The position numbers and the translations under genes were made by a program. 64,000 bases of DNA from positions 237 to 64,236 of IMG/VR virus record IMGVR_UViG_3300024344_000004, one strand, 5' to 3'. The stretch comes from a virus. Positions 1 to 64,000 of the stretch are shown one piece after another (positions within the stretch are counted from its first letter, which is position 1; the number at the start of each line of letters is the position of its first letter). A model generated the notes under the pieces. The model worked only from the letters and a program-made list of their open reading frames with translations, was not told the origin of the DNA and did no database searches.

Positions 1-408
1 ATTTTCTTGTTGATACAAATTGTTACCATCTTCAGATGTTTGATGGTATGCAGCTAGAGTTGGGCGTGTATTAGAATTGTCTGGGAGAGTTATATCACCC
101 TCTCTAATAGGATAATCGTCTTGTAAACCATATAATTTTATAGTGGGAGATACTCCTGTTTCTCCTACACTTGTGCCCGACACAAATGTACGCAAATAAC
201 CTCCAACCAAATCATATTGACCAGCTTTCACGTTTATATCAGTATTACCAGAGATAATTGAAAATACATTTCTATCTCCAGTAGATAATACTAAATTATT
301 ACCAGTAGCGGCTAAAGACAAATCAGGTAATTCTGCTACAACTGGAAGTGCTGCACCTGATGCAACGAGCTTTCTTTTATAGAAATGTTCCGGTTGCGTT
401 CTTATCAT
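1..408 (-). CDS. Tail protein downstream of tape measure (partial, runs off window edge)
   Basis: ATGA overlap with the tape-measure stop; frame open from 408 to the window edge (MIRTQPEHFYKRKLV...); not in ORF track. Confidence 0.65.
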   Translation of the reverse strand, partial: MIRTQPEHFYKRKLVASGAALPVVAELPDLSLAATGNNLVLSTGDRNVFSIISGNTDINVKAGQYDLVGGYLRTFVSGTSVGETGVSPTIKLYGLQDDYPIREGDITLPDNSNTRPTLAAYHQTSEDGNNLYQQEN

Positions 409-3005
409 GCCAATCCTCCAAAGGAATCCACTCCAATAGTAACATCTTTAAATACCACTTTACCACTTAACATATTTTCGGTTTGTGAATTATTTAAAAC
501 TTTGCCCGACTGAGTAGGCATAAAGAGTTCTGGTCCCATTTCTCCTACGAGATGAGGACGTCCACCACCCATACCACCACCAGCAGCCATACCCGGTATA
601 TATCCACCTGACTGTAAAACACCAGTGGCTTTAGCTATATCATAAGCTAACAAACCTCCCATAGCAACAGCACCTATACCAGTTCCACCAAGTAATGCAC
701 CAGCTAATAATCTTTTAGCACCCCATTGACCAGTTTTCTTAGCAATCATCTTACCACCCGTTGCTGTACCACCACGTTTTACAGCTTCTCTACCTGCTTT
801 ATTAAGTCCTCCACCAGCTAAAGTTACATTTTTAAGAGCTTTACCTCTAACACCTATAACACCCGTAGCTGTAGAAAGTTGCATACTTTGTGCTACCGCT
901 GCTGCTGTAGCTGCTGCGGCTAATCCCCTATAAACACGAGATAATGCCAAAACGGCGAGTGTTTGTACAGGTAAAATAACGTTTAAAGCTTTGAATATTA
1001 AAACCCATTTCATCAAATTAGGGTATTCTTTAAATAACATCGCTACTACTTTGAGAGGTGCTGCTATAATCTCTAGAAGTTGTGCGAAATCAACACCTGT
1101 TTTTTGTAATTCTACTATTCCTTCTATAAAATCTTGAATTAAATCTATAATTAATACCATCGAATCAGTAGCAAATGCTTGTAACGATGCTCCAAACTCT
1201 GTTAATTGTTGTACTCCGTTCTTTTCCTCTACAATTAAGTCCTTAAAACCTTGAATCTGAGTAACAATTGCTTCGTGGAAAGCGTTCATAAATTCAGTTC
1301 CTTCATATGAAGCATCTCTAAGTGCAAAAATAGAAAATATATTAGTTTTTAATATTTGTATTTGAGCTTGTAACGACTGATTCTGTATACGAACCATCTC
1401 ATCTAACTGACCACCTGCGTTCGTGGTATCTTCAACAGCTTGAGTAAACTCATCCGAAGCTTGAACTAAGTGGATAAACGCAGTAGCACCACGCACATTC
1501 AAGTCTTCAATTAAAGTTGTTAAAAGTTCAGTATTAGATATAGTTTCTGGCCCAACTGCGGCAGCGAACTGAGCAGCTATCTCAGTTAATTGCATCATTT
1601 CACCCTCAGCGTTTAATATCTCAACACCCATTTTACGGAATCCAGCTTCAGCATCCATAGCGCCTTCAGCAAATTCTGCTAATGCTTGTCTAAGACCCCT
1701 ACCAGCTATACCAGCCTCTAAAGCTCTATTAGTCAAGACCTGTAAAGCCCCTAACAATTGGTCAATAGATTGCCCTGTAGAGGTAAAGAAAGGTAGAGCA
1801 AACTTAACAGCGCTTGATAAATCTTGATATTCAATAAGAGATTTCTGTATAGCAAAGGCAAATTTATCGGTTAATAGAGCTGCTTGGTCCATTTCCATAC
1901 CAAAACCAAACAATGTCTGAGCAGTCAGTTTAGAAATAGTATTATGGTCTCCCTGAACAGCCATAGATAACTTTAAAGTCTCAGGTAAAATAGACATTGC
2001 TTCATTGGCTTCAAGACCTGCCGATGCAAGTTGGTATAAACCTTCTGCACCATTGTGAACCGCTATACCAAATTTGTTACCAAACTCTGTAACAGTGTTT
2101 CCTACCCTAAATAACTCGTCATTAGTCAAATTAAACACAGAATTGGCGTTTAATAGCTCTCTTTCGAATTCTATGAGCTCTTGTGTGTTTTGGTTAAGCT
2201 TGTACCCTACAACAGTTAAAAGCGACACAGACGTCCTTAAAGCCTCATTGAACTTATTTCGCATTGCATCTGCTGTTCCTAGTACTTTATCTCTAAAATC
2301 AGCAGCTTTAGTGTTCAAATCTCCATAGTCGCTTGTTATACCTGTTATTTCATTGTCAATATCTTCAAAATTTTGTTTGATATCTTTTTGTATCTGTAAT
2401 TCTTCTTGTAATTTACCAAGTTTTTCTCGTTGTGTTTTAGCTTCGGCGGCTTTCTTTTCGCCTTGTTTTTCTAATTCGATAAATTTTTCTTTTTCTATTG
2501 TTAATTCTCTTTCACTTTGTGCTATAACTTTTCCTTGATTTCTGATGACTTCGGCTCTACCGGCTGCGTCCATTTTTTGCATGTTTGCTGCAATTTGGAG
2601 CTGACCTTCCATACCACCCTTACCACCTACTCCACCAAAAAGAGAATCTCTCATTGGTTTAGACAGAACTGATTTTAATTTTCCATAATGTCCCTTTATT
2701 TTATTGAAATTATTAGCTACACTACTTGAAGTAGCTTTATTTAATGCTTCTAAATTTCTTTCTAAACGAATACGAACTTCGTTATTCATTTTATCCATAG
2801 CAGTAGTAGATTTATTGTTTAACCCTTGTAGACGGGCTGCATAATTTTCATTGAGACCTCCTCTGTTTTTAGCTAATTGTGCTTGTTTATAAATATCTTC
2901 TATACCTTTAGCTAATGCACCACCAGCTTTAGACATAGCCTGTGGACTCGGAACGGCTAAACCTATAGCGACACGCGCTGCAAACAGTTGTCCTGCAAAA
3001 CCCAT
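405..3005 (-). CDS. Tail tape measure protein (TP901-like core)
   Basis: 866 aa, helical; TMP-type core (FERELLNANSV...GLYQLASAG...LSSAVKFALP...AGIAGRGLRQ); follows tail chaperones. Confidence 0.92.
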   Translation of the reverse strand: MGFAGQLFAARVAIGLAVPSPQAMSKAGGALAKGIEDIYKQAQLAKNRGGLNENYAARLQGLNNKSTTAMDKMNNEVRIRLERNLEALNKATSSSVANNFNKIKGHYGKLKSVLSKPMRDSLFGGVGGKGGMEGQLQIAANMQKMDAAGRAEVIRNQGKVIAQSERELTIEKEKFIELEKQGEKKAAEAKTQREKLGKLQEELQIQKDIKQNFEDIDNEITGITSDYGDLNTKAADFRDKVLGTADAMRNKFNEALRTSVSLLTVVGYKLNQNTQELIEFERELLNANSVFNLTNDELFRVGNTVTEFGNKFGIAVHNGAEGLYQLASAGLEANEAMSILPETLKLSMAVQGDHNTISKLTAQTLFGFGMEMDQAALLTDKFAFAIQKSLIEYQDLSSAVKFALPFFTSTGQSIDQLLGALQVLTNRALEAGIAGRGLRQALAEFAEGAMDAEAGFRKMGVEILNAEGEMMQLTEIAAQFAAAVGPETISNTELLTTLIEDLNVRGATAFIHLVQASDEFTQAVEDTTNAGGQLDEMVRIQNQSLQAQIQILKTNIFSIFALRDASYEGTEFMNAFHEAIVTQIQGFKDLIVEEKNGVQQLTEFGASLQAFATDSMVLIIDLIQDFIEGIVELQKTGVDFAQLLEIIAAPLKVVAMLFKEYPNLMKWVLIFKALNVILPVQTLAVLALSRVYRGLAAAATAAAVAQSMQLSTATGVIGVRGKALKNVTLAGGGLNKAGREAVKRGGTATGGKMIAKKTGQWGAKRLLAGALLGGTGIGAVAMGGLLAYDIAKATGVLQSGGYIPGMAAGGGMGGGRPHLVGEMGPELFMPTQSGKVLNNSQTENMLSGKVVFKDVTIGVDSFGGLA

Positions 3006-3006
3006 T

Positions 3007-3297
3007 TTATATATCCTTAAACGTTAGTTTTTTACTCTTTCCAATCATATCATGATATCTTCTTTGCGTTTCTAAATACCTCGTGTAATTAGTTCTTACT
3101 TGAGGGTTCTCCTTTGCCATTTCACTGACTTGTTTATCCGTATAACCATCCATTGAATGGTATACTCTGTATTCATTGTACGCACTAAGTAAACCTCTCA
3201 GTTCGTGTTTGGGCGTATTCTTGATTTCACTCCAACTCATCCCTAAATGTTCCATTAGGGGCATATATATCAATACCGCATCAGGCGTGTCCAGCAT
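3007..3297 (-). CDS. Tail assembly chaperone, C-terminal (gpT-like) part reached by -1 frameshift
   Basis: Sits between chaperone and TMP, in the -1 frame relative to the upstream ORF and open through the slippery site. Confidence 0.75.
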   Translation of the reverse strand: MLDTPDAVLIYMPLMEHLGMSWSEIKNTPKHELRGLLSAYNEYRVYHSMDGYTDKQVSEMAKENPQVRTNYTRYLETQRRYHDMIGKSKKLTFKDI

Positions 3298-3659
3298 CAG
3301 TCGCGAAAATTTTCTGCGGCTTCTTCCTCGACACCTAATATTTTATTAGATATTGCATACCGAAGTGTTGTTGGGAGTAGTCCCCACTGTTCTTCAGTTA
3401 TTATTGGACCTTCTGGGTCTTTTTCATTTGCTTTTAATATCATTTTTAGAACTCGTTGATTACCAAGTTCTTGATACTTTAACATTTTCTCTTCTTCTGG
3501 TAAACTATCTGATATACCAGTGAACTTAGGTTCTTCTTTTTCTGCTAATTCACAAAAATGAAAGTGAACCATTCCATCTCTATACTCTACTTCTTCGTTT
3601 TGCACTTCATCAGTGAGTGCTACTAATTCATCCATCGACCAAATTTTCTTTTCTGTCAT
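3297..3659 (-). CDS. Tail assembly chaperone (gpG-like)
   Basis: 120 aa acidic protein between tail tube and TMP, ending in a slippery heptamer. Confidence 0.8.
   Translation of the reverse strand: MTEKKIWSMDELVALTDEVQNEEVEYRDGMVHFHFCELAEKEEPKFTGISDSLPEEEKMLKYQELGNQRVLKMILKANEKDPEGPIITEEQWGLLPTTLRYAISNKILGVEEEAAENFRD
3306..3312 (-). other. -1 ribosomal frameshift heptamer A AAT TTT
   Basis: Minus strand reads GAA AAT TTT CGC GAC TGA; the -1 frame gives TCG CGA CTG ATG CTG GAC (S-R-L-M-L-D), joining ORF 3007-3297. Confidence 0.8.
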
Positions 3660-3671
3660 TTTTTATCTCCT

Positions 3672-3693
3672 GAAGGGGACTCACGCCCCCCTC
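3672..3693 (-). terminator. GC-rich hairpin after tail tube genes
   Basis: GAGGGG...CCCCTTC stem on the minus strand just after the stop at 3710. Confidence 0.5.
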
Positions 3694-3709
3694 AAATTAA
3701 TTATTATAT

Positions 3710-4291
3710 CTATAAGTTAGTTATTAAAGTATTACCAGTGTAATTAGCACCGCTAATAATAGGAGTAACCATAGATGATAATTCTATTGTTTCTTCGCTT
3801 GTACCATCTGCGCTCATAGTAACAGTATGACCAGCTACTACACAGTTTGGAATACTCATAACTTCAGAAGTTCCTGATAGGTGTACATATACTCGGTATC
3901 CATACTCGACCGTAGGTTCAGACAAACCATCCATAAGTGCAGTATCGTCAACAGTTGTACCTGTAACTCCATATCTACATTTATCATAGACAAATTCGTA
4001 ATCAGGGGTACTCTTTTTCCTAGTTAAAGTAACCGTGGTTTCCTTTTTAATTTCAGCTTTTAAAGCTGTCCTCATACCAAAGTAGGTTATGTCTTCATCC
4101 ATAGCTCCTATACTTAAATCTACAGCTGTTAAATCTGATTGTTCTGTAGCTGTACCGTCTAACTGCGCTGCAAATGTGGCTGTTGCTGTATTTACAACAC
4201 TCGTACTTCCATCATCAACAGGCGTAACACCCAAGGTATCGTTTTCAGTAGTTAAAAATACTGCTACATCTTTTCCTAAGTAAAAAGCCAT
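3710..4291 (-). CDS. Tail tube protein, paralog 2
   Basis: 193 aa, beta-rich; shares MA(F/Y)(Y/F)LG(K/R)DV, DED..Y.G, EIKKE.TV.LTRKK and EET.E motifs with the upstream ORF. Confidence 0.8.
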   Translation of the reverse strand: MAFYLGKDVAVFLTTENDTLGVTPVDDGSTSVVNTATATFAAQLDGTATEQSDLTAVDLSIGAMDEDITYFGMRTALKAEIKKETTVTLTRKKSTPDYEFVYDKCRYGVTGTTVDDTALMDGLSEPTVEYGYRVYVHLSGTSEVMSIPNCVVAGHTVTMSADGTSEETIELSSMVTPIISGANYTGNTLITNL

Positions 4292-4293
4292 GC

Positions 4294-4986
4294 TTAGAAC
4301 CCCTCTAATAATGTTAATGAGCTATTTAATTCATTACCAGCTGCTCCGTAGACTGCTGGTTGATAAGAACTAAATTCTAATGTCTCTTCTTGAACGCCAT
4401 CAGCGTTAAGCGTAGTTGTGTAAGCGGTTATACAACAGTTTTTAATACATAGAACTTCTTCGTTACTATTACTTCCTGCTGTACCCGTTTTAAATTGTAA
4501 AGATACTCTATAACCATAACATGATTTGGTTGTTTCTGTACCATCTGCTATAGATTTAGGATTTACTAATCCAGTACCAAGACCTGCGTTACCGCTACTC
4601 ATACCGAATCTTGCTTTATTACCATTTTTATCTCCGTTATAAATTACATCCCAAAGATTGCTGTTTTTCTTTCTTGTTAAGGATACTGTGTATTCCTTTT
4701 TAATTTCAACCTTACCGGGTTGAGTCTGTCCAATATAAGAAGTGTCTTCATCCATGGTTCCTAGTGCTACATCTACTCCAACAATATCTGCATATGCAGT
4801 ATAGCCAGTCAAAGCTGTGCCCGAGTTCATATCGTCTGCAAACATGTTTGTATTTGCTGTTGCCGGGTCGCCTAGTGTTATAACTGGTGCTGTAACACCG
4901 TTTGCTAATACACCTATTGCTTTGTTAGTTACTCTTGTTTCGGTCGTAATGAAAACATTTACATCTCTTCCTAGAAAGTAAGCCAT
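4294..4986 (-). CDS. Tail tube protein, paralog 1
   Basis: 230 aa; preceded by AGGAGGTGA SD and its own promoter; canonical position before the chaperones. Confidence 0.8.
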   Translation of the reverse strand: MAYFLGRDVNVFITTETRVTNKAIGVLANGVTAPVITLGDPATANTNMFADDMNSGTALTGYTAYADIVGVDVALGTMDEDTSYIGQTQPGKVEIKKEYTVSLTRKKNSNLWDVIYNGDKNGNKARFGMSSGNAGLGTGLVNPKSIADGTETTKSCYGYRVSLQFKTGTAGSNSNEEVLCIKNCCITAYTTTLNADGVQEETLEFSSYQPAVYGAAGNELNSSLTLLEGF

Positions 4987-5109
4987 TAGAATTCACCTCC
5001 TTTTGCTATTTTATTGTGGGTATATACCATTTTTTCACCTTTTGTTTTTTTTGTGTCGACTTCCAGTACGTTACACTTCACTCGTTACCTTTAAATTAAC
5101 TCGTCTTAC

Positions 5110-5123
5110 TATATAAAGCTTTT
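5110..5123 (-). promoter_or_regulatory. Archaeal BRE-TATA promoter for tail tube operon
   Basis: Minus strand AAAAGCTTTATATA, same motif as the other promoters in this genome. Confidence 0.7.
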
Positions 5124-5125
5124 GC

Positions 5126-6808
5126 TTAATACTGATTAGCTCCTCCCCGTCTGAAAGCAGCAACACCAGCTCTACGCGAAGTTACTAAAGGAGATATAGA
5201 AAAGTTATAACCAGTCTCTGTCATACCTGTTCCTCTCCATGTATCGTCCATTACATCACTCCACACACCCAATAGATGTTTGCGTGGATTTCCTTTGTCA
5301 TCTCCAAATATCCATTCGCTAGAAATAGTAGTTCCTTGTCTATTACCTTTTGGTCCGGGACCAACTGCACGATACCAATCTTTTGTTAAATCATTACTTT
5401 GTTGTAATAATGCTTGATACCAATTAGCAAATGCCTGAGTAGATTGAGGGTTGTTATAATAGTCATTGATTTGTTGCCTTAGGTTTTCGGCTATTTGTGT
5501 AGTAGTTAAATGTATTTTTCCTCCAGTTCCTGCTATATTGAGTTGTATATTATTAAAAAAATCTAAAGCCAGACCAGCTGTAGAAAATTCTCCTGTTCTT
5601 TCTACCCTATCTAATGTAGAAACTGATACAGCATTAGCTTCGTTGTGAGCTAAAAAAGCGATTTCTGAAATTAAAGTTGCACCTACTGAGTTTTGGCTTA
5701 ACATCCAATCAGTAAAAGCATTTATAACATTTCCATCCAAAGCAGCTACAACTGCTACATTATCGCTATCAAAACCAATCTGAGGCATACCATTTTCATA
5801 CAGTGGATAAAATGTAGCAAAACCAATAGTACTTGGTGTTAAGGTAACTTGATAAACATGCCTGATAGGCTCTAATGCTCTACCTGCACTGTCCATCATA
5901 GTTTGACTTCTACCCACCCTATTTAAAAACTGTCTCATATCATAAGCGGCAGTGCCTCTAGTTGCAGAAGAAAACATGCCTTTAGCCATCTCAAAGTCTC
6001 TACCTGACATCGTAGCATTGTAACCAAAAGAAGTCCATTCATTAGCTATACGTGTATTCCATTCATTTATATTTTGTTGAATGTGTGTAGTCCATGTAGA
6101 CACAGCACTTGCTAAATCTGTTTCTGAAGTATCTATTTGTGCTAAAATCTTATGGCTAGCACTACCACCTGCATCTCTAGCAACTTCAGCACTTTGTATG
6201 TTTAGATTTTGTGGTAATTCTGATTGAATAAACCTTCTAAAGGAATCATGCTCTTCTAAAAATATATCGAAATCCTGAGACCGACCAAAGTCACCCGACC
6301 TATCAAATGCTTGGCCTGATTGGTCATCATTACCTTCAAGTGCTGAATATAAATTACTTAGCATACCTATTTCAATTTCATCTCTTATACGACTATTTAG
6401 AGCAACAGAACCGGGACGAGCACTTGCACTATCTAATAACTCTTGAAGTTGTTGTCCCATTATGTCTGAAGAAGCTTGACCAGCAATACCTCTAGCAGAA
6501 GCAAGAGCAACATCTTCTCTCGGCATCATAGCACTCATTATACGTGTACGACCTGCTCCTTTACCTTGATAAATCTGTCTTCTTAAAACATAAGGATATC
6601 CATCACGTTCATTATCACCCAAAGAAGAATCATCTTGAGGAGATAAATCGAAATAACCCTCACTTGAAGCTCCAGCTACTGTAGGTGTAGTACCTCTCAG
6701 TTGCATTGCATAAGCTTGTGTAAAAGGTAAGTAGGGTTGAAAACCAACTGAGATACTTCTGAATACATTTTGTTCACCAAACTGCTCAATCATTCTGACA
6801 TTAGGCAT
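5126..6808 (-). CDS. Uncharacterised virion/neck-region protein
   Basis: 560 aa between the putative terminator and the tail tubes; no motif recognised. Confidence 0.5.
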   Translation of the reverse strand: MPNVRMIEQFGEQNVFRSISVGFQPYLPFTQAYAMQLRGTTPTVAGASSEGYFDLSPQDDSSLGDNERDGYPYVLRRQIYQGKGAGRTRIMSAMMPREDVALASARGIAGQASSDIMGQQLQELLDSASARPGSVALNSRIRDEIEIGMLSNLYSALEGNDDQSGQAFDRSGDFGRSQDFDIFLEEHDSFRRFIQSELPQNLNIQSAEVARDAGGSASHKILAQIDTSETDLASAVSTWTTHIQQNINEWNTRIANEWTSFGYNATMSGRDFEMAKGMFSSATRGTAAYDMRQFLNRVGRSQTMMDSAGRALEPIRHVYQVTLTPSTIGFATFYPLYENGMPQIGFDSDNVAVVAALDGNVINAFTDWMLSQNSVGATLISEIAFLAHNEANAVSVSTLDRVERTGEFSTAGLALDFFNNIQLNIAGTGGKIHLTTTQIAENLRQQINDYYNNPQSTQAFANWYQALLQQSNDLTKDWYRAVGPGPKGNRQGTTISSEWIFGDDKGNPRKHLLGVWSDVMDDTWRGTGMTETGYNFSISPLVTSRRAGVAAFRRGGANQY

Positions 6809-6811
6809 TTA

Positions 6812-7360
6812 TCACGACCGTGTGTTTTTGAATACTATAACCATTGAAGCAACTGCTACCCAATGTTCTAATTTAGGGTCATATCCTATATCTTTAAAAC
6901 CACTAAAATGCCTCTCATCTACTTCAGTATCAGTCGTACTAAAATCAGTATCCATAAGTATATTAGCGCTATTAAGCATGAGATAATTAATCAAACGTCT
7001 CTGTTTATACTTAGTAGAGCCCCCTGTAGGAGTTAAAGAGCAATCTCTATCTACGATAAGATATATATTAAAGCCTACTCCATAGAGCTCCCCTATCTGC
7101 TCAGTAGCGCTTGTTCCATATGTTAACCTTTGTCCCATAAATTGAGTTTCTATTCCATTAGCTACCATTTCTGTAATTATTGCTGGATACTTAGTTTGGT
7201 CTGTGGTTGGAAATTGCCCAAATACTGTTACATCAGTACCGTCAGCAGCCCATGCATTAGCGGTGCCTTTAGTACCACCAGTTATTTTGTTATATTGTCC
7301 TGCTCTCAGTTGGTCTATAAGTTTTCTCTCTACGTTATTAAGGTGGTCTGGAGGTGCCAT
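6812..7360 (-). CDS. Putative tail terminator (gpU/gp17-like)
   Basis: 182 aa, YPAI motif, alpha/beta pattern, follows the head-closure gene. Confidence 0.6.
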   Translation of the reverse strand: MAPPDHLNNVERKLIDQLRAGQYNKITGGTKGTANAWAADGTDVTVFGQFPTTDQTKYPAIITEMVANGIETQFMGQRLTYGTSATEQIGELYGVGFNIYLIVDRDCSLTPTGGSTKYKQRRLINYLMLNSANILMDTDFSTTDTEVDERHFSGFKDIGYDPKLEHWVAVASMVIVFKNTRS

Positions 7361-8340
7361 TATTCAGCTCGCCTCCTTGCGTCATCGCGTCCTGCGGTTC
7401 TAACGCAATTAAAAATAATATATCCATCAGTCATGTCTTTTAAAGAATGGACGTGCCATGACACAGATTTATAAAATTCTATTTCTCTTAGTTTGATAGT
7501 ATTTGTTACCCCAGTATATCCTGTGTAGTGGAATACTATAGAAGTTAAGTTACTTTCATAATTAAATGTAGTAGCTGAAGAAGTTACAGGAGTAGCATAC
7601 CGAGCACCTGACTGATAAATACTGGTGTTGTCAGCTACTGTTCCTGAAACATAAGGTAAATCTAAAGTTAACCAAGCATCAGCTGTTACAGTTAATGCAG
7701 TGGGTGTATATGTAAGTGTTTGTGCTGCTGCGTTTGTAACAACAATTTTTGTTAGTCCCATAGCAAAATTAGGTTTAACTTTTAATCTTAATCTATCTGC
7801 TTCTAATATATTAACATTAGCTGCTGGAGCTGTGTATGTGGTGGTACCATTATTAGTTAAAGTGTTAGTAATTGATTCACCATCAGAAGTTATAGCTCCA
7901 TGAGATGCACTCCATCCAGTTGTACCGCTCGTTTCTGCGTATAAGATAGACCTGTAATTTGTTATTAATCTATCCCAGCCTTGTATTTCATTAAATTGTG
8001 CTGTACCAGTAAAATTACCTTGGTCAAAATTAGGATAGTTTTTTATAGTATTTATATTAGGAGTATAAATTCTTGCTGCTCCAACTATATTGTTGCCAGC
8101 TCTCTCTTGTTGATAATCTGCTGTAACGGCAGGTCTAATAATTGCAGGTAAATCTGGAAGTAATAGTTCTGGTGCAGCTTCATCACCATCAGGTACTCCA
8201 TAAGCATCTGTTTCATAAATAGGTAAACGATGATATGTTACATATTGAGCTTGTTCGCTCCTGTATCTCAATGCGCGAAAGATGCGGTTCATATTCAAAG
8301 CACCCGGACGGATACCTTGTGAACCAATCAACCCCGGCAT
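7360..8340 (-). CDS. Putative head-closure (stopper) protein with a large beta-rich insertion
   Basis: Stopper-like N-part (VTYHR...DAYG...ARIYT...GWDRLI) and C-part (WHVHS...YIIFNCVR) flank about 165 aa of Thr/Ser-rich sequence. Confidence 0.55.
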   Translation of the reverse strand: MPGLIGSQGIRPGALNMNRIFRALRYRSEQAQYVTYHRLPIYETDAYGVPDGDEAAPELLLPDLPAIIRPAVTADYQQERAGNNIVGAARIYTPNINTIKNYPNFDQGNFTGTAQFNEIQGWDRLITNYRSILYAETSGTTGWSASHGAITSDGESITNTLTNNGTTTYTAPAANVNILEADRLRLKVKPNFAMGLTKIVVTNAAAQTLTYTPTALTVTADAWLTLDLPYVSGTVADNTSIYQSGARYATPVTSSATTFNYESNLTSIVFHYTGYTGVTNTIKLREIEFYKSVSWHVHSLKDMTDGYIIFNCVRTAGRDDARRRAE

Positions 8341-8342
8341 TA

Positions 8343-8810
8343 TTATTCTCCCGTACCTCTTGGCCTTGGATACATATCTTTAGTAGAGTCGACACCAGTA
8401 ACGTTTTTATCCCAATTAACTTTTCCAAGATATGGGTCTGCGTTATAAGTTGTAGTTTTAATACTCAAAGCTTGTTTCATTACTAACTGTTGCTCTGCTA
8501 ATTCTTTAAAGTGTATAAATTGGTCATCTTCATAATAGACTGCCAAATCTCCGACTTGTATTCTTTCTATACCCATACCATTTTGAGCAATAGATGCTAA
8601 ATAACAAGTGTAGTAAGCTACTGCATTATCATAAGCAGCGGCAGCTGTGGCTACATCATATGCTGTACCAATTTGTTCTTCAAACCATTCTGTTGAAATA
8701 CTAATTAAAATATCTAGTGTATCATTATCTAATTCTTCTTGTTCTATTCCAGCTAAGAGTCTAATTCTATCTCTCAGTCCGGCGAGTGTTGTTATACTTG
8801 TTATTGCCAT
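8343..8810 (-). CDS. Head-tail adaptor (gp15/gp6-like)
   Basis: 155 aa; LRDRIRLLAG...LDNDTL..LI, AVAYYTCYL, ERIQVGDLAVYY pattern; canonical position. Confidence 0.65.
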   Translation of the reverse strand: MAITSITTLAGLRDRIRLLAGIEQEELDNDTLDILISISTEWFEEQIGTAYDVATAAAAYDNAVAYYTCYLASIAQNGMGIERIQVGDLAVYYEDDQFIHFKELAEQQLVMKQALSIKTTTYNADPYLGKVNWDKNVTGVDSTKDMYPRPRGTGE

Positions 8811-8811
8811 T

Positions 8812-9018
8812 TTACATCATCCCCATTGCACCTGCACCACCAGCGGCAGTAACAGCTATACCTACCCACCATCTCATTTGGCGGCGTAAATCATTCTCCC
8901 ACATTTCGTGATGGGCTAAGTGATTCGTAAAGAGTGTTTCGAATTTATCCATTTTAGTAAAAACGGTCTTGACGCGTTCGTCTATGCGAATCAATAGTTC
9001 TTTATCTGTTGCATCCAT
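8812..9018 (-). CDS. Small coiled-coil + C-terminal TM protein (XhlA/holin-like)
   Basis: LIRIDERV coiled coil followed by hydrophobic WWVGIAVTAAGGAGAM. Confidence 0.45.
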   Translation of the reverse strand: MDATDKELLIRIDERVKTVFTKMDKFETLFTNHLAHHEMWENDLRRQMRWWVGIAVTAAGGAGAMGMM

Positions 9019-9034
9019 ATTTAAACCTTTCTCC

Positions 9035-12000
9035 CTAAGAGTTAATCAACTCCGTATTTGCATCTAAATCTCTTGTAAGTCTTACATCCCTATCGTCTGC
9101 GGTATCAGCATCTAACTGTTGAGCGTGGTCAATTGTAGGGAAATATTGATGTATGTCTCCAGTACAATTTATAACCTGACCTGTAACCTTTAATTCTTCG
9201 TTTGTAACATCTAAGTTTTCTATTTTACCTACGACTGAATAGTTATTACCTGAAAAGAAACCAGACTTTGCTGCTACTCCAGTAATTGTAGCTCCGGGAC
9301 CTGCTGTAAATGTTCTTCCAGTATAGTCTCCTGTCAGCCCATTTGTATGAGAAAATATTAAACTACCTGCGTCTATATTGAATGTAGTATTTGCATAGTG
9401 TATTGAACGTGGAGTTGTTAATGTTTGATTTTTTAAATCGAACCCTTCACCACTACTTATCGCAAAATATCCTGTACAAGTTATATCTCCAGTAGTTAAT
9501 AAATCATTGTGTTGTGTAATTAAATATTGGTAAGTACCACCGGGCATATCTGTAGAGCTAGGCCAATAAGTAATATATAAACCTGATAAATTTGCTCCCG
9601 CAGTGTGTGAACCGGTACCGTAGAATGTTATATCTGCATTATTTATATCGGTCAGAGTTCCTCCACCGTGTGTCAATAAATTATTAATTCGTGGTCTTCT
9701 TTCAGAACTACCTACACTGTTTATAGTTGTAGTTTTACCAGATGCAGCAACCTTAACGTTGTAATAGTCTGTAGATGTATCAGATATAGCCCATTCGCCA
9801 TCACCAGTAAAATCAAGAGTAGAAGTACCCATAGTAAATGTTCCTGCTCCTACCCAAGTTACACTATTTACAAGAGTTCCATTATTACTTCCAACTTCAT
9901 CATCAACATCTGTGCCTGTTCCTTCATCAAACTCGTAAGCTATTGCACAGTCTGTATTAGACGCTAAATTAGCATAGGTAGCAAACATATTAGCTCTCAG
10001 TTCGGATTGTGTTCTTTCATCAGTCCATATTCTTAACATAGCAAGCTCCCCCTCAAAAATTGATTGACCTGTTCTTATGTTTGTAGAACCATCTTGTCTA
10101 TTAACTCCAAAGTCAGGGAAAGCACCTGAAGTAGCTAAGGATACTCCGCTACCTAATTCAGTTTGTCCTTCCAGTTTACCATTTATGTAAAGTTTAACAT
10201 CACCGCCTGCTCCTGTGCAGACTATAGCAACGTGACTCCATTTTCCAGTAGGGCACGTTACAGTTATACTTTTATTATTTTCGTGTGAGTAAAATGTTAA
10301 ATTGTTTGAAGTAGTTTGATAAAGTTGCCACCTATTAGCTACACTTGCTTTGTAACCATTTATGACACCTCTACTATTAGCGTTAGTATTAGCGTCTGCA
10401 TACATCCAAAATTCAATTGTAGCATCTCCAGTTAGATTAACTAAATCATAAGGTACATCTAAAGCGTTTCCTGCTCCAGAAGGACTATCGCCGCCATCAG
10501 GGAATGACAAAGCACTCTTACCAATAAGACCACCACTCATAGTTAAATCTCCTGTTGCTGTAACTGTTGATGAATTACCATCAAGTGTTCCACCAGTAGC
10601 AACTTGAATATTATTAAATGTAGTATCGTGAAGCACATCTAAATCTCCTGAACCAATCAAACAAGTCCCAAAGACATTTTGACCTGCCCAAGTATCAAAT
10701 GCCCCACCATTAAAGAAAGCCGTATTCCATCCTCCGCCAGTAGCTCCCCAATAAATATTTCCTGAACCTGTTAATATTAAATCACTTGCACCAGAAATAT
10801 TCCTTGTTGTTCCTGTGGTATCTATATTATTTAGAACTGCTAATGATTTGTTACCTCCATCTGTTAAACTACCTATAATATCTAATTTACCACTTGTTTC
10901 AATCCTCTGTCCATTCAAATCCAATTCTGCTCCACTACTTACTGTTACGGCATCAAACTCTGCATCTCCTCCTAGCTTTATGTTAGTAGTTCCCATAGTT
11001 AAAGTGCCATCCCAATTGGTATCTGTAAGATTTAAATATGCTGTAGCACCGCCAGTGTCTCCTGATGCTCCACTAATACTACCGTTGTAATCTATTAATG
11101 CAGGAAGAGTAGGCCCACCATTACCAGTAATATGTGTTTGACCGTTTGTTCCTAAATTTAAAGCGTCATTTATTTCAAACTCACCAGCTCTTACTCCTGC
11201 TTTACCAATGTAAATATGACCGTCATTGTTAAGATACCAAGTTTGACCTGCTTTAGTTTGTAATTTATTTTCTACAGTGTATTTCTCATAAGAATCTACA
11301 TAACCGGAACCATCTTGTGTAAGATTATAAAAATGAGTCCCTGTTGATGCCGTGCCTCCTCGTAGGATAGTATTGACACCACCCATTTTAACTGTTCCAT
11401 CGTTGTGAACAAATGAAGTCGTTGGGTCTGTGCCATTGTTATCAAAGGTACCAGTAATAGTAGTAGTTCCGCTTGTTGCTACAAATGTTCCTCCACTTTC
11501 TGTTGTAAGTGAATTGAATGAATAAGCTCCTGTCTGGTTTGTTACACCTAATGTCCCCCCATCTTCAATAGTTACACCCCCTGTTACAGTCAATTCGGAA
11601 TTATTATAGTCATACCCGTGTAGTGTTCCTTCTTCGATTGTTAGGTCTCCAGCTATTGTGGTATTACCATTGTATTGTATTACACCACTTCCATCTTCAT
11701 TGACTATTAAATTATTAAGTCCAACACCGCTTGAAGGAATTAAATCTAAAAGTTTGTCTCCAGTTACAGAAGTATCTATTTTGACAGTTCCACTATTGTG
11801 GGTAAAAAGTCCTGCTATTTGTATTATATAATTAGAACTATTCTTGTTAGTAATAGTAGTAGTTCCTTGTGTTGCTTCATAAGTTCCATCTCCTCCAATT
11901 GTAAGACTTCCAAAAGTTGCTGTTTTAGTACTACTTGCACTAAATTTTAAATTACTTACTTCTGAATCACTACCTACATCTACTTTTCCTACTACTTCTA

Positions 12001-13801
12001 AATTGTGATTAGAACCTGCATTTAATATTCCACGAGATACGGTTAAATCATTATCTACTTTAACGTCTGTTCCATTATCTATAGATAGTGTTCTTGAATC
12101 TCCATTCATTTGTATAATTAAATTATGAAACGCATTGTTAGCGTGGCTTTCACTTCTCATAGACATTCTTGTATCAAAACCATTAAAATTAAATCTAACC
12201 GTTCCATTAGCATTATCAAAAGTATCTCCACCGTATTCTACTCTCCAAGCTTTGTTTGCACTATTATTGTACCCATTTATGGTCATAACACCAGTTGTCA
12301 TAGTAGCTTTAGCATTAGCACTTTGAGCCATATAAAGGCTTCCAACGGTATGAGTTCCTGTGCCGCCTACAAACGTTCCACCTATTTCTATATTCAAAGC
12401 ATAATCTGCTTGTTGTCTTGTCGTGCCTAAACTAACTGCTGAAGCATTACAAGTTAATGTTGCTTGGTCTGCTGCACCACTGTCTGGTCCTATCGTTGTA
12501 GTTCCTGTTACTGTAAGTGCGTGGTTTGTAGCATTCGTCGTATTTGTATTCAATATTCCTGACGTTATTGTAAGGTCTGCTCCTACTTTAATATGAAATC
12601 CAACACTAGTTAAACCTTGTAAAGTAGAACTAGTTTTTTCAAGAGTTAAGTTGTTAAATTGTGTAAAATTATCTGCTTGTTGACCTGTGCTGTATAAATT
12701 CTGGTCATTTGAACTTGTAAATTTAACTGTTCCACTTCCATTAGAATATGTATTGTAACCATTTTGTGTGTCTAATCTAAAAGCCGTACCTGCTCCTGAA
12801 CCATTAACTGCTCCTGTTATTGAAGTAACACCTGATGAAAGTGTAACATCTGCTCCTACTAAAAAATTAATACCTTGATATGAATGAGTTCCTGTTCCAC
12901 CGTCGTAAATGGATTTAGGTGTATAATTGCTACCACCACTATTCCAAGTTCCTTGTGTTTCTAATTTACCACTAACATTTACAACTGAAGCATAAGAAGT
13001 AAATTCTGCTTTTACATCCGTACCAGCACTTGCTGAAGGATGAAGTAATAAATCTCCACCTACATCTAAATCACATTCTTCTACAGAAGAGTATTTAGTT
13101 AAAAATCTACCTCCCCTTATAGTTAAATTATTTGCGACAGTTAATTTTCTTCTTGGGCCTGTAGCACCATTACCCCATAATTGTAATTTATTAGCACTAG
13201 CAGTCGAGTCCAAATATACGTTATAAAGTGTAATATCGGCTCCGTATAATAAAATAATAGAATTGCTATAATTATCAACATCGAATATAACAGTTCCATT
13301 ACTATGTGCTAATGTTCCTGCTGAAGTCTTTTGTAAAATACCTGCTGAAGAAGATGTCTCTGCACCATTTAAAGTCATGGTTCCTTGTGTTAAATTACAA
13401 GTTCCGCCATTTACTTTGATACAACCAATAGTATGAAGACCATCTCCACCATTGAAAGTTCCATTTGTTACTTGAAGTGTATAAACAGCACTTGTAACTC
13501 CATCTCCTATTTTTACAGTAGAGCCATTTGCATTAAATACTCCAGAAGATTGAAGATACATTTGCTCATCAACTGTTAAAGCATAATCATTACTTGAGTC
13601 TGTATCTAAAGTTCCACCACCGTTAAAGGTGATTTTATCACAGCGTGCTGCTGCATTTAATGTTACAGTACCTGAATTACCATCAAAATAAACATCATCC
13701 CCATCAACGGGAACTGATTCACCAGTAGTCCCTCCTGAGGTAGCTGACCATGTAGAAGTGTCGTTCCAGTTGCCTGTGCCTACTGCATATCTATCTGCCA
13801 T
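9035..13801 (-). CDS. Giant beta-helical adhesin/fibre with a LamG (ConA-like) domain
   Basis: 1588 aa G/T/S/N-rich beta repeats; GNW..TSTW...VP..GDDV.F start; LamG motif TIEFWM...WSHVAIV...LYING...GELAMLRIW. Confidence 0.75.
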   Translation of the reverse strand: MADRYAVGTGNWNDTSTWSATSGGTTGESVPVDGDDVYFDGNSGTVTLNAAARCDKITFNGGGTLDTDSSNDYALTVDEQMYLQSSGVFNANGSTVKIGDGVTSAVYTLQVTNGTFNGGDGLHTIGCIKVNGGTCNLTQGTMTLNGAETSSSAGILQKTSAGTLAHSNGTVIFDVDNYSNSIILLYGADITLYNVYLDSTASANKLQLWGNGATGPRRKLTVANNLTIRGGRFLTKYSSVEECDLDVGGDLLLHPSASAGTDVKAEFTSYASVVNVSGKLETQGTWNSGGSNYTPKSIYDGGTGTHSYQGINFLVGADVTLSSGVTSITGAVNGSGAGTAFRLDTQNGYNTYSNGSGTVKFTSSNDQNLYSTGQQADNFTQFNNLTLEKTSSTLQGLTSVGFHIKVGADLTITSGILNTNTTNATNHALTVTGTTTIGPDSGAADQATLTCNASAVSLGTTRQQADYALNIEIGGTFVGGTGTHTVGSLYMAQSANAKATMTTGVMTINGYNNSANKAWRVEYGGDTFDNANGTVRFNFNGFDTRMSMRSESHANNAFHNLIIQMNGDSRTLSIDNGTDVKVDNDLTVSRGILNAGSNHNLEVVGKVDVGSDSEVSNLKFSASSTKTATFGSLTIGGDGTYEATQGTTTITNKNSSNYIIQIAGLFTHNSGTVKIDTSVTGDKLLDLIPSSGVGLNNLIVNEDGSGVIQYNGNTTIAGDLTIEEGTLHGYDYNNSELTVTGGVTIEDGGTLGVTNQTGAYSFNSLTTESGGTFVATSGTTTITGTFDNNGTDPTTSFVHNDGTVKMGGVNTILRGGTASTGTHFYNLTQDGSGYVDSYEKYTVENKLQTKAGQTWYLNNDGHIYIGKAGVRAGEFEINDALNLGTNGQTHITGNGGPTLPALIDYNGSISGASGDTGGATAYLNLTDTNWDGTLTMGTTNIKLGGDAEFDAVTVSSGAELDLNGQRIETSGKLDIIGSLTDGGNKSLAVLNNIDTTGTTRNISGASDLILTGSGNIYWGATGGGWNTAFFNGGAFDTWAGQNVFGTCLIGSGDLDVLHDTTFNNIQVATGGTLDGNSSTVTATGDLTMSGGLIGKSALSFPDGGDSPSGAGNALDVPYDLVNLTGDATIEFWMYADANTNANSRGVINGYKASVANRWQLYQTTSNNLTFYSHENNKSITVTCPTGKWSHVAIVCTGAGGDVKLYINGKLEGQTELGSGVSLATSGAFPDFGVNRQDGSTNIRTGQSIFEGELAMLRIWTDERTQSELRANMFATYANLASNTDCAIAYEFDEGTGTDVDDEVGSNNGTLVNSVTWVGAGTFTMGTSTLDFTGDGEWAISDTSTDYYNVKVAASGKTTTINSVGSSERRPRINNLLTHGGGTLTDINNADITFYGTGSHTAGANLSGLYITYWPSSTDMPGGTYQYLITQHNDLLTTGDITCTGYFAISSGEGFDLKNQTLTTPRSIHYANTTFNIDAGSLIFSHTNGLTGDYTGRTFTAGPGATITGVAAKSGFFSGNNYSVVGKIENLDVTNEELKVTGQVINCTGDIHQYFPTIDHAQQLDADTADDRDVRLTRDLDANTELINS

Positions 13802-13806
13802 CTAAC

Positions 13807-14175
13807 CTAAGCCTGTCTTAGCATTGCCCAATCATGGGATAAAGAAGCATGTGTAGCGTCAGGATTGATTGTAACTCCACACCAGTATAATCCAGTTGTA
13901 GAGATTGCTTTAAGTGAACTTGTTGAGCCACTTACTACAATATTATCTCCTATCTGCGTCCATTCTCCAGCATCTGCTAGAGTTCCGGATGTGGTAGCTA
14001 ATCTACCCCAAACTTGAATTACATCTGTATTACCACCTGTAGTATCATTATTTATAAATTGAAATGATAAACGGTCTTCGTTTTTAACGTTCACTGGACC
14101 TATGAGTTCTACTTGAGAAGTAGAGCTTCCTGTATAAGTGCCTGTGGTTAGTATTGCTGATTTAAAATTTGCCAT
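13807..14175 (-). CDS. Small beta-rich virion protein
   Basis: 122 aa beta-rich, between the collagen-like and adhesin genes. Confidence 0.45.
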   Translation of the reverse strand: MANFKSAILTTGTYTGSSTSQVELIGPVNVKNEDRLSFQFINNDTTGGNTDVIQVWGRLATTSGTLADAGEWTQIGDNIVVSGSTSSLKAISTTGLYWCGVTINPDATHASLSHDWAMLRQA

Positions 14176-14260
14176 ATTGTATACCTCACTTCGCTGGCTC
14201 GCGCCATACGTTGTATATATTATAAAAATAAACAGTAATAGTATTTAAAGGTTTCTATGA

Positions 14261-17200
14261 TTATGGTGACCATGAAGGCCAAGCACGTAAAGCACCGCCT
14301 ACTGTAGCAGTTAAATATCCATTAGGTACACCTACGGTTGCCATGTCATACATTTCTACAGGTGCTCCAGATGGGAAATATGTTATAGGACCTCCACCAA
14401 CGTCTGTTAGTGCTGAACCACCTGCACCTGCGTGTGAAATAGTAGTACCTCCACCACCACCGCCACCGGTTGCTCCTGTAGTTCCTTGATTACCTTGATT
14501 TCCAGTAGTTCCTGTACTTCCCTGAGTTCCTGTATTACCTGTAGTTCCTTGATTACCAGTACCTGTAGTTCCTTGTCTGCCTTGAACACCCTGACGTCCT
14601 TGTGTACCTTGACGACCTTGTGTGCCTTGTTCTCCAGTAGTTCCTTGGTTACCGGTATTACCTGTATTACCTGTATTACCAGTATCTCCCTTTTCTCCTT
14701 GAATACCTTGACGTCCTTGTACACCCTGACGACCTTGTTCACCTTGACGACCTTGTGTGCCTTGTTCTCCGTCAGTACCTTGTTCACCGGTAGTTCCTTG
14801 AGTACCACCACCACCACCGCCACCAGAATTACCTTGTCTTCCTTGTATTCCTTGTTCCCCATCAGTACCTTGATTTCCAGTACCAGTAGTTCCTTGATTA
14901 CCGATTGTACCTTGGTTACCTGTATTACCTGTAGTTCCTGTATTTCCTGTATCTCCCTTTTCTCCTTGCCTACCTTGTACACCCTGACGACCTTGTTCGC
15001 CTTGACGACCTTGTGTACCTTGTTCTCCAATAGTTCCTTGTCTACCCTGAGAACCTTGAGTACCACCACCACCGCCACCACCAGCAGTACCTTGTGTACC
15101 TTGGTTACCAGCTTGTACAAATGTTATAACACAATCATCACCATTACTAAAATAACTACTATTAGCTACATATTGAACTTGAACTTCTTCATAAGCAGTG
15201 GAACCACCACCACCTGCTACATTTGCACCCGTAATATTAAATGTAACCCATGTAGTAGAATCATCTGTTTTAAATATTCTTAAATGACCTCTCACTGCAC
15301 CTGTTCCATCATCTAATGAATCGTTCCAAGCACTAACATCTACAGAGTTAATATCTAAATCTGAAATACCTACTTTACTTATTAAACCATAATTAGGAAC
15401 ACCACCACCACCGGGTACCGCAAGGTTAAATCCAAAGTTAGTTGCACCGGGTGAACCAGCACTAATATCAAAACTACTATAATTAAATTCTATACTATTA
15501 CCACCAAACAATCCATCAGTACCTTGTGAACCTGTGTTACCTTGTCTACCTTGAACACCCTGACGTCCTTGTGTACCTTGTCGACCTTGTGTGCCTTGTT
15601 CTCCAGTAGTTCCTTGGTTTCCAGTACCACCATCAGAACCATCAGTACCTTGATTACCTGTAGTACCAACATTTCCTTGTCTACCTTGAACACCTTGACG
15701 ACCTTGTTCTCCTTGTCTTCCTTGTGCACCTTGTTCACCATCAGTACCTTGGTTTCCAGTACCACCATCAGAACCATCAGTACCTTGATTACCTGTAGTA
15801 CCAACATTTCCTTGTCTACCTTGAATACCCTGACGTCCTTGTGTACCTTGTTCACCATCAGTACCTTGTTCTCCATCAGTACCTTGATTACCTGTATTAC
15901 CTGTGTTACCAGTATCTCCTTTTTCTCCTTGAATACCTTGACGTCCTTGTTCACCTTGACGTCCTTGTATACCTTGTTCACCATCAGTACCTTGTTCTCC
16001 ATCCGTACCTTGATTACCAATTGTACCAGTAGTTCCTTGATTACCAGTTGTACCAGTAGTTCCTTGAGTACCAGTTGTACCTTGGTTACCTACACCTCCA
16101 GTATCACCAGTATCTCCCTTTTCTCCTTGAATACCTTGACGTCCTTGTTCACCTTGACGTCCTTGTTCTCCTTGTATACCTTGTTCTCCGTCAGTACCTT
16201 GTTCACCGGTAGTTCCTTGACTACCACCACCACCACCGCCACCAGCATTACCTTGTCTTCCTTGTATTCCTTGTTCCCCATCAGTACCTTGATTTCCAGT
16301 ACCAGTAGTTCCTTGATTACCGATTGTCCCATCAGTACCTTGTTCACCTATAGTTCCTTGATTACCAATTGTACCAACATCTCCTTGACGTCCCTGTACA
16401 CCTTGACGACCTTGTTCTCCTTGTCTTCCTTGTTCACCATCAGTACCTTGTTCTCCATCAGTACCTTGATTACCAATTGTACCAACATCTCCTTGACGTC
16501 CCTGTATACCCTGACGTCCTTGTTCACCTTGTCTTCCTTGTATACCTTGTTCTCCGTCAGTACCTTGTTCACCATCAGTACCTTGTTCTCCATCCGTACC
16601 TTGATTACCAATTGTACCAGTAGTTCCTTGATTACCAGTTGTACCAGTAGTTCCTTGATTACCAGCTTGTACAAATGTTATAACGCAATCATCACCATTA
16701 CTAAAGGTACCATTATTATCAACAAACTGTACTTGTACTTCTTCGTATGCTGTGACTCCTGTACCTCCAGCTACATTTGAACCTGTAATATTAAATGTAA
16801 TAAATACTGTAGAATCATCTGTTTTAAATATTCTTAAATGTCCGCGGGGAGAGCCTGAACCATCATCTAATGAATCATTCCAATCTGAAACATCCGTACC
16901 ATTAATATCAAAATCAGATATACCAACTTTAGTTGTTGAACTGTAACTTGGTATTCCTCCTCCTCCGGGTACTGGTATATTAAAACCAAAATTAGTTTGA
17001 CCCGGAGAACCAGCACTAATGTCAAAACTACTATAATTAAATTCTATACTGTTTCCACCAAATAATCCTGTAGTTCCCTGTATACCCTGACGTCCTTGTT
17101 CACCTTGTCTTCCTTGTATACCCTGACGTCCTTGTTCACCTTGTCTTCCTTGTATACCTTGTTCTCCGTCAGTACCTTGTTCACCTATAGTTCCTTGATT

Positions 17201-17575
17201 ACCAATTGTACCAACATCTCCTTGACGTCCCTGTACACCTTGACGACCTTGTTCTCCTTGTCTTCCTTGTTCACCATCAGTACCTTGTTCTCCATCAGTA
17301 CCTTGATTACCAATTGTACCAACATCTCCTTGACGTCCCTGTATACCCTGACGTCCTTGTTCACCTTGTCTTCCTTGTATACCTTGTTCTCCGTCAGTAC
17401 CTTGTTCACCTGTAGTTCCTTGATTACCAGTAGAACCTTGTGCACCGGTTCCTCCAGTACCTTGTCTACCTTGTGTACCTTGTGTTCCCTGAGTAATAGA
17501 TTCTATTTCTTGAATCCTCTTTTTTCCCACTGCATTGTGGGGTAAACTGTTTAGTACTCTACGGTAAGACGGCAT
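14261..17575 (-). CDS. Collagen-like (Gly-X-Y) fibre protein with two copies of a globular domain
   Basis: Long GTQ/GEQ/GRQ/GNQ/GTD triplet runs, poly-Gly hinges, duplicated GLFGGNSIEFNYSSFDISAGSPG...CVITFVQAG domain. Confidence 0.9.
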   Translation of the reverse strand: MPSYRRVLNSLPHNAVGKKRIQEIESITQGTQGTQGRQGTGGTGAQGSTGNQGTTGEQGTDGEQGIQGRQGEQGRQGIQGRQGDVGTIGNQGTDGEQGTDGEQGRQGEQGRQGVQGRQGDVGTIGNQGTIGEQGTDGEQGIQGRQGEQGRQGIQGRQGEQGRQGIQGTTGLFGGNSIEFNYSSFDISAGSPGQTNFGFNIPVPGGGGIPSYSSTTKVGISDFDINGTDVSDWNDSLDDGSGSPRGHLRIFKTDDSTVFITFNITGSNVAGGTGVTAYEEVQVQFVDNNGTFSNGDDCVITFVQAGNQGTTGTTGNQGTTGTIGNQGTDGEQGTDGEQGTDGEQGIQGRQGEQGRQGIQGRQGDVGTIGNQGTDGEQGTDGEQGRQGEQGRQGVQGRQGDVGTIGNQGTIGEQGTDGTIGNQGTTGTGNQGTDGEQGIQGRQGNAGGGGGGGSQGTTGEQGTDGEQGIQGEQGRQGEQGRQGIQGEKGDTGDTGGVGNQGTTGTQGTTGTTGNQGTTGTIGNQGTDGEQGTDGEQGIQGRQGEQGRQGIQGEKGDTGNTGNTGNQGTDGEQGTDGEQGTQGRQGIQGRQGNVGTTGNQGTDGSDGGTGNQGTDGEQGAQGRQGEQGRQGVQGRQGNVGTTGNQGTDGSDGGTGNQGTTGEQGTQGRQGTQGRQGVQGRQGNTGSQGTDGLFGGNSIEFNYSSFDISAGSPGATNFGFNLAVPGGGGVPNYGLISKVGISDLDINSVDVSAWNDSLDDGTGAVRGHLRIFKTDDSTTWVTFNITGANVAGGGGSTAYEEVQVQYVANSSYFSNGDDCVITFVQAGNQGTQGTAGGGGGGGTQGSQGRQGTIGEQGTQGRQGEQGRQGVQGRQGEKGDTGNTGTTGNTGNQGTIGNQGTTGTGNQGTDGEQGIQGRQGNSGGGGGGGTQGTTGEQGTDGEQGTQGRQGEQGRQGVQGRQGIQGEKGDTGNTGNTGNTGNQGTTGEQGTQGRQGTQGRQGVQGRQGTTGTGNQGTTGNTGTQGSTGTTGNQGNQGTTGATGGGGGGGTTISHAGAGGSALTDVGGGPITYFPSGAPVEMYDMATVGVPNGYLTATVGGALRAWPSWSP

Positions 17576-17598
17576 AAAAAATAATCCTAAATCTTAGT

Positions 17599-17619
17599 GA
17601 GGGGATTAAGGTTCCCCTC
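17599..17619 (-). terminator. Hairpin downstream of major capsid gene
   Basis: GAGGGGA/TCCCCTC 7-bp stem in the MCP-collagen intergenic region. Confidence 0.55.
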
Positions 17620-17651
17620 GGACCTTATCTATTAAAATTAAACAATTAACT

Positions 17652-18794
17652 TTAACTGATGACGATTTGACCGGCTTCTGGTCTAACGACCTTCAATCCG
17701 TATCTCATGGACATGTAAGAACCAACAATTCCGAATCCCGGATTTGCTTCTTCTACAGTCAATGGTCTTCTCTCTACGTAAGCCATTGGCTTAACGGAAA
17801 GGTCAAAGACACCAAATCTTCCGCTTGGAACCCATGCGTTCACTACAACGTTTAGACCGTAGAGATTTCCTACTAATCCTCCTGTTGATAGCATTTGACC
17901 GAATGGTCCACTTCCTGCGGCGGTAGGCATAACGTTTCCACCATCTGCTGCTGTAACTGATTGAGCTGTGGTGAATACACTAGCGAAATCTGCCATCTTC
18001 AACATATTCTCGTATTGAGCTGGATTAATGAACATGTGTGTTGCATTGTATCCGTGCTTAGACATACGTGAAATTGAAGCGGCGACGTCACTTAATGTAA
18101 ATGAGTCAGTTCCTGTGGATGTAGCTGCGTTGTATGAAGCTGCTCCAGATAGGATGGTTACGCCTTGATTTGCGTAGTCGTCTAATCTGCTTGCAGTTCC
18201 TGTCAATGTAGCTTTTGCTCCAAGGAAACCACCGTTTTCTGCCTTACTGAAATCAGATATGTTTGATTCGTCGGAAGTAGCTGCTGCGTATGAACCACCA
18301 GATTGTGGGGTAATTGTGGAGTAAGCTCCTCCAGACAATACACCAGTTTGTAGAGTTGCGTCACCGATACCAAATATTACGTTAGTAACGTGTTGGGTCA
18401 TGTGCCTGTCTACAGCTCTGCGGGCTTCATTCAAAGCCATTTCTACTTCGTTGAATCTTGAATCTTCAATCATTCTTCGGGTTACACCAATTGCTATACC
18501 CCACTCTTTAACTGCTACTCTCTCGGAGCGTAGTTTTGTGTGTTGGTATTGCGGAGTTGTACCTTCTTCTAGTTGTTCTAGCTTCATGCTAGGTTTGCCG
18601 AAAGTAATATCAATATTACCCCCTGTATCAGTAGACATTGGGTCTGCAAAGAATTGCATAACTGGAAGGTCTGCGACCTTGTAATCAATAATTGCGTCTT
18701 TGTAGTCAATGAGTACTCTTTCACCTGTTCCACCAGTGTTGGCGTAGGAACCTGTGTTCAGGGTTGTCAATAGACCGGGAGTTGCGTCGACCAT
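17652..18794 (-). CDS. Major capsid protein (HK97 fold)
   Basis: 380 aa after protease and decoration genes; EQLEEGTTPQY, VKEWGIAIGVTRRMIEDS, YMSMRYGLKVVRPEA patterns. Confidence 0.9.
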   Translation of the reverse strand: MVDATPGLLTTLNTGSYANTGGTGERVLIDYKDAIIDYKVADLPVMQFFADPMSTDTGGNIDITFGKPSMKLEQLEEGTTPQYQHTKLRSERVAVKEWGIAIGVTRRMIEDSRFNEVEMALNEARRAVDRHMTQHVTNVIFGIGDATLQTGVLSGGAYSTITPQSGGSYAAATSDESNISDFSKAENGGFLGAKATLTGTASRLDDYANQGVTILSGAASYNAATSTGTDSFTLSDVAASISRMSKHGYNATHMFINPAQYENMLKMADFASVFTTAQSVTAADGGNVMPTAAGSGPFGQMLSTGGLVGNLYGLNVVVNAWVPSGRFGVFDLSVKPMAYVERRPLTVEEANPGFGIVGSYMSMRYGLKVVRPEAGQIVIS

Positions 18795-18805
18795 AGTTTA
18801 TCTCC

Positions 18806-19201
18806 TTAGAGAGTCTGACACTTGGTCAGTCCTGCTCCACTGTTGTTTTCTAATGTGACGGCTTGAGCTTTTGGTGCAGTTGCTGCGTTTGTAGCTGTGA
18901 CCAATTCTCCGGGCGTTGCTGCCCCCATCATCATAATGATACCTGCATTGACGTTAGCACATGCAATGTTTAGAATTACTCCAACACCTGTTACTAGAGA
19001 CACTATTGCTCCAGCGTCGGCATCGACTAATGCTATTCCTGCGTATGCAAACTTAGCGGCGGCGTCACCTGTATCTGCTAGCTGCAATTTACCATTGGCA
19101 TCAACGGTACATGCAGAGCCGGCGGTTATTGCTTCAGCTGCTTCGTATGGTAAAATACGAGCTGGAGCTCCACCATCGTTAATTAAAATTTCTGTTGCCA
19201 T
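18806..19201 (-). CDS. Capsid decoration/cement protein
   Basis: 131 aa Ala/Gly-rich (AAEAITAGSAC...GIALVDADAG) between scaffold and MCP. Confidence 0.7.
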   Translation of the reverse strand: MATEILINDGGAPARILPYEAAEAITAGSACTVDANGKLQLADTGDAAAKFAYAGIALVDADAGAIVSLVTGVGVILNIACANVNAGIIMMMGAATPGELVTATNAATAPKAQAVTLENNSGAGLTKCQTL

Positions 19202-19203
19202 AT

Positions 19204-20460
19204 TTAATCACCTTTTAGATAGTAGTCTCTGTTCAATTTGATTTTTCCATCAACTACTTTCATACCGAACTCTCTTTTGGTTTCTGGTACTTCACCTTCG
19301 TCAGATGATTTACCTTTTCCGAAAGAACGTTCGACGTCGTTGCTTGGCTCAGGCATTGCTGCTAGAGCGTCGCTAAATCCAGTCAATCTGGATTCATCCC
19401 AAGCGGAAAGTTCTTCGACACGAGCATCCTTTTTGTCTTCTTCGATTGAACCGAATAAGATTTCTTTGGATATAATTGCTTCTACTGCTTCAACTTTTCT
19501 TGCTTCTGCTTCTTTGGTTAATCGGTCTTCTTCTGCTTTCTTGAAAGTTTCTAATTCTTTCATAGCTGCTTTGAATTCAGATTCGATTTCCTTTTTAGAT
19601 GCTTCTGCTTCTTCAAGTTGTGTGCGTAGAGAAGCGAACTCGCGTTCGACAATGCTTTCTGCGTCGGATTTTACAGTTGTTTCTTTTGTCTCTTCTGACA
19701 TATTTACCTCTGTTTGTTCTGACTCGCATCCACAATTTCCTTCTTGGCCACCACAACCACAGTCGTGGTCGTCTTCAGGTTCTTGTGAATCACATTTCGT
19801 TTCTATAGTACATTCTTTACAGACTGGGTCCATCTTTTCATTGTCAATGAAACTTACCTCTGTAGGACGAATATTAGTGGCATAATTGTCACCCATGACG
19901 TCAATATCATTTGAAAACCAATCAATACTAACATGTGTCATGTCTCCTTCCTTAACTTTATTCATTACCTCTTGACCGCGGCCATGTTTATTAGATACTG
20001 TTGCCAACATCTTGATTGCGGTCTTTCCATTGTCCATCTCGACCAACTCAGGTTTCGTTGCCATGCCGATTAGGTCCTCAGTTGTTCTCTGATGGTCTAC
20101 ATATATGGGGAGTTCTGAAAATTTAGTTAAACTATCTTTCAACATACCTCCTTCTATATAAACTTTATGTTCTTCTCCGTCAACCTCATATTCATGAGGT
20201 CCGGATGTAATAGCGATAACTGGGAATGATACAGAGTCGACTCCCTCATCGCTGGAAAATGTCATATCTTCACCGTCAGCCACTGCTAATGCGAATGACC
20301 TACGAACAGGTTCAGTACTTTTGCCCTCTGCAAATTCCCGCTCTACGCCATTCTCATGAGCCCACATGCTACACATGCCGGCTGCAATCTCTTCGGGGTT
20401 ATCAAAACCCCTTTTCTTCAGGTTAGCTTTTGTGTCTAACATACATTTGTCGAATGTCAT
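19204..20460 (-). CDS. Prohead protease-scaffold fusion
   Basis: YVDHQR, HVSIDW, EVSFID protease-like motifs, Cys-rich linker, C-terminal coiled coil. Confidence 0.82.
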   Translation of the reverse strand: MTFDKCMLDTKANLKKRGFDNPEEIAAGMCSMWAHENGVEREFAEGKSTEPVRRSFALAVADGEDMTFSSDEGVDSVSFPVIAITSGPHEYEVDGEEHKVYIEGGMLKDSLTKFSELPIYVDHQRTTEDLIGMATKPELVEMDNGKTAIKMLATVSNKHGRGQEVMNKVKEGDMTHVSIDWFSNDIDVMGDNYATNIRPTEVSFIDNEKMDPVCKECTIETKCDSQEPEDDHDCGCGGQEGNCGCESEQTEVNMSEETKETTVKSDAESIVEREFASLRTQLEEAEASKKEIESEFKAAMKELETFKKAEEDRLTKEAEARKVEAVEAIISKEILFGSIEEDKKDARVEELSAWDESRLTGFSDALAAMPEPSNDVERSFGKGKSSDEGEVPETKREFGMKVVDGKIKLNRDYYLKGD

Positions 20461-21764
20461 GCTCTATCTCCTGTTGCGTTTGCGGAGGGTTTATTTCCCC
20501 TATTTTGTGCTCTAGCGGATTCTTCTTTCTTATCTTCGTTTTTTCCGCCAGAAATATTAGCATTCTTATCACTTTGTTCTTGTTTGATTGGTGATGCCTT
20601 AATATCTTCAGAAGTTTCCATATCTAGTTCAGCTACTCCTTCAGGGTCAAGACCTCTTTCCTCTCTCACTTCACCGGGTGATAATACACCTTCTGACAAA
20701 TAAATCATATCTGTCTTAGCTTTAGTGAATGCGTCATCTGTATTAATTTGCCTAAACTTAAATTTAGCATCGCCTGACTCTAATTGAGGCATCAGCTGGG
20801 AATTAAGTGCTCCCTCTATCATTGTTTGTAGGTATCTAACGTAAGGTTCAAATATTGGACGAGCCTTTTCAGGGTCTGTCCACATTGTTTTTGGTGTTTT
20901 TAATGCTAAATGAATTTTATCTAATATATCATCTGTATATTTACCATATTCAAAAGCACGTTGTGTACCTTGTAACTCTTTGATAGTTATGTCGTTTCCA
21001 TGGATTATATCTTCACCGGGCGCTAAAGTATTAAAAGCATCTACAATTTCATTAATTTTATCTGGACCATATGGCATATCTGGTAAACCACATGATACAT
21101 CAAATCGACTAGATGCATATTTATTAAGGGCTGCACCAATATCTCTTTCTGCATAATCTTTTAAATCCACTAAATAGAGAATAGGATGTATATCTGATAA
21201 ACCATAAGCAAAATCATCGAATTGATTATTTTTCAACTCTATAATCTCACTTTCTTCAAACCTAACGTTTTCTTCATCATCACCTATTTTTTGATAATAA
21301 TATTCTATTTGTCCGTGCTCATTTCTTTTAACAAACATATTTTGACTAGAACGTACAATTAAATTATCTCCTGTCCATTCTAAATACCCTGTACCAAAAA
21401 TACGAGCATTTCTTATCCATCCATATAAAATATGTTCAATATTTATATCACGGAACATTTCTTCTAACTCTTCCCTTACATTGTCATCGGCTGTAACTAT
21501 ATCAAAATTATCTTTGACAGCATACAAGCAAGGTAAATCAATTAGACTTCTTACAATAGGGTCTGATAGGTAAACATTCATATAAGTTCTATTTTTACCA
21601 ATGTGTGGCTCATAGTCCTTATTTTGTGCAAATCCACCGAATCCCTTATTTATTTTAAGTCTTTGAATTACTCCCGCACCGTAACTTCGTGGGTCGTCTT
21701 TTTTATACGCAGGATTGCCACCAACTCGGGCAAAAGTGCGTCTAACTCTATCTATAAACGACAT
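20457..21764 (-). CDS. Portal protein
   Basis: 435 aa; IFGTGYLEW, YGLSDI, GVLSPGEVREERG motifs; between TerL and protease. Confidence 0.88.
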   Translation of the reverse strand: MSFIDRVRRTFARVGGNPAYKKDDPRSYGAGVIQRLKINKGFGGFAQNKDYEPHIGKNRTYMNVYLSDPIVRSLIDLPCLYAVKDNFDIVTADDNVREELEEMFRDINIEHILYGWIRNARIFGTGYLEWTGDNLIVRSSQNMFVKRNEHGQIEYYYQKIGDDEENVRFEESEIIELKNNQFDDFAYGLSDIHPILYLVDLKDYAERDIGAALNKYASSRFDVSCGLPDMPYGPDKINEIVDAFNTLAPGEDIIHGNDITIKELQGTQRAFEYGKYTDDILDKIHLALKTPKTMWTDPEKARPIFEPYVRYLQTMIEGALNSQLMPQLESGDAKFKFRQINTDDAFTKAKTDMIYLSEGVLSPGEVREERGLDPEGVAELDMETSEDIKASPIKQEQSDKNANISGGKNEDKKEESARAQNRGNKPSANATGDRA

Positions 21765-21790
21765 GGCTATTTATAATTAACTCTGATGGG

Positions 21791-21803
21791 TATATAAAGT
21801 TTT
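21791..21803 (-). promoter_or_regulatory. BRE-TATA promoter of the portal-capsid operon
   Basis: Minus strand AAAACTTTATATA about 26 nt before the portal ATG. Confidence 0.7.
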
Positions 21804-21805
21804 TG

Positions 21806-23476
21806 TTAGATTCCCCTTAAGGATTGCTTTAAAAGTCTAGGATTGCGTCTAGTTGTCGCAAAAAGTGGCCGTTTACTATAGGTTCCTGCGTTATTAGCGT
21901 TATTTCTACTTATTGGTCTAGATACAACACCTGCACCATAGTTTCCTGTCATAGGTAGCATACTTAAAGTAGCATGTAACCCCATTGCAGAACTATCACA
22001 ATAATCATCGTGTTTACCACTTGGTGCTGAAATCTTTTCAGTTTTATCAGCAGCATCCATTGTATATTCTAAATCAATATGTTCTCTTGTCCACTTGTGA
22101 ATTAACTTAGCTTCATTAGCAGGTAAGTTTTCAGGATTAGGTACTCTTACTCTTCCTTGTTGAATATATGATTGGAAATCTCTGTACATCTGAGTTTTAG
22201 TCCCTTTGGGACCACCTGTAAAAACAAACGCCACAAAATGTATATTAGCATCTAAACACCCTATCCGTAAGTCTTGTTCAACCGCACCACCAATACCAGT
22301 ACAGTCCACAATGAGACGAGTAGCCCCAAGACCAAGGGCAACATCCATAATACGTTTACGTTGGTATGGAATATCATGTCCACCAGTTCTGGGGTTGATT
22401 TCTTCAACGTAAATAAGTCGTGCAATATTTTCTTTGTCAGATTTATCAAGGGACCATGCACTAATGACAGTAGAATTAACAGATTTGCCAATGTCAACAC
22501 TAACATTAATATTGCTTCCTCCCGACTGTCCATCCCCATCCAACCTAGTAAGTTTGTAATCATCATAACACCTTTTTATTTTTTCTGCATTAAACACATT
22601 CGATACCGACTCTACAAATTCACATTCATATTCAGTTCGCCAATGTATGGAGTCTTCTCCCCACTCCATCATTTTATCTAACATTTCTTCGTCTGTGTAA
22701 GGTGCTGAATAAGCTTCACCTTTGTTCACTGCATCTCTCCATGTATAGTGTAATCTTTTAAAAGTATCTGCATAGCCGTCGTCATATAAATATTTATACA
22801 TGTGGTTATCTTTAGACTTAGGTGTACCCAAATTAATAAAAGGAGCTTTATTAGCAACAATAGAAGGCTCTACATTATCAATGAACAACTTATCGTCGAT
22901 GAGTGGAGACTCATCAACAACTAAGAAAGTAGGGTGTTGCCCTCGTATAGCTTGACCTTGGTTACTAGGCGCTAATGGAGCTCTACGCATTATTGTGCCC
23001 CCCTTAAGTGTTATATTGGGCTTGTTATGAAAACGATAATTCTTAACTAAGCCATTCAAAAAAGGGTTATCAGCAAAATGTCTATAACAATAATTAAATA
23101 TTAAAGCTGCTTGGTCTTCTGTAGGAGCAAGTATAAATACTAAATCTCTAAATCTATTAAAAAACATATATATAGTTACCGCTACAGACAATGCGAACGA
23201 TTTCCCACTGCCTCGTGGAGCTAAGATAGCTAATTTGGTTTGTTTACCATCATCTCTTTCCATTAAACATTCTAATACTATATCTTCTTGTAGTGGTCTT
23301 AATTTTAAAGGACGTTGTTTACCATCAATTAAATATGTTGTACAAAAAGCTCTAAGCAATTTGCGCATTTTTTCTTTATCTCGTCTACAACTTTTGAATA
23401 TATTCTCTAAAGAGCGTGAATCTAATCCACCTTTACCTGTCAACAGGCTCTTCAGAGGGCTTTTGGGTTTCGTCAT
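21806..23476 (-). CDS. terL: Terminase large subunit
   Basis: Walker A APRGSGKS, Walker B LVVDES, LGTP coupling motif, RNase H-like VSVDIG...IVDCTGIG...HDDYCDS. Confidence 0.95.
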   Translation of the reverse strand: MTKPKSPLKSLLTGKGGLDSRSLENIFKSCRRDKEKMRKLLRAFCTTYLIDGKQRPLKLRPLQEDIVLECLMERDDGKQTKLAILAPRGSGKSFALSVAVTIYMFFNRFRDLVFILAPTEDQAALIFNYCYRHFADNPFLNGLVKNYRFHNKPNITLKGGTIMRRAPLAPSNQGQAIRGQHPTFLVVDESPLIDDKLFIDNVEPSIVANKAPFINLGTPKSKDNHMYKYLYDDGYADTFKRLHYTWRDAVNKGEAYSAPYTDEEMLDKMMEWGEDSIHWRTEYECEFVESVSNVFNAEKIKRCYDDYKLTRLDGDGQSGGSNINVSVDIGKSVNSTVISAWSLDKSDKENIARLIYVEEINPRTGGHDIPYQRKRIMDVALGLGATRLIVDCTGIGGAVEQDLRIGCLDANIHFVAFVFTGGPKGTKTQMYRDFQSYIQQGRVRVPNPENLPANEAKLIHKWTREHIDLEYTMDAADKTEKISAPSGKHDDYCDSSAMGLHATLSMLPMTGNYGAGVVSRPISRNNANNAGTYSKRPLFATTRRNPRLLKQSLRGI

Positions 23477-23768
23477 CGGATAATTCTCCTAAAAACGAAG
23501 CAAATGCTTCAGTATTTTTCTCTACAGTTGTTGGCACTTCAATATTTAATGCTCTGAATTCAGTATGTATGTCTTTAACGATTGTATTTCTTTGACGCAA
23601 GAGCTCTGTTCTCGCGTTAACATCCCGAATACATACAAGAATTTCTTCCCACAATATATCTTCAAGAGCAAGATTGCGCGCCAGAAGACGGACAAGCTCT
23701 TTATGACGTTCATATTCAGCTTCTCCTACCCTCTGACGTAATCTTTGCTCGTATTCCTCTACGTTCAA
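23433..23768 (-). CDS. Putative terminase small subunit
   Basis: 111 aa helical protein directly upstream of and overlapping TerL. Confidence 0.6.
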   Translation of the reverse strand: MNVEEYEQRLRQRVGEAEYERHKELVRLLARNLALEDILWEEILVCIRDVNARTELLRQRNTIVKDIHTEFRALNIEVPTTVEKNTEAFASFLGELSDDETQKPSEEPVDR

Positions 23769-24193
23769 AGCGCTTTGCCTTCATCAAGACTAGCCTTGAC
23801 TTTGGACTTTACTAAGGCAGCAAGTTCATCGTCTTTTTCATCCCAAGCAGTAATTAAAACATTACGAACTAAAGAATCTTTAACGTGTTTTTGTGCTGTC
23901 TCGTCTAGCTTTTCAAAAGCTTTTATCTGGGCTTTTGTTAGATTTTTATCAAGTAAATCCATCAATTCAGCTTCATTGTTCTTTAAGTATTTAAAGACTA
24001 ACTCTTTAACTGCTGGTACGGTATAGGCTACATAAGCTCCTAGACCTAATACTAAAGCAGCTAAGGCTGCTAATAATGGTTCATCCATTAATGCATCTAA
24101 CATTCCAGATTCTTCTACAGTCTCGAGAATTGCAGTTATGTTTCCATCATCTGCTGTCTCATTTGCGGCTGTGTTATTATTTGTTTCATTCAT
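23765..24193 (-). CDS. Single-TM helical protein (first gene of packaging operon)
   Basis: Start moved to ATG 24193 because 24213-24274 is a leader hairpin; hydrophobic LLAALAALVLGLGAYVAYTV. Confidence 0.55.
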   Translation of the reverse strand: MNETNNNTAANETADDGNITAILETVEESGMLDALMDEPLLAALAALVLGLGAYVAYTVPAVKELVFKYLKNNEAELMDLLDKNLTKAQIKAFEKLDETAQKHVKDSLVRNVLITAWDEKDDELAALVKSKVKASLDEGKAL

Positions 24194-24212
24194 ATATTGA
24201 TATTTCCATATT

Positions 24213-24304
24213 GGGACTCTCACGTGGCACTTGCGATAAGAACCTGTGAGGCAATGGCCCTAAGGCGAGAGCCCATACATAATTAGAAGCTCTACCTATA
24301 TAAA
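24213..24304 (-). promoter_or_regulatory. TATA promoter (24297-24304) plus 5-prime leader stem-loop (24213-24274)
   Basis: AAGCTTTATATA; 23 nt later GGGCTCTCGC...GTGAGAGTCCC closes a 62-nt structure. Confidence 0.65.
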
Positions 24305-24306
24305 GC

Positions 24307-24594
24307 TTACCATTTAACTTTATTAGCCCAGTATGCAGCAGACATCTTTCCCCTTTTAATATTCTTAGCGTGACGCGCTTTAAAACTCTTTCTTCGGGCT
24401 TTGGATTTCTTGTCTGTTTTCTTACCTGCTGTAGTAACGCCTTGTTGACCGAACCTAATTAGTTTAGTTTTGGTTCCTTCTTTAGCTACAACTACGTGGG
24501 ATTTTTTAGGATGATTAGGGGTTCTTTTAGGTTTGTTATAACCTGATACTCCTGCTCTAGTTAATTTAGCATCTTTTTTCTTTTTAGGTGCCAT
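24307..24594 (-). CDS. Highly basic small protein (marine-phage RRKSF.ARH...SA.YW type)
   Basis: 95 aa, very K/R-rich; motif recalled from marine phages. Confidence 0.6.
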   Translation of the reverse strand: MAPKKKKDAKLTRAGVSGYNKPKRTPNHPKKSHVVVAKEGTKTKLIRFGQQGVTTAGKKTDKKSKARRKSFKARHAKNIKRGKMSAAYWANKVKW

Positions 24595-24866
24595 TATTTC
24601 TTTTTTCCTTTCTTTGGTCTTAAACTTGGATATTTCTTATATACAGCTCGTTTAATTCCAGCAGGACGTGGAGCATTGTGAGCTAACTTAAGAGCTGATT
24701 TAGCTCTCTTTAGTGTATTGATAGGAAAACTACCTTTGGGAGCTCCCCCTGAAGGTCCAGCAAATGCTATACCTTTTTTATACTTTCCTACGTTAGAACC
24801 ACCCTTTCTCTTACGTGCTGCTGCTTGTTTCTTTTTAACTGCTGTTGTTTTCTTCTTAGGTGCCAT
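24594..24866 (-). CDS. Highly basic small protein
   Basis: 90 aa K/R-rich; FPINT.KRAKSAL..AH motif. Confidence 0.6.
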   Translation of the reverse strand: MAPKKKTTAVKKKQAAARKRKGGSNVGKYKKGIAFAGPSGGAPKGSFPINTLKRAKSALKLAHNAPRPAGIKRAVYKKYPSLRPKKGKKK

Positions 24867-25036
24867 TATTTCTTCTTCCTTTTGTAAGTCCTCTTCTTGG
24901 CAGTCTTAGCTGCTCTTTTGAACTGTTTTTTAGTAGGCGCACCTTTAGTTCCGGGTTTTCTCATTTTTTCCTTAGAACCTTTTTTGATGCGTCGACGTTT
25001 AGCATGTATGTTAGCATATAAACCTTTTTTAGCCAT
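24866..25036 (-). CDS. Highly basic 56-aa protein (MAKKGLYANIHAKRRRIKKGSKEKMRKPG...)
   Basis: Translated by hand, absent from track; TAATG coupling to the next gene; resembles a common marine-phage family. Confidence 0.75.
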   Translation of the reverse strand: MAKKGLYANIHAKRRRIKKGSKEKMRKPGTKGAPTKKQFKRAAKTAKKRTYKRKKK

Positions 25037-25044
25037 ACTAACTC

Positions 25045-25287
25045 CTATTTGTATTTATTTTTAGAATGTTGCTTTTTGCCTATGTGGTGACCGTGTCTTT
25101 CTCTTATTTCTATTTCAGTTACGTCTCTGATTTGTTTGAGAGCTTCTTTTTTAGATATAGCTTTCTTTTCTAAAGCGTGGGTCTTACCACCTACATGGCT
25201 AAAAACTTTTTCCCCAGAACCACTCTTACGCATTGTAAGAGTCTTGTCAATGTTCTCTTTTTTATTTGTTTTATATACACTTGCCAT
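25045..25287 (-). CDS. Basic hypothetical protein
   Basis: 80 aa in the co-oriented operon. Confidence 0.55.
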   Translation of the reverse strand: MASVYKTNKKENIDKTLTMRKSGSGEKVFSHVGGKTHALEKKAISKKEALKQIRDVTEIEIRERHGHHIGKKQHSKNKYK

Positions 25288-25294
25288 GGTTGAC

Positions 25295-25567
25295 CTATTG
25301 TGTGTTCCTATCTGAGTTTTTTACTCTTGGTGCGTCATCTGCAAAGTTGACGTTAGGTGTTTGATTCTCGTAACCACCCATATACATTTCTTCTGTGCTA
25401 GGTTTATTTGCTGGTATAGCTTCTTTAAAAGATGTAATAGGCTTGTGATAAGCCATTTCATCTATTTCAGCTTTTGTTGGTTTAGCAAAATCTAACTCCA
25501 TGTCTGGGTTGTTTCCGTGAAAATGTTCACCTGCTTCTATTGATTTGTATTGTTTTTCTGTAGGCAT
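25295..25567 (-). CDS. Hypothetical protein
   Basis: 90 aa in the co-oriented operon. Confidence 0.55.
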   Translation of the reverse strand: MPTEKQYKSIEAGEHFHGNNPDMELDFAKPTKAEIDEMAYHKPITSFKEAIPANKPSTEEMYMGGYENQTPNVNFADDAPRVKNSDRNTQ

Positions 25568-25569
25568 GT

Positions 25570-25641
25570 TTATTCCTCGTCTTTACAGCAGTCACAACTG
25601 CATGTGCTGTCACAGCATCCGTTTATTGTATGTTCTATCAT
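25570..25641 (-). CDS. 23-aa Cys-rich metallothionein-like micropeptide
   Basis: MIEHTINGCCDSTCSCDCCKDEE; ATGA overlap with the upstream stop; fills the gap exactly. Confidence 0.6.
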   Translation of the reverse strand: MIEHTINGCCDSTCSCDCCKDEE

Positions 25642-26168
25642 TTTTTTGTCTCCATTTTATGTTCTTGTTCTTGTGCCTTAGTTTCTATCATTTGGTCTTG
25701 TTTCTGAGCAGCATCGTTATAATCGATAACAGCTTGTGCTTTTATCTTATAGAATGCAGTCTTCTCAGCTTGTTCTTGTTTCCAAACATCTAAAGCATCT
25801 TTAATAATCAGAAGGGCTGGCCCACCTAATATAGCTATCAAAGTTGTATATGCTTCAATGTTTTCAAGGACGGCTGAATTGTTAAGTCCTGTGTGTATAA
25901 CAAATCCAGCAAACCCAACCCAAAGTAAAACTAAAGGTACAGCAATCATAAACATAAAAATATCGTTGAAGGTTACTCCTTCTCCTTTTTCTTTACTCAT
26001 TCTTGGTATCTCCTTTTTTGTTTTTTCTTTTGGCACTTCTACTAGTTGAGGTTTTCTTTTTCTTAATGCGTGGCGCGCAAAATTCACAAGTACCCCGAAA
26101 GCAAGCACAACGGCCAATAAAGCCATTAGAACTGCTAATATTTCTAGTATTACAATCCATTCAATCAT
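25638..26168 (-). CDS. Three-TM membrane protein (possible holin-like)
   Basis: Three hydrophobic segments plus a charged C-tail. Confidence 0.55.
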   Translation of the reverse strand: MIEWIVILEILAVLMALLAVVLAFGVLVNFARHALRKRKPQLVEVPKEKTKKEIPRMSKEKGEGVTFNDIFMFMIAVPLVLLWVGFAGFVIHTGLNNSAVLENIEAYTTLIAILGGPALLIIKDALDVWKQEQAEKTAFYKIKAQAVIDYNDAAQKQDQMIETKAQEQEHKMETKK

Positions 26169-26352
26169 TCCTCCTCATCCACTCCACTGTAGTTGTCTAA
26201 AAAGGATTCGTTTACTGAATCTCTAATCATTGCTTTTAAGTCATCTACTTCTGATATAAGTTTAGCTAACATGTTGGTTAGAATGAGCATTTGTGGTGCT
26301 TTCACTCTTCTTCCTCCCCTATAGCTTCTAAAAGTTTCTTATATCGTTTCAT
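26165..26352 (-). CDS. Two coupled micro-ORFs (16 aa 26302-26352; 46 aa 26165-26305)
   Basis: ATGA and GTGA start/stop overlaps chain the flanking genes without gaps. Confidence 0.5.
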
Positions 26353-27299
26353 GGTTCCTCCAGTGTTATATCAGTCGCCCACCAAGAGCTAACGTATTCA
26401 TACGTTCCATTTCTTCCCCAATCTGCATACAAGCTAGTATAAATAGTATACCACCCAGTATAAGGTGAGGTAAAATATTCTGGACCAGAACTTAACTGAT
26501 GTTCGTTCTCTTCCCATCCAGTAATATTAAAAAAGTAATTGTTATACATATAACCGTTCCATACTGTTTCATTATCTTCTACCTTTATATGACCTACGTC
26601 ATACCATATCATTACAGGTAGTGTATCTTGGTCACAGTTGGTGTCTATATCTACTGTAATATTTAAAGAGTTGTCTTCTCTAGAATAGTTTCCATATTGT
26701 AAACCATTGTAATAATAAGTTTGGTTAGATGTACATTCGTATTCTTCATACTCACAACTACCGTCATCTTCTTCAGCTCGGTCGTTGTAGTTCTGTGCTT
26801 CTATATCCATACAACCATAAACTGTTTCATTGGTTTGTGTTTGATTACCAGTGCCATTGTCTATTGGTCCGCCAAGGAACTGACACCTACCATTATCATG
26901 AGTAGCTTGTGGGTTATAATTATCTGCATCGGGGTTAGTACATCCATACACAACAGGAGGAGGGAATACACAACTACCATTGTCAAAAGTTGCATCTTTT
27001 TTATAATTGACAGCTGAAACGTCCATACATCCACCCTTTGATATGGGCTCTTCCTCTCCTCCGAAAATGTCTTCAAACGCACTTAAATCTCCTCCGCCTC
27101 CAAAAAAGGCTATAATTAAAACTGTAAGAATTGAACCAAGTTTTTTACCTAGTTGTGTCTCACCAAGTTTATCTCCAGCCTTTCCGATAGTCTCAAAAAG
27201 ACCTTCATCATCTTCATCAGGTTTTCTACCTCCTATCCCTAATGCTTCTCTTTCTTCATCAGAGATTACAGAGATAGCTCCATAATCATCGCGCGCCAT
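26349..27299 (-). CDS. Membrane-anchored surface protein with three GC(M/T)x..A.NY...A..D(D/N)G.C repeats
   Basis: One TM (LGSILTVLIIAFFGG); GCMDVSAVNY..DNGSC, GCTNPDADNY..DNGRC, GCMDIEAQNY..DDGSC; own leaderless promoter at 27322-27329. Confidence 0.75.
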   Translation of the reverse strand: MARDDYGAISVISDEEREALGIGGRKPDEDDEGLFETIGKAGDKLGETQLGKKLGSILTVLIIAFFGGGGDLSAFEDIFGGEEEPISKGGCMDVSAVNYKKDATFDNGSCVFPPPVVYGCTNPDADNYNPQATHDNGRCQFLGGPIDNGTGNQTQTNETVYGCMDIEAQNYNDRAEEDDGSCEYEEYECTSNQTYYYNGLQYGNYSREDNSLNITVDIDTNCDQDTLPVMIWYDVGHIKVEDNETVWNGYMYNNYFFNITGWEENEHQLSSGPEYFTSPYTGWYTIYTSLYADWGRNGTYEYVSSWWATDITLEEP

Positions 27300-27337
27300 G
27301 TATTTATTTACATGACGCTGGTATTTAAAGATTGTCC

Positions 27338-28312
27338 TTAATCGAAGTCAGGAAACTGTGATTGCGATTCTACATCTAACTCTTTTTTCAAAGATGTATC
27401 AATGTCTGAATAGTTTTCTTTTTTACGTTTCTTAAACTTAGGTTCCCACTTAGGTACTTCAGCGTCACAAGGCCCACCGTTACTTTTATGGAAAGAACAC
27501 CACTTACATAAATTCTGAGGCTTTTGCTCATATCTATCTTCGTACTCTTCGCGTTCCTTTATACAGTCATGTACCATCTTAATTAAGTCTTTAGCTTCAT
27601 CAAGCACTTCTTGATTAACCTTAACGAAAAAGGTATCATCAAAGCGGAGGTAATTAACGCCTACGAATGTCGGCATCTCGCCCATCTCTAATGTGTATAA
27701 GAAAGCATAGATAATCAACTGGCGATAATATTCCTCTGGTAAGTATGCTCCGTAGCGCTTACTCGTTTTATAATCGAGCAATGTAGTACCACCATCAAAG
27801 TCACTACATACAACATCAATGACTCCTACTATTGCATACTCTTTTGACTTAACCCATTTCTCAGCATACTTAGGTGCTACTGCGTTCCATGCTTGTTGTT
27901 TATTCTTATATATCTTCCACGAAACCATCTCAGTTAGTTTCTTGTCGACGGAGTCGACGAAGTTCTGTAGTAGAGCTTCAGTTTCTTTGTACATCGCATC
28001 CATCTCTTCGTTAGTGTGTACTTCCCATAACCATTTATGTTTAGCTATCTTTTCTTCCCATCCATCTTCAAACTGTCTTTGTACCCAAAGTTTAGGGACT
28101 CCTTTCTCCCACTGAGGTAATGTCTTGAATTGTTTCTTAAACAAGTCTTCTAATACTTGGTGGACTAGTGTACCTCTAAATAAATGTATAGTTTTCTTTT
28201 GAGGTAACTTAGCTATATAATTATAATAGAACTCTCTAGGACATTTAAGGTATGTATTAATCTTAGAGGGACTTAACCTCATGTGACTGGCAGTCCATTT
28301 AGTGCTCGACAT
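27338..28312 (-). CDS. Cas4/AddB-like PD-(D/E)XK exonuclease with four Fe-S-type Cys
   Basis: LSPSKINTYLKCP, GTLVH, GVIDVV, LLDYKTS, QLIIYA, CKWCSF...C. Confidence 0.9.
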   Translation of the reverse strand: MSSTKWTASHMRLSPSKINTYLKCPREFYYNYIAKLPQKKTIHLFRGTLVHQVLEDLFKKQFKTLPQWEKGVPKLWVQRQFEDGWEEKIAKHKWLWEVHTNEEMDAMYKETEALLQNFVDSVDKKLTEMVSWKIYKNKQQAWNAVAPKYAEKWVKSKEYAIVGVIDVVCSDFDGGTTLLDYKTSKRYGAYLPEEYYRQLIIYAFLYTLEMGEMPTFVGVNYLRFDDTFFVKVNQEVLDEAKDLIKMVHDCIKEREEYEDRYEQKPQNLCKWCSFHKSNGGPCDAEVPKWEPKFKKRKKENYSDIDTSLKKELDVESQSQFPDFD

Positions 28313-29045
28313 TGTCTTCCTCCCTTTCTAGGTTAAAGAAAAATAATTGAAATAGTCTACTATTATGAATATTATCTCCAAAGTAAGCAGATGCTGAGTG
28401 TACTTTTCTAGCATCCCAGATTACTAACCTATTGTATATGTTTGCTACTTCATCTGTTTTTTCCCACTCAGTACCATCTAAGAAGTTTGCTTCATTATCT
28501 TCGTATTTACCAAACATTAAATTATGTACTTCTTGCCAAGACCGTCCCATGTATTTTTGACACTCTTCATCTGTTTGTGGCATCCAGTCTAAACCTGTAG
28601 TTTTGTGTCTCCAAAAGCTAGTTCCTCCTTCTCTAGGTGCATCTGGAGTTAAAAATATAGCTCCTGCGTATTGTTGACTATCTGCATGATAAACAATAGG
28701 TGTTCCAGCTGGGCACCATTGGAAACAACCATTAGTACTATAGTCCCAACCACCGTGTTGAGAACCAGAAACTATTTTACCATTCATAATCTTTTCTATA
28801 CATTCTTTTGTGTTGTCGAATATTTTTCTTCCTTCTTCGCTCCTATAACCCACAGCTCCGTGGTCTTCAGGATTTTTAAATTTACATTCCCCAATAGCCC
28901 AGTTTCTTACCTCGTCTGGGTCGTTAAAGAAATGGTCTACTACTACAATAGAGGGTGTTCTAACTGTAGCTGCTCTAATTTGTCCGGTATGTAATTTTTC
29001 CATACCATCTTCTGTGTATACTTTTTCATAGAATTCGTCTTTCAT
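28299..29045 (-). CDS. 2OG-Fe(II) oxygenase (DUF6445-like)
   Basis: VVVDHFF.DPD.VR, HAD facial motif, GGTSF, YNRLVIWDA..VHS, SRLFQLFFF; start set at ATG 29045 (ATGA overlap). Confidence 0.8.
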   Translation of the reverse strand: MKDEFYEKVYTEDGMEKLHTGQIRAATVRTPSIVVVDHFFNDPDEVRNWAIGECKFKNPEDHGAVGYRSEEGRKIFDNTKECIEKIMNGKIVSGSQHGGWDYSTNGCFQWCPAGTPIVYHADSQQYAGAIFLTPDAPREGGTSFWRHKTTGLDWMPQTDEECQKYMGRSWQEVHNLMFGKYEDNEANFLDGTEWEKTDEVANIYNRLVIWDARKVHSASAYFGDNIHNSRLFQLFFFNLEREEDNVEH

Positions 29046-29692
29046 TGTTTCTCCTTGTGTGCTATATACATTTCTAATGAAGATGCACTGGATATAGTAT
29101 ATCCCATATCTTTTAAAAATGCCCATAGTCTTTCTTTTAGTTCTGGAATGTCCCAACACTCAAATATAATAGGTGGGTATTCGTTTTGTATTATAGTTCT
29201 TTTTGCTCCTTGTAGTACTTCGTACTCGTGTCCTTCGACATCTATTTTAATTAAACCTATATTTTCTATTATGTAACTATCAAGAGTTTGAGTTTCTAAT
29301 TTATAAGAATCATAACTCTCTGTTAAGTAGGGTGTGTTCAATCCGTTTGTACCACCATCGTCAGCTCTTTCATGAAATGAAACTTCTTTAGATTGATAAG
29401 ATAAAGGAACATTATAAGTAGTTACTTTATGTGATAGCTGTGATAATGCAATGTTACCACAGAGTATATTATAAATATGTTTAGTCGGTTCGAACGCAAT
29501 TACTTCTTTACAATAAGGGGCAACTGACCATGTGTATGTACCAACATGAGCACCTATGTCTATAAAACATTTTGAACTATCTATATTATTTTTACACCAT
29601 TCTATAACAGTACTTTCTGGAAGCTCATTGTTAGCTCCTAGGTATTGTTCCATATTGTCTGGTATATAAAATTTATTATCTATAAGTTTCAT
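29042..29692 (-). CDS. FkbM-family SAM methyltransferase
   Basis: FIDIGAHVG, VIAFEP, LIKIDVEGHE..VLQGA. Confidence 0.92.
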   Translation of the reverse strand: MKLIDNKFYIPDNMEQYLGANNELPESTVIEWCKNNIDSSKCFIDIGAHVGTYTWSVAPYCKEVIAFEPTKHIYNILCGNIALSQLSHKVTTYNVPLSYQSKEVSFHERADDGGTNGLNTPYLTESYDSYKLETQTLDSYIIENIGLIKIDVEGHEYEVLQGAKRTIIQNEYPPIIFECWDIPELKERLWAFLKDMGYTISSASSLEMYIAHKEKQ

Positions 29693-30372
29693 CTACCCAT
29701 GTTCCTCCCTTTATTCTTTATAAGATTAGATAGATTATTTTCAATCAACTTTTGTATACTTTTAGGATAATCGTTTCTCTTTAATATTTCCTCAAATAAC
29801 TCACGAGATTCATCACATCTACCAACCCACCATAATGTTACTGCTTGTTGAAACAAAAAGAAATGAGAACCATAGTAATCTATATCACTCTGGAGTGGTT
29901 GGTGTTTATTGTCTGCGACAGATTCCCCTATGCATGCATAAGTGTAGGAATCCCACCATCTCTGATTATCTTCACTGTGAGCTATTCTTTCATAAACTAA
30001 TGATAAAAGAAAATAAGCTTCTGGTCTATCTGGTATCAAAGCAATAGCCATTAGTAAAGAATTCTTTTCGTGTGCTTTCCTATCTCCTTGTTCTCTATAA
30101 CAAATAGACATTCTTAGTAAACACTCATAACTTAAATTGTTATTATCAGTTCTTTCAGCACATTGGTGATAGAAACCTATAGCTGAGGCTGTCTGACCAA
30201 AAGCTTCGTACTCTTGGGCCACATAAAACATATTCTCTGGTGTTGGGTCGTCTATATAGTTTTTTAGATTCCTTATGTGTGGTGTAGGGTGATATTGTAG
30301 TTCAGGTCTATTATCTAACTCTTTTTGGAGTTCTATCACTTGTTGTTTTAATTCGTCGTAAGTAGGTTTCAT
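29689..30372 (-). CDS. TPR-repeat protein
   Basis: FYVAQEY..GQ..SAI.FY, P.RPEAYF.LS helical repeats. Confidence 0.7.
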   Translation of the reverse strand: MKPTYDELKQQVIELQKELDNRPELQYHPTPHIRNLKNYIDDPTPENMFYVAQEYEAFGQTASAIGFYHQCAERTDNNNLSYECLLRMSICYREQGDRKAHEKNSLLMAIALIPDRPEAYFLLSLVYERIAHSEDNQRWWDSYTYACIGESVADNKHQPLQSDIDYYGSHFFLFQQAVTLWWVGRCDESRELFEEILKRNDYPKSIQKLIENNLSNLIKNKGRNMGR

Positions 30373-31400
30373 AATTTCTCCTTAGGTAAGCTATCCATAA
30401 ATTTGAATGGTACTCTAAATAAATACGCTGAATTATCTTGATAACCAAACGTTATATACATTATATCATCCTCTATGACTAACCCACATACAAATTCTAT
30501 TTTACCATGCATAAATTTCCACGGTTGTGTTATACTAACTAAATTCCAATCTTTATCCCATACTATCATTCTATGGTTGTAGTGACCATCTCTATCTCCT
30601 TTTTCACTTTGCCATGGGTCTACACTGTGTGTAATAGCTACTCTGTAGTCTCCATGTGTTACTACTTGAGAACCTCCTCTAGGGTCAATAGTTTTAAATG
30701 GTAATTCTTTACCTAGGTGAATTTGTTCTGCTTTATCATTAACAAGGTCTACTTTAACTATTTCTAAAGGGTTCATCCACTTTACAAAGTGAAATGGCAT
30801 ATCTAGAATAGGCATCCAGTTCTTTTCACAGTATGATGATTTATCGGGTACCTCAATTATATGCCTCTCTTGTTCTGTAACTGCATTATTTGTGAGTTGT
30901 AACCTAGACATTTGCATTCTACCTTTACCGTCTGGTGCATGTCTTCTAACACCAGCAAACCACAATTGGTCATCCCATTTCATAAGTCTACCATCCTCAT
31001 GCCCTATAAATTCCCAATCAGGCATTTTAGGAAACTTATCAGTATTAATCTTATGATATCTTTCTATACCCCATCCAAGATTTAAATAACCTACATAGTT
31101 ATCTGTTCTAAGGTATGGGTCGTTGTCAGGTCTTACATAGTTCAAAGGTCCCCATGGTGTTTGGAATTTACCATCTTGATTATCTCCTTCTATGTATTCA
31201 GGGTCACAATGATGTAAAGTATAGGAAACATTACGAACATTGACAATCCAATCGTCGCCATCTTTTAAGATAGAAGGATTCATTAATCCTAACCCGCCCG
31301 TCAGGGCGGCGTCTATTATCAAAGGCGTTACAACACCTTCTTCACCAGCATCTCTAATCACTGAAGTCGTACATAATTTCTCAAACATATTAAGCTCCAC
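30369..31400 (-). CDS. Five-bladed beta-propeller glycoside hydrolase/phosphorylase-like protein
   Basis: NPSI, GHEDGRL, CEKNWMP, RGGSQ, IEFVCGL...YITFGYQD motifs. Confidence 0.75.
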   Translation of the reverse strand: MELNMFEKLCTTSVIRDAGEEGVVTPLIIDAALTGGLGLMNPSILKDGDDWIVNVRNVSYTLHHCDPEYIEGDNQDGKFQTPWGPLNYVRPDNDPYLRTDNYVGYLNLGWGIERYHKINTDKFPKMPDWEFIGHEDGRLMKWDDQLWFAGVRRHAPDGKGRMQMSRLQLTNNAVTEQERHIIEVPDKSSYCEKNWMPILDMPFHFVKWMNPLEIVKVDLVNDKAEQIHLGKELPFKTIDPRGGSQVVTHGDYRVAITHSVDPWQSEKGDRDGHYNHRMIVWDKDWNLVSITQPWKFMHGKIEFVCGLVIEDDIMYITFGYQDNSAYLFRVPFKFMDSLPKEKL

Positions 31401-31807
31401 TAATCACTGCTTTTTTCGAACACCGTAACCTTTGCATCCTTTGGTAGCTCTAAGCTCCATGGAGGTACGTACCCTGTATCGCATTCACAATTATGCCACC
31501 CGTGTTCACAATTGCACGTGGTCCATACAGTCTCCTTGCTGCCGCTACGCTCCCGCGAAACTTTGAGCAAGATTAAATATCCTATGAGGTCATCAAGTGT
31601 GTCCTCTGTGTTGTCATCAAGCCCTACATTCTTTATTCTGCTGAGCTTGTCATCGATTCGTGCACAGATAGCCTGTGCATTGTCGAGCTTACTAAAAATG
31701 TTGTCAGGTTCTAACGCACTATCGCCATAAGCTTTGTTCTTAGCTAATAGCAAATCCCTGATTTCATTACATGTCCATTTAATGGAGTTTTGCGTTTTCT
31801 TTGTCAT
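31400..31807 (-). CDS. Nucleotide-modification-associated domain (DUF1599/Nmad-like) protein
   Basis: LLLAKNKAYGDS...RIDDKLSRI...DTLDDLIGYLIL. Confidence 0.7.
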   Translation of the reverse strand: MTKKTQNSIKWTCNEIRDLLLAKNKAYGDSALEPDNIFSKLDNAQAICARIDDKLSRIKNVGLDDNTEDTLDDLIGYLILLKVSRERSGSKETVWTTCNCEHGWHNCECDTGYVPPWSLELPKDAKVTVFEKSSD

Positions 31808-31832
31808 ACAATTATATTTTAACCTTTGACCC

Positions 31833-32130
31833 TATATAAAGGTTACTGTTCCCAAACTGAGGAGTGCTATATAGAGCTTAGTATTGTTATTAATAGTAGC
31901 TTACCTATTATATCTATATATAGCTATATAATGACTTTCAAAATTTCACTCGATTTGTTTAAAGGGGTAGTCAAAGAAAATAGACGATGTGCCTTATAAT
32001 TTTAGACGGGGGGCTGAGATACTGAGAGACTACGCGAGAAGCTGAGAATATGAGCCTTAACCGGTGTTCTTTTTGGAGCTATAGATTAGAGAGCTAAGCA
32101 CGGATTGACCTAAAATCTTTATAAGTAGGT
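31833..32130. promoter_or_regulatory. Divergent promoter region (minus TATA 31833-31840; plus TATA about 32118-32125) with AT-rich core
   Basis: Coding-strand switch; two outward TATA boxes, each about 20-25 nt from an ATG. Confidence 0.7.
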
Positions 32131-32145
32131 TGCTATTCTCACATT

Positions 32146-32358
32146 ATGGTAAAAAACCATTTATCCGACAGCGAGTTAATCCAAATAGGATTTGAAGAGG
32201 ACACTATAAGCGGTGACCTCTATAGAGACGAAATGTCTAAAGACATCGAGATTTTTTGTGAACCATGTTTTGACCTTTTTAAAGAAAAAGTCGAAGCATC
32301 ACACGAAAGCCATAATGTAGAAATGTGTTATGATTGTTATATGGAGTTCAATGAATAA
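32146..32358 (+). CDS. Small acidic CxxC protein
   Basis: CEPC...CYDC; leaderless after TATA. Confidence 0.6.
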   Translation: MVKNHLSDSELIQIGFEEDTISGDLYRDEMSKDIEIFCEPCFDLFKEKVEASHESHNVEMCYDCYMEFNE

Positions 32359-32686
32359 TCAAAAGTATTTTGTGTATCGATTAGCCCAACAATCAGAAAA
32401 GACTTCATATCATTTTGTAGGTGCTGACTTCGGCAGTGAAGCCACTAAGGAAGCCGTGTATTACGGTATCACCTCAGACCCTCAAAGCCGTCTATCTAAG
32501 CACCGACCTAAAAAGGGTCAAGATATCAGCCTAATAGTTATGGCTGAATTTGAAAATGTTTTTGAGGGCTTAGCTCATGAAGCTAACTTAGTTTGGGAGC
32601 ATATCAAGAAATACGGTAAAGAACCAAAGTTTCAAGGTATGGCCGGTATAGGTAACAAAGGTTATACTTACGGGGGTAACAAGTAA
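32351..32686 (+). CDS. GIY-YIG-like nuclease domain protein
   Basis: YFVY...YYGITSDPQSRLSKH...E pattern. Confidence 0.65.
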   Translation: MNNQKYFVYRLAQQSEKTSYHFVGADFGSEATKEAVYYGITSDPQSRLSKHRPKKGQDISLIVMAEFENVFEGLAHEANLVWEHIKKYGKEPKFQGMAGIGNKGYTYGGNK

Positions 32687-32754
32687 ACTGATAGGTGACC
32701 TTAGCTCTCCGGAGCTAGGGCACTAAATATCAAATACTGATATAGGAAAAAAAT

Positions 32755-33339
32755 ATGAACGTAAAAACATATATGAAAAGGGCATACGCAACAACGGACA
32801 TGAATAGGGCAAACTATCATGAATCGAACGCATTACACCATTTAATGGGGCAATTAATGTATCTCTCAGATACTGCCGGCATGAAGGGTCATGAATTGAA
32901 TAAATACGGTCGTCATGTAATCGAGCGATTACAAACCATCGTTAAAGAATTCGAGACAGGTAAAAACGAAGGAATCAATACAAAGGGAGGTGAATAAGTG
33001 AAATTCGAAATAGAATTAAATAAGTATGATATCGACCAAATGAATAAAAATCGATATGGACATGATGATGTGATAACTTATGGCTATATGTTAGACATAC
33101 TACATAACATCGTCGACCAAATACACGACCAACAATAAAGGCCGTGTGGGGGGTATGGGAGGGCTCCGGCCCTCTCAACCTATACCTAATACATGGAGGT
33201 AACTAAAATGGATAACAAAACATCAATAGCTGTAATTAGTGCATTGAAATATAAACTTCAAAACGAAGATTGTAAAATCAATTTACCAAAAGCAACTTAT
33301 GCAAAAGCATTAAGAAATAGTCTTATCAGACTAAGATAA
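32755..33339 (+). CDS. Three small hypothetical ORFs (32755-32997, 32998-33138, 33208-33339)
   Basis: Co-oriented; GGAGG(T) SD before the second and third. Confidence 0.55.
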
Positions 33340-33370
33340 ATATCTAAGGCCCTTAAATACGAGGGATTTT

Positions 33371-33442
33371 AACCTGCGTAGGTGAGAACCTGCGTGGGTG
33401 AGAAACAGCATGAGTGAGAAACAGCATGAGTGAGAAAGTGAG
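33371..33442 (+). repeat. Tandem 16-bp repeats ending in GTGAG
   Basis: aacctgcgtaggtgag, aacctgcgtgggtgag, aaacagcatgagtgag x2, then aaagtgag. Confidence 0.9.
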
Positions 33443-33443
33443 A

Positions 33444-33474
33444 TTTTCCACTCGTGTGAAAAAACCTTTATATA
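33444..33474 (+). promoter_or_regulatory. Palindrome TTTTCCAC-N4-GTGAAAA + BRE-TATA, copy 1
   Basis: ttttccactcgtgtgaaaaaacctttatata; ATG at 33496. Confidence 0.85.
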
Positions 33475-33495
33475 GGGTAGTGTTCTTGGTATATT

Positions 33496-33618
33496 ATGAG
33501 CAGAGGAGAACCATTTGGCAGTTGCGAGGACTGCGGGCTTGATGAGGTCGAACTATTCGGCGGACTATGTGAAGATTGCGAGTGTGAGATGTTTGCAACA
33601 TTCTGGACAGGAGACTGA
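33496..33618 (+). CDS. 40-aa Zn-finger microprotein
   Basis: MSRGEPFGSCEDCGLDEVELFGGLCEDCECEMFATFWTGD; leaderless. Confidence 0.7.
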   Translation: MSRGEPFGSCEDCGLDEVELFGGLCEDCECEMFATFWTGD

Positions 33619-33654
33619 GAGAAACCCTTATATAGGGTCACTCTATGGTATAGT

Positions 33655-33771
33655 ATGGCAAAACACCCGTGGGCGCATTTATCTTTAAAACAGATTTATG
33701 CCAATACAGAAAAACTAAAAAGAATACGCAAAGAAATGGAAAAGGAATTAGAAGGTGAATTAACTATTTAG
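33655..33771 (+). CDS. 38-aa hypothetical protein with own promoter
   Basis: aaacccttatatagg about 20 nt upstream; MAKHPWAHLSLKQIY... Confidence 0.65.
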   Translation: MAKHPWAHLSLKQIYANTEKLKRIRKEMEKELEGELTI

Positions 33772-33780
33772 ATTCCATGA

Positions 33781-33999
33781 GTCCCCAACACTGTAAGATG
33801 TGGCCGTAGGAGTAGGTGCACCATTTGGAAGTGGCAAGTGTATGAGTGAGTTTAATAAACTTTCCAGCATGGGGACAAGAGGAGACGCCTGACAAGTGAT
33901 GGCGAAGGGCCAGTGGCATAAGTCCGCCCGAGCGTTAAACGTAGCGACGCATCTCCAGCCCAGTGAGCCGGCCTACTACGGTGGGACAGCTGGGCGCCC
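33781..33999 (+). ncRNA. Candidate structured ncRNA A
   Basis: Stems GTCCCCA/TGGGGAC, GGAGACGC/GCATCTCC, GCCCAG/CTGGGC; crossing pairing 33804-33817 with 33971-33981. Confidence 0.6.
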
Positions 34000-34030
34000 T
34001 TTTCCACTCATGTGAAAAAACCTTTATATA
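34000..34030 (+). promoter_or_regulatory. Palindrome + BRE-TATA, copy 2
   Basis: ttttccactcatgtgaaaaaacctttatata; ATG at 34051. Confidence 0.85.
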
Positions 34031-34050
34031 GACACACCCGTTGGTAATAT

Positions 34051-34458
34051 ATGACTAGAAAACATTTTGTAGCAATAGCTCAGTTATTAGCCAAGCATGA
34101 CGCAGACCTTAACATGGTCCGAGACTTTGCCGGTATGTGTGCCGAACACAACCCACGCTTCGACAGAGAAACCTTTATAAAGGCCTGCTCAATGGAGTAA
34201 TATGAGCAAAATACAAGACATGAGAAACACCCACCGTTTCCGCAGAGTAGCACGCAGAACCATAACCAAAAACAAGATTGACTTAGGAGTCCATGAGCAA
34301 CTTATGGCTATCCGTTTGGGTCTTGCTGAGGATGTGAGAAATTGAAAAGCATCTTAGATATTTTAGATGACATGGTCATCTCTGGTATAAGCGAAGCAGG
34401 GGACTACATTGTTCTCTGCGGGTGTGAAGACGCACCTTGCTGTGGGTGCAACCTGTGA
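34051..34458 (+). CDS. Three coupled micro-ORFs (34051-34200 MTRKHFVAIA...NPRFDRETF; 34202-34345; 34342-34458 ending CGCEDAPCCGC)
   Basis: Translated by hand; short or overlapping junctions. Confidence 0.6.
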
Positions 34459-34576
34459 GCTACGACAAACCACTCAAACGCAGTTGGAAAAAAGAAACAA
34501 ATAAGATTATCAAAAAGGCCAGCCAATAGCTCGTTTGTTTTTCGGACACCTCCGGGGGGTAGGGCCTCCCCCCACC

Positions 34577-34607
34577 TTTTCCACTTGCGTGAAAAAACCT
34601 TTATATA
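34577..34607 (+). promoter_or_regulatory. Palindrome + BRE-TATA, copy 3 (preceded by a G6/C6 hairpin)
   Basis: ttttccacttgcgtgaaaaaacctttatata; ATG at 34628. Confidence 0.85.
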
Positions 34608-34627
34608 GACATACTCATTAGTATATT

Positions 34628-34864
34628 ATGAGCAAAAACTTATGTGGTAAGACACGCAAGACTGATGACCCTTATGAGGTCTGGACTGGCCCACGTGGCT
34701 TTGAATGGAGAGTATTAAAAAAATACCAGAACGCTGAGAACGAAGCAAAGAATCCTCACGCCAGATGGTTCTGTGCTGTTAAGTCAGACTTTACCTATGG
34801 TTCTTTTGAACTTGGTGATGTGTATGTCAGTGAGATTAAGAGCATGGGGGAAAAGCTTATATAG
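34628..34864 (+). CDS. Small conserved-looking phage protein (PYEVW...WRVLKKYQ...RWFCAVKS...ELGDVY)
   Basis: 78 aa, leaderless. Confidence 0.7.
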   Translation: MSKNLCGKTRKTDDPYEVWTGPRGFEWRVLKKYQNAENEAKNPHARWFCAVKSDFTYGSFELGDVYVSEIKSMGEKLI

Positions 34865-34886
34865 GGATACCCTATTGGTTATTATC

Positions 34887-35294
34887 GAGTGGGGAGCCCA
34901 AATTACCCCCACTCACTTATGGTTATCGGCCATAACACGTGACCTGAACTTAAAGACAAGAATAGACCATACGCCAACATACGACAAGCAATAACAAACT
35001 CAAGCTGAACAAGTGCTGACCAATCCCTTTCCGGTCGATGCGCATCTTAGTTGATTAACGACGTGTAGCTAAAATTTTGTATCACCTTTTGCCTCACTGA
35101 TTCCCTGTTATAAACTTAAGCGTATACAGCTATGAAGGAATTCTCTTTATCTTTTAGTGTCTCCGTCTCCTGACCGTTCGCGGTTTGACTCGGAGCAGGT
35201 CACACCCTAATGGACAAAACCTAGTTTGTCCTGTGGCAACCGCTCCTCAAGGTAGGCTTTAAATTCTAATTAGAGCCTTGGGTGAAGTTGCCAC
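34887..35294 (+). ncRNA. Candidate structured ncRNA B with its own promoter
   Basis: TATA 34857-34863; starts with GAGTGGGG/CCCCACTC stem; ends with GTGGCAAC/GTTGCCAC stem + T5; no credible ORF. Confidence 0.7.
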
Positions 35295-35295
35295 T

Positions 35296-35326
35296 TTTTC
35301 CACTCTTGTGAAAAAAGCTTTATATA
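35296..35326 (+). promoter_or_regulatory. Palindrome + BRE-TATA, copy 4
   Basis: ttttccactcttgtgaaaaaagctttatata; ATG at 35348. Confidence 0.85.
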
Positions 35327-35347
35327 GGGGTAGCCCCTTGGTAATAC

Positions 35348-35587
35348 ATGAGCCAAGCAACTCAGACTAAGACCAATCTTCCTTGGAAGAATGGAAGCAA
35401 GGAGGTCGACTACTACGTAGAAATCGGCACGACTCCGTATGGAAAATACGGATTATACAAAGAAATGATTCCTGTCGGCACAGGGAGCAGAGGAAGACAC
35501 ATGGAACTCGCTCGTGAGATTCGTCTGTCCAATCCAGAAATCTTTGAGGATTTAGAACTAAGACAAGTTGTCAGTAGGAGCAGATAA
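35348..35587 (+). CDS. Hypothetical protein
   Basis: 79 aa, leaderless. Confidence 0.65.
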   Translation: MSQATQTKTNLPWKNGSKEVDYYVEIGTTPYGKYGLYKEMIPVGTGSRGRHMELAREIRLSNPEIFEDLELRQVVSRSR

Positions 35588-35616
35588 GCTTATAAAGGCA
35601 CACCTATTGGTATAGT

Positions 35617-35949
35617 ATGACTAAAGCAAAGATGGATTACCTTTGGGCTCCAAAGGATGAAAAACTCGTGAGTTCTTTATTGGACTCGCTGGGATTTGCT
35701 CGTGTTGGTGTATCTCAACGATACCCAACCGGAGTAAAGTATGACTGCCTTGTAGCTATATGTGATGTTATCGGTTCAAACGATAAAACAGCATCTATGG
35801 TTGCATCTCGCACTCATGAACTGCAATCCAAACGGAAAGCAACAGGTAAGGCACCTTCAGTTGATTCAGTCGTTTCTGCACTTGCATCTGGTAAGATGTC
35901 AGAAGCTGATTTGAAGAAAGCAATGAAGAAAGCTGGACTATTGAAATAG
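35617..35949 (+). CDS. Hypothetical protein with own promoter
   Basis: 110 aa; aagcttataaagg about 20 nt upstream. Confidence 0.65.
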   Translation: MTKAKMDYLWAPKDEKLVSSLLDSLGFARVGVSQRYPTGVKYDCLVAICDVIGSNDKTASMVASRTHELQSKRKATGKAPSVDSVVSALASGKMSEADLKKAMKKAGLLK

Positions 35950-35965
35950 ATAGATAATAAGCACC

Positions 35966-36260
35966 TGAGCAAGTCAGAAAACTGCTCACCTTATATTTAT
36001 GGAAGTAGCTCTTCCGTAATCGGGTATGGCCGAACAAGTCCGCCACGGACTAAGGCACAGGACTGCGCAAACCGAGAAGCGACTGCTGGAGGAATGCAAA
36101 ACTGGTATGGGTTCTACTATGTAGTGGCATAAACCCATTGGAGGTATACATTAAATCCTCCTACCCATCCTTACATTGACGCCCCTTGACTTCCGTTATC
36201 GAATGCAAAAACATCGAGGAAGGAATGCTTTACCACCGGTGGTATATAAGTCAGGGGCTC
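35966..36260 (+). ncRNA. Candidate structured ncRNA C
   Basis: Serial hairpins TGAGC/GCTCA, GGAAG/CTTCC, AGTCC/GGACT, ATGGGTT/AACCCAT, GGAGG/CCTCC and terminal GCCCCTTGACTT/AAGTCAGGGGC before a T-run. Confidence 0.6.
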
Positions 36261-36268
36261 ATCTCTTT

Positions 36269-36286
36269 TTTTCCACTCAAGTGAAA
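36269..36286 (+). promoter_or_regulatory. Palindrome copy 5, not followed by a TATA box
   Basis: ttttccactcaagtgaaa. Confidence 0.6.
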
Positions 36287-36299
36287 CTTTTTCAAGATG

Positions 36300-36790
36300 C
36301 CTCAGCTCAACAAACCCCTCCTCCTCAGTTCGCTCTACAGAGCTCGTGAGAAATCGTTATCGGGCAGTGAGAAACTGCGCTCTCAGTTCAGGTTCAAACC
36401 AGAACCAATGGTCAGTAGGGCCAGATGAGAAAATAGTCTCAGTTAAGCACAAGCTCTACTAAGATTTTCGGTAGGCTACAATGAGAAAATGCTTAATGGA
36501 GCTTAGTTCGACACGTAATGTGTTCGTGCTCGAACTGTAGTAGTAATAGTTATCAGCCTATATTATCTCAGTTAAGCTTTATTATAATGCTCTACTACGC
36601 AAAGCTCTACTGAGTAATTAAGCTTTACTTAGTTAAGCTTTACTAAGCTCTTTACTTACAGCAATAATATGCATAACTAAGCTATATCTTAATATAGTTA
36701 ATATAGGGAACACGAACTATATAAAGTTTTGCATGAAAAAGCACCCCGTTTTTTATCTCAGTATAAAATCCGTGCGGGGCTCTCAGTCCA
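36300..36790. repeat. Non-coding region dense in CTCAG, TGAGAAA and AAGCT(C/T)TAC short repeats
   Basis: tctcagtt x3, (g/a)tgagaaa x4, aagctctac/aagctttac several times; AT-rich right part. Confidence 0.7.
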
Positions 36791-36832
36791 CAAAGGGAAA
36801 CGCTTATATAGGGGTATATTGATGTAGATACG

Positions 36833-37508
36833 ATGACTATGACCGACATCGACACATTAGCAATACAACTAAAAAGCATGACTGCCAAACAGTTACAACA
36901 ACTGTTAAGTGCAACCCCGAACCGAGACGGTTCCGCAATCAAAGCCCGTAAGATACGTGCAACTGAGACATACTTCAGGAATGTAAAGAACAATGGATTA
37001 TATCCACATAACTTTGAGTCCTTCCCTCAGTTCAGAGAGGTCTTACCTTGAGTGACGTAATCGTTAAGTTCAATAACTACATGACTCAGCACACAGACAA
37101 AGTCCCTTTGTTAAGTGTTCAGTCAACTGATGATAAACGTTTCACAGTGCTGAGGGAATTATTAAATTCCGTCTTCGATGATGTAGAAGACAATGCTTGG
37201 TCAGTATCAGTGAACTTAGGAAAGTTCGTAGATGCCCTCAGCACAATGGAACAAAAAGATATAGATACTATATCACGAACAGTGAAGAAGTATCAAGTCA
37301 AAGGCACTTCGAGTGGTATCTCAGGTGAGAGAACCTATGGATATGACCGAAGCCGTGTTGACCGTAAGATGATTAGAAGAAGGAGAGCCAACTGATGAAC
37401 TGCGTAGATTGTGGTGAATACAGTTGGACTGATAATGGTGGACATGAAATAAATAAATCATGTTGTGAACACTGTTTAGTAAATGATTATATAACAGGTG
37501 AACTATGA
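36833..37508 (+). CDS. Three small early ORFs (36833-37051, 37048-37395, 37395-37508 Zn-finger)
   Basis: Promoter aaacgcttatatagg near 36800; overlapping junctions; last ORF MNCVDCGE...CCEHC. Confidence 0.6.
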
Positions 37509-38683
37509 GTAGAAGAGAAGGAAGACCATCACCAACTGAGTCAGCTACTGAGTTCCCTCTACACTATGAACGTGTAGGCGGAGACGGTAGATATTGGCAC
37601 GTAAGTGAAGACAAGCGTGGAGTAAGAAGATGGAAGAAGGGATTATATCATGGTTCAGATGAGGATAAACTTCTCAGTTCAACAACCGAAACGCTTATAA
37701 AGGATGATATATCTGGAGATACAATGGAAGACAAAACCGACCACAGAGGACTCGACAGTCTATTCGACCGAGACAGTCCCATGCCAGCAGAGGAACCTAC
37801 CCCCGAAGAAGTGGTAGAAGTAGAGAAAGACACAGTGATGTCTAAACTAAGAGGGTCAGTCAATGTGCCCGAAGAGTTTAAATTCGCTGATGACATGACA
37901 TTCTATACTATGTTGAGAAACATATTTAGAGGTAAGAACATTCTTATCACAGGTCCCTCAGGATGTGGTAAGTCAAGTCTCGGTAAGATATTAGCTGATA
38001 TCACTGCAAAAGACTTTTATAGTTTTAACTTCGGTGACACTATGAATCCCTCAGCTAAGTTATTGGGTGACACTAAGTATGATAAAGAAGCCGGAACATG
38101 GTTCAAACCATCTCGGTTCGTCAATGCAATACAAGGTGATTCATTCATTATGTTAGATGAGGTAACACGTGACCGAACAGGTGACTTAGCTAACATTCTC
38201 ATGCCGGTATTAGATGGTCAAAAGTATTTAGCTCTCGATGAGAGTGAAGATAGTGATACTGTCTCAGTTAGTAAAGGTGCGTTCTTTTACGCTACTGCTA
38301 ACATAGGTAGAGAGTATCTCGGTGCATCTCATGATTTAGACCGAGCATGGAAAGATAGATTCACAGGTGGTATATATGAATTAGAATACTTACCACCACA
38401 GAAAGAGAAAGAACTGATACAGAACAGAAACCCTCAGCTTACAGACTACGATGCTGATAAGATTGTAGACTTTGCTAAGAGAGTGCGTGACTTACATTCT
38501 TCAGACGAACTCAATACTGCTGTTTCAACACGTATGTGTTTAGCATCAGCTGAGTTAGTTGTTGATGGGATGCCTTTAGTCGATGCACTGAAACACACCT
38601 GTTTACCGTTCTACCCTGTTCAGGGTGGTGACGATACTGAGAGAGTTCGTATTATACAAGTTATTCAATCAATGGGTGAATAG
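37505..38683 (+). CDS. MoxR/CbbQ-NirQ-NorQ-type AAA+ ATPase with an N-terminal extra domain
   Basis: GPSGCGKS, IMLDEVTR, FYATANIGREY, LDRAWKDRF, STRMCL; internal TATA 37695-37701 and ATG 37724. Confidence 0.88.
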   Translation: MSRREGRPSPTESATEFPLHYERVGGDGRYWHVSEDKRGVRRWKKGLYHGSDEDKLLSSTTETLIKDDISGDTMEDKTDHRGLDSLFDRDSPMPAEEPTPEEVVEVEKDTVMSKLRGSVNVPEEFKFADDMTFYTMLRNIFRGKNILITGPSGCGKSSLGKILADITAKDFYSFNFGDTMNPSAKLLGDTKYDKEAGTWFKPSRFVNAIQGDSFIMLDEVTRDRTGDLANILMPVLDGQKYLALDESEDSDTVSVSKGAFFYATANIGREYLGASHDLDRAWKDRFTGGIYELEYLPPQKEKELIQNRNPQLTDYDADKIVDFAKRVRDLHSSDELNTAVSTRMCLASAELVVDGMPLVDALKHTCLPFYPVQGGDDTERVRIIQVIQSMGE

Positions 38684-39070
38684 ATGGTTAAGAAGAAAGT
38701 ATTACGTAGAAAGCACACATATTGGCATCAGTTGGCTAAGTTCCTTATACTGAATGGTTACAAACCAACAATGATAGGAAAGATAATCAAGGATGTATTT
38801 CCCGAGACTGAGGTCAATGGTAGACACGTAGGTGCATACAAACGTAGATTGATACAAGATGAGGATATTCTCATCCCAAACAAACCAACTATGAATATCA
38901 ATGAAGTAAGAGAAATAGCTGAAGGCTTAGTTACTAACGAAGATATGTTTATATATAAATGTGTTATCGGTTCAGCTAAGAGAAGTCTTAAGTGCTTCGA
39001 GTATAAGTTCCGTAGTGAGGATAAAGATTTAGTAAGTGAGGTAGATAAATGGATTATGGCGATTCAATAG
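38684..39070 (+). CDS. Hypothetical, possible HTH protein
   Basis: 128 aa between AAA and vWA genes. Confidence 0.5.
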   Translation: MVKKKVLRRKHTYWHQLAKFLILNGYKPTMIGKIIKDVFPETEVNGRHVGAYKRRLIQDEDILIPNKPTMNINEVREIAEGLVTNEDMFIYKCVIGSAKRSLKCFEYKFRSEDKDLVSEVDKWIMAIQ

Positions 39071-41163
39071 ATGAATGGACTGAGGACAGTGAAAATGATT
39101 TCTGTTATGCGTGTGACGATTGGACTGATGCCGACGGTCATGGCAACTGTAAAGATTGTGGCAACAGTTACACTACAGTAGACCCATTCGTCAGTCCGAC
39201 TATAGCAAAGACATACAGTTCACCCGCACCTACTGTCTCAGCACATGGTGACCTTTGGAATAGGGGTTCGGGTTTCACATGGGGTGGTAGTTCATATTGG
39301 TCCGGTGGTGGAGCTACATCATGGGGTGGTTGGTCTCAGTCTACAAACGACAGTGCTCGTATGCTTAAACATAAAAGACATTTAGATTCTCTTTGTAAAG
39401 TAGTAGACCCAACTGTAAAGCATTCATTACATTTCGCAACTGAGTCGAAGAACTATTCGAACATGTCTAATGGAACTATATATGTAGATGGGACTCTCAT
39501 TGAACACGATGATGACAAACTCGACATATTAGCTGGTCTCTCAATACATGAGAAGTTACACTTAGTTCATACTCAACCATTAACTAAATGGGAACGTGAG
39601 TATAGTCACCAAAACAATCTTAGTTCAGCACAGGAAAGATTACTACATAACATATGTAATATCATAGAAGATGAATATATAGAATCTCAGTTAGCTAAGA
39701 CTCATGCCGGATACACTATGTATATTGAGAAGGTTAAACAACACTTCTTTGGTAAGCATGGTCACAAGATAGATGAGTTCAACGGTAATCCTATCGCTGA
39801 CATAATGAATACATTGTTAGCTATGGTAAGATATCCACAATCTATCTCAGCTGACCGTAGAAAGAAACACGCTAAGCATATTCAGTTCTTTGCCCGTGCG
39901 TTAACAGATGCATTAACTGATAGACATTCAACCTTTATGGCTATGGATAGTATTTATTGTTATATGAATCAACTCGCTAAAGAAGAAGCAGAGAAGCATG
40001 AAGGCACCGACGAAGAAGAAATACTACGACGTGCTGATGACAGGCTCAAAGACCTTTTAGGTGAGTGGGGTGAATCAGTTGGTGAAGAAATGTCAGCTGA
40101 AGACATGGAACGTATCAAAGATAGACTTATAGAAAAAGAACGTGACGAAGCTGAACGTGGTGATAGATATGACCGTAAAGAGAAATTGTCTCGAGCTTTG
40201 GATAAGTTCGCAAAAGAACTCGCTGATTATGGTTTAGATAGAGACACTATTTCAGATGCACTCGGTAGAGATATAGATGAGTTAGCTGACAGTGACTATA
40301 CTGAAGAGAAGTGGGATGTGTCCCGTGCTCTCGGTTTGAAACAAGGTGGTAAAGTTACATGGCGTAATCAAAGAGCCTCTTCAGACTATGATAAGAGTAA
40401 ATACACTGAGGCTGAAAGAAATATGAAATCAGCAATTGGTCAACTAAAGAGAAAGATACAACTATATGGTGACACACGTATTAACACCATTCGTAACCAA
40501 CGAAGAGGTAAGTTAGATAAACGTATGCTACATAAGATACCTCTCGGTCGACCCGACTTATTCAAGAATGTAATTATTGACGAAGACAAGCCACTCGATG
40601 TATGTCTCTTAGTCGATGAGTCAGGTAGTATGGGTTCATGGAAGATGGCTAAAGCACGTGAGACTGCGATTGCTTTACGTGAATCACTCAAAGATAATCA
40701 AGCTCTCAACTTATGGGTGTTTGGTCACACAGCTGACGGTTATGAATGGGATGGTAAAGGTGACACTAATATGTCAGTATATTGGTCACCTACATATAAA
40801 TCAGATATAAAGGCTATGGGTGCTATGACAGCACGTAGTGAAAACAGAGATGGTATGGCTATTCTCGCATCAGCTGAAAGAGTCAAAGCTGAGTCACCAT
40901 CAATGGGTAGCAATAAACTTATGATTGTTATCTCAGACGGTGAACCATCAGCAGACAAATACAGATTCCCAATCAGTGTGCCACATACTAAGAAGTGTGT
41001 CAGACACATTGAGGGACAGGGATGGAATGTAATTCAAATAGGCATCTCAGGTGCACGTGAATATATTATGAAAGATATGTTTACTAATTACATCCTGTGT
41101 GATGATACAGCTGACTTACCAACTAAGGTAAGTAAAGTAATTAGAAGGGTGATAAAAGTATGA
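39049..41163 (+). CDS. vWA-domain protein with HExxH motif and N-terminal CxxC pair (CobT-like partner of the AAA)
   Basis: HEKLH; MIDAS LLVDESGSM; LMIVISDGEP; CYAC...CKDC. Confidence 0.85.
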   Translation: MDYGDSIDEWTEDSENDFCYACDDWTDADGHGNCKDCGNSYTTVDPFVSPTIAKTYSSPAPTVSAHGDLWNRGSGFTWGGSSYWSGGGATSWGGWSQSTNDSARMLKHKRHLDSLCKVVDPTVKHSLHFATESKNYSNMSNGTIYVDGTLIEHDDDKLDILAGLSIHEKLHLVHTQPLTKWEREYSHQNNLSSAQERLLHNICNIIEDEYIESQLAKTHAGYTMYIEKVKQHFFGKHGHKIDEFNGNPIADIMNTLLAMVRYPQSISADRRKKHAKHIQFFARALTDALTDRHSTFMAMDSIYCYMNQLAKEEAEKHEGTDEEEILRRADDRLKDLLGEWGESVGEEMSAEDMERIKDRLIEKERDEAERGDRYDRKEKLSRALDKFAKELADYGLDRDTISDALGRDIDELADSDYTEEKWDVSRALGLKQGGKVTWRNQRASSDYDKSKYTEAERNMKSAIGQLKRKIQLYGDTRINTIRNQRRGKLDKRMLHKIPLGRPDLFKNVIIDEDKPLDVCLLVDESGSMGSWKMAKARETAIALRESLKDNQALNLWVFGHTADGYEWDGKGDTNMSVYWSPTYKSDIKAMGAMTARSENRDGMAILASAERVKAESPSMGSNKLMIVISDGEPSADKYRFPISVPHTKKCVRHIEGQGWNVIQIGISGAREYIMKDMFTNYILCDDTADLPTKVSKVIRRVIKV

Positions 41164-41263
41164 ATGATGATAATAATATGAAAGAAGCTCAGTGGTTTAT
41201 ATTAATCGCTGGGTTCATGATGTTATGGATGGTCATGATTATGATGCTGGGTTAAGGGTGACA

Positions 41264-41675
41264 GGTAATAAGTTGAGAATTTATTTTACTTAGTCGGTTT
41301 TGCTCATAGCTCAGCTTATTACCCACCAAACGCACGAAGACTTTGAACTTTGAAGCTCAGTTTGTTTATCAGGCCACGCTGACCGCTCCCTCATTAGAGG
41401 CAACGTCAGTAGTAGGACAGTATAAACAGAGAGGTAGCTATCGGTATGGTGATAGCTGAATACAAAGGAACCAAATATATCGTTTAGCCTAATCATTATG
41501 GCGACGAGTATATGTCAAGCATACCTCAGTATACCCCTGTAAATCTATCGTGACAGTTATGTCAGATGAGTTTGGAATGCTACATAGTAGCGTGGTATAC
41601 GAAAAAAGAAAGAGCACGATAGTTTCAGTTGCGAAGCTACACGACTCTTACTGAGAAGTCGTTCTCTCTTCGTGC
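41264..41675 (+). ncRNA. Candidate structured ncRNA D
   Basis: 14-bp stem 41264-41277/41310-41323; long-range helix GCACGAAGA (41332)/TCTTCGTGC (41667); crossed helices GTATACC/GGTATAC and CTATCGTG/CACGATAG. Confidence 0.7.
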
Positions 41676-41736
41676 ACCACAACCTTTATATAGGATAATC
41701 AAATATATTGAAATATAATCAAAAGGAATTGAAAAT

Positions 41737-42174
41737 ATGCAAACATTTTTACCAACAAAAAACTTTAGAACATCAGCCAAACTATTAGACTATCGTCGTC
41801 TCGGTAAGCAAAGAGTGGAAGGGCTTCAGCTCATCAACTCACTTAGTCCGGACTACGATAAAAAAGGTTGGCTCAACCACCCCGCACGTTTGATGTGGGT
41901 TGGTTACGAAAACGCTTTGAAACATTACACTAACGTAATGATAGAAGAGTGGGTTGCACGTGGATATAACAACACGATGCAATTATATAAAATAGAAGGG
42001 CCGATAGTATACCCTCAATGGTTAGGCTATCCGGAACTGCATAAGTCACATCGAATGAACCTACTTCGTAAGGATTACGACTTTTATAAACAGCACTTCG
42101 ATGACGATGCACAAACGGACCTCACAATCATAAACGAGTATGAATACTATTGGCCACCGGAGAAAGAAAGATGA
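41737..42174 (+). CDS. Pyrimidine-dimer DNA glycosylase (DenV/MSMEG_6728-like)
   Basis: MQTFLP...LDYRRLGKQRVEGLQL...HPARLMWVGYE...SHRMNLLRKD. Confidence 0.88.
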   Translation: MQTFLPTKNFRTSAKLLDYRRLGKQRVEGLQLINSLSPDYDKKGWLNHPARLMWVGYENALKHYTNVMIEEWVARGYNNTMQLYKIEGPIVYPQWLGYPELHKSHRMNLLRKDYDFYKQHFDDDAQTDLTIINEYEYYWPPEKER

Positions 42175-42268
42175 TAAGAGAATTATTAGTGTGGATAGAT
42201 AAGAAGTTTGGTTTGAACCGAACTAAGAAACTTATGATAAGACCACGTAAATACGGAGCAAAGAAAAA

Positions 42269-42726
42269 ATGAACTTAGAACAAGAGAACATGGAACTCAA
42301 AGAGATGTTAGCTGGTGCACAGTTAACTGAGGAAAACTTAAAGGATTACCTTTTCGAGATTTGTGATTATATTCACTACGAGATGCCACTCAAGGAACAG
42401 GACCGATGGCTTGAGAGGATGATTGAACTCGGACTATACACACCGGAGTTTGACTAATGGTCACAACTACAGGCGACGCAGTTCACTTTATGAAGATTGT
42501 TTTAGATTGGTGTTCACCGAAGGTAGCCCGAATGATGATGGATGATTTAGATTTCTACATCGCTGAGACTACTGATAACGAATCAGTTCGTGATTCTATT
42601 AAGATGGTTAGAGAGTTAATCTATGCGAGAGCAGAAGAGAACTTAGAGTTAGAAGCTGAAGAAGCAGAATGGCAAACAGCTCAAGAAATTATAGACGAAC
42701 AGAGAAAGATAGGCAAACCAGAATGA
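42269..42726 (+). CDS. Two small acidic hypothetical proteins (42269-42457, 42457-42726)
   Basis: Coupled ORFs from track. Confidence 0.55.
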
Positions 42727-42940
42727 AGTGTCTCAATAAAAAGTGTAGAGAGAATCTTTATGATATGCCCCCACTTAAACAAGTAACCTGTCCCTACTGT
42801 GGACTAACACAGGTGCACCCTCCAGAATATTAATGTCATTAGCATGGACTGAGTGTAGGAAATGTGGCAAACGTATCTCAATAGGTGAAGATGGTTTGTT
42901 AGACGGAAGATGTTTCCTATGCTCTATAAAGACATTATAA
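42723..42940 (+). CDS. Two Zn-finger microproteins (42723-42833, 42833-42940)
   Basis: MKCLNKKC...CPYCG; MSLAWTECRKCG...CFLC; ATGA/TAATG coupling. Confidence 0.65.
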
Positions 42941-43056
42941 GCTCCACTTAGCAAAGCTTTATATATCTCTAAAGGGGAGATATAATAGAGCATGGTTTAT
43001 AGAGCATGATTAATTAAGCAATTAAGTAGCTCTATACTTACCTCAATATTTGCTCA

Positions 43057-43572
43057 GTGAGGCCCATTATGGGAAGAAAGGATACAGGAAAGAATTTCGA
43101 AAACGAAATAAGAAGAAGCTTGAAAAGCAGTCGCCACATATGGTGGTTTAGAATACAAGATACCAATGACATTAACAGATTCGTCAAAGTCGCAGTCGCT
43201 GAGAAGCAACCCGCCGATTTCTTTACAGTCTACAGAAGTAGACCAATTATGCTTGAGGCTAAAACTTCTCGGAATCTTACTTCTTTTCCTTTACATTATG
43301 GTAATACCCCTGCTATCGCTAAGCATCAGATAAGAGAGGGAGCTAAGTTGGAGAGAGCTGGTGGACTAAGTTTTATCTTGATAAGAAGAGAAGAATACAG
43401 AAACAAAAAGACATATGCAATTACACCATCACAGGCTAAGTATTTATACAGTAAGTCTTTCAAAAGAAAGTCAGTTAAATGGAGCTGGTTTGATGAACAC
43501 GCATACATTGTCGAAAGATTAAAAGCACCCTTGAGGTGGAATTTACAAAAACTATATGAAGAAGCAATATGA
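43057..43572 (+). CDS. Holliday-junction resolvase (RecU/Hjc-like PD-(D/E)XK)
   Basis: GKNFENEI, PADF, LEAKTS, HQ motif. Confidence 0.8.
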   Translation: MRPIMGRKDTGKNFENEIRRSLKSSRHIWWFRIQDTNDINRFVKVAVAEKQPADFFTVYRSRPIMLEAKTSRNLTSFPLHYGNTPAIAKHQIREGAKLERAGGLSFILIRREEYRNKKTYAITPSQAKYLYSKSFKRKSVKWSWFDEHAYIVERLKAPLRWNLQKLYEEAI

Positions 43573-43702
43573 AGAAAAGAGCAACTAAAATACCCTACGA
43601 AGGATATACTCTACCCCCATCAGCTGAGAAGGGTGGTATGTTTGTAGACTTCAATAAGATTATACAGAGAAAACCTGTTAAAAAAGTAAGGATAAAAAAG
43701 AA

Positions 43703-44302
43703 ATGAAAGACATAATGAAAGAATACAGCACAACATTCTACGAATGTTTAGATGCGTGGCCAGATGATATCAAAGAAGATATATACAAACTATATGCATA
43801 CCTCAGAGTGTGTGATGAGATGGTCGAAGGTGAGAAGACACTACATGACTTCAAGAATTGGAGAGATGTTATAGAACAGTTCTATGAAGTTAGTGATAAG
43901 TATCAGTTCGATGGTCAATGGTTAGCTGACTTCCACGTCAGTATGTATCAAGATATGGTAAAGAAAGAACACACAATTGTATCTATGTTAGATTACTGTA
44001 AAGGTTCAGCTGAATCAGTTGGTATGATGATGTCTAAGATATTAGGATGTAACCCACGTTGTGAGATACACGCAAGGGCTCTCGGCAGAGCTTATCAGAT
44101 TATTAACTTCATAAGAGATTATGATGAGGATGTAGCCAATGGTTATCATTACATCACTGATAACTTCAGTGCATACTTAGAGATATTTTATCAAGACATA
44201 GATAATGGTATGGATGGTTTAAATTATATTCCAGAAGAGTTACAAGAGCCTATCATAATGGCTACTAAAAAATATATGGAAGTAGCGGGTGAATTCAACT
44301 AA
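43703..44302 (+). CDS. Compact phytoene/squalene synthase-family protein (CrtB-like)
   Basis: YSTTFY, LYAYLRVCDEMVE, SMYQDM, YCKGSAESVGMMM, ALGRAYQIINFIRDYDED. Confidence 0.8.
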   Translation: MKDIMKEYSTTFYECLDAWPDDIKEDIYKLYAYLRVCDEMVEGEKTLHDFKNWRDVIEQFYEVSDKYQFDGQWLADFHVSMYQDMVKKEHTIVSMLDYCKGSAESVGMMMSKILGCNPRCEIHARALGRAYQIINFIRDYDEDVANGYHYITDNFSAYLEIFYQDIDNGMDGLNYIPEELQEPIIMATKKYMEVAGEFN

Positions 44303-44644
44303 ACCGCCATATTACAAAGCTCTGTGGCACAACTGCAACATCTGTAGGATACATTATATGAGTGAAGAACCTCATTTGAGAGCTTATCTTTGTAATGAGT
44401 GTTGGAATAAGACACCTCAGTTTGTTGTGAAAACACCTAAAAAAGAAATAAAAAAGAAAAACGATATAAATATGAAGACAATAATATTATATACTATAGG
44501 TAATCTATTATGTTTAGGGGTAATCGCATATTATTTGTGGTTTAATTAATTATGAGTGAATGTAATAGATGTTTTAAGAGAGCGTTCTTCGTCGGTATAG
44601 ATGGAAGAAAAAGGTGTGTTCACTGCTCACCATATAAAGAATAG
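44289..44644 (+). CDS. Zn-finger + TM protein (44289-44549) and 30-aa Zn-finger (44552-44644)
   Basis: CNIC...CNEC plus C-terminal TM; MSECNRC...CVHC. Confidence 0.6.
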
Positions 44645-44761
44645 ATGGATATAATACCGTTAGAAATACCAATACGAGACCAACTGAGAGTGTATGCTAT
44701 ACAAGTCTCAGTTTACATTACCATAACCTTTATATAGGGAGGTGGTTTTGGATAAATTACA

Positions 44762-45076
44762 GTGATTAAAATGGATAGAACAAAACAAATCAACGCATTG
44801 ATGGATGCTGTAAAGCATTATCAAAAGACAGGAAAGCACAAACAGGTTAGTATTCAATACAACCCTGTAAACAGAACACAGTTTGACTTCGCTTCATGGA
44901 AGCACAGTTCAGACAGTGACTCTGTAAGGAAAATCCTACCCGAAGACATTAGAATGTCCTCAGAAGGAAACTTCTATGTAGTAGGTAAAGATAACAGATA
45001 CAATCTAAAACAATATGCGTCTCAGTTCGCACAGAGACCACGTGCATATAGATTAGATAGGCTGGTAGTAAAATGA
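44762..45076 (+). CDS. Stand-alone WYL-like domain protein
   Basis: SIQY...RKILP...YVVGKD...RAYRLDRL; own TATA about 44730. Confidence 0.6.
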   Translation: MIKMDRTKQINALMDAVKHYQKTGKHKQVSIQYNPVNRTQFDFASWKHSSDSDSVRKILPEDIRMSSEGNFYVVGKDNRYNLKQYASQFAQRPRAYRLDRLVVK

Positions 45077-45240
45077 AACAAGTAAGTAGTATAAAAAGAA
45101 TAAGTGAATACAAGTCAGTATATATTCCAGATGTAATTTTGGAAGATATGAACATGGGCAGTGGCGACAATGTCGTTTGGTTCCAGAATGATGATGGTCA
45201 TTACCTCATCAAAAAAGTTCAAGTGGATATATTGGATTAA
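45073..45240 (+). CDS. AbrB/SpoVT-like swapped-hairpin DNA-binding microprotein (55 aa)
   Basis: MKQVSSIKRISEYKSVYIPDVILEDMNMGSGDNVVW...YLIKKV; ATGA overlap; not in track. Confidence 0.65.
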   Translation: MKQVSSIKRISEYKSVYIPDVILEDMNMGSGDNVVWFQNDDGHYLIKKVQVDILD

Positions 45241-45242
45241 AC

Positions 45243-46418
45243 ATGAATGAAATGTTAGAAGGCTTTCTAAGTAAAGCTAAAGATAATGAGTCAGCATTAG
45301 ATTTGAAAGAACTTATGACAGCTGACGAATCTCTTCAGTGGGAAATATTAGTAAAAGCTATGGACTCTATCGATATTATGAATATAGGTAGAGACCTTGA
45401 AAAGATTACTAAAACATATCAGTTAGAGAAATGGCAAGAAATGTCTATCTTAGCTTATGTTAAAGTATTAGAGATGATGGTTAGACAGGCAAAAGAGAAT
45501 ACACCAGAAGCTTTCTCACCCGAAGCCCCACAACCACCTCAACACGATTCATACACAGGAAGTATGTTCGGATGAACTGTGGCCTTTGTAAGTGGGAGTT
45601 GGCTCCAGAATATATTAGATATAGAGACGTCAATGGTAATCCATACTGTCAACAATGTTATCAAATCATTGGAGGTCAGATATGAATGAAAGATGGGGAG
45701 CCTTTGACCGTATATGGGCTAAGGGTAAAACAGGTAAGATGGTTCAACGTCTCAAAGAGAAATGCATAATGAGGGGTTTAGAACCAACTGAGGAAAACTG
45801 TCGTGACTATTGGATGGGATATATTCGATATTATGTTGATGGTTGGACAGGACAGGGTCATCATGTGAACCCACGTAAAAACAAAATACTCATGAAACAA
45901 CTAAAAAGGAATCAAAACAGTGACAATAGAAGAAGACAGAAAGGCGGAAGAAAACCACCACACAAGATGGGCGGAAGAAATTCGCAAAAGAAACGCAAGG
46001 TATAGTGAAGAAAGTAATTGGTTTCCATTTGTTCAAAATATAGAAGATGTCTTATCTAGAATAGATAAGATGTCAGAACGCTTTGATGATTTGGAAAACA
46101 AAATAGGAGAGACACAAGGTATGATAAAGAACCTAAGAAAAATATTAATTAAGTTGGAGGTTATCGATGACAGATTCATCTTCTGAGCCCGACATGGGTG
46201 AGATGGCTGGTCAGTTAATGATGGCTAAAATGGATGCGAGTAAGATGACACATCTTTTACGCATCGGGACATTTCAATTAGAGATAAATCCTACATCAGA
46301 AGTTGATGTAGAAAAATTCTTTAGTGAAACATTAGATAAATTAATCTCAGCATATGGTGAAAAACTATTAGAGATTGATATCAAAACCGCTTCTGTGCAC
46401 GGCACAATGCATGGATAA
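45243..46418 (+). CDS. Run of small hypothetical ORFs (45243-45575, Zn-finger 45572-45685, 45682-46005, 45920-46186, 46167-46418)
   Basis: Co-oriented coupled ORFs; MNCGLC...CQQC translated by hand. Confidence 0.55.
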
Positions 46419-46436
46419 TGAAAGGAGGAAATAAAT

Positions 46437-46643
46437 ATGGCAGAAAAAAATAGCTTAGAACTAACAGCCGGATTGTTCCGGAACACTGATAAGAACGGAA
46501 ACATCTACTACTCAGGTAAGTCCGAAGGTGGAGATGAATATGTTATGTTCAGGAATACCTATTGGAAAGAAGGAAGTAACAAACCATACTTCAGACTAAT
46601 GAAAAGAACTGATGGAGCATCTACTCCAACAGTGGAGGACTAA
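46437..46643 (+). CDS. Small beta protein, possibly ssDNA-binding (DUF736-like)
   Basis: GLFRNTDKNGNIYYSG...VMFRN...KPYFRL pattern; GGAGG SD. Confidence 0.45.
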   Translation: MAEKNSLELTAGLFRNTDKNGNIYYSGKSEGGDEYVMFRNTYWKEGSNKPYFRLMKRTDGASTPTVED

Positions 46644-46644
46644 A

Positions 46645-47016
46645 ATGTATGGAAGAGATGCAGACCGTATGATGGATATGTGGTTGGACTTACTATCACA
46701 GATAGAACAAGTTCCCTCAGGCCGTCATGCCCTATCTACACTAAGTAGAAAGGATGTCTCAGTAAATGTAGAGAATGGCACCATAACAATCACAGCTGAA
46801 TTAGCTGGTTTGGATAAAGAACAGGTTGATGTGGAAGTCAGTAGTAGAACAGTCACTATCGTAGCCAACTCAGAGAGAAAGAACTTCAAATGGGAAGAGA
46901 CTTTTCTATTTGAGTTAGACCCAGAGTCTACAAAAGCTACTATGGTGAATGGTATACTAGACTTAGTCATAGAAAAGAAAGTGAAGACATCAGCTAAGAA
47001 AGTAGAGATAGAATGA
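46645..47016 (+). CDS. Small heat-shock protein (HSP20/alpha-crystallin)
   Basis: ITAELAGLDKEQVDVEV...DPESTKATMVNGILDL. Confidence 0.88.
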   Translation: MYGRDADRMMDMWLDLLSQIEQVPSGRHALSTLSRKDVSVNVENGTITITAELAGLDKEQVDVEVSSRTVTIVANSERKNFKWEETFLFELDPESTKATMVNGILDLVIEKKVKTSAKKVEIE

Positions 47017-47684
47017 GTAGAGACACAGATTGGTGCCAATCTACTAAAAGCGAGAGAGTTTGGTTATTAGACTCAATGACTGCTTTAGGACAATTTGCAT
47101 TCATAGCCCCTATACACAGGGTAAAACATTGGAACCCCACTACCAAGAAAAGAAATAAATGCTGGGCAAAAGAAGGTGAGTGTGTGTTTTGTAAGAATAG
47201 CACACCTAAGATAAATGAATTCACCTATGGGTTATACATATCGTCAGATAAGACTATTAAATATCTCACGCTTACAGTAGCATCTCATACACAAGCACAA
47301 CGTATTTTTTCTTCTTTGATAGAGAAAGGCATCAATCCTACTGATGTAGTCTTTGAATTTTCTTTTGGAAAAGTTAAGACTTCTTTCGGTAAGAGTGTCA
47401 ATGGTTATCAGATAGAACAAACTGAGAACGAAGTATTCGTAGCTGAGAAGTTCAGACCAAGTCTAACTAACAGCGAAGAACAATCATATACATGGACTGT
47501 GCCAGAAGAGATAGTAGAGTATCTGAAAGATAAAGATGGAGAACCAATAACAATGATAGATTTATTTTTATTGATGAAAGAACAATTCCCAGCAATAGAA
47601 GAGAAAGAACTTAAAAAGTATGCAGTAAAGTTATGTGAACATAATGTTCTCAACTTATTAAATGCGAGGCAGAAATGGATTTGA
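47013..47684 (+). CDS. Putative Zn-binding single-strand DNA-binding protein
   Basis: H...C...CVFC plus beta-rich core; upstream of the helicase. Confidence 0.45.
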   Translation: MSRDTDWCQSTKSERVWLLDSMTALGQFAFIAPIHRVKHWNPTTKKRNKCWAKEGECVFCKNSTPKINEFTYGLYISSDKTIKYLTLTVASHTQAQRIFSSLIEKGINPTDVVFEFSFGKVKTSFGKSVNGYQIEQTENEVFVAEKFRPSLTNSEEQSYTWTVPEEIVEYLKDKDGEPITMIDLFLLMKEQFPAIEEKELKKYAVKLCEHNVLNLLNARQKWI

Positions 47685-47763
47685 TAGAGTATATAACAAT
47701 AATGATGATTGTAGATGGCCCTATACTAGGTGCCTTTTACTTTTTATATAGGAAAATAACAAA

Positions 47764-49236
47764 ATGAAAAAATATGAAATATACGATTTGCTAAGATATT
47801 TTCACAATGCAAAGAAAAAAGACGGAACACTTTTCCCTATACTAGGAGAGGATTCGTTAGCTCTAACTACAAGTCTATCTTACTTGTTAGAAGATACTAA
47901 CTTCTGTATTAAAGCATACAGTGGAACAGGTAAGACTGTATTGATGGAAGCTGTGGCAAACCTACTTCCAGAGGAGTATGTCTACTCAGTAGAACATATG
48001 TCAGAGACAGCAATATGGTATGATGAGGATAAAATCAACAAAGCTAGATTTGTTTTTATTCCAGAAGCACAAAAGATACCAGAGGGTGTCATGGAAATCA
48101 TTAAAACATGGGCAGACGGGCGAACAGCCCAACGTAAAAAGACAGATGTTACTATCAAGATGGCAGTAACACAGTGGTTAAAACCTAAATATGTTTTGAT
48201 GGCAGTAGCAGTAGAGAATGATAAAGGTTCAGCTATGTTTGATGCTGAGTTAGAACGTAGATGTATGATTATGCATACAAACCCTACAGTCAAACAGACA
48301 GAAAGAGTTATCAAACATAAACTTTTACATTCAGCTTCACCAAAAGCCTCTATGTCTTCAATGTCAGATAAAGAAATAAAAGATTTAAAGAAACACATAC
48401 TAACTACATTGAGAGAAAGAGACGAAGATGATGCGACTGTATTAAAGAATCCATGCGCCCCATTTCTATTTGACGCAATACCATCAGCATTCCCTGTATC
48501 ACGGTCGAAGGTTCAGTATCTATTGAAGTTGATTAATGCTATAGCAAGGTTTTATCCAGATGAGATAGTTAAAGTCAAACAAGATGGTATACAATATGGA
48601 CTAGTATCACCTAAACATAACTGGCTCGGACTGAGAATATATCTTAACTCATTTGTAGAAGAATGCTTACATATGCCAAGTCATGGAACAGACATACTTA
48701 AACTATTTCCCGAAACTAGATTAGATAGGTTTGGTTTTGCAGATAGTGAGACAGTTAAGATGTCAGAGAATGAATTGAAAAAGGCTGCTAAATCAGCTGG
48801 TCTACCATTTACCAAATTAAGACCAGTTATAGCAGGTTTAATGATGACAGGGTTCTTAGAGTGTGATGAAGAAGGAAGTAAAAAACTTTACTATAAGAGC
48901 CCACTCATTACAGAACCAGTATCAAAAATAAATTGGAGTGATTTAATTGAAGAAACGAAAGAGTTTATACGAAAAGAGTGGCCTAAAGTATCTGATGAAT
49001 ACATTGGGCGCAGTTGTAGCAGTATCAGGATTGTTGACCCGTTTAGTGGGGACAACATTGAACTGGGTGCGAGAGCAGAGACAGCGGTAGAAGTTGACAC
49101 TGGTGATTATCCGTCAGTGTTCAAGTCTTCTAGTGACGCTAAGATTAAAGACTACGAGTCTTTTCTACTAAATGCAGAGGGAGATTACAATGACGAAGAA
49201 GACAAAGCAGTCAGAGAATACTTTCAGAAGAAGTAG
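47764..49236 (+). CDS. MCM-like AAA+ P-loop NTPase/replicative helicase
   Basis: AYSGTGKT Walker A, FIPEAQK variant Walker B, ELERR arginine finger. Confidence 0.7.
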   Translation: MKKYEIYDLLRYFHNAKKKDGTLFPILGEDSLALTTSLSYLLEDTNFCIKAYSGTGKTVLMEAVANLLPEEYVYSVEHMSETAIWYDEDKINKARFVFIPEAQKIPEGVMEIIKTWADGRTAQRKKTDVTIKMAVTQWLKPKYVLMAVAVENDKGSAMFDAELERRCMIMHTNPTVKQTERVIKHKLLHSASPKASMSSMSDKEIKDLKKHILTTLRERDEDDATVLKNPCAPFLFDAIPSAFPVSRSKVQYLLKLINAIARFYPDEIVKVKQDGIQYGLVSPKHNWLGLRIYLNSFVEECLHMPSHGTDILKLFPETRLDRFGFADSETVKMSENELKKAAKSAGLPFTKLRPVIAGLMMTGFLECDEEGSKKLYYKSPLITEPVSKINWSDLIEETKEFIRKEWPKVSDEYIGRSCSSIRIVDPFSGDNIELGARAETAVEVDTGDYPSVFKSSSDAKIKDYESFLLNAEGDYNDEEDKAVREYFQKK

Positions 49237-49504
49237 ACTTCCTAAGCGAGATGAGATGTTTGCAGTAGTCATAGAGATGTCAGGGGGTTCTAGAATGAGA
49301 GCCCTCTGTGCAGACAGTAAAACCCGCATGATTAGAATCGGTGGTAAACTGAAGAAAAGAATGTGGTGTAGAGAGAATGATTTAATTATAGTTAAGCCTT
49401 GGGTTATACAGAGTGACCAAAAGGCAGACTTAGTTTATAGGTATCTCCCTACTGAGAGAAAGAATATAAGTAAAAAAATACCAGAGGAGTTAAACATATG
49501 GTGA
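49190..49504 (+). CDS. eif1a: Archaeal translation initiation factor aIF-1A (eIF1A)
   Basis: RLPKR.EMFAVV.EMSGGSRMRALC.D.KTRMIRIGGKLKKRMW.RE.DLIIVKPW..Q.DQKADLVYRY. Confidence 0.93.
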   Translation: MTKKTKQSENTFRRSRLPKRDEMFAVVIEMSGGSRMRALCADSKTRMIRIGGKLKKRMWCRENDLIIVKPWVIQSDQKADLVYRYLPTERKNISKKIPEELNIW

Positions 49505-49818
49505 AAGGAATAGAAGCTACCTATTTGGATTTTACTCGCAAGACAGCGAAATATCCAAAGCGTAGAGAGAAAGAATACCTAATGATAGGTTTGATGAATG
49601 AGGCCGGAGAAGTCGGTGGTGCATTCAAAAAAGAAATACGAGATAGAGTAGACAACACAGAACTCATTATAGATGAGATGGGTGATGTTTTATGGTATCT
49701 CCAGAGATTGTGTGATGTTTATGATATAAAGTTATCAGAACTCATGGTCAACAATATGGACAAACTATTTAATAGAATGTCACCGGAAGAAGCTGAAGCA
49801 TTCAGAGAAGGTCAATGA
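49498..49818 (+). CDS. MazG-like nucleotide pyrophosphohydrolase
   Basis: GLMNEAGEVGGAFKK...DEMGDVLWY. Confidence 0.88.
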   Translation: MVKGIEATYLDFTRKTAKYPKRREKEYLMIGLMNEAGEVGGAFKKEIRDRVDNTELIIDEMGDVLWYLQRLCDVYDIKLSELMVNNMDKLFNRMSPEEAEAFREGQ

Positions 49819-50081
49819 CCAAAATACAAACAGCTGCATCTTCCAACCCCTCACTAACAGTGAGCACAGAAGATGAGAAAGAACAATGGATTCAAATACT
49901 TACAGCAGCTGCTAACTACCATTGGGATATGTCAGGTCAATTTGAACCTGATATTAAAACCTCAGACCAGAGTGGTGAGATGGAACAGGTAGCTAAGGTT
50001 CACAGAGGGTGGGCCAGAGCTATCCAAGAATCAGTTCAATTGATAAGATTTTGGAAAGCTGAGAAGGAAGAAGAAGAATGA
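49815..50081 (+). CDS. Hypothetical protein
   Basis: 88 aa coupled ORF. Confidence 0.55.
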   Translation: MTKIQTAASSNPSLTVSTEDEKEQWIQILTAAANYHWDMSGQFEPDIKTSDQSGEMEQVAKVHRGWARAIQESVQLIRFWKAEKEEEE

Positions 50082-52312
50082 AAGTTCCCCTCATAGCTAG
50101 TATTAACAAACGCACAATCAACTTAACAGATAAATCTTTGATGGTCAAGATGTATAGGAATGGTGAAGTCGACGCAGTTAAGTCACCTTACACACCATAC
50201 TTCTATACTGAGGACGAAACGGGAGAAACGAAGAAACTCGTTGGTTCAGACAAAACAGTGAACCTAAAGAAACACACCTACACACCGGGTAGAGACCACG
50301 TTCCTACCCACGCACTCTTTGATGGTGGAAGGGAAGCATTACTCGAAAGGTTATGCATAGAACATCCTAAGTTCTTTGCAGACTATCCTAACGACAAAGA
50401 TGTAAAATGCCTAGTGTTCGATATAGAAACACACTCCCCAGATGGGACATTTCCTTTTGGAGAAAAGTATCCCATTGTTGCCATTGGCATTGTAACTTCT
50501 ACTGGAGAGCGCAAAGTGTTCTTATGGGATAATGAGAAAGAAGATGATAAACAACTATTATGGGACTTCGCTAATTATATACAAGATTATGACCCTGACA
50601 TTATTACGGGGTGGAATCTTGTGGGTTATGATATTCCACAGATTCTCCACAGGGTTCGTTACAATCATATAAATGAGTCTCAGTATAAGAAACACCTGAA
50701 CCGAGATGGTTCGGACTGGGGGTATGAACCACCCAAAGACAACAGAGAACTTAAGATGAACGCTGGTGGTAGAGTCATACTAGACCTACTACGATGGGCT
50801 AGATTAGATTATAGTCTATCAGGATTACCACGCGGTCTCAAGCAAGTATCACAAGCATTCGGACTAGACCCTATCGAGCTCGACTTCGCACACAAAACTC
50901 TGATGGACTACTCACTACAAGAAATCGAAGACTACGTTCTGTCTGATGTGGACTGCACAATGTTTATGTATAACCACTACTTTCCACAAATACAATACGT
51001 AGCAGAGGTTCTCTGTGTCCCCTTAGCGACCTATATAAACGCCCCCAGTAGCTACATTACGAAAATTCTACAGGGCAGGTCTCTCTATGAGCAGGGCATA
51101 GTAGCGCTTGATAGAAATAGAGAGCGACATCCAGATATATTTAGATTTGATAAAGGTAATTATCAAGCTGCACATATCCAATTGTATAAACCGGGCTTCG
51201 AAGCTAAGAACTTCAAGATTGATTTCAGTTCGTATTATCCCTCTATAGCGATGGCTCTCAACTTAGGGCCTGATACGACTAGAATCGTAGGCTATGACGA
51301 CTATACACCAGACATAGAGTTTAAGGATGGAATCCTCTATGTTCCCGATAATAAAGTAGATAAAAGATTGATGGTCAAGATTGATAGAAGTAAGAACAGT
51401 TGTTTGTATGATATGTGTTCTACATTTAAAGAGATGCGTAAACCTTATAAACTTGGAAAGACTAAAGAGGACAAGAGTAAATCCGATGCTCTTAAAATAA
51501 TGGTGAATACATTCTATGGTGCAAATGCTAATCCTTATATTTCTTACGGCGACATGGCTGTGGGTATTACTATCACCGCGATGGCAAGGTTCCTCATTCT
51601 TTCAGCGGTCGATATCATCCGTGGCAGATATGGAAAAGATGCTGTGGTATATGTTCATACAGATGGGATTAATACTAATGTGGATGTGGACGAAAGATGG
51701 TTAACTAATAGGCTACGTAAACTTTTAGATTATAAATTAAATAGTCAGTGTGAATCAGTTCATATAGATATGGATAAAGATGAATACCTCGAAGGAGTAT
51801 GGATTCAGGTTGGTAATTATATATTACGTAACTTGGATGGTAGTGTTACGAAGCATGGAAGCACGTTTAAATCTAAGAGCCGCTCTATATTCTATAATAA
51901 GGTGTTAGATAGGTTATCCGACGCTCGGTTAAATAACACCGTTACAAATTCATTTGTAGATAAATTATATAACTTAGATGGATATGTATTAGAAGATTTT
52001 ATTATGCGTAGGTCAACTAATAGAGGGTATGATGATTATAAATCAGATACCGATTTAACAGTTCAACTAATGAATCTAGGTATACAAATAGGAATGGAAC
52101 CAGCAGAAGGAACTACTTACTTCTATGCTAAGACAAAGGAAGGTTATCGTCTTAAAGAACAAATCAAATCAGTTGATGAAATAGATATTACATACTATTG
52201 GGACACAATATCTAACCTATTAATTAAATTTAATTTAAAAGATTATGTAAAGAAGAAGCCACCTTTAACATTATTAGATAAAAAACAACAATCACTAGCG
52301 GAGTGGATATAA
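50078..52312 (+). CDS. polB: Family B DNA polymerase
   Basis: DIETH (ExoI), WNLVGYD (ExoII), YVLSD (ExoIII), DFSSYYPS, KIMVNTFYG, YVHTDG. Confidence 0.96.
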   Translation: MKVPLIASINKRTINLTDKSLMVKMYRNGEVDAVKSPYTPYFYTEDETGETKKLVGSDKTVNLKKHTYTPGRDHVPTHALFDGGREALLERLCIEHPKFFADYPNDKDVKCLVFDIETHSPDGTFPFGEKYPIVAIGIVTSTGERKVFLWDNEKEDDKQLLWDFANYIQDYDPDIITGWNLVGYDIPQILHRVRYNHINESQYKKHLNRDGSDWGYEPPKDNRELKMNAGGRVILDLLRWARLDYSLSGLPRGLKQVSQAFGLDPIELDFAHKTLMDYSLQEIEDYVLSDVDCTMFMYNHYFPQIQYVAEVLCVPLATYINAPSSYITKILQGRSLYEQGIVALDRNRERHPDIFRFDKGNYQAAHIQLYKPGFEAKNFKIDFSSYYPSIAMALNLGPDTTRIVGYDDYTPDIEFKDGILYVPDNKVDKRLMVKIDRSKNSCLYDMCSTFKEMRKPYKLGKTKEDKSKSDALKIMVNTFYGANANPYISYGDMAVGITITAMARFLILSAVDIIRGRYGKDAVVYVHTDGINTNVDVDERWLTNRLRKLLDYKLNSQCESVHIDMDKDEYLEGVWIQVGNYILRNLDGSVTKHGSTFKSKSRSIFYNKVLDRLSDARLNNTVTNSFVDKLYNLDGYVLEDFIMRRSTNRGYDDYKSDTDLTVQLMNLGIQIGMEPAEGTTYFYAKTKEGYRLKEQIKSVDEIDITYYWDTISNLLIKFNLKDYVKKKPPLTLLDKKQQSLAEWI

Positions 52313-52701
52313 TGCCAGCAAGAAAATATAAAGACCCGTTTGGTAGATTATGGTATAATGTAAAGAAGAGTGCAGACTATGGACCTAAGGGTTATGCAGG
52401 TCAAAAGAAATTAAAACCTAACTATAAACCAAAGAAGATAGATTTCGATGCAGATGATTTAAAAGATATATTTTTTAATAAACAGAATGGTAAGTGTTAT
52501 TGGTTGAACATACCGTTAGACCCAGAATGGACTAATGTGTCATGGCACCCACTTGCATTAAGTGTAGATAGAATCCGTTGCGGAGAAGATTACACCAAAG
52601 ACAATATTGTGATATGTTCTCGTATGTCCAATGTTGGTAGAAGTAAATATGACGAGGAAAAATTTAAGGAAGTAATATCTTATATCAAGGCAAATCTTTA
52701 A
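52303..52701 (+). CDS. HNH-like endonuclease domain protein
   Basis: GKCYW...LSVDRI...YTKDNIVICS..N. Confidence 0.65.
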   Translation: MDIMPARKYKDPFGRLWYNVKKSADYGPKGYAGQKKLKPNYKPKKIDFDADDLKDIFFNKQNGKCYWLNIPLDPEWTNVSWHPLALSVDRIRCGEDYTKDNIVICSRMSNVGRSKYDEEKFKEVISYIKANL

Positions 52702-52772
52702 ATACTTCTGTAGGTAATAATTATATTAAGGACAGCTCGTTGCTGCTCCTTACCCCCGTGGGAAGTGATATA

Positions 52773-52967
52773 ATGGATGAAAAAGAAAGTAAACCGTTGT
52801 CAGCCTTTTTGTCTGACGCAGAAGTCAAAGTGGTTTGGCGTGAAGAAGAAAGAACTAAAGTAGGAAGAGGAATGATAACGAATGATGATGAAAATTTTGT
52901 ATACCTTACTGGAGAAAAGGGAACCGTTATTGTTAATAAAAGAGATATTATTGCTATAAAACAATAG
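52773..52967 (+). CDS. Sm/LSm-like small beta protein
   Basis: VKVVW...RGMITNDDENFVYL...VIVNKRDIIAIK; own promoter and 5-prime hairpin 52737-52760. Confidence 0.5.
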   Translation: MDEKESKPLSAFLSDAEVKVVWREEERTKVGRGMITNDDENFVYLTGEKGTVIVNKRDIIAIKQ

Positions 52968-52972
52968 AGGAA

Positions 52973-54463
52973 TTGATGAATACAGAGACAACAGTAGGTC
53001 GTAGAGACATTGAATTAAAGTGGGAACACCCTAAAAAAGGTAAGTTAAGAATAATGCCAATATCAGATAGCCCTTGGGCTCCAACTGGTTTTGGAACTAA
53101 CACAAAAAATCTAAGTTGTGTATTGCATAACGAGGGTCATCACATAGGTTTTGCAGGATGTCAGAACCCTGCACACGCTAAGTGGTGGACACCATGGCCT
53201 TTAGGTCAAACTGAGAAAGAATCTTACTTTGAGTTATTACCATTAATGCATCCGGGCCAAGAGAAGTTTGGAGAAAAATCTTTTCCAACATGGGTTAAAA
53301 ACTTTAAACCAGATTTAATATTAGGACATTTAGATTTTCAGATGTTTAAACATATCACAGATTCTAAAGCTCCTACTCATGTTCAGTTTCCTTTAGTCAA
53401 TGAAAAAGGAGATTTGTTATCAAGAACAGAGAGAGTAAAACTTTTAAATAAAGCATATAAAGATTATGCTAAAGGGACTCCATGGAAATTAGGTGTAATA
53501 ATACCTTATGATGGTGAACCTTCTATGCCTAGTTGGAAGCTACAATTGAATCAGATTGATTATCCTATAGCTATGTCTCGTTATGGTCAACAAGGACTAC
53601 TTAAAGACTTCGACGTAGAGGCTACATATATACCTCATGGTGTAGATACTAATCTCTTTAAACCTATTCTCAATCCTACTTATGAATTTAATGGTAAAAC
53701 AATTACTAGACCTAAATCGTTTGTAGTAGGTTGTGTAGCTAGAAACCAACATAGAAAGAACATACCTAGGTTAATCAAAGGATTTGCTCAGTTTGTAAAG
53801 GAGCATAATCTCAGTCCAGATGATGCTAAGTTATTATTGCATATGGATTGGAGTGATTATATGGGTTGGAAGTTCCCTGAGTTTGCTGCCCAATATGGTG
53901 TAGCCGAATATCTTATGGAACCAACTATGGGAACTCTAGATACAGGACAAGCACTTACTGAAGAAGGAATGGCAAATCTCTACAATATGATGGATGTGTT
54001 TGTATTACCTACAGCTGGTGAAGGTTTTGGTATACCTACTCTGGAGGCGATGTCGTGTGGTGTCCCTATTTGTGTAACAAACTATACTACAGGGTGGGAA
54101 TTAGTAAAGAGTGACGACCCTGAGAAAGAAGACATACCTATGTATCCTTTGGGTGGTCATCACAATGACGCATCACCAAATGGTAGAGACCATCTAGAAG
54201 AAGAAGATATTTGTGAAAGAGGTATATTATTACCTTATAAAGATATGTGGTGGGATACACCACAGAGAGCAGCTCCACAAAGAGCTATATGTAGTGAAAA
54301 TGCTATAAGTCAAGCATTAACACACTACTACAAAGATATATCTGCTAAACTAAATGCAGGTAAAGCAGCCAGAAAACATGCAGTAAAACACTATAGTTGG
54401 GAAGTTATAGGGCAGAAATGGATAGATTGGGCTGAAAAAGTAACAGAGGAAATAAAGAAATGA
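52973..54463 (+). CDS. GT-B (GT4-like) glycosyltransferase
   Basis: TGFG, YIPHGVD, VGCVARNQHRKN, DVFVLPTAGEGFGIPTLEAMSCG. Confidence 0.92.
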   Translation: MMNTETTVGRRDIELKWEHPKKGKLRIMPISDSPWAPTGFGTNTKNLSCVLHNEGHHIGFAGCQNPAHAKWWTPWPLGQTEKESYFELLPLMHPGQEKFGEKSFPTWVKNFKPDLILGHLDFQMFKHITDSKAPTHVQFPLVNEKGDLLSRTERVKLLNKAYKDYAKGTPWKLGVIIPYDGEPSMPSWKLQLNQIDYPIAMSRYGQQGLLKDFDVEATYIPHGVDTNLFKPILNPTYEFNGKTITRPKSFVVGCVARNQHRKNIPRLIKGFAQFVKEHNLSPDDAKLLLHMDWSDYMGWKFPEFAAQYGVAEYLMEPTMGTLDTGQALTEEGMANLYNMMDVFVLPTAGEGFGIPTLEAMSCGVPICVTNYTTGWELVKSDDPEKEDIPMYPLGGHHNDASPNGRDHLEEEDICERGILLPYKDMWWDTPQRAAPQRAICSENAISQALTHYYKDISAKLNAGKAARKHAVKHYSWEVIGQKWIDWAEKVTEEIKK

Positions 54464-54825
54464 ATTTAGTATTTGGAATGGATGGAGTCATATGTACTCC
54501 ATGTAAAGACTACAGTGATGTAGAAAGAGCTAAACCATTAGCTAACGTAAAAGATTTTATGACATGGTTAATGAAGAATGAACACCACATAACTATATGG
54601 TGTAAAAGACCTAACTCTTTAGATTGGGTTATGGCAACAAAAGAATGGTTAGCTGACAATGCTATACCTTACAGTCGTTTGTTATTTGACAGACCTTACA
54701 ATCCTGTAATGGTAAGTGAAACCCCAAGTAATGCTAAATATTATAAGCATGAAGGTGATTTAGGTATTGTTTCTCAATTGTTCGAGGAGTGGAAAGATGA
54801 CTACGTTGCACAACAAAAAAGTTAA
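54460..54825 (+). CDS. HAD-fold protein with degenerate catalytic motif
   Basis: FGMDGVIC (DxD lost), ITIW, TKEWL....IPY..L.FDRP. Confidence 0.65.
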   Translation: MNLVFGMDGVICTPCKDYSDVERAKPLANVKDFMTWLMKNEHHITIWCKRPNSLDWVMATKEWLADNAIPYSRLLFDRPYNPVMVSETPSNAKYYKHEGDLGIVSQLFEEWKDDYVAQQKS

Positions 54826-55198
54826 TACTAGAAACGGACAGATGTTAGATAACACTAAGAGAAAGGGTGAAACCTTAGGTAGTGTTGGTCCGTTTGTAAA
54901 GGTAACTTGGAACGATGCAGCTAGCACTTTTAAAACATATGTAATAAATGGAGACAATCCATCAGAACACCTTACAATATGTGAAACAGTAGGTGAATTA
55001 GTTGCTAAAGATGATAAAGCAATAGTTGTGATAATGCACGGCTCACAGTGTGATGGGTGTGATATCATGGCGATACCAACAGATTGGTGTCAAAAGATAG
55101 AAGTATTAGAAAAGGTAGGAGAATGTATTTCAGAGAATTTGGAATCCCAGCAAGAATTGGAAGATGCTACAACATCGACCAACTTGAAGAAAGAGTAA
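54767..55198 (+). CDS. Hypothetical, Sm-like beta fold likely
   Basis: VKVTWNDA...CETVGELV...IP..W; true start probably 54797 or later. Confidence 0.45.
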   Translation: MFLNCSRSGKMTTLHNKKVNTRNGQMLDNTKRKGETLGSVGPFVKVTWNDAASTFKTYVINGDNPSEHLTICETVGELVAKDDKAIVVIMHGSQCDGCDIMAIPTDWCQKIEVLEKVGECISENLESQQELEDATTSTNLKKE

Positions 55199-56196
55199 AA
55201 GAATTTAACGGTCAAAAGAATTGCTATACTAGTGTATATGTTTTTGATGATACTAAAGACAGAGTAGAAGGTAAAACTAATTACGACTCTGCTGTATTAA
55301 ACACTATATGGTTTGATTTTGATGATGAAAAGAATGTGAAAAAATGTTTAATGGACGTAAGAAGATTTATAAGAGTGTTCTGCAAACCTCGAGAAATTAC
55401 CCCAAGGATATATCTTACAGGGGGGAAGGGCTTTCAAATGAATATAGACCTATACTCCCACGTGGACTTATCGGATGGTATCAAGAGAGACATGTTAAGA
55501 AATTACTTAACATCTATAAAGAAAGATTATAAACTTAAAACACTAGACCAAGCATGTATCAACAACAGCGTAGCTTGTCTACGAAGAATACCAAACACAA
55601 AGTATATATCTAAATTAACTCAAGAACCTACAGGAGTGTGGTGTATACAACTTACGGTAGAGGAAGTAATGAAGATGTCTATCGAAGAAATATATGGTAT
55701 GGCTGCGGAGCCACGAACTGATAAGTTTGAATCAACCAAAAGTAAAAAAGCATATAGACACTTTGTTGAGTTTATGTGTGACGAATTAGATATAGAGCAT
55801 AATGTATCATTAAGCGTTAATTATCTTTTAGATAAGATTAATAATGCAACAATAAGCTCTACTAAGCATAAAGGCTCTATAGAGAGTGATTATATAATGC
55901 CCTTAAGGGGGTGTATAATAGAGCTCATAGAGCGTAATATAGAGCGTGGACATAGCAGTCACGAAGAAAATAAAATAATAGGTATGGAGTTAATCAATGC
56001 TGGTTACTCCAACGCTGACATTCACTTTGTATTCGCTAGTATATACAACGAGCCCGGCCGAGACTGGGGTTGGTATACTGAGAATCCTAACACAGCTGGA
56101 CACATAATACACAACATGAGAGAGAAAGCTTTAAATAGGTATTCAAAGGATAAATTAATACAAATGAAAATATGCAGGGACGATTGTCCTTGCTAG
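55123..56196 (+). CDS. Archaeo-eukaryotic primase, PriS-PriL-like fusion
   Basis: WFDFD, TGGKGFQ, D-containing RRIPNT region, C-terminal Cys-containing domain. Confidence 0.85.
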   Translation: MYFREFGIPARIGRCYNIDQLEERVKEFNGQKNCYTSVYVFDDTKDRVEGKTNYDSAVLNTIWFDFDDEKNVKKCLMDVRRFIRVFCKPREITPRIYLTGGKGFQMNIDLYSHVDLSDGIKRDMLRNYLTSIKKDYKLKTLDQACINNSVACLRRIPNTKYISKLTQEPTGVWCIQLTVEEVMKMSIEEIYGMAAEPRTDKFESTKSKKAYRHFVEFMCDELDIEHNVSLSVNYLLDKINNATISSTKHKGSIESDYIMPLRGCIIELIERNIERGHSSHEENKIIGMELINAGYSNADIHFVFASIYNEPGRDWGWYTENPNTAGHIIHNMREKALNRYSKDKLIQMKICRDDCPC

Positions 56197-56208
56197 GAAA
56201 GGTCAAAT

Positions 56209-56950
56209 ATGGCAACATTGAAAAGAATAGAGAAACGTATGAACGATGTAGAAGCATGGGTAAAAGAATTTGAGAAAGGCACTGGTCCTGCTCAAGTTAT
56301 GGATAATATAAGTTGGTTATTAACACAGCTACGTATGACTGGAGAAAGGCTGCAAAGCACTGAACAGAACCTAATGCAACTACAACAAGGTATGCAAAGT
56401 AATACTGAAATAGTTCAAGGCTTTGTTGAGAAGAATGATTTAGTTCATGATTGGCAAGCACACCTTGCAGAAATACAAAAGGAGAACGAAGATGCCCTTC
56501 AAGAGCAAGAAACAGAGAGCTTGGATGCACAAGAACAAGCCGGCGATGGCGAAGAGATGGGAGAAGGAGACGCCTAAAGGCGCTAAACTTCCAACTAAAG
56601 TCAAACGTAAGGCAAAAAGAAAAACTACGGGACGCCGTAAAAAGAAAAAGTGATATCATGGTAGATAAAAAAGCTAGCAAAAAAGACGTTGACGTCAAAG
56701 AAGAAGTAAAACCTAAGACCGTCATGAAGATGATTGGTGGTAGGATGAGAGAGATAGAGGTAGAATAATGGCCAAGAAAGAAGTAAAGAAAGAAACTAAA
56801 AAGGCTGCGCCTAAAAAGAAAGAAGTAGTAGCTAATCCATGGGATGGGTTAGAAGGACCTACTAAACATCCTGACCACAGAGGAAAGGATATATATCTTA
56901 AAGATGGTGTTCACGGATATTTCGTGGATGGTGTCTTTAAAAAAGTGTGA
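56209..56950 (+). CDS. Coiled-coil protein (56209-56577) and small basic proteins (56492-56653 MPFKSKKQRAWM..., about 56657-56768, 56768-56950)
   Basis: Coupled ORFs, K/R-rich. Confidence 0.55.
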
Positions 56951-56964
56951 GTTTATTAACTTCA

Positions 56965-57031
56965 CAAAGTCGATGTAAGTGTGATTCACCAAAGAATTGC
57001 ACTTGCGCTCGGCGTGTCTTAACAGACTTTA
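56965..57031 (+). ncRNA. Compact structured element upstream of the RNR promoter
   Basis: AAAGTC/GACTTT enclosing a 13-bp stem GTAAGTGTGATTC/GAATTGCACTTGC with three G-U pairs. Confidence 0.45.
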
Positions 57032-57109
57032 AATAGTATTTTTTAAAATTAGAAAAAAGCTTATATAGTAGCTCAAACTATAAAATGAAACCGCAATTGG
57101 AGTGGTAAA

Positions 57110-58975
57110 ATGTTTAAGAACGAAGTAGCAGAATTTATATATAAAAGAACGTATTCACGTTGGTTAGAAGAAGAGAACAGGCGAGAAGATTGGCCTGAGA
57201 CGATAGAAAGATTTATTGGTTTTATAATTTCAGAAAGACCAGATATACCAGATAAGACTATTAACAAGATTAGAAAGTATATGTTAGAGTTTGCGGTAAT
57301 GCCATCGATGCGTTTCTTATGGGCAGCAGGTCCAGCAGCTAAAGCAGATAATACTTGCATATACAACTGCTCCTTTGCGAAAATTAATTCTGTTGAAGCA
57401 TTTGCAGAATGTTTATATGTATTAATGTGTGGTACTGGTTTTGGTTTCTCAGTTGAGAAAGAAGAAGTATCTAAATTACCAGAAGTACCAGAAATTAAAT
57501 CAGCACAAGGTAATGCTAAGTTTGTTATTGAAGATTCAAAAGCAGGTTGGGCAGACTCAGTTAAAGATTTAATGGGAAGTTTATACAAAGGACAAAATAT
57601 TTATTTTGATTATTCTAAAATAAGAGGTGAAGGAGCTAGACTTATGACTATGGGTGGTCGTGCATCTGGTCCTGCACCATTAGTTAAACTACACGATTTT
57701 ATTCGTGAAACTATGCACAACGCTCAAGGTAGAAAAATGACTACACTAGAAGCTCACGACATCTGTAACCAGATAGCTGAGATAGTTGTAGTAGGTGGAG
57801 TAAGACGTAGCTCCCAGATATCCTTGAGTGATTTAACTGATAAAGAAATGAGGCACGCAAAGGAATGGCCCTTTCCTATTAAGAGAGCAATGGCAAACAA
57901 CAGTGCTATCTACAGAGAAAAACCATCCGCAGCAGATTTTTTAATTGAATGGGGTGCGTTAGCTAAATCAGGAACAGGTGAGAGAGGTATATTTAATCTC
58001 TCCTCAGCTCAAGCTAAAGCCCCTGCACGTCGTTACGCTCCACTCATACAGGGTACAAATCCTTGTGGAGAAATAATGTTACGAGATATGCAATTTTGTA
58101 ACCTTTCGGAAGTAGTAGTAAGAGAAGACGATGACCTTGATACGTTGTTAGACAAGGTTGAGACAGCAACATGGCTTGGTGTTATACAAAGTTCTTTCAC
58201 AAATTTTCCATATCTCAGAAAAGAGTGGAAAAAGAATTGTGACGTAGAAGCGCTTCTAGGTGTCAGTTTGACAGGTCAGATGGATAACCCTTCGATATTA
58301 ACATCAGAGGCATTAGCGGCCCTTAAAAGCCGTGTTTTACGTATATCTCGTAAATCATCTGGTATACTAGGAACTAAAATGCCAGCAGCGACCACTTGTG
58401 TAAAGCCATCAGGAACTGTTTCACAGCTTGTAGACTCAGCGTCTGGAGTTCACCCAAGATATTCTCAGTATTATATCCGTCGTTACAGAATTGCGGCTCG
58501 TGACCCACTGTTTAATTTAATGAAAGATAGTGGTATAAAATGTAACCCAGAGAATGGACAGAATAAAAAAGACGCTAGTACATGGGTACTAGAATTCCCA
58601 GTCAAATCACCAGACGGTTGTGTTACTAGAAAGGATGTGTCTGCTTTAGACCAATTAAAACATTATAAAAACTTACAACACAATTGGTGTGAACACAATG
58701 CTAGTATGACTGTATATGTTAGAGATGATGAATGGTTCGAAGTTGGTAATTGGGTGTATCAAAATTGGGAAATTATAAACGGAGTATCTTTCTTACCTTA
58801 CTCAGGTGGTAAGTATAAATTAGCTCCATATGAAGAAATTGACCACAGAACCTACGAAAGGCTTATAAAGGCTCAACCCGTAATTGATTATAAGCAATTG
58901 TCACAATATGAGACTCAAGACAATACCCAAGGTAAGTCTGAGTTTGCTTGTGTTGGAGATAAGTGTGAAATCTAA
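57110..58975 (+). CDS. nrdJ: Class II (B12-dependent) ribonucleotide reductase
   Basis: RTYSRW, PSMR, YNCSF, TNPCGEI, FCNLSEV, TCVKPSGT, C-terminal CVGDKC; no beta subunit gene. Confidence 0.93.
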   Translation: MFKNEVAEFIYKRTYSRWLEEENRREDWPETIERFIGFIISERPDIPDKTINKIRKYMLEFAVMPSMRFLWAAGPAAKADNTCIYNCSFAKINSVEAFAECLYVLMCGTGFGFSVEKEEVSKLPEVPEIKSAQGNAKFVIEDSKAGWADSVKDLMGSLYKGQNIYFDYSKIRGEGARLMTMGGRASGPAPLVKLHDFIRETMHNAQGRKMTTLEAHDICNQIAEIVVVGGVRRSSQISLSDLTDKEMRHAKEWPFPIKRAMANNSAIYREKPSAADFLIEWGALAKSGTGERGIFNLSSAQAKAPARRYAPLIQGTNPCGEIMLRDMQFCNLSEVVVREDDDLDTLLDKVETATWLGVIQSSFTNFPYLRKEWKKNCDVEALLGVSLTGQMDNPSILTSEALAALKSRVLRISRKSSGILGTKMPAATTCVKPSGTVSQLVDSASGVHPRYSQYYIRRYRIAARDPLFNLMKDSGIKCNPENGQNKKDASTWVLEFPVKSPDGCVTRKDVSALDQLKHYKNLQHNWCEHNASMTVYVRDDEWFEVGNWVYQNWEIINGVSFLPYSGGKYKLAPYEEIDHRTYERLIKAQPVIDYKQLSQYETQDNTQGKSEFACVGDKCEI

Positions 58976-58977
58976 AC

Positions 58978-59232
58978 ATGGAATTCGAAACAGATATTAC
59001 TGGATACGGCCGCAAGATGGGTCGAGACGCAGGACTTACTTCTGAAGGTAGAATAGATTCCGTCGTTAAAGTAGGTGGTGGAGAATTTGAAGGTATGCAA
59101 CCAGCAGGAACCATATCTGCCAGAACTATGAACCCCGGTGGTTCTGAAGTATCTGGTGGTGGAGCAAACGCTGGAGACTACGCACCTACCAAAGCTAGAA
59201 ACGATGGAATTATTGGTAATCCAAGAGACTAA
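58978..59232 (+). CDS. Gly-rich hypothetical protein
   Basis: 84 aa, converges on the tail genes. Confidence 0.5.
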   Translation: MEFETDITGYGRKMGRDAGLTSEGRIDSVVKVGGGEFEGMQPAGTISARTMNPGGSEVSGGGANAGDYAPTKARNDGIIGNPRD

Positions 59233-60281
59233 TTATCTTGTTGTGCTATAAACTCTGCTAACGTTGGTGGTTTTCTATTTATATTTAATCCTATAGCAAA
59301 ACCCCCGGGTGTAAATGCAATCTTTTTACCCCTTACCCTATAGTTACCAGAGAACTCAGGGTCATCTGTTTTAATAGTTATAACATCATTTTCTTCTAAG
59401 TATACTCCTTCGAAAGAATCTATACCATATTCATATTGAGTTTCTAAATTAGCTCTAAATACTTTTTGTGCAAAATCTTTACAAGCAGCAGGGGATTGTA
59501 ATTTATCATTATTTACTTCTAGATATGTTTTATCAAATGCATCTACGGCTGTTTGATGGGAATACTGACCCTTTACTCCATTAGCTCCATTAACTATTAT
59601 AATAGTCGGTACCTTTTTATTAATTATCTTTAGGCTTGTTATATTATCATACTCAGTAAACACCATAGTAGGAGCAGTAGTTTTTAAATCACTTTCTAAT
59701 TCTATTACGAACTGAGACTTACCCCCATCATCTATTAACTTAGCAATATTAGGCCTTGGTAAATCACCACTATCATCAACAGCTCTACCTAACAAATCTT
59801 TTATTATATCTTCTAAGCTCATCGTACCTCTCAAGGGGGGTCTAGAAGAGCTAATCAAAGGCGTAGTATCGCCTATACAATCAGTTCCTATTTTATCACT
59901 CAGTTCAGCTATACTGATTGCTTTACGAATAGCGTTACCTACAGTTAAACCATCTATATTATTTCTATCATCTAGTGGTACCATTGCTTTAGATACATCA
60001 CCAGCTAATTTTAAATAGCCCAAAGCATCTTGTGCAAAAACTTCTATATAATCAAATGTCTCTTTTAACCTTCTTATGTAACCTCTAAACAAAGGTGAGC
60101 CTTCAAAATCATTAAAGTACATAAGAACCTCTTGATTCCATAGAGCCATATTACCGGCTTCTGTTAATGGTAATTTAAACTGTAAACTTGCAGCAGTTAG
60201 TCCACCGGTAGAAGTTAGAGCACCATCTAAAAAATCTACATCTCTTCCATTAATAGATATTCTAGGTGTAAGCTTTCTCAT
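59229..60281 (-). CDS. Baseplate hub/Tal-like tail tip protein
   Basis: 350 aa; LFRGYI, DALGYL, DVITI...GNYRVRG hub-type pattern. Confidence 0.65.
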   Translation of the reverse strand: MRKLTPRISINGRDVDFLDGALTSTGGLTAASLQFKLPLTEAGNMALWNQEVLMYFNDFEGSPLFRGYIRRLKETFDYIEVFAQDALGYLKLAGDVSKAMVPLDDRNNIDGLTVGNAIRKAISIAELSDKIGTDCIGDTTPLISSSRPPLRGTMSLEDIIKDLLGRAVDDSGDLPRPNIAKLIDDGGKSQFVIELESDLKTTAPTMVFTEYDNITSLKIINKKVPTIIIVNGANGVKGQYSHQTAVDAFDKTYLEVNNDKLQSPAACKDFAQKVFRANLETQYEYGIDSFEGVYLEENDVITIKTDDPEFSGNYRVRGKKIAFTPGGFAIGLNINRKPPTLAEFIAQQDN

Positions 60282-63200
60282 GCTGTAAGCCTCCTAGAGG
60301 ATAAATGTCTGTCATTAAGTTACCAGAGGAATCTATCAAAGCTATATTTTCTACTCCTAAAGTAAATGTAAAGTCTACTACTCTACGAGGTCCTTGAGGT
60401 CTAGCGACTTCACTTACGTTTTGAACTACACCAAACAACCGTACAAATGTACCATCCTTCTGTGGTTCATCCCAATAAACTCTACAATCCTCTGCTTGTA
60501 TTTTACGTAGAGTGTGTAAATGTCCATATAATGTGTCTGGACCGTGGTCATCAAAAGCAGTAGATGAATTCTCATCACCTAAAGCTACACTACTAAACCC
60601 AACTTCTTCCATAGCAATACCAGTTTTAGTTATAAATACCTTTCCTTTGCGGGTTATTGCTTTAAAGTATTGCCCTGTTCTTCCTATACTAATACTACTT
60701 GTAATAGCCAAAGAGTTAAGATTGTAAGCAGAGTTATCTACGACATCAATAATATTATGATATCCCTTACTTGCATCATATATGTTCCACAATTCAGGAT
60801 ATAGATTAATAGGTGTACCACCAGAAGTATTATCTGCGGTTCCTGAAATAGAAATTTTCACAGCATATTTTTCCTGTCCTTGCCATAATCCTTTAAGAGC
60901 ATCTGCTGCATCTGCACCTCCTATATTAAAATCATTATCCCAACCTGTAACTGGGTAATAATTATCTACTGAAGGTAATTTATTATTAGTACCTCCACTT
61001 GGTAAATAAATTTTACTAAACCCATCTATGGCATCATAACCATTAATACGCTGTATAGTAAACTTTAAATCACCACCTAACCTTTCTGCTCCCCCTCTCA
61101 TGAAGCTACCAGTATCTCCTATGTGGAAATACAAAGCATCATCAGCTTCTTTATAACCATCTTCACCATCTTTACTAATCCAGAAAGCGTTACCACTGGC
61201 TGAACTATACATAGTATACATCAATACAGCACTTGTAGTATCTATGGCAGCATTAGCTGCATTAAATAAATACAATCGTTCATCTGTAGAGAAAGGTCCT
61301 CCTGTTGTCATTGGTCCCCATACAGTTTCTCCATTCGTACCAGACACAGAATCTATTCTCATTACCTTGGAAGCTGAACCATAGGTAGCATTATTTGTTA
61401 ATTGATTTGTAGCTACTGGGTTAGAACTAAATGTGGCATCATAGGTTAACATAGTGTATTGACTACCTGAAAAGGGTAATGCTATATATTTAAATGAACC
61501 TATATCTTCATCATTAGTACCTGATAAAGGAGTTGTTATCTTACCAGCAGTTGCACCCGTTATAGTAAAGTAGTCTCCATATAAACTACCGGCAGTTGCA
61601 TTAGAACCTACTGTTCCCGACACACTACCCGTAATAACACCAAAACCATAATCTCCAGCAGTTTCTGGTATAGTAGTTGTGTTTATTCTACCTCCATATA
61701 GATTTTCTAATTTTATAGACTCCCACCCAGCAGGTGGATTAAAGGACACAACACCACTTTTAGATAGACTATACTCATAACTATCATAAGTATCGTTGGT
61801 TGTGTTCCTGCGTTCCCGTACAACAGAGGTACCATCCTCAAACTCTACAGGTTCCCAATGTACACTTTGCACATTAGTTCCTGAATTTTCTATCATCAAC
61901 ACTGAAACATCATTTATACCATATGGGGGTGCAGTCGTTGTAGCAGACTGAATACCCTTAGCATAGTTAGTCATGTTAAAAAACAATTTGTCAGGTTTTT
62001 CATCAAATAATAATAATAAATACTCATTAAGGTTAGTGGCTCTAGTGTTCCCACCCATGTCCTTTTGAGTTCCAACATTAACATCTTCTAAACTAATAGC
62101 ACTTCCACTACTGTTACTCATGTTTTTAGTAGAGTAGTCAGTAGAGTGTGTGGTATTACTTCCACTGCTTAATATTTTAGTAGGAAAATCTCTAGCGTTA
62201 GCTTCACTAGCTGTTCCTCCAGCTGCGTTTTGATTCCAAGATTTAGCTGGTGTTATTCTAAAAACACATGGAACATCTAAATCACTTCTATAACTATTAG
62301 CAGAGCTTGGTTCTGTTTGTAATCTAACGATGTGTGATTGAGGTACTAGACGTCCGAAGTCATCCATCAAGAATTGGTCCATAACTATACTACCTGATGT
62401 ATATGTATTAGATAAAGCATTAGTTGTAGTCCAAGGAGAATCGTAAGTAGTGCCTGTTTTAAATGGCATTGCTTTATGAGATAAAGATTTACCATAAGGA
62501 TTTACTAAATATGTATAAGATACAGAACGTTGCTTGTTTGTTTGATATGCTCTGTCTTTTCCTATACCTTTGAGTTGCCAATACTCACGTTGTTGAGTTG
62601 CGTTAAAAAAGAAACCTACATTGACATTACTTCCATCTGCATGAGTACTAGCTGTTGAACTAGCGAATCCTCTAGTACAATTTAAAAAAGATGTAGCAGT
62701 TATATTTGTATAATGAACCATCTCCGAGCCTACATGCATAGTACCACTTGCTGGAAATTGTGCAGTAGAAACCACAGGTATACTTGTGGCAGCAGCAGAT
62801 AATGTACCACCATTATTTACAGTAGTAGGGTTTGCCCCTCCATCACCAGCATTCCACGGAAAAGCAGGTGAAAAATACATTTTACCATTGTCATAGTAAT
62901 ATTTACTCATACTGACATTCGATGCAGCTGCACGACTCTGAGAGAAATCCATAATCAATTGTCTTTCTATATCATCAGCTTTTTTAATTGGGTCTCCCGG
63001 TGTAATATAACATATGGGATAACCAGTAGCACTGAGTTGACCGGGTACACCAGCCACAAAGAAACCTACTTTAAGTCTATTGTAAACTTCATTAGCAGTG
63101 TAGTCAGTAGCACCAGAAGCTCCTACGTATTTAGGATTTTTATATTTGACTTCTAACACTTTTCTAACAGTAGCTCCTGATAATAAAGCAGTTCTATTAT

Positions 63201-63873
63201 TAGCACCATCTTGAAGTACATTTACTAAAAAATTCAAAGATGGAGTTGTAACATAAGTACCAGACAACACCACTTCTACCTTTTCTATACTACTACCACC
63301 ACCCCCACTAGCATCGATAGAATCAACACTATCACTAGCCCCAGATAATAATACATTATCAACTAAAAGGGTAAGGTCTATTTTAATAGGTAAAGCATAT
63401 TCTATTTCGGTGTTGGTAAGTGTAGGAAATATTGAAACATATAGTTCTTGAGAACCATACACGTCAAACAGAGAATTGTCTATACCTGATTTTAATGTTT
63501 TGTTCTGAGTTCTCATTACAGAGGTAGATGTAAAATCTGTAACAGGAAGAGAAGCTATATTAGTATCTTGGCTAAAAGGTCTTACATCTGACTCAGTAGC
63601 GTTTGCACTATAATAACGAGAAGCTATTCCTTCTGAATTAATTGTTTGTATAATAGGTTTGAAGGTACCCGTTGCATTGTATGTGTGAGTAGCCGTAGCA
63701 CCACTTACTGGTTCTGTAAATTGTAACCATTGATAATTAGATTCTTCTTTTTTATTAGATGAACCATCATCCCAGTCAATGTAAACTGCTCTTACATTAT
63801 TATCTTGGAAACTTAAAGTCCCTGTAACTTCAGTGTTAGCTGTTCCTGTTGTTGTATTCCACGTTAAACTCAT
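60262..63873 (-). CDS. Large tail-tip protein (N-terminal PKD-like domain, C-terminal Dit-like domain)
   Basis: IDWDDGS...THTYNATGTF PKD motif; Thr/Ser/Gly-rich; C-terminal LFGVVQNVSE...FTFTLGVE. Confidence 0.65.
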   Translation of the reverse strand: MSLTWNTTTGTANTEVTGTLSFQDNNVRAVYIDWDDGSSNKKEESNYQWLQFTEPVSGATATHTYNATGTFKPIIQTINSEGIASRYYSANATESDVRPFSQDTNIASLPVTDFTSTSVMRTQNKTLKSGIDNSLFDVYGSQELYVSIFPTLTNTEIEYALPIKIDLTLLVDNVLLSGASDSVDSIDASGGGGSSIEKVEVVLSGTYVTTPSLNFLVNVLQDGANNRTALLSGATVRKVLEVKYKNPKYVGASGATDYTANEVYNRLKVGFFVAGVPGQLSATGYPICYITPGDPIKKADDIERQLIMDFSQSRAAASNVSMSKYYYDNGKMYFSPAFPWNAGDGGANPTTVNNGGTLSAAATSIPVVSTAQFPASGTMHVGSEMVHYTNITATSFLNCTRGFASSTASTHADGSNVNVGFFFNATQQREYWQLKGIGKDRAYQTNKQRSVSYTYLVNPYGKSLSHKAMPFKTGTTYDSPWTTTNALSNTYTSGSIVMDQFLMDDFGRLVPQSHIVRLQTEPSSANSYRSDLDVPCVFRITPAKSWNQNAAGGTASEANARDFPTKILSSGSNTTHSTDYSTKNMSNSSGSAISLEDVNVGTQKDMGGNTRATNLNEYLLLLFDEKPDKLFFNMTNYAKGIQSATTTAPPYGINDVSVLMIENSGTNVQSVHWEPVEFEDGTSVVRERRNTTNDTYDSYEYSLSKSGVVSFNPPAGWESIKLENLYGGRINTTTIPETAGDYGFGVITGSVSGTVGSNATAGSLYGDYFTITGATAGKITTPLSGTNDEDIGSFKYIALPFSGSQYTMLTYDATFSSNPVATNQLTNNATYGSASKVMRIDSVSGTNGETVWGPMTTGGPFSTDERLYLFNAANAAIDTTSAVLMYTMYSSASGNAFWISKDGEDGYKEADDALYFHIGDTGSFMRGGAERLGGDLKFTIQRINGYDAIDGFSKIYLPSGGTNNKLPSVDNYYPVTGWDNDFNIGGADAADALKGLWQGQEKYAVKISISGTADNTSGGTPINLYPELWNIYDASKGYHNIIDVVDNSAYNLNSLAITSSISIGRTGQYFKAITRKGKVFITKTGIAMEEVGFSSVALGDENSSTAFDDHGPDTLYGHLHTLRKIQAEDCRVYWDEPQKDGTFVRLFGVVQNVSEVARPQGPRRVVDFTFTLGVENIALIDSSGNLMTDIYPLGGLQHEKAYT

Positions 63874-64000
63874 TCTTCATCCTCTTCTATACTGTCTTCA
63901 TAATACACATAATCATCTTCTGACCTTTTATAAACATGAGGGCATACACCCGTTCTAATTATATAGTTTGCATATTTATTATCAGCTTTGCACCTTGGGC
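63870..64000 (-). CDS. Partial small ORF (3-prime end only)
   Basis: ...PRCKADNKYANYIIRTGVCPHVYKRSEDDYVYYEDSIEEDEE*; ATGA overlap with 63873. Confidence 0.5.
   Translation of the reverse strand, partial: PRCKADNKYANYIIRTGVCPHVYKRSEDDYVYYEDSIEEDEE

Follow-up and report, generated by a model that had tools for sequence, protein, structure and literature searches.

A clade-specific 20-bp palindrome as a candidate operator in a promoter array of a marine tailed virus of archaea

Introduction

What does a short palindrome do that recurs between the small genes and structured RNAs of a marine tailed virus of archaea, beside some promoters of an array and absent from others of the same kind? The transcription control of uncultivated marine archaeal viruses is essentially unknown, and this locus offers a sharply defined 20-bp cis-element found in one clade. 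The array lies in IMG/VR record IMGVR_UViG_3300024344_000004 (69,348 bp in total), of which a stretch of 64,000 nucleotides (positions 237 to 64,236 of the record, hereafter the window) was analysed. A previous model-generated account (the sequence-only reading) had described the locus as a set of composite cassettes shuffled by recombination, as an archaeal analogue of the PeSL elements of T4-type phages. Here we describe the array and its conservation and weigh the explanations of the palindrome, among which a candidate operator for a dimeric, sequence-specific DNA-binding protein is preferred, with a probability of roughly 0.55.

Features of the array

The virus encodes an aIF-1A, which scored 107.5 bits in a profile search (NCBIfam cut-off 91) and thus points to an archaeal host; together with the BRE/TATA promoters of the array this upholds the archaeal setting proposed earlier. 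A change of coding strand and GC skew occurs near 31.8 kb, and the array lies ~1.6-2 kb beyond it in the rightward arm.

A pattern search found TTTTCCAC-N4-GTGAAAA as four exact copies (PAL1 to PAL4, Table 1) and a fifth, PAL5, with one mismatch in its right arm. All five copies reported in the sequence-only reading were thus found in place, but the last is not exact. The copies lie within 2.8 kb, with none elsewhere in the record; 0.19 matches per window are expected by chance, and none of 100 shuffles reached the observed count. The palindrome is confirmed as a real element.

Table 1. Features of the palindrome array, in window coordinates
Feature	Position	Strand	Description
PAL1	33444..33463	+	TTTTCCAC-tcgt-GTGAAAAA; exact match; orthologous copy in relatives
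PAL1 promoter	33464..33495	+	Predicted BRE/TATA (ACC-TTTATATAG) and TTGGTATATT element; TATA start 28 nt before ATG
F4	33496..33618	+	40-aa CxxC...CxxC protein, leaderless ATG; orthologues in 14 genomes
Palindrome-less promoter and 38-aa ORF	33622..33771	+	Promoter AAACCCTTATATAGG; ORF 33655-33771; families D1, D2
RNA A	33781..33999	+	GC-rich, structured (fold); 3' hairpin 4 nt before PAL2 T-run
PAL2	34000..34019	+	TTTTCCAC-tcat-GTGAAAAA
PAL2 promoter and F0	34020..34200	+	49 aa, ATG 34051
Palindrome-less promoter, F5, F6	34169..34458	+	Promoter in F0 3' end; ORFs; F5 aligned
F5	34202..34345	+	47 aa
F6	34342..34458	+	38 aa
G6/C6 hairpin	34554..34573	+	Fold; 3 nt before PAL3 T-run; kept in relatives
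PAL3	34577..34596	+	TTTTCCAC-ttgc-GTGAAAAA
PAL3 promoter and F7	34597..34864	+	78 aa, ATG 34628
Palindrome-less promoter and RNA B	34851..35295	+	Promoter AAAAGCTTATATAGG; putative non-coding RNA, ~34885-35290
PAL4	35296..35315	+	TTTTCCAC-tctt-GTGAAAAA
PAL4 promoter and F9	35316..35587	+	79 aa, ATG 35348
Palindrome-less promoter and F10	35584..35949	+	110 aa, ATG 35617; ORF, alignment
manA RNA	35997..36171	+	Rfam RF01745; 62.8 bits (gathering score 55.2)
Long hairpin	36177..36261	+	Fold prediction; followed by T7 run into PAL5
PAL5	36269..36287	+	TTTTCCAC-tcaa-GTGAAAC; no TATA box behind; closes array

Regarding the genes and RNAs between the palindromes, F4 gave no significant Pfam match (best, a zinc-finger model, E = 0.13). 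RNA A is conserved in relatives (blastn) and covered by contigs from RNA-library runs. No ATG stands at leaderless spacing behind the promoter of RNA B, and a contig of run X19, guessed to be an RNA library, begins exactly at 34885, the predicted start of this RNA, which gives a weak hint of its transcription. Of 11 relatives, 9 have the manA RNA at this position.

PAL1 to PAL4 adjoin AA(C/G)CTTTATATAG (repeat family D4), and the near-identical block that had been described next to the first four copies is therefore present. The TATA box lies exactly 7 nt downstream of each of these palindromes, and from the final G to the ATG there are 19-20 nt, which places the ATG 27-28 nt after the start of TTATATAG; the 20-22 nt given previously were slightly too high. 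Eight promoters of one consensus are predicted in 33468-35590, each with its TATA start 27-28 nt before an ATG or the start of RNA B. Four of this class, at 33628, 34175, 34857 and 35590, stand inside the array without a palindrome, as do BRE/TATA-like boxes elsewhere in the genome, in agreement with what had been noted for other promoters. A promoter scan also returned a sigma-70-like match, which ends directly at the ATG and so cannot serve its ORF.

The repeat thus combines structured RNA or a hairpin with the palindrome, the BRE/TATA and a leaderless ATG, much as the sequence-only reading had it, including its statement that four of the five copies follow a hairpin or structured RNA. According to fold predictions, PAL2 is preceded by the 3' hairpin of RNA A, PAL3 by the G6/C6 hairpin, PAL4 by the 3' hairpin of RNA B and PAL5 by the manA RNA and the long hairpin. 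Upstream of PAL1 there are 16-nt tandem repeats containing GTGAGAAA (33371-33440).

Conservation among related viruses

Among 15 related IMG/VR contigs the motif was confined to one homologous array with 3-6 copies, and the reversed pattern, used as a control, gave no match in these contigs. Across all of IMG/VR, palindrome arrays were found in this clade only. Conservation statistics were taken from 61 unique copies of the palindrome in 16 genomes. The left arm was TTTTCCAC in 60 of the 61 copies and the right arm started with GTG(A/G)A in every one; the information content is 2 bits at each arm position, compared with 0.2-1.2 bits in the spacer. Spacer positions 1 and 4 are almost unconstrained, and the spacer as a whole is not, since its central CG is fairly conserved (49/61 and 54/61 for the two positions). 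A spacer as conserved as the arms had been named earlier as an argument against a dimer site; with invariant arms and a more variable spacer in the 61 copies, this argument does not apply, though the central CG is preferred.

A C/A mismatch between the arms is retained in 45 of the 61 copies, and the RNA hairpin of the lone palindrome is predicted to be weak (-2.4 kcal/mol); what is conserved is therefore the sequence and not the pairing. The gap from GTGA to TTTATATA measures 7 nt in the PAL1 promoter and in 40 unique promoter-abutting sites. At the other sites, the divergent relatives G320 and L111 included, the TATA box lies 17-45 nt away without helical phasing (17-35 nt from the core palindrome in G320 and L111), so that the function of the palindrome would not be strictly bound to a fixed promoter geometry. 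PAL5 keeps its left arm in the relatives, where its right arm is degenerate (GTGAAAC/T, GTGGGC or GCGGAA).

In relatives more distant than the close group the palindrome is absent or reduced to the core CCAC-N4-GTGG, and relatives with 66-80% CobS identity carry orthologous promoters without it. Sister lineages have the same genes and core promoter, with CCAC-N4-GTGG, where present, placed further upstream. The palindrome is a lineage-specific addition to an older cassette of hairpin and promoter.

These data also bear on the view that the palindrome has no function of its own and is merely carried along in recently duplicated, gene-converted promoter copies. The four promoter-abutting copies do share 34 nt at 88-94% identity. 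However, the flanks, including the stretch from TATA to ATG, diverge across the 16 genomes, as do spacer positions 1 and 4, while the arms stay invariant; the promoter-less fifth copy is retained at the same place, and the core persists in G320 and L111. We consider such passive carriage hardly credible.

Upstream structures, termination and replication

The structures in front of the palindromes suggest a role in termination, in which the upstream unit would end at a GC hairpin and the T-run that the left arm supplies behind it, and the palindrome, bare or bound by protein, would block read-through into the next promoter. The 50 nt upstream of the palindromes fold more strongly than control windows (median -13.9 vs. 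-7.6 kcal/mol), and in most cases 1-8 nt separate the last stem from the T-run. The T-rich left arm of PAL5, where there is no promoter to serve, is kept in every genome, and in G320 the core palindrome stays by the upstream hairpin as its distance to the TATA box varies. Against this, the T-run is only 4-5 nt long in 55 of 62 sites, PAL1 of the present genome lacks a strong hairpin upstream (-4 kcal/mol) and a T-run signal leaves the invariant CCAC...GTG core unexplained. A scan for bacterial-type terminators reported none at the five sites, and a GC-rich stem with a run of at least 5 T directly behind it, as in an intrinsic terminator, was not found, although archaeal oligo-T termination may still operate. 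Contigs from RNA-library runs extend across PAL4 and begin ahead of a TATA box; their extension hints faintly at read-through across that copy. Termination or insulation as the main function is unlikely.

The setting is also reminiscent of a replication origin, with the arms read as ORB-like sites by a host protein of the Orc1/Cdc6 winged-helix type and the array plus its flanking repeats belonging to the viral origin. The left arm contains TTTCCAC, identical to the core of the Pyrococcus ORB/mini-ORB, TTTCCACTGGAA (PMC1904270). The iteron-like GTGAGAAA flanks the array three times upstream and twice downstream, three copies of CTCAGYTC closely follow PAL5, AT-rich repeats lie at 36500-36730, and the switch of strand and GC skew is near. 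However, a match of 8 nt to an ORB from a distant archaeon could be coincidence, and the ORB dyad TTCCA-N-TGGAA has abutting arms and a G-string, whereas the present arms are 4 nt apart without one. The exact 7-nt coupling to TATA boxes points to transcription, and no gene for Orc1/Cdc6 was identified in the viral genome. An origin function is therefore very improbable, and we attach equally little weight to the related proposal that recruitment of host Orc1/Cdc6 to ORB-like sites couples the four mini-operons and their boundaries to origin firing at 36290-36800.

Gene order and rearrangement

The palindrome could instead serve mainly as homology or as a site for the excision, insertion and reordering of small genes, i.e., the array could be a mobile cassette system in the strict PeSL sense. 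Hairpin or structured RNA, conserved block, strong promoter and tiny ORF do follow the logic of PeSLs (PMC2839356), and a few rearrangements fit. F4 and F0 have traded places in G012, where the two junctions fall within promoter repeats. One additional palindrome cassette is present in each of G007 and G009. Across the wider family, these genes and even the manA RNA occur in different orders and orientations.

The backbone gene order is, however, constant in 15 of 16 close relatives. The junctions fall within the promoter repeat of ~45 nt, which the palindrome-less promoters share, and F35, a gene of 84 aa, was displaced without any flanking promoter. More distant relatives, in which the genes are reordered or inverted, lack the full palindrome, the most heavily shuffled ones included, so any shuffling is tied to hairpin-promoter repeats generally and not to the palindrome. 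Invariant arms around a variable spacer suit a binding site rather than a need for homology. Neither mini-circle nor deletion junctions were seen in the contigs from RNA-library runs; the one joint observed, between two promoter repeats (33608 to 34847) in a divergent contig, is best attributed to mapping ambiguity. The recombination at the palindrome proposed in the sequence-only reading therefore finds some encouragement in G012, G007 and G009 and little in the constant order of the others, and a strict mobile cassette appears improbable.

Candidate operator

Since the RNA hairpin of the lone palindrome is weak, recognition by a dimeric DNA-binding protein is the explanation we favour, and TTTTCCAC-N(CG)N-GTGAAAAA (20 bp) is accordingly regarded as the candidate operator of such a protein. 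Binding by a protein, its dimeric state, the direction of regulation and an early timing are what we infer from the arrangement. Consistent with an operator are the clustering of five copies, the restriction of the motif in relatives to the homologous array and the fact that the core promoter can do without it, as the four palindrome-less promoters of the array and the orthologous promoters of relatives illustrate. The absence of a promoter at PAL5 speaks against it, as do the preferred central CG of the spacer, the variable distance to the TATA box in G320 and L111 and, faintly, the contigs that cross PAL4 and begin ahead of a TATA box.

The operator would lie behind the terminator-like hairpin or structured RNA that closes one small transcription unit and ahead of the BRE/TATA that opens the following one, spanning about -52 to -33 from the leaderless ATG, with its A-rich right arm entering the BRE. 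From this position it would allow the lead promoters of four successive mini-units to be activated or shut off jointly, and would leave the four internal promoters outside this control. The promoter-less fifth copy may mark the end of the array.

The binding protein could be viral or host-encoded. No significant DNA-binding domain was obtained for ~50 viral ORFs searched against Pfam and for subsets searched against PHROGs and NCBIfam, and the motif was not enriched in 301 Nitrososphaeria genomes. The sole AbrB/MazE-like ORF (atlas score 0.88) was dismissed as the binder, being absent from two genomes that carry the palindrome.

As the palindrome divides eight otherwise alike promoters into two classes, DNA-affinity methods that use it could lead to the first regulator of such a virus. 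Comparing the relatives further shows the tiny genes and structured RNAs, including the manA RNA, to be independent, promoter-bounded modules that were reordered over evolution.

Comparison with known systems

Archaeal transcription factors use dyad operators near the core promoter. The TrmBL1 glycolytic motif of Thermococcales, TATCAC-N5-GTGATA, lies near the BRE/TATA, and whether such a dyad activates or represses depends on the side of the TATA box on which it stands. The palindrome resembles the TrmBL1 motif in its inverted CAC...GTG half-sites, short spacer and proximity to the core promoter, but its spacer is 4 nt instead of 5, the outer arms differ and the site is viral and clade-specific. 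Neither a TrmB-like nor any other factor could be linked to the palindrome in this virus.

A close parallel among archaeal tailed viruses is offered by HF2, whose class I intergenic repeats (56-58 bp, about seven copies among early and middle genes) contain a BRE, a TATA box at about -26 and conserved virus-specific blocks (Russ, Pfeiffer & Dyall-Smith 2021, PMC8707807). These repeats are experimentally proven promoters with positions conserved among haloferacalesviruses, and their alpha block, located upstream of the BRE, is not needed for basal activity and suspected by the authors to bind viral regulators (PMC8707807). The present array likewise repeats a BRE/TATA at canonical distance in several copies and adds, ahead of the BRE, a block that neither this genome nor the 15 relatives carry outside the array. 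It differs in that its promoters are predicted from sequence, that the block is a discrete 20-bp dyad ('palindrome' is not a word used in PMC8707807), that half of the like promoters carry it and one copy is promoter-less, that the host is marine and not a haloarchaeon and that the transcripts appear to be leaderless.

In HGTV-1 (Sencilo et al. 2013), many small ORFs are each preceded by a conserved TATA-like box and an inverted repeat, a motif likened, in the passage on this virus in PMC3950731, to PeSLs and credited there with possible roles in transcription regulation and genome shuffling. A direct check of the HGTV-1 genome showed 15 copies between small minus-strand ORFs at 128.7-140.5 kb. 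That repeat is a true hairpin with a GC-rich stem of 9-10 bp and a loop of at most ~1 nt (CTCCTCGTG-C-CACGAGGAG) and TATA-like boxes on both sides, whereas the dyad described here is AT-rich, split by 4 nt and weakly folding, and stands beside a separate GC hairpin. At one mismatch the palindrome gave a single, chance-level match in HGTV-1, and the two motifs share no sequence. Judging from that passage, an archaeal counterpart of PeSLs had already been proposed, for HGTV-1, before the sequence-only reading framed the present array in this way; the HF2 repeats are related.

The PeSLs of T4-type phages combine a terminator-like stem-loop with a strong promoter between tiny ORFans of a plastic region, and their mini-circles and promoter and terminator activities were shown experimentally (Arbiol et al. 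2010, PMC2839356; Comeau et al. 2014, PMC4122927). The predicted hairpins or structured RNAs before four of the five copies and the few rearrangements between relatives that end inside the repeat may be comparable. PeSLs, however, depend on bacterial sigma-70 promoters with Shine-Dalgarno sequences, where the present array has a BRE/TATA and leaderless starts, and they lack a separate dyad operator. Gene order, moreover, is mostly constant among the close relatives here. The palindrome-tagged cassettes are thus most likely a variant of the promoter cassettes known from archaeal viruses and T4-type phages. As this kind of element was already known, they change no paradigm; they add a group of marine archaeal viruses to the haloarchaeal viruses and T4-type phages in which hairpin-promoter cassettes were known.

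Palindrome copies and conservation

The palindrome element is real and well conserved. A pattern search of the window recovered TTTTCCAC-N4-GTGAAAA at all five positions reported in the sequence-only reading (PAL1-PAL5), four times exactly and once, in the last copy, with one mismatch (right arm GTGAAAC). Shuffled sequence is expected to give 0.19 matches per window, the observed count was attained in 0 of 100 shuffles, and the entire 69,348-bp IMG/VR record (rated 100% complete) contains no sixth copy. In copies 1-4 the palindrome is followed by ACC or AGC and then by TTTATATAG, and the ATG lies 27-28 nt past the start of TTATATAG, i.e., 19-20 nt past the final G; the 20-22 nt given earlier for the leaderless start codon was slightly too high. 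PAL5, the closing element of the array (the block of tiny genes that holds the copies), is without a TATA box. The earlier observation that four of the five copies follow a hairpin or structured RNA was borne out for copies 2 to 5.

An exact-pattern scan of IMG/VR yielded 16 loci, and a palindrome-only scan added four contigs of the same clade plus about 28 single, chance-like matches in unrelated contexts. In 15 of 15 related records the motif is restricted to one array, with 3-6 copies at homologous positions (reversed-pattern control: 0), and seemingly absent copies are variants with one or two mismatches. Of the 61 unique copies, 60 have TTTTCCAC as their left arm; the right arm is GTGAAAAA in 45 and GTGGAAAA in 5, degeneracy of the right arm being confined to the promoter-less last copies. 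The flanks and the TATA-to-ATG stretch are variable; 40 unique copies have a gap of exactly 7 nt between GTG(A/G) and TTTATATA. The sequence-only reading had taken the motif for the site of a dimeric factor, against which a spacer as conserved as the arms would have spoken: the arms are indeed invariant and spacer positions 1 and 4 nearly free, but positions 2 and 3 are mostly CG (C in 49/61 and G in 54/61, respectively). As RNA the palindrome has a predicted fold of only -2.4 kcal/mol and the C/A position at which the arms cannot pair is conserved, and therefore it is the sequence that is conserved, not the pairing. Set beside this conservation, a palindrome that hitch-hikes without any function is hardly credible.

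Features of the array and of the surrounding genome (window coordinates).
Feature	Position	Description
95-aa ORF	24307-24594	minus strand; extremely Lys/Arg-rich; weak DUF5754 match (E = 7e-4)
Upstream repeats	33371-33440	three 16-nt tandem units, each with GTGAGAAA at its end (similar to palindrome right arm)
PAL1	33444	exact; preceded by the 16-nt tandem repeats
PAL2	34000	exact; preceded by GC-rich RNA, RNA A (33781-33999), with 3' hairpin (predicted structure)
PAL3	34577	exact; preceded by G6/C6 hairpin (predicted structure)
PAL4	35296	exact; preceded by 3' part of second non-coding RNA, RNA B (predicted structure)
PAL5	36269	one mismatch; preceded by manA RNA and long hairpin (predicted structure)
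Array promoters	33468-35590	eight, one consensus
F4		40 aa, four Cys; headed by array promoter
38-aa ORF		headed by array promoter
F0		49 aa; headed by array promoter
F5		47 aa; headed by array promoter
F7		78 aa; headed by array promoter
RNA B with its promoter	34851-35295	non-coding; headed by array promoter
F9		79 aa; headed by array promoter
F10		110 aa; headed by array promoter
manA RNA	35997-36171	Rfam RF01745, 62.8 bits
Downstream repeats	36290-36800	~500 nt without conserved ORF; CTCAG/TGAGAAA motifs, AAGCT(T/C)TACT repeats, AT-rich stretch
Leftward TATA-like box	36717-36730	within downstream repeats
Squalene/phytoene synthase-like gene	43703-44302	PF00494, 3.3e-23; replication arm
55-aa ORF	45073-45240	AbrB/MazE-type swapped-hairpin likeness
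Small Hsp20-like gene	46612-47016	PF00011, 1e-7; replication arm
aIF-1A gene	49190-49504	initiation factor
RNR-containing block	56209-59232	absent from G320

Array promoters and a proposed operator model

The array promoters share a consensus that runs from a BRE-like A-run through CTT(T)ATATAG(G) and some 10 variable nt to TTGGTA(T/A)(T/A)N(T/C) and the ATG. Only four of the eight carry the palindrome, namely those behind a non-coding structured element, and the four palindrome-less promoters lie in the tail of the ORF before them or just past it. The array can therefore be read as four mini-units, in each of which a palindrome and its promoter lead into one to three tiny genes and then a structured RNA or hairpin; some tiny genes within these units have a plain promoter of their own. 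A second promoter type occurs before F4, at the first palindrome of a subgroup of seven relatives (G005, G007, G008, G009 and G013-G015) and at ~42985 in the more distant relative G320. It comprises the palindrome, a gap of 30-45 nt, a conserved AAAAAACGCGAGCGGGATT block and then TTTATATACCCC, and is preceded by a GGGGGTATATAAACCCCC hairpin that is readable as a TATA box on the opposite strand.

The half-sites are inverted with centres ~10-11 bp apart, and the palindrome occupies about -52 to -33, reaching into the BRE. Because the inverted half-sites are invariant, the spacer is looser, the position relative to the BRE is fixed and the motif is restricted to one clade and to a subset of promoters that are otherwise identical, we favor an operator for a dimeric sequence-specific protein, with a probability of roughly 0.55. 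The bound protein could either help to recruit TFB/TBP or compete with them. It may also mark unit boundaries, e.g., as a roadblock behind weak T4-5 runs, a role suggested by PAL5, which has no promoter, and by the looser placement in G320. A terminator or insulator with no part in promoter control is an unlikely reading. Helical phasing of the palindrome-to-TATA distance was rejected (gaps of 7, 17, 26, 30, 33, 35, 39, 41 and 45 nt), as was a restriction site, CACNNNNGTG not being avoided (15 sites vs 10.6 expected).

Structured RNAs and RNA-library contigs

In 9 of 11 relatives the manA RNA follows F10 and precedes the last palindrome. Members of the manA family occur in marine bacteria and cyanophages; this one is found within a virus with archaeal-type promoters and an aIF-1A. 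Contigs from four RNA-library runs (three with RNA on record, one, X19, with RNA status guessed; DNA contamination is possible) cover RNA A, RNA B, manA and some ORFs patchily. The RNA B region has its own palindrome-less promoter, with a TATA box at 34857, and a contig from X19, the deepest in the region, begins exactly at 34885, 28 nt past the TATA start, which is a weak hint that this promoter serves RNA B. One contig crosses PAL4 and one begins upstream of a TATA box. A joint from 33608 to 34847, in a divergent contig, connects two promoter repeats and is read as a mapping ambiguity.

Gene order in relatives

Clustering of ORFs in 16 genomes gave a backbone common to 15 of them: F4, RNA A, F0, F5, F6, hairpin, F7, RNA B, F9, F10 and manA. 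In G012, the first palindrome is followed by a new gene and the second by F4, with an F0-like gene ahead of RNA A. At either end of the relocated F4 segment, the junction lies in sequence for which two promoter repeats are equally good matches. One additional palindrome-promoter cassette with a 29-aa ORF is present in G007 and G009, and F35 (84 aa) occupies two different locations without flanking promoters.

Wider relatives, gathered via the CobS-like protein (53-80% identity), retain F0, F4, F5, F7, F9, F10 and F13 in other arrangements, as observed at L107, L114-L127 and G320 (40000-48000): L107 has F5 ahead of F0, nine loci show an inverted F10, and the manA RNA is upstream of F4 in G320. 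They have the same core promoter, often directly behind a GC hairpin. The full palindrome is absent from these wider relatives; all that remains of it in G320 (66 kb, 94% complete) and L111 is CCAC-N4-GTGG, located at equivalent boundaries with 17-35 nt between it and the TATA box. Over long times the array region has thus been plastic. Crossovers could plausibly occur in promoter repeats, and the palindrome appears neither required for nor specially tied to the plasticity. The earlier proposal of recombination-shuffled cassettes is thus weakly supported, by the G012 junctions and the extra cassettes; the order is otherwise constant among close relatives, and shuffling goes with promoter repeats in general. 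A recombination module in the strict sense of the promoter-early stem-loops (PeSLs) of T4-type phages is improbable, somewhat more so than a terminator or insulator.

Repeats on both sides of the array may represent a replication origin or sites of another regulator. For the palindrome itself, an origin site like the archaeal origin recognition box (ORB) is very unlikely: the left arm exactly matches the TTTCCAC core found in ORB sequences of Pyrococcus (PMC1904270), and iteron-like and AT-rich repeats lie past the array, but the arm spacing is unlike that of ORBs and the G-string is absent.

Virus and host features

The genome is that of a tailed virus. Its structural genes, for terminase, portal, HK97-type capsid, tape measure and a collagen-like fibre, are on the minus strand and extend to ~31.4 kb. 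On the plus strand, a series of very small ORFs starts at ~32 kb, and after these come a CobS/CobT-like pair and the genes for helicase, family B polymerase, primase and a B12-dependent ribonucleotide reductase. The initiation factor is of the archaeal/eukaryotic 1A type (NCBIfam NF003084, 107.5 bits vs a cut-off of 91) and gave no match to bacterial IF-1 models. Boxes of the form (A)AA(C/G)CTT(T)ATA(T/A)AG(G) stand ahead of operons on both strands. A sigma-70-like reading of the promoter sequence was rejected, since the match ends directly at the ATG and could not serve the array ORFs. On these grounds (aIF-1A type, BRE/TATA-like boxes, unusable sigma-70-like reading) an archaeal host is well supported.

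The closest aIF-1A found in a search of cellular genome contigs belongs to Nitrosopumilales, with an identity of only 42%. The viral gene has hundreds of metagenome homologues, with 66-91% identity among the 120 matches listed; one copy (82%) is on a 10.9-kb contig (L040) assigned to a 'Maricaulis sp.' MAG, probably through mis-binning of viral sequence. Close relatives were not found in INPHARED by DNA, TerL or PolB. The squalene/phytoene synthase-like and Hsp20-like genes look like auxiliary genes.

Candidate binding proteins

No significant DNA-binding domain was detected in ~50 viral ORFs (Pfam; PHROGs and NCBIfam on subsets). The 55-aa ORF resembles AbrB/MazE (atlas score 0.88; 10/10 best family matches agree) and is present in G001, G002 and G005; it was rejected as the general binder because it is missing from G003 and G006, which bear the palindrome. 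AlphaFold modelled F5 as a single long basic helix and F10 as a helical protein, but these models are uninformative (pLDDT ~66 for both), and the low-confidence F10 model had no PDB match. A gene-presence profile of the studied genome and three palindrome-bearing genomes against G320 left two ORFs confined to the palindrome-bearing set, the very basic DUF5754-like ORF of 95 aa and a Cys-rich ORF of 37 aa; as the comparison is a single contrast, these candidate binders are weak leads. The 95-aa ORF has counterparts with 87-94% identity in three palindrome-bearing relatives, and none was found in G320; its product may be DNA-condensing or virion-packaged. The RNR-containing block was discounted because G320 may be incomplete there. 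In 301 Nitrososphaeria genomes the motif is not enriched (4 genomes matched, with the reversed-pattern control about equal).

Comparison with known systems

Among experimentally grounded systems, the class I intergenic repeats of halovirus HF2 come closest to the palindrome cassettes: they are proven promoters in which a conserved block, dispensable for basal activity, lies upstream of the BRE (PMC8707807). An archaeal analogue of PeSLs, as which the cassettes had been described, is not a new idea, one having been put forward for HGTV-1 (PMC3950731). In the HGTV-1 genome a GC-rich inverted repeat with TATA-like boxes on its flanks occurs 15 times between small ORFs; that motif has no sequence in common with the palindrome. 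T4-type PeSLs (PMC2839356) share the logic and differ in promoter type; they have experimental support, whereas the palindrome cassettes are known from sequence analysis. The palindrome is most likely a clade-specific operator added onto hairpin-promoter cassettes, and its cassette is a variation on an already known repeated-cassette type, not a new principle.

Follow-up and report, generated by a model that had tools for sequence, protein, structure and literature searches.

What do the four ORF-free segments, A to D, that interrupt the otherwise gene-dense early region of an uncultured marine head-tailed virus encode? The window analysed is a stretch of 64,000 nucleotides of this 69-kb genome. 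The original prediction held that the segments specify a suite of folded, unassigned non-coding RNAs and that plausible protein partners are encoded by the same virus. The transcription signals of the carrier are archaeal BRE/TATA promoters, its genes are mostly leaderless, and the early region, including all genes neighbouring A, B, C and D, lies on the + strand. As for the partners, aIF-1A was borne out as an encoded protein (Pfam eIF-1a, E 1.8e-15); Pfam scans of 24 ORFs (E ≤ 0.01 or looser) and of ten more large ORFs (E ≤ 0.001) returned no Sm-like or WYL protein. The closest genome match of aIF-1A (82%) is on a 10.9-kb contig binned as Maricaulis, which is probably a mis-binned viral contig, and the other best genome match (42%) is in a Nitrosopumilales MAG. 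The capsid protein had no match among GenBank phage records, PolB had only matches below 25% identity, megablast of the RNA region returned no match, and the magrovirus literature yielded no decisive marker of the host lineage.

The 3' ends of A, B and C each consist of a T-run followed by an inverted repeat, TTCCAC-N4-GTGAAA, exemplified by the element at the end of A:

34000–34017, + strand: 3' end of A, with T-run and inverted repeat TTCCAC-N4-GTGAAA; the BRE/TATA at 34022–34031 comes directly after it.

Elsewhere, the repeat is found at 33446, 34579, 35298 and 36271, giving a total of 5 matches versus 0.09 expected. In relatives, the TTCCAC and GTGRAA arms are nearly invariant and the four positions between them vary. 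An archaeal-type TATA box directly follows the element at A and B, and none follows it at C in the window. D is followed by a TATA box at 41684–41693. Clusters of GTGAGAAA repeats and a repeat-rich region flank the array. In our reading, each early-region cassette comprises, in this order, a promoter, a small ORF or RNA gene, the T-run with TTCCAC-N4-GTGAAA, and the next promoter, and structured, conserved RNAs occupy four of these cassettes.

All four segments are kept at 70–99% identity in related IMG/VR and metagenome contigs, and dozens of related marine viral contigs carry A, B and C in the same syntenic order. That the segments contain no convincing ORF was confirmed; the homologs share no conserved ORF, and 1-nt indels are frequent. 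The minimum free energies of B (z −3.6), C (z −2.8) and D (z −4.1) are better than those of dinucleotide shuffles, but that of A (z −1.3) is not significantly so. Covariation among homologs, with shuffled and slid alignments as controls, is strong for the 16 sequences of A and the 53 of B and moderate for D (4–6 sequences), and G-U pairs in the A and B alignments occur only in the + strand reading.

Comparison with Rfam divided the set. C matches the manA family (RF01745), which removes the novelty of this member, whereas A, B and D have no covariance-model match among 4227 Rfam 15 families (tRNA, tmRNA, SRP, RNase P, group I/II introns, ribozymes, GOLLD, ROOL, OLE, raiA, IMES and wcaG being covered) and keep their unassigned status. 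A gathering-score scan of the window returned manA only, as did the scan of related loci; at E ≤ 5, positions 33000–42500 gave three noise-level matches besides manA, none within A or D, and no manA match other than C. ARAGORN found no tRNA and no tmRNA. The sequence AAGTCCGCC, pointed out earlier as common to A and C, is present in both, but at chance level (by our estimate, the probability of such a common 9-mer is about 1 in 4); it is not kept in A homologs, and its structural contexts differ between A and C. An all-against-all search of covarying columns for extra helices and pseudoknots gave output that was too noisy. For RNA-RNA pairing, a 9-mer complementarity between B and C and an 11-mer one between C and D were dismissed as chance because the B partner changes in relatives (L002) and manA does not. 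In our judgement, the four segments are very likely real structured RNAs, one belonging to a known family and three to new ones. The predicted suite stands as a conserved, folded, apparently expressed early-region set within an archaeal promoter grammar, with one member from an already described family.

RNA C is followed by an optional structure:

35997–36171, + strand: RNA C core, a manA RNA (Rfam RF01745), covariance-model positions 1–192.
36177–36286, + strand: optional three-way hairpin after manA (36177–36258), T7 run and fifth TTCCAC-N4-GTGAAA (36271–36286).

C scores 62.8 bits against RF01745 (gathering score 55.2, E 1e-13), fitting the whole covariance model above the curated cut-off, and manA is found above the cut-off at the same position in 16 related loci. 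The relatives score 56.6–69.2 bits; scores this near the cut-off (56–69 bits) point to a divergent subgroup. RNAalifold applied to 10 members of the virus family independently recovered P1, the long-range closing helix and the internal hairpins, with 16 of 46 pairs compensatory (double changes) within the family. By sequence, C falls within the known manA family, as a divergent member. The three-way hairpin is replaced by a T-rich spacer in L002, L012 and L014, and L013 has a different, shorter hairpin.

manA was originally proposed to be cis-regulatory, as a 5' UTR riboswitch candidate placed before mannose/fructose, nucleotide, ibpA and photosynthesis genes (PMC2864571). No such gene lies downstream of C at this locus, where C lies 3' of a 110-aa ORF and is followed by a T-run and the repeat-rich region; the ORF after manA (36297–36428) is not kept as an ORF in most relatives. 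The gene neighbourhood is a matter of context and does not enter into how Rfam defines the family. Members have been described in cyanophages, in gamma-proteobacteria and in unassigned marine DNA (Weinberg et al. 2010, PMC2864571). C is marine and virus-borne, as in T4-like cyanophages, but the archaeal-type promoters and aIF-1A of its carrier are unlike the reported manA sources. Several other members of the family have been resolved by cryo-EM as kissing-loop assemblies: pentamers, decamers and a 60-mer cage (bioRxiv 10.64898/2026.07.01.735769).

RNA B has its own promoter:

34857–34865, + strand: TATA box for RNA B; it overlaps the stop codon of a 78-aa ORF.
34887–35294, + strand: RNA B, new family, stand-alone RNA gene of about 410 nt (promoter, T-run, covariation).
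34887–34914, + strand: optional 5' hairpin of RNA B.
34917–34935, + strand: hairpin 2 of RNA B.
34939–34946/35196–35203, + strand: closing helix of the RNA B core.
35034–35062, + strand: candidate dimerisation hairpin of B, stem GUCG 35034–35037/CGAC 35059–35062.
35233–35294, + strand: optional 3' domain of RNA B.

B is a promoter-to-terminator RNA gene with its own archaeal-type TATA box and a T-run end. The distance from the TATA box to 34887, 29–30 nt, equals the TATA-to-ATG spacing at neighbouring leaderless genes and is retained in relatives that lack the first hairpin. Because B has its own promoter and the next gene likewise has one at standard spacing, cis regulation by B is not obvious; this promoter of B would drive a non-coding transcript of about 300–410 nt. 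The gene has 55 distinct homologs. Its homologs were aligned as A2, A4 and A6. On 53 sequences, 91% of cells are paired and 28 of 59 pairs are compensatory; the values obtained for B range over 91–94% and 25–28 of 59.

The 21-nt loop of the candidate dimerisation hairpin opens with an 8-nt palindrome, AUGCGCAU (35038–35045). This palindrome is perfect in 55/55 distinct homologs, collected with a search pattern that left its positions free, and exists in seven versions. The perfect palindromy extends to the central 4 nt, which would stay unpaired in a mini-hairpin. When the palindrome columns are left out of the tree, at least 16 changes between versions are still needed on it, and no other column block of this kind occurs within B; pairing in the hairpin stem is 100%, compensatory changes affect 3 of its 4 pairs, and the hairpin was apparently exchanged as a module among lineages. 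Palindromy that stays invariant while the sequence changes suggests loop-loop homodimerisation of B. The RNA would expose the 8-nt self-complementary sequence in the hairpin loop, and two molecules would pair through this loop, giving either a homodimer or the starting unit of a larger homo-oligomer. From the sequence evidence, we consider it probable that B pairs with a second copy of itself. Two other palindromes in B, AAAATTTT and CTAATTAG, are not maintained in homologs.

RNA A lies directly downstream of a small gene:

33655–33771, + strand: leaderless 38-aa ORF directly upstream of RNA A, TATA 33626–33635.
33781–33999, + strand: RNA A, new family, about 220 nt, three domains (A5 alignment, homologs).
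33781–33786/33871–33876, + strand: P1 of RNA A.
33881–33885/33952–33956, + strand: closing helix (GGAGA/TCTCC) of the middle domain of RNA A.
33958–33964/33989–33995, + strand: 3' hairpin of RNA A.

The promoter of the 38-aa ORF is the only one available for transcribing A, and the peptide is kept in 19 loci at 50–100% identity. Homologs of A were collected and aligned with nhmmer and MAFFT, yielding 40 distinct sequences. In the A5 alignment (16 sequences), 98.8% of cells are paired and 20 of 49 pairs are compensatory; the covariation score is 0.321, versus 0.133 for shuffled and at most 0.064 for slid alignments. The loop-loop pseudoknot predicted for A was not upheld: of 16 homologs, 5 have lost the 3' partner loop, and the 5' partner is invariant. 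The palindrome GGTGCACC in A is not maintained among homologs, and neither the A nor the D alignments contain a maintained palindrome block like that of B.

RNA D belongs to a rarer family:

41264–41675, + strand: RNA D, new and rarer family (MFE, covariation, few homologs).
41264–41323, + strand: 14-bp 5' hairpin of RNA D.
41332–41340/41667–41675, + strand: GCACGAAGA/UCUUCGUGC, closing a 344-nt domain of RNA D, then TATA 41684–41693.

Full-length D is present in only 4 contigs, and a pattern scan returned these four known contigs and no further homologs. L014 and L140 carry a mini-version of about 130–190 nt, and the locus varies in other relatives. Across 5 sequences, 88% of cells are paired and 29 of 96 pairs are compensatory; the crossing helices show one-sided changes only, in 4 sequences. 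Upstream of D lie the genes of a 704-aa VWA protein (VWA and weak CobT_C) and a CobS-like partner (AAA_5 and CbbQ_C, phrog_249). A Ro60/Y RNA reading of the VWA protein and D was rejected, given the CobS/CobT-like pair and no TROVE domain at E ≤ 5.

Evidence from RNA libraries consists of assembled, unstranded contigs without end information. In run X20, which was identified by a search with the full 8.6-kb stretch, the best two matches among the contigs listed (0 and 2 mismatches) fell within A and B. An exact 151-nt contig in A spans 33820–33970, and a contig in D spans 41348–41585. B, A and D are also covered in four further metatranscriptomes from four studies, runs that were chosen for containing A-B words and in which DNA carry-over is possible; contigs over B occur in 5/5 runs, and the AUGGCCAU variant of its palindrome is found in RNA contigs. 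No RNA contig covers manA in the runs examined.

Could the elements instead act in cis? A and C would then belong to the 38-aa and 110-aa ORFs as structured 3' UTRs, or serve as 5' leaders of what comes next, and D would be the 3' UTR of the CobS/CobT-like operon. Their role would be riboswitch-like control of translation, of mRNA stability or of termination at the T-run that follows. A, C and D, which lack a TATA box of their own, start 10–50 nt after a conserved ORF, and the location of A and C close behind small conserved ORFs is what would be expected of UTR elements just as well; a T-run, the archaeal termination signal, follows each element, and manA has been listed as a 5' UTR riboswitch candidate (PMC2864571). 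However, B and the gene after it have separate promoters at standard spacing, the ORF at 36297–36428 is unconserved in most relatives, a classical riboswitch has no use for a self-complementary loop, and manA RNAs self-assemble in vitro. We regard cis action as unlikely.

The palindrome of B is also a feature of double-stranded DNA and may be read by a co-evolving dimeric DNA-binding protein. A rival reading of the whole array at the DNA level would make the segments origin, packaging or recombination modules, the palindrome and repeats protein sites, and the RNA structure a by-product. The flanking GTGAGAAA clusters and repeat-rich region, the operator-like combination of nearly invariant TTCCAC/GTGRAA arms with four variable positions, and the apparent modular exchange of the palindrome hairpin are compatible with this. 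This rival is nevertheless very improbable: many G-U intermediates pair on the + strand only, helices span up to 260 nt, the segments are present in RNA libraries, and seven palindromes would require seven co-evolved proteins. Least credible of all are unrecognised small proteins or another genetic code. A is G+C-rich and minus-strand stop-free stretches of 51–96 codons exist in homologs, but no ATG-initiated ORF is kept in length or frame, 1-nt indels fall inside the conserved core, the variable positions cluster in paired columns and show compensatory changes, and the neighbouring genes are all on the + strand.

The explanation that we favour, and think reasonably likely as a whole, is a cassette array in which C is manA, A, B and D are new, B self-pairs, and the RNAs form a trans-acting set. 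The self-association of manA RNAs through kissing loops seen by cryo-EM and the predicted self-pairing of B lead us to read the set as self-associating and trans-acting: structural RNAs that would be made early in infection and serve as scaffolds, cages or decoys, rather than as riboswitch-like cis-regulators. Trans-acting assemblies as the function are put forward tentatively, with somewhat more doubt than confidence. A bolder extension, which we consider possible yet doubtful, is an archaeal-type virus family with a self-assembling RNA toolkit, in which manA and B, and perhaps A and D, would be RNA-only homo-oligomers and the exchangeable palindromic loop would be a specificity "allele" against mixing with RNAs of co-infecting relatives.

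The placement of manA at one fixed early-region position with archaeal signals would widen its host range across domains and sets an orphan RNA with striking cage structures (2026 preprint) beside three further conserved RNAs. The three new families are targets for cryo-EM and RNA family databases, in a field where the literature searched has next to nothing on structured non-coding RNAs from archaeal viruses. B, which was recovered in marine metatranscriptomes of several studies, offers a concrete homodimer prediction through a loop with seven natural compensatory variants. If the bolder extension is true, RNA-only quaternary assemblies would extend to archaeal viruses, with a natural series of dimerisation variants.

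Several known systems resemble parts of the locus. In the PeSL (promoter-early stem-loop) cassettes of T4-like phages, early genes are arranged in short modules with a stem-loop and an early promoter between them. As there, modules of the present array, RNA modules among them, can be absent from some relatives or swapped from one to another; unlike there, the promoter is an archaeal BRE/TATA and the stem-loop arms (TTCCAC/GTGRAA) are nearly invariant.

Pairing between palindromes is an established way for RNAs to homodimerise (PMC12990946). HIV-1 DIS and the HYER1/HYER5 ribozymes (reviewed in PMC12990946), like B, present a perfect self-complementary 6–10-mer in an apical or internal loop, and the loop sequence differs between lineages while palindromy is kept. 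These are unrelated RNAs with unrelated biology, B being apparently neither a genome nor a ribozyme, and the loop of B is 21 nt long with the palindrome at its 5' edge. GOLLD, ROOL and OLE, which are often phage- or prophage-borne, form homo-oligomers of RNA only (PMC12286853). B and D differ from them in having no Rfam match at E ≤ 5, in being shorter, in their archaeal-type carrier and in that their oligomerisation is a prediction; like them, they are large (about 400 nt), elaborately folded and virus-encoded, and B bears a signature of self-association.

The four ORF-poor segments A to D are very probably genuine structured RNAs, one of them known and three new.

33781-33999, plus strand: segment A
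34887-35294, plus strand: segment B
35966-36260, plus strand: segment C
41264-41675, plus strand: segment D

As the original prediction of four pseudoknotted, unassigned non-coding RNAs had it, none contains a convincing ORF, and no ORF is conserved among their homologs. Each of the four is conserved in related contigs, where A-B-C stand in a fixed order. The small ORFs between the segments are conserved as proteins, so in this region small protein genes alternate with RNA elements. When each single sequence was folded and compared with dinucleotide shuffles, the dense folding proposed for all four was borne out in B (z -3.6), C (z -2.8) and D (z -4.1), and not in A (z -1.3). No description of structured RNAs of marine archaeal viruses was found in the literature searched.

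The window covers nearly all of the 69,348-bp IMG/VR record and encodes a T4-type large terminase, an HK97-like capsid protein, a family B DNA polymerase and a ribonucleotide reductase. Gene strands switch at ~31.8 kb (minus to the left, plus to the right), and CTTTATATAG-type boxes occur 5' of the plus-strand early genes (30 matches versus 10.5 expected). In the region of the cassettes (promoter, small ORF or RNA gene, terminal element, next promoter) these boxes lie 29-30 nt 5' of the ATG without a Shine-Dalgarno sequence, a grammar of archaeal BRE/TATA promoters and leaderless mRNAs. Because of this grammar and an encoded aIF-1A, the attribution to an archaeal virus is accepted in the sense of archaeal-type; the searches made confirmed neither a magrovirus identity nor a particular host lineage. 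The aIF-1A has hundreds of metagenomic homologs with 66-90% identity; its best match in genome collections (82%) comes from a 10.9-kb contig, probably viral and mis-binned, in a Maricaulis MAG. A near-identical virus is present in DNA runs of 13 studies of seawater, subsurface, hydrothermal-vent and plankton samples. Genes to the right of the A-B-C array include:

37505-41163: CobS-like ATPase (AAA_5 + CbbQ_C, phrog_249), then a 128-aa ORF, then a 704-aa VWA protein with a VWA or weak CobT_C domain at its C-terminus
41160-41255: 31-aa hydrophobic ORF overlapping the stop codon of the 704-aa protein, conserved in 12 loci
41737-42174: pyrimidine-dimer DNA glycosylase (Pyr_excise)
43057-43572: RecU-like resolvase
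43703-44302: short squalene/phytoene synthase (SQS_PSY, 199 aa)
46612-47016: HSP20
49172-49504: aIF-1A (Pfam eIF-1a, E 1.8e-15)
49498-49818: MazG

The cassettes are punctuated and flanked by the following elements.

33446-33461, 34002-34017, 34579-34594, 35298-35313 and 36271-36286: TTCCAC-N4-GTGAAA
34540-34578: G+C-rich hairpin GGGGGGUAGGGCCUCCCCCC, then a T-run, before the 34599 promoter
31990-32060, 33376-33445 and 36290-36830: GTGAGAAA repeat clusters, the last two flanking the array

The five copies of TTCCAC-N4-GTGAAA (0.09 expected) are confined to 33446-36286; each is preceded by a T-run, and four of the five lie directly 5' of a BRE/TATA element. Across relatives the TTCCAC and GTGRAA arms are near-invariant and the four central bases vary freely, as would be expected of an inverted repeat bound by a protein more than of a plain terminator hairpin. 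Judged from this pattern, the element is a better candidate for an operator, through which a dimeric regulator would act on the early promoters, than for a simple terminator. The 34540-34578 hairpin, 83-100% conserved in relatives, looks like a terminator. The 36290-36830 stretch is rich in repeats (CTCAGYT, AAGCTCTACT, TTAAGCTTTACT); it is a possible origin or regulatory region, and most relatives do not preserve its 43-aa ORF as an ORF. Across the whole window TCTCAGYT occurs 28 times (5.6 expected), on both strands and also within genes.

Segment B has a TATA box at 34857-34865, overlapping the stop codon of the upstream ORF. The distance from this box to the first helix (34887) is 29-30 nt, equal to the spacing at protein genes, and relatives without the first hairpin keep it. 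The 3' end is a T-run with the TTCCAC element, and a separate TATA box serves the gene that follows; this makes B a stand-alone RNA gene. In the search for homologs, scanning metagenomes with a pattern that did not constrain the loop positions gave 59 contigs. The core covaries, with compensatory changes at 25 of 59 pairs among 11 sequences and 28 of 59 among 53 sequences. Pairing reaches 95-100% in the closing helix, in helices 4 and 6, in the stem of the putative dimerisation hairpin and in the core 3' hairpin; it drops to 69-81% in four inner helices, probably owing to one misaligned subgroup.

All 55 distinct B sequences carry a perfect palindrome in the same eight columns, the chance for a random 8-mer being 1/256. 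Its versions are AUGCGCAU (28 sequences), ACGGCCGU (13), AUGGCCAU (6), UCCUAGGA (3), UCGCGCGA (2), UCAGCUGA (2) and CCUUAAGG (1). No comparable always-palindromic block was found elsewhere in B, or in A or D. The palindrome lies at the 5' edge of a 21-nt loop closed by a covarying 4-bp stem (GUCG/CGAC, GAUG/CAUC, GUUG/CAAC). A mini-hairpin was ruled out as its cause because palindromy always extends to the central four bases, which would be the loop of such a hairpin. A tree built with these columns left out requires at least 16 changes of version, so the hairpin appears to be swapped as a module among lineages, palindromic every time. Recognised motifs of RNA homodimers include palindromic pairing (PMC12990946), and the B palindrome is, on these comparative grounds, a likely candidate for a loop-loop self-pairing site.

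Segment C is not unassigned: the full length of the Rfam manA model (RF01745) aligns to 35997-36171 with 62.8 bits (gathering score, 55.2 bits). Sixteen related loci have a manA match at the same position, 3' of the homolog of a 110-aa ORF (56.6-69.2 bits), and an independent RNAalifold prediction from ten family members recovered the manA architecture, with double changes in 16 of 46 pairs. The 2010 description of manA (PMC2864571) presented it as a riboswitch candidate and drew on marine metagenomes, T4-like cyanophages and two gamma-proteobacteria. The rest of C is an optional domain, replaced by a T-rich spacer in some relatives:

36177-36258: optional three-way hairpin

Its apical hairpin (36229-36246) is a perfect palindrome, UACCACCGGUGGUA; relatives have CCGGCGCCGG, CUAGCGCUAG, CUGGCGCCAG or ACUGCGCAGU, and the tetraloop, CCGG or GCGC, is always self-complementary. 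This hairpin may be a second self-pairing site; just as well, it may be an ordinary hairpin whose loop was inherited.

The consensus fold of A from 16 homologs comprises three domains, with 98.8% of cells paired and compensatory changes in 20 of 49 pairs. Its covariation score is 0.321 versus 0.133 for shuffles (0 of 500 reach 0.321) and at most 0.064 for slid partners. Alternations between G-U and G-C identify plus as the folding strand. The proposed loop-loop pseudoknot was not upheld: the 3' loop is missing in five homologs and different in others, its partner AGGAGUAGG being invariant.

Full-length D was found in only four contigs, and two more carry a mini-version that keeps the 5' part and closing helix. 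Of 96 pairs, 29 have changes on both sides among five sequences, and 88% of cells are paired, which is suggestive but thin support for the predicted fold; the crossing helices originally proposed show one-sided changes only. In other relatives this locus is almost empty or carries unrelated sequence, and it appears to serve as a variable site for additional non-coding RNAs. These alternative sequences have no Rfam match. ORF-poor sequences of 0.8-1 kb at this locus in related contigs (L129:3616-4447, L132:3646-4635, L017:11450-12500) share with D only the 5' hairpin or 3' end.

Sequences of A, B and D are present in RNA libraries; their ends, strand and level lie outside what unstranded contigs show. 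An oligo-dT library (X20), found using the whole 8.6-kb stretch, contains 15 contigs from the region; the two best among the matches listed cover A (33820-33970, exact) and B (35045-35252, two mismatches), the remaining ones listed being diverged relatives. Thirteen RNA runs, drawn from eight studies or more, contain words from the A-B stretch. Among four runs from four studies, picked partly for the presence of such words, contigs cover B in all four, A in two and D in two or three; none covers manA.

Explanations of A-D at the DNA level or by coding fit poorly with the plus-strand-specific G-U covariation, the 1-nt indels and the RNA-library data. The main rival, that A, C and D are structured UTRs, could fit these three segments equally well, and A lacks its own promoter and starts 10 nt 3' of a conserved leaderless 38-aa ORF; we consider it rather unlikely. 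We tentatively favor a set of structural RNAs that would act in trans and self-associate, a possible mechanism suggested by the independent gene B with its dimerisation signature and by manA, a proven self-assembler: kissing loops join several manA RNAs into pentamer-based decamers and a 60-mer cage (2026 preprint, 10.64898/2026.07.01.735769).

Follow-up and report, generated by a model that had tools for sequence, protein, structure and literature searches.

A conserved, structured non-coding RNA with a candidate k-loop in marine viruses most probably infecting archaea

Does the short GC-rich segment near position 33800 of a marine viral genome specify an RNA and, if so, of what kind? The window, i.e. 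the whole stretch of DNA analyzed (64,000 nucleotides; IMGVR_UViG_3300024344_000004:237-64236), comes from a 69-kb IMG/VR virus record carrying tape measure, terminase, portal, PolB, and class II RNR genes. A sequence-only reading had proposed that the segment encodes a stand-alone structured non-coding RNA, organized in domains and markedly more GC-rich than its surroundings. The compositional claim holds, G+C being 0.575 at 33800-33999 versus about 0.32-0.47 in the flanks. The + strand has no ORF of 40 codons within 33800-33999; minus-strand ORFs of 51 aa overlap the RNA region in the window, each reading frame is broken in at least one homolog, the indels being mostly 1-2 nt, and coding potential on either strand is rejected at the sequence level. 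The single-sequence fold energy of the + strand is ordinary relative to shuffles (z = -0.69), and on the minus strand the shuffled sequences fold better (z = +1.53). Because the + strand value is unexceptional, the sequence alone is no proof of structure, and the case rests on comparative data.

An exact 21-mer led to 3 related viral contigs, and two more motifs to 16 IMG/VR homologs of 79-99% identity. Fifteen IMG/VR homologs were aligned, a structure was derived by RNAalifold and inspection, and a covariance model (R1) was built; a metagenome scan with the P6 motif described below then returned 80 loci. The 83 hits that R1 aligned score between 72 and 228 bits and include 65 distinct sequences; they derive from the 16 contigs of IMG/VR and about 70 contigs of marine metagenomes retrieved by DNA pattern scans and the covariance model, the metagenome homologs being mostly from TARA and other marine samples. 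The RNA is widespread in ocean metagenomes. By blastn against 50,697 phage records no match to the RNA was found, and no look-alike was seen in the other scanned windows; a P6-motif pattern scan of 185,579 prokaryote genomes gave 71 hits, all bacterial, mostly on GC-rich contigs and none archaeal, which look like chance matches judged by their titles. Of 6 related genomes with a completeness of 90% or more, R1 was silent in 5, indicating that the RNA is accessory and dispensable.

Comparison of the homologs indicates that 33773-34003 (+) is the gene for a conserved, folded non-coding RNA, here RNA A, whose core of about 185 nt is followed by a 3′ hairpin; both of its ends are placed by inference from sequence. 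As shown by the comparative alignment, the predicted fold consists of a 5′ domain (P1-P4), a four-way junction (P5-P8), and the 3′ hairpin P9, followed by a T-run:

33773-34003 (+): RNA A gene, defined by covariation across 65 distinct homologs
33773-33777 (+): covariation-supported pseudoknot, 5′ strand, UUCCA, the first five RNA nucleotides as placed; pairs with 33826-33830
33781-33876 (+): 5′ domain, closed by P1 and containing P2, P3a, P3b, and P4
33781-33786 / 33871-33876 (+): P1, GTCCCC/GGGGAC; 6 of 6 pairs change on both sides
33788-33792 / 33837-33841 (+): P2; 5 of 5 pairs change on both sides
33803-33805 / 33815-33817 (+): P3a; 3 of 3 pairs change on both sides
33821-33823 / 33832-33834 (+): P3b, loop UUUGGAAG; the third pair occurs as all four Watson-Crick types
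33826-33830 (+): covariation-supported pseudoknot, 3′ strand, UGGAA, inside the P3b loop
33844-33850 / 33860-33865 (+): P4, loop UUUAAUAAA; covaries, also in the mutual-information scan
33877-33880 (+): linker between domains, purine-rich (C)AANAG, at least 90% conserved among the 65 sequences
33881-33956 (+): four-way-junction domain, closed by P5
33881-33885 / 33952-33956 (+): P5, GGAGA/TCTCC; 5 of 5 pairs covary, 99% of cells paired
33886-33904 (+), stem 33886-33889 / 33901-33904: P6 hairpin, CGCC-UGA-CAAGU-GAU-GGCG
33907-33929 (+), stem 33907-33910 / 33926-33929: P7 variable arm, GGGC/GCCC here
33932-33950 (+), stem 33932-33936 / 33946-33950: P8 hairpin, RCGUU-AAACGUAGC-GACGY
33958-33995 (+), stem 33958-33964 / 33989-33995: P9, 3′ hairpin with a 7-bp base and a variable apex
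34000-34003 (+): T-run, probable transcription stop

In the model-fitted alignment, which is biased towards R1, 96.7% of 2446 cells fall in standard pairs versus 38-57% in controls whose partners were slid by 1-3 columns, both sides have changed at 29 of 40 pairs, and none of 500 shuffles reached the observed values. The count was repeated on a MAFFT-only alignment, where 97.2% of cells are paired (33-51% when slid) and both sides have changed at 17 of 45 pairs; a structure-blind mutual-information scan ranks the same pairs at the top. The RNA strand is +, for its G.U pairs, among them an invariant U.G in P8, would turn into A.C mismatches on the opposite strand. Covariation in the 65 distinct homologs thus bears out the stand-alone, domain-organized RNA of the sequence-only reading. 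All the complementary segments which that reading listed are present in the window sequence; its first-domain helix is P1, and its 3′ hairpin, GCCCAG(T)/(G)CTGGGC, agrees with the base of P9 (96.2% paired, with 3 pairs changed on both sides). Its middle helix, GGAGACGC/GCATCTCC, has to be divided: GGAGA/TCTCC is a covarying helix (P5), but the adjoining CGC(C) belongs to a separate hairpin, CGCC/GGCG (P6).

The arms differ in how far they are conserved. Three of the four P7 pairs covary (GGGC/GCCC, GAUG/CAUC, GUGG/CCAC, and others), an inner pair being recovered by mutual information; the arm measures about 23 nt at its shortest, and other lineages extend it, with sub-hairpins, to about 70 nt. 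The consensus of the P4 loop is YCUAAUAAA. The P3a loop contains AGGAGUA, and sub-clades have UGGAAUG or UGUAAUG in place of its Shine-Dalgarno-like sequence (AGGAGUAGG); this speaks against functions that depend on that sequence, an anti-Shine-Dalgarno sponge included. P9 is specific to the main clade, present in about two-thirds of the distinct homologs and replaced or lacking in the others; together with the T-run, it is the least conserved part of the RNA. The P9 base is followed by G and then often by CC(A/C/U), but only about 7 of 38 sequences have GCCA 3′ of P9. A run of at least four Ts lies 3′ of P9 in 22 of the approximately 46 hairpin-bearing homologs; in the window 4 nt (GCCC) separate the P9 stem from TTTT, and the T-run doubles as the 5′ arm of a palindrome, TTTTCCAC-N4-GTGAAAA, ahead of the next promoter.

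A loop-loop pseudoknot between 33804-33817 and 33971-33981 had also been proposed. The complementarity is present in the window but is at chance level: RNAduplex gives -18.2 kcal/mol versus -16.1 kcal/mol for shuffles, 8 of 50 of which are as good, and the proposed kissing pair is no better than pairs with shuffled 3′ regions in the window and in almost all homologs. Its 3′ partner is missing in 5-6 of 15 close homologs and in about one-third of the 60 distinct homologs with enough 3′ flank; the P9 apex itself takes at least 4 unrelated forms among homologs, or is missing. None of the pairs shows a compensatory change, an outcome that the sequence-only reading had itself taken to count against the kissing helix, which is thereby refuted. 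The alignment supports a different pseudoknot, in which the 5′ UUCCN pairs with N′GGAA in the P3b loop: i) the fifth pair is G-C in 29 sequences, A-U in 26, U-A in 1, and unpaired in none; and ii) the tetramer is swapped for AACC/GGUU in the diverged L143, L137, and L180, for CUAC/GUAG in L015 and L199, and for UACC/GGUA in L149, with the partner hairpin loop in the same place. This 5-bp pseudoknot locks the 5′ domain by tying the start of the RNA to the P3b loop.

The four-way junction has invariant purines (AAG, CGA, A). The 9-nt P8 loop AAACGUAGC is invariant as well; the P8 closing pair changes from G-C (52) to A-U (10) with zero exceptions, and the remaining 17-19 positions are identical in 62-63 distinct sequences. 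Since P8 and its loop lay outside the metagenome search pattern, this identity reflects strong purifying selection, and by its sequence conservation the loop must, we believe, contact something.

P6 is directly contiguous with P5 on the 5′ strand and therefore likely stacks on it. A k-loop has tandem trans sugar-Hoogsteen G.A/A.G pairs next to a non-canonical or Watson-Crick stem, with a terminal loop in place of the C helix, and is bound by L7Ae but not by the bacterial homolog YbxF (PMC3884654); archaeal H/ACA and C/D RNAs contain k-turn or k-loop motifs (PMC2377435). In P6, tandem A.G/G.A is followed by U.N and then by the Watson-Crick stem, a 5-nt loop replaces the C helix, and the sequence fits the C′/D′-type CUGA...UGAUG. 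The pattern fits 65 of 65 RNA A (group-1) sequences, an invariance partly imposed by the metagenome pattern, which enforced the motif; the 16 IMG/VR homologs, found through other motifs, keep it too. The sole varying position, 33900 (U42/A19/G4), is the tolerant 3b position of a k-loop. Covariation in P6 is thin, amounting to one U.G variant and one diverged stem (L250, which keeps the pairing). In L251 and most of the group-2 RNAs described below, A.A replaces A.G at the critical 1n.1b position, which argues against a strict k-loop, since that should not tolerate A.A. On balance P6 is a candidate docking site for archaeal L7Ae, and we put binding at slightly better than an even chance from the sequence pattern. 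The virus itself encodes no L7Ae gene, and a window scan for further CUGA...UGANG pairs gave hits outside the other RNA segments that resemble coding sequence.

The gene neighborhood bears on the host:

33467, 33627, 34023, 34174, 34600, 35319, 35589, 36803, 37694 (+): mRNA promoter cassettes, RAAANN-YTTATAWAGG
33627-33634 (+): TATA box of the 38-codon ORF
33655-33771 (+): mini-ORF of 38 codons, leaderless, whose stop codon ends 1 nt before the RNA
49172-49504 (+): aIF-1A homolog, 110 aa, immediately upstream of PolB

In about 10 early genes RAAANN-YTTATAWA is followed, exactly 20-22 nt past the box, by the ATG, an arrangement that reads as archaeal BRE/TATA promoters with leaderless mRNAs, judging from sequence. 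The aIF-1A homolog scores 107 bits with NF003084 (NCBIfam cut-off 91) and E = 1.8e-15 with PF01176. From the TATA promoters with leaderless starts and the viral aIF-1A gene, we infer that the carriers are most probably marine tailed viruses infecting archaea. As a separate observation, the mRNA promoter cassettes are preceded by TGGTAWWWT, and several also by the palindrome TTTTCCAC-N4-GTGGAAAA.

RNA A itself is shown by its settings to be an accessory gene: it stands alone with a promoter cassette, behind a mini-ORF, or upstream of tRNA-Glu, and the upstream gene varies between lineages as the RNA remains constant. In the window it has no separate promoter and probably makes up the tail of the 38-codon ORF mRNA; the same ORF-RNA junction is found in L002, L023, L028, L019, and others. 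In 14 of 61 homologs, which stand alone with no ORF upstream, a cassette GATGAAAATAGYAAAATAGTATTRC lies 21-25 nt upstream of UUCC, a spacing that fits a transcription start at the first RNA nucleotides, so that the RNA of promoter-bearing homologs probably starts at UUCC or 1-2 nt upstream. The GATGAAAATAGYAAAATAGTATTRC cassette also precedes tRNA-Glu in L059. Beside the mRNA promoter cassettes there is a second, promoter-like one, GATGAAAATAGYAAAATAGTATTRCAMCCC, seen only ahead of RNA genes (RNA A, group-2 RNA, and tRNA-Glu), at L003:8300-8335, L004, L016, L025, L057:3283-3305, L058, and L059:4700-4730 (-); it is unlike the mRNA promoters and is missing upstream of RNA A in the window.

Which known RNA, if any, might this be? 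RNA A is a new family by the measure of Rfam, no described family being matched: at the gathering score and at E<=10, none was found on the RNA or on 8 diverged loci, ST7-OT3 and ceN80 appearing at chance level only. Group I introns are marked by a conserved P3-P7 core with a G-binding site. A loose resemblance to a group I intron had been noted, but even at E<=10 and with the 8 diverged loci included there is no Rfam group I match, and the supposed J8/7-P7-like strand GGCATAAGTCC varies freely, other homologs having GACATAAGCCC or TACTTAATGACC. The same reading had remarked that no exon context exists, and rightly so: the flanks are a mini-ORF or promoter on one side and a terminator plus promoter on the other, with no split gene.

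The guide RNAs call for a closer comparison, as P6 resembles the k-loop modules of archaeal C/D (C′/D′) and H/ACA RNAs in having CUGA 5′ and (G)UGAUG 3′ (PMC3884654, PMC2377435). A box C/D sRNA has a C box (RUGAUGA) close to its 5′ end and a D box (CUGA) close to its 3′ end, which join in a terminal k-turn, and guides of 10-12 nt upstream of D and D′. This identity was nevertheless rejected: the only D′/C′-like pair is internal (33889-33902), the residues that precede CUGA take part in P5/P6 pairing, a CUGA in the 3′ hairpin is not conserved, and RNA A has neither terminal C and D boxes nor a single-stranded guide by D′. Archaeal H/ACA sRNAs are recognized by an apical k-turn or k-loop, an internal pocket with 5′ and 3′ guides, and an ANA box (PMC2377435). 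P6 has the sequence features of the apical k-loop, but there is no pseudouridylation pocket, as P5 and P6 are contiguous with 0 unpaired nt between them on the 5′ strand and the 3′ side holds two hairpins; nor is an ANA box conserved, P5 being followed by AGC, AGU, AGA, CCC, or UU and the "ACA" after P1 overlapping covarying pairs. RNA A is moreover 3-4 times longer than the guide RNAs and is built on a four-way junction and a 5′ pseudoknot.

Other identities were tried and rejected. ARAGORN found no tRNA or tmRNA in the window, RF00005 gave no match, and the junction topology is mirrored relative to tRNA, which excludes a tRNA or tRNA-like molecule. By eye, the hammerhead fails (CUGACAA rather than CUGANGA), no core motifs of HDV, twister, or group I are seen, and a k-turn in P9 was rejected; a k-turn at the base of P1 was also discarded (the GA at the critical position varies), as were the SRP Alu domain (UGUAAG is present but the element order differs) and RNase P CR-I (AAGUCC is not conserved). 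A window search for targets complementary to the P3a and P8 loops returned as its sole exact match the RNA's own locus, and one for the P4-loop complement a single exact match (19986), not above chance.

What we tentatively propose, at a little less than an even chance and by argument from sequence, is that RNA A is a stable, trans-acting RNA of a viral RNP. The P6 k-loop would recruit host L7Ae, so that the RNA would work as an RNP; its working surfaces would be two loops, the invariant one of P8 and the conserved one of P4, contacting a host protein or RNA in trans; and this contact, early in infection, would redirect host RNA or the translation machinery. The 3′ end would be formed by termination at the T-run after P9 or, in tRNA-linked lineages, by RNase P cleavage of the downstream tRNA. 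A more specific version, in which the RNA is an RNP scaffold holding L7Ae via the k-loop and a second translation or RNA-maturation factor via P8/P4 and, with viral aIF-1A and leaderless mRNAs, takes part in a takeover, we regard as doubtful.

We wish to stress that the family itself is well defined (65 distinct sequences, nine helices, a covarying pseudoknot, no Rfam match). We know of no conserved structured non-coding RNA family in archaeal viruses. The candidate k-loop, the invariant 9-nt loop, and the stable-RNA type of promoter offer handles on how marine archaeal viruses use RNA, as does the physical linkage to tRNA-Glu genes and manA-type RNAs. If the RNP proposal is true, the RNA would be a new viral route into the archaeal translation or RNA-modification apparatus, and if the scaffold version is true, it would be the first functional non-coding RNP RNA of an archaeal virus.

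Among the competing explanations, the tRNA neighbors suggest a companion in tRNA processing or maturation, co-transcribed with tRNA-Glu, released by RNase P, and serving tRNA supply or protection; the main-clade P9 would then be a leftover of, or a substitute for, the tRNA. The stable RNAs of the T4 tRNA cluster offer an analogue. The genes concerned are:

L180:2067-2142, L181, L198, L057:3560-3635, L059:4597-4672 (-): tRNA-Glu(UUC) with encoded CCA and leader CCUUAUWAU

In three lineages, group-2 included, the gene lies 10-16 nt downstream of the RNA, with the leader in common; in L180, L181, and L198 it follows RNA A after about 15 nt, leaving no room for a promoter, and in L057 it likewise follows group-2 RNA. 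One promoter cassette serves RNA and tRNA, the 7-bp P9 base is followed by G and often CC(A/C/U), and a T-arm-like hairpin precedes the RNA in several lineages. Yet the window is without any tRNA, most homologs have none nearby, and GCCA after P9 is rare; the four-way junction is not tRNA-like, its zero-nucleotide junction being on the wrong strand and a T loop lacking, and both ARAGORN and the Rfam tRNA model are silent. We consider such a role unlikely.

Could the RNA instead act mainly in cis, stabilizing or ending a transcript as a 3′ element of the mini-ORF mRNA or as a complex terminator or insulator that separates early genes, with no action in trans? Its position in the window invites the thought, as it begins 1 nt after the stop of the 38-codon ORF, has no promoter of its own there, and ends in P9 and a T-run directly before the next promoter. 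The homologs tell against it: 14 of 61 stand alone behind their dedicated cassette and others lie upstream of a tRNA, the upstream gene differs between lineages as the RNA stays the same, and conservation is lowest in P9 and the T-run. A pseudoknot, a four-way junction, and invariant loops, spread over about 185 nt, far exceed what a terminator requires. A mainly cis-acting element is in our estimation distinctly unlikely.

An RNA that senses a ligand or metal, or a new class of self-cleaving ribozyme, would account for the compact pseudoknotted fold and for the four-way junction with its invariant purines and invariant loop, conservation of a kind typical of ribozymes and aptamers. Against this, no Rfam ribozyme or riboswitch matches at E<=10, no downstream gene is placed to be controlled (a terminator and a full promoter intervene), exon context is lacking, and inspection by eye reveals no core motif of the hammerhead, HDV, twister, or group I kind; we judge both possibilities quite improbable. 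Conservation at the level of DNA (an origin, packaging site, or protein-binding array) or of a small protein is very improbable, as the 51-aa minus-strand ORFs that overlap the RNA in the window are outweighed by compensatory changes that keep RNA pairs, including G.U pairs that would be A.C on the other strand, by a minus strand that folds worse than its shuffles, and by the lack of any frame open across the homologs, with their mostly 1-2-nt indels.

Two further RNAs in the same virus group bear comparison with RNA A:

L057:3330-3545, L058, L059:4760-4990 (-), L060, L062, L063; L042, L043, L049: group-2 RNA loci
35997-36171 (+): manA RNA (RF01745), 62.8 bits, 2 kb downstream of RNA A in the window

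The group-2 RNA, of about 280 nt, occurs in L057-L063, L042, L043, and L049, related viruses without RNA A, and its closing helix covaries (GUCGGU/ACCGAC, GUCUGU/ACAGAC, GUUGGU/ACCAAC). Like RNA A it has i) P5 directly continued by a CGCC-NGACAA-NNRAN-GGCG hairpin, plus AAG; ii) a UUGGAAG-loop hairpin, and an AU-rich-loop hairpin before an A-rich linker; and iii) a common promoter cassette and a tRNA-Glu neighbor. It differs in length, in placing the UUGGAAG hairpin inside the P5-closed domain, in lacking a P8-type AAACGUAGC loop, and in having mostly A.A at k-loop 1n.1b. Group-1 and group-2 RNAs occur together in 0 of 20 comparable loci and may be alternatives.

The manA motif was originally described from cyanophages and marine bacteria (PMC2864571), so that one would not expect it in viruses with archaeal promoters. 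Matches to the manA model of 53.3 and 49.6 bits, below the gathering score of 55.2, adjoin RNA A in L149 (1470-1648) and group-2 RNA in L058 (1930-2113, -). The manA RNA shares with RNA A its genome and its character as a marine viral RNA, but has another fold and no shared motif; AAGTCCGCC, common to the two in the window, is not conserved among RNA A homologs. The virus group thus carries a whole island of RNA genes.

ROOL, GOLLD, and the stable RNAs of the T4 tRNA cluster are orphan structured phage RNAs found beside tRNA genes. RNA A resembles them in being virus-encoded, apparently untranslated, structured, accessory, and often beside or co-transcribed with tRNAs; it differs from ROOL and GOLLD in that Rfam is silent on it, in being much smaller, in residing in viruses of archaeal rather than bacterial type, and in having a candidate k-loop.

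Three further elements recur near RNA A. A conserved hairpin GGCUGGG-UUUCAGGGGCCGAAUCCCGA-CCCAGCC, which has a stem of 7 bp and an inner arm similar to the T arm of a tRNA, was found at 46 loci (e.g. L211:3906-3925 (-), L159:1397-1416, L005:3809-3828, and L180:1765-1784) though not in the window, often a few nucleotides upstream of RNA A; from its sequence it may act as a processing signal of tRNA-like type or be a small RNA in its own right. In several lineages a recurring element, GCAGGUUACCCCC... or CCGGUUACCCCCUAGUAAG..., takes the place of the T-run and promoter that otherwise follow the RNA; it lies just 3′ of P9 in L152, L020, L158, L192, L165, L189, L173, and L187, occurs also in L183, L205, and L145, and may, by its sequence, be another structured element. 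Finally, 33496-33618 (+) in the window encodes a 40-aa double-CxxC mini-protein (MSRGEPFGSCEDCG...CEDCEC...), homologs of which, at times duplicated, tblastn detects on one side of the RNA or the other at 75 of about 88 RNA-bearing loci.

Follow-up and report, generated by a model that had tools for sequence, protein, structure and literature searches.

A candidate non-coding RNA gene with a conserved fold among the early genes of an uncultured marine virus that is probably archaeal

What does the early region of this virus encode between two short leaderless genes, where no protein gene presents itself? An earlier note on this DNA had proposed that the interval holds a stand-alone RNA gene, with its own TATA promoter and its own terminator. 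We followed up this proposal in the window, by which we mean the whole 64,000-nucleotide stretch of DNA analysed, and in relatives of it. The unit, which we call RNA B, covers 34885-35299 on the + strand and is ~415 nt long here and ~330-430 nt long in relatives. We put the probability that RNA B is a conserved, structured, non-coding RNA gene at about four in five. Covariation on the + strand in 60-65 homologues, the lack of codon periodicity and of a conserved open reading frame (ORF), and the retention of the promoter all bear out the proposal; the observation behind it was confirmed, and its interpretation was supported with three corrections.

The source record (IMG/VR, 69,348 bp) is that of a tailed virus, and the window makes up most of it. 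Genes for the large terminase, the portal, an HK97-type capsid protein and the tape-measure protein occupy the - strand from 1 to 31.8 kb, and the early and replication genes occupy the + strand from ~32 kb onward. The latter set encodes CobS/CobT-like proteins, a family B DNA polymerase, a class II-type ribonucleotide reductase, Hsp20, MazG, RecU and a pyrimidine-dimer glycosylase. Strand bias and the direction of transcription both flip at ~32 kb, and RNA B lies near this point. The large terminase is T4-type (PF03237) and the portal is ordinary. The ORF at 49172-49504 encodes a homologue of aIF-1A/eIF-1A (107.2 bits against the NCBIfam cut-off of 91), and because the virus encodes this homologue, its host is probably archaeal. 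A manA RNA, CobS/CobT and Hsp20 are all present in this virus genome; they are typical of cyanophages too, which counts against an archaeal host. A blastn search of 50,697 phage records found no close phage relatives of the region, and tblastn with the PolB and TerL proteins returned distant relatives only, at 28% identity or less, none of them a close cultured virus. Among 185,579 species genomes, the downstream 79-aa gene had no match, and thus no host or provirus copy, and a 24-position pattern of the RNA had no match either.

Relatives from IMG/VR were fetched by way of the two small genes that flank RNA B, and metagenomes were searched with an alignment of the 79-aa protein, which gave 174 hits, 80 of which were fetched. 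A homologue of RNA B was found directly upstream of the 79-aa gene, in the same orientation, in ~17 IMG/VR contigs, and likewise in all of the fetched metagenome loci (80 of the 174 hits) that had enough flank. There is one copy of RNA B per genome. Homologues were located with a profile of the stretch; 65 distinct sequences were obtained, and covariation was drawn on 60-65 of these distinct homologues. The features of the locus are collected in Table 1.

Table 1. Features of RNA B and its two neighbours, in window coordinates.
Feature	Position	Strand	Remark
Upstream neighbour, leaderless 78-aa gene, family unassigned	34628-34864	+	Without terminator before RNA B
BRE/TATA-like promoter element AAAGCTTATATAGG	34852-34865	+	Overlaps last codons and TAG stop of upstream 78-aa gene
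Promoter-proximal element (CCCTATTGGTTATTA-type)	34869-34884	+	Common to protein-gene promoters, there abutting ATG
Predicted transcription start (+/- ~2 nt)	34885	+	20 nt past TATAGG; place of the A of ATG in leaderless genes
P1 hairpin GAGTGGGG/CCCCACTC	34887-34894 with 34907-34914	+	Optional module
P2 hairpin UUAUGG/CCAUAA	34917-34922 with 34930-34935	+	Other hairpins instead in relatives
Conserved core domain	34939-35203	+	Contains P5, P8, P7 and Px; closed by P3
P3, 8-bp long-range helix	34939-34946 with 35196-35203	+	Includes TGACC/GGTCA
P5	34991-34996 with 35106-35111	+	
P8	35022-35024 with 35074-35076	+	
P7	35032-35037 with 35059-35065	+	
Perfect palindrome GAUGCGCAUC	35037-35046	+	Fixed place inside P7
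Px hairpin	35161-35195	+	Stacked on P3; UUCG, GAAA or AUAU loop
Variable hairpin GGACAAA/UUUGUCC	35212-35218 with 35225-35231	+	Optional
Terminal hairpin GTGGCAAC/GTTGCCAC	35233-35240 with 35287-35294	+	Invariant internal loop CRC opposite GAA
U5 run (TTTTT), likely 3' end	35295-35299	+	Also start of the TTTTCCAC-N4-GTGAAAAA palindrome preceding the next promoter
Downstream neighbour, leaderless 79-aa gene, family unassigned	35348-35587	+	Own promoter 35315-35328

The promoter of RNA B belongs to a class that recurs in this genome. We counted 22 copies of the motif AARSYTTATAWAGR in the window where 2.0 would be expected (11-fold), and none of 100 shuffles reached 22. The design in the early region is, in order, TTTTCCAC-N4-GTGAAAAA, an A-rich stretch, CTTTATATAGG, the proximal element YTATTGGTAWTAY and ATG. 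In at least nine early-region genes the ATG lies 18-19 nt past TATAGG, a leaderless design in which the centre of the box is ~26 nt ahead of the A of ATG, and this spacing between predicted box and ATG is the geometry of archaeal leaderless genes. The promoter of RNA B has the same build as ~12 leaderless gene promoters of this virus, and the BRE-TATA that the earlier note had read at 34852-34865, with the spacing of the leaderless protein promoters, is in place. Within it, a purine-rich BRE (AAAAG) is followed by a TATA-like octamer, AAAAG-CTTATATA at 34852-34863, as expected of an archaeal core promoter. The reading as a TATA promoter gains support from the viral aIF-1A homologue, since the latter points to an archaeal host.

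At the position where a leaderless gene would have its ATG, RNA B reads TCGAG (AGAG in relatives). That no ATG stands at the expected start had been claimed for this genome, and the same is true of 64 of the 65 homologues, a single one having an ATG there. We infer that transcription starts ~25 nt 3' of the BRE/TATA-like box; 34885 is 25.5 nt from the centre of the box, and one RNA-library contig begins there, though contigs cannot prove an end. This agrees with the start at about 34887 expected in the earlier note, as far as contigs, a weak hint on ends, can bear on it. Sigma-70-type promoters were not enriched. The proximal element is similar to an extended -10 box, yet in protein genes it abuts the ATG, so that a bacterial polymerase would start 3' of the start codon.

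Compared with known archaeal BRE/TATA promoters of leaderless and stable-RNA genes, the predicted RNA B promoter is alike in its A-rich BRE, in its TTTATATA-type box centred ~26 nt ahead of the predicted start, in its AT-rich proximal element and in the pyrimidine/purine step at -1/+1. It differs in that the box reaches into the 3' end of a protein gene. Because the TATA element overlaps coding sequence, its conservation could come partly from the protein.

Sequencing runs were searched for the locus. Most of the 1.4-kb stretch is contained in 14 DNA runs (seawater, vent, subsurface and viral-fraction), and part of RNA B is contained in 17 runs recorded as RNA, runs with a small share not being counted; the RNA runs were picked by RNA B itself. 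RNA-library contigs from four runs of four studies lie on RNA B, within 34885-35252. A high-depth contig of 181 nt (run X16, record 5) begins exactly at 34885, and another contig (run X15, record 1) bridges 34805-34892, from the end of the 78-aa gene to P1. Assembled contigs show neither ends, strand nor level, and carry-over of DNA is possible. Since contigs drop low-depth parts, the lack of a contig on the 78-aa gene in X16 and past 35252 in several runs is not evidence. Contig depth was 39-73 over RNA B and ~4 over a relative of the 79-aa gene, figures that give no basis for ranking expression. The RNA-library contigs are consistent with expression of RNA B, as a weak hint. The bridging contig of X15 suggests that RNA B may also, or only, be a 3' extension of the 78-aa gene mRNA.

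To one alternative we give only a small probability. It holds that RNA B is a structured 3' untranslated tail of the 78-aa gene mRNA, possibly processed to a stable fragment and not independently promoted, in which case the promoter-like motif would be conserved as code for the C-terminus of the protein. The TATA-like motif does overlap the last four codons, neither a T-run nor a hairpin is present between the stop codon (34862-34864) and RNA B, and the contig bridging 34805-34892 joins the two. However, the C-terminal residues of the 78-aa protein differ among relatives (EKLI, VKLK, ERVK), yet 63 of the 65 homologues retain TTA[TA]A[TA]AG. The proximal element, CCCTATTGGTAWTAC, lies past the stop codon, where coding constraint is absent, yet it too is kept in 63/65, conserved just as in the protein-gene promoters; moreover, the high-depth contig begins at 34885. 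A 3' tail, even if it were the right reading, would not change that RNA B is a conserved structured element. Since no terminator stands between the 78-aa gene and RNA B, read-through transcripts from that gene probably carry RNA B as well. The promoter-to-terminator RNA of the earlier note is supported, with its build corrected: the unit is modular, with optional 5' and 3' hairpins, and no terminator follows the 78-aa gene.

At the other end, transcription of RNA B would terminate at an oligo-U run past a hairpin. The 3' stem followed by TTTTT was found where it had been described, and the hairpin covaries: it is present in 55 of 65 homologues, with three pair types in the outer stem and at least eight types of inner stem, and a run of T4 or longer lies within 22 nt of it in 45 of these 55. 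The remaining 10/65 are short forms without the terminal hairpin, in which TTTT(T)CCAC directly follows the core.

A hairpin and U-run of this kind could also be a conditional terminator, and RNA B a cis-acting leader (riboswitch or attenuator) of the 79-aa gene. The constant place of RNA B directly upstream of that gene, in the same orientation, the terminator-like hairpin with U5 at its end, and the manA RNA, a riboswitch candidate, in the same genome would all fit a leader. We nonetheless consider its chance slim. A complete conserved promoter (35315-35328), with leaderless spacing, separates RNA B from the 79-aa gene; the terminal hairpin is absent in 10/65 homologues, which have a T-run right after the core; no alternative pairing between core and terminator was seen; and at 330-430 nt RNA B is far above known riboswitch leaders in size.

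Folding energy of the + strand was lower than that of shuffled sequences (z = -3.65, with 0 of 100 shuffles as good), whereas the - strand was unremarkable (z = -1.92). RNAalifold gave 35 pairs, 18 of them compensatory, for 16 sequences, and 26 pairs, 16 of them compensatory, for 63 core sequences. Combining RNAalifold with a scan of column pairs yielded a core model of 37 pairs, in which canonical pairings fill 98.4% of cells and double-sided changes are seen at 21 pairs. The corresponding values in 500 column shuffles were 84.3 +/- 0.4% and 14.3 (maximum 19), and slid registers gave 30-46%, indicating that the compensatory changes go beyond the controls. Several helices contain G-U pairs, and the one at 35172-35185 never varies; since such pairs are valid on the + strand only, the structure was assigned to that strand. 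The core consists of at least six covarying helices and is closed by the long-range helix P3. In the core interior, 34947-35160, the model covers part of the sequence only.

Outside and inside the core, the hairpins vary to different degrees. The 5' stem of the earlier note is P1, at the place given for it, and it is an optional module, present in 40/63 homologues and absent in 23/63; at least six stem sequences occur, all self-complementary, for example GAGUGGGG/CCCCACUC, GAGCGGGG/CCCCGCUC and GAGAGAG/CUCUCUC. P2 shows a compensatory change between UG/CA and CA/UG, and its alternative apexes are often perfect palindromes. Px has 12 pairs, nine of them with double-sided changes, around two invariants, the internal loop C..UGA/UUUG and the wobble pair G35172-U35185. 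The variable hairpin, compared by variant class, is absent in 10/65 homologues, and relatives have unrelated hairpins of other lengths in its stead. Of three internal stems that had been proposed, TGACC/GGTCA survives as part of P3 and GGACAAA/TTTGTCC as the variable hairpin, but ACACGT/ACGTGT (34935-40 with 35061-66) does not, since its halves belong to the covarying helices P3 and P7.

RNA B also lacks a coding signal. No + strand ORF of 30 aa or more lies inside 34995-35277. Column variability over the three codon positions was 0.77/0.77/0.69 in RNA B, without 3-periodicity, against 0.51/0.31/1.03 for the 79-aa gene in the same alignment. A positionally conserved ORF was not found across the homologues, in which ORFs differ in place, frame and strand, and the expectation of the earlier note that no conserved small ORF is translated from the unit thus held. 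Spacers between anchors differ by 1-2 nt among homologues, and whole hairpins are gained or lost. The proteins of the 78-aa and 79-aa neighbours had no family match in Pfam, PHROGs or a protein atlas, and an AlphaFold2 model of the 79-aa protein was unusable (mean pLDDT 47.7).

A fixed site inside P7 is occupied by a perfect palindrome of 8-10 nt in all 21 distinct P7 interiors, in 12 variants with seven central tetramers, every one self-complementary. Two adjacent central bases change as a pair (GCGC to GGCC, UUAA to UAUA), and adjacent central bases cannot pair inside one hairpin. By prediction, no palindrome would fold stably alone, and the self-duplexes have energies of -7 to -17 kcal/mol. 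In many variants another palindrome follows ~14 nt beyond the first. Overall, RNA B holds 1.83 palindromes of 10 nt or longer per copy against 0.41 in shuffles, and coding controls were not enriched. Cofolding of the whole RNA was uninformative, giving trivial domain swapping only. The always-palindromic site suggests self-pairing of the RNA, and pairing between two RNA copies would be the simplest selective explanation.

Retroviral dimerisation sites are a precedent for pairing between two copies of an RNA. In the HIV-1 dimerisation initiation site, the palindrome varies by lineage (GCGCGC or GUGCAC), self-complementarity is kept and two copies pair. The segment 35037-35046 of RNA B shows the same pattern, with 12 variants that are all perfect palindromes. 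The two differ in that the HIV-1 palindrome has 6 nt and sits in a 9-nt hairpin loop of a genomic RNA, whereas that of RNA B has 8-10 nt and lies inside a junction, in an RNA that is not genomic. Natural RNA multimers, with their palindromic or kissing contacts, offer a further precedent for self-pairing of RNA B (PMC12990946, PMC12286853). RNA B may, then, pair with other copies of itself through 35037-35046. The full proposal, that RNA B self-associates and that the P7 palindrome joins two or more copies in an RNA-only dimer or larger assembly, is tentative, and we judge it rather unlikely as it stands. If it held, the second palindrome ~14 nt on may aid self-association, and the fast turnover of the palindrome (12 variants, several of them within one constant helix context) could represent a lineage-specific address, which would stop mixed assemblies with co-infecting relatives.

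Palindromes can also act in DNA, and the palindromes and inverted repeats of RNA B might do their work at that level, in an origin of replication, a packaging site or a set of protein-binding dyads. The enrichment of perfect palindromes of 10 nt or longer (1.83 against 0.41 per copy in shuffles) and the vicinity of the ~32 kb switch of strand bias and transcription direction agree with such a role. We find it highly improbable all the same: G-U pairs, which would be mismatches in DNA and on the opposite strand, are tolerated in the helices and in one case fixed; covariation extends to long-range helices 250 nt apart; the fold z-score stands out on one strand only; and the letters of the P7 palindrome change freely while only self-complementarity is kept, which is unlike a protein recognition site and makes a DNA-level role fit poorly. 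Hardly credible is a decayed or unrecognised small protein gene, for instance the frame that is open for 36 codons from an ATC at the expected start (34884 to 34994) or one of the short - strand ORFs, because the stretch shows no 3-periodicity, the ORFs (in many homologues 25-85 codons long if GTG or TTG starts are allowed) share neither place, frame nor strand, spacer lengths shift by 1-2 nt, the sole - strand ATG ORF of the stretch starts inside the variable palindrome, and 23 homologues lack the entire 5' hairpin that the ATC frame would encode.

RNA B was compared with known RNA families. Rfam 15 (4227 models, including ROOL, GOLLD, OLE, HEARO, pRNA, 6S, SRP, RNase P, tmRNA, cobalamin and manA) gave no match to RNA B at or above a family's gathering score, manA being the one family to match anywhere in the window. 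With E up to 10, the sole match in 34800-35400 was Chlorobi-1, at 14.9 bits on the - strand, a chance match, and the loci of nine relatives yielded manA only. A cobalamin riboswitch, prompted by the viral CobS/CobT and the B12-dependent reductase, gave no Rfam signal. Mimicry of the 16S rRNA 3' end by AUCACCU (35081-35087) was also dismissed, as this segment is not conserved in relatives.

The manA RNA itself (RF01745), listed as ncRNA C in the earlier note, lies at 35997-36171 (62.8 bits, E 7e-15) and is kept in relatives. Like RNA B it is a structured RNA of a marine virus, and it is situated 700 nt downstream of RNA B in this genome and in relatives. The two differ in fold and sequence, RNA B giving no manA score, and manA counts as a candidate cis-regulator, whereas RNA B comes with a promoter and terminator of its own. 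manA RNAs are known mainly from marine metagenomes and cyanophages (PMC2864571).

ROOL, GOLLD and OLE are, like RNA B, non-coding orphan RNAs that stand alone and are highly structured, with many helices that covary. Phages or prophages often carry ROOL and GOLLD. RNA B has no sequence or structure match to the Rfam models of these three at E up to 10, and is smaller (330-430 against 550-830 nt). They belong to bacteria and their phages, whereas the host of RNA B is probably archaeal and its oligomerisation is inferred only. All three of these RNAs assemble into homo-oligomers made of RNA only, by way of kissing loops and related contacts (PMC12286853, PMC12990946). By analogy, the always-palindromic P7 segment could serve as an oligomer contact.

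Phage phi29 encodes a stand-alone structured RNA, the prohead RNA (pRNA), which is made from an early promoter of its own and forms multimers by loop-loop pairing between molecules. RNA B resembles it as a stand-alone structured viral RNA with its own early promoter, but the pRNA multimers use loop-loop pairing between two different complementary loops, whereas the palindromes of RNA B are self-complementary. Identity with a phi29-type pRNA, which belongs to phi29-type packaging motors and goes with their packaging ATPase, connector and protein-primed replication, was rejected, as there was no Rfam match and the virus has a T4-type large terminase and an ordinary portal. phi29 pRNA is counted among natural RNA multimers (PMC12990946). 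We conclude that RNA B represents a new RNA family, which falls broadly under "orphan ornate viral RNA", and that the marine virus lineage carrying it is probably archaeal.

The best-supported statement on its function is that RNA B is a stand-alone, structured RNA of the early region that would act in trans. It would do so early in infection as a folded scaffold or decoy, a proposal that we regard as the likeliest mechanism though still doubtful. Binding of a host or viral protein would use the invariant loops, C..UGA/UUUG in Px and CRC/GAA in the terminal hairpin. These invariant internal loops look like putative binding sites, and the palindrome looks like a putative self-association site. 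In a search for antisense targets, complementary matches of the conserved unpaired segments to the window did not exceed 10 nt, a length expected by chance.

To our knowledge, large, well-folded RNAs of unassigned function are rare. ROOL, GOLLD, OLE, raiA and HEARO each opened a line of structural or mechanistic work. RNA B is suited to such follow-up, being compact, with a clear promoter and end and strong covariation, and it comes with a large natural set of sequences from Tara Oceans and other ocean metagenomes and with matching contigs in RNA libraries. It is located among the early genes of a marine virus lineage that is uncultured and probably archaeal, and we know of almost nothing on the regulatory biology of such viruses. 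The palindrome signature points to one specific hypothesis, self-assembly of the RNA, which could be tested at little cost; if this is true, RNA B would give the first case of an ornate RNA with quaternary assembly in an archaeal virus. With a manA RNA and a viral aIF-1A gene in the same genome, the lineage may suit the study of how archaeal viruses take over their hosts through RNA and translation factors.

Pattern scans of IMG/VR found RNA B in this virus lineage only. Two more specific patterns gave the same lineage, together with one probable chance match (L244), and a loose pattern of the 3' hairpin found 118 mostly chance loci without adding a member to the family. L028, a more distant relative, keeps the 3' half of the core in recognisable form, on the strand opposite to that of its 78-aa gene homologue.

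A true manA RNA (RF01745) lies about 650 nt 3' of the start of the 79-aa gene, the downstream neighbour of RNA B, and is kept in related viruses, with scores of 62.8-69.5 bits across the window and these relatives. What the earlier note had called 'ncRNA C' is this manA RNA. On record, manA occurs in marine metagenomes and cyanophages (PMC2864571). Because the manA-carrying virus described here has aIF-1A and TATA-type promoters, archaeal viruses may be the source of part of the 'marine' manA set.

The virus-encoded homologue of the translation initiation factor aIF-1A/eIF-1A was recognized by both NCBIfam (NF003084, 107.2 bits against a cut-off of 91) and Pfam (eIF-1a, E 1.8e-15), and its neighbours are a MazG-like gene and a DNA polymerase immediately downstream. 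A viral aIF-1A is noteworthy in a virus with leaderless early genes.

We found that a near-palindrome, TTTTCCAC-N4-GTG(G)AAAA, stands immediately 5' of the BRE/TATA at early promoters. The dyad is perfect in some relatives, as in L013 (TCCAC-GCTT-GTGGA). In addition to supplying the T-run of the unit before it, the near-palindrome could serve as the operator of a dimeric regulator. At RNA B itself, the TATA box contains the last four codons and the stop codon of the upstream 78-aa gene; the C-terminal residues of the 78-aa protein differ among relatives (EKLI, VKLK, ERVK) and the TATA box is retained. In three more distant relatives, L013, L016, and L017, the 79-aa gene does not have the leaderless design. 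Its leader, about 75-100 nt long and conserved among the three loci, comes after a different TATA-like box.

Coordinates of features in the window and in loci of related viruses
Feature	Source	Position	Strand	Remark
Near-palindrome	window	~33444, 34000, 34577, 35296	+	each adjoins an early promoter, upstream
End of 78-aa gene within the TATA box of RNA B	window	34852-34864
Leader region of 79-aa gene	L013	3880-4003
Leader region of 79-aa gene	L016	3880-3997
Leader region of 79-aa gene	L017	3905-3997
manA RNA	window	35997-36171	+
manA RNA	L002	4647-4821
manA RNA	L005	4651-4824
manA RNA	L009	4651-4822
manA RNA	L017	4651-4822
manA RNA	L013	1633-1804
aIF-1A homologue	window	49172-49504	+
3' half of RNA B core	L028	5096-5213	-
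14-nt palindrome	window	36231-36244
8-nt palindromes	window	33815, 33992
Auxiliary genes	window	37505-41163, 43703-44302, 46612-47016, 57110-58975

The RNA B family may be broader and able to move from one position to another. In L028, a distant relative whose 78-aa gene homologue is 72% identical, the 3' half of the RNA B core can be recognised in the opposite orientation, including 25 nt identical to the Px hairpin of the window; the 79-aa gene was not found in this locus.

A perfect 14-nt palindrome, TACCACCGGTGGTA, is located 3' of manA, and the 'ncRNA A' of the earlier note has two GC-rich 8-nt palindromes. Hairpins tipped by palindromes may be a general feature of the RNAs of this virus.

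The window also has a set of auxiliary genes that is characteristic of marine viruses. They encode a CobS-like AAA ATPase, a CobT-like VWA protein, a short protein resembling squalene/phytoene synthase, Hsp20, and a B12-type ribonucleotide reductase.
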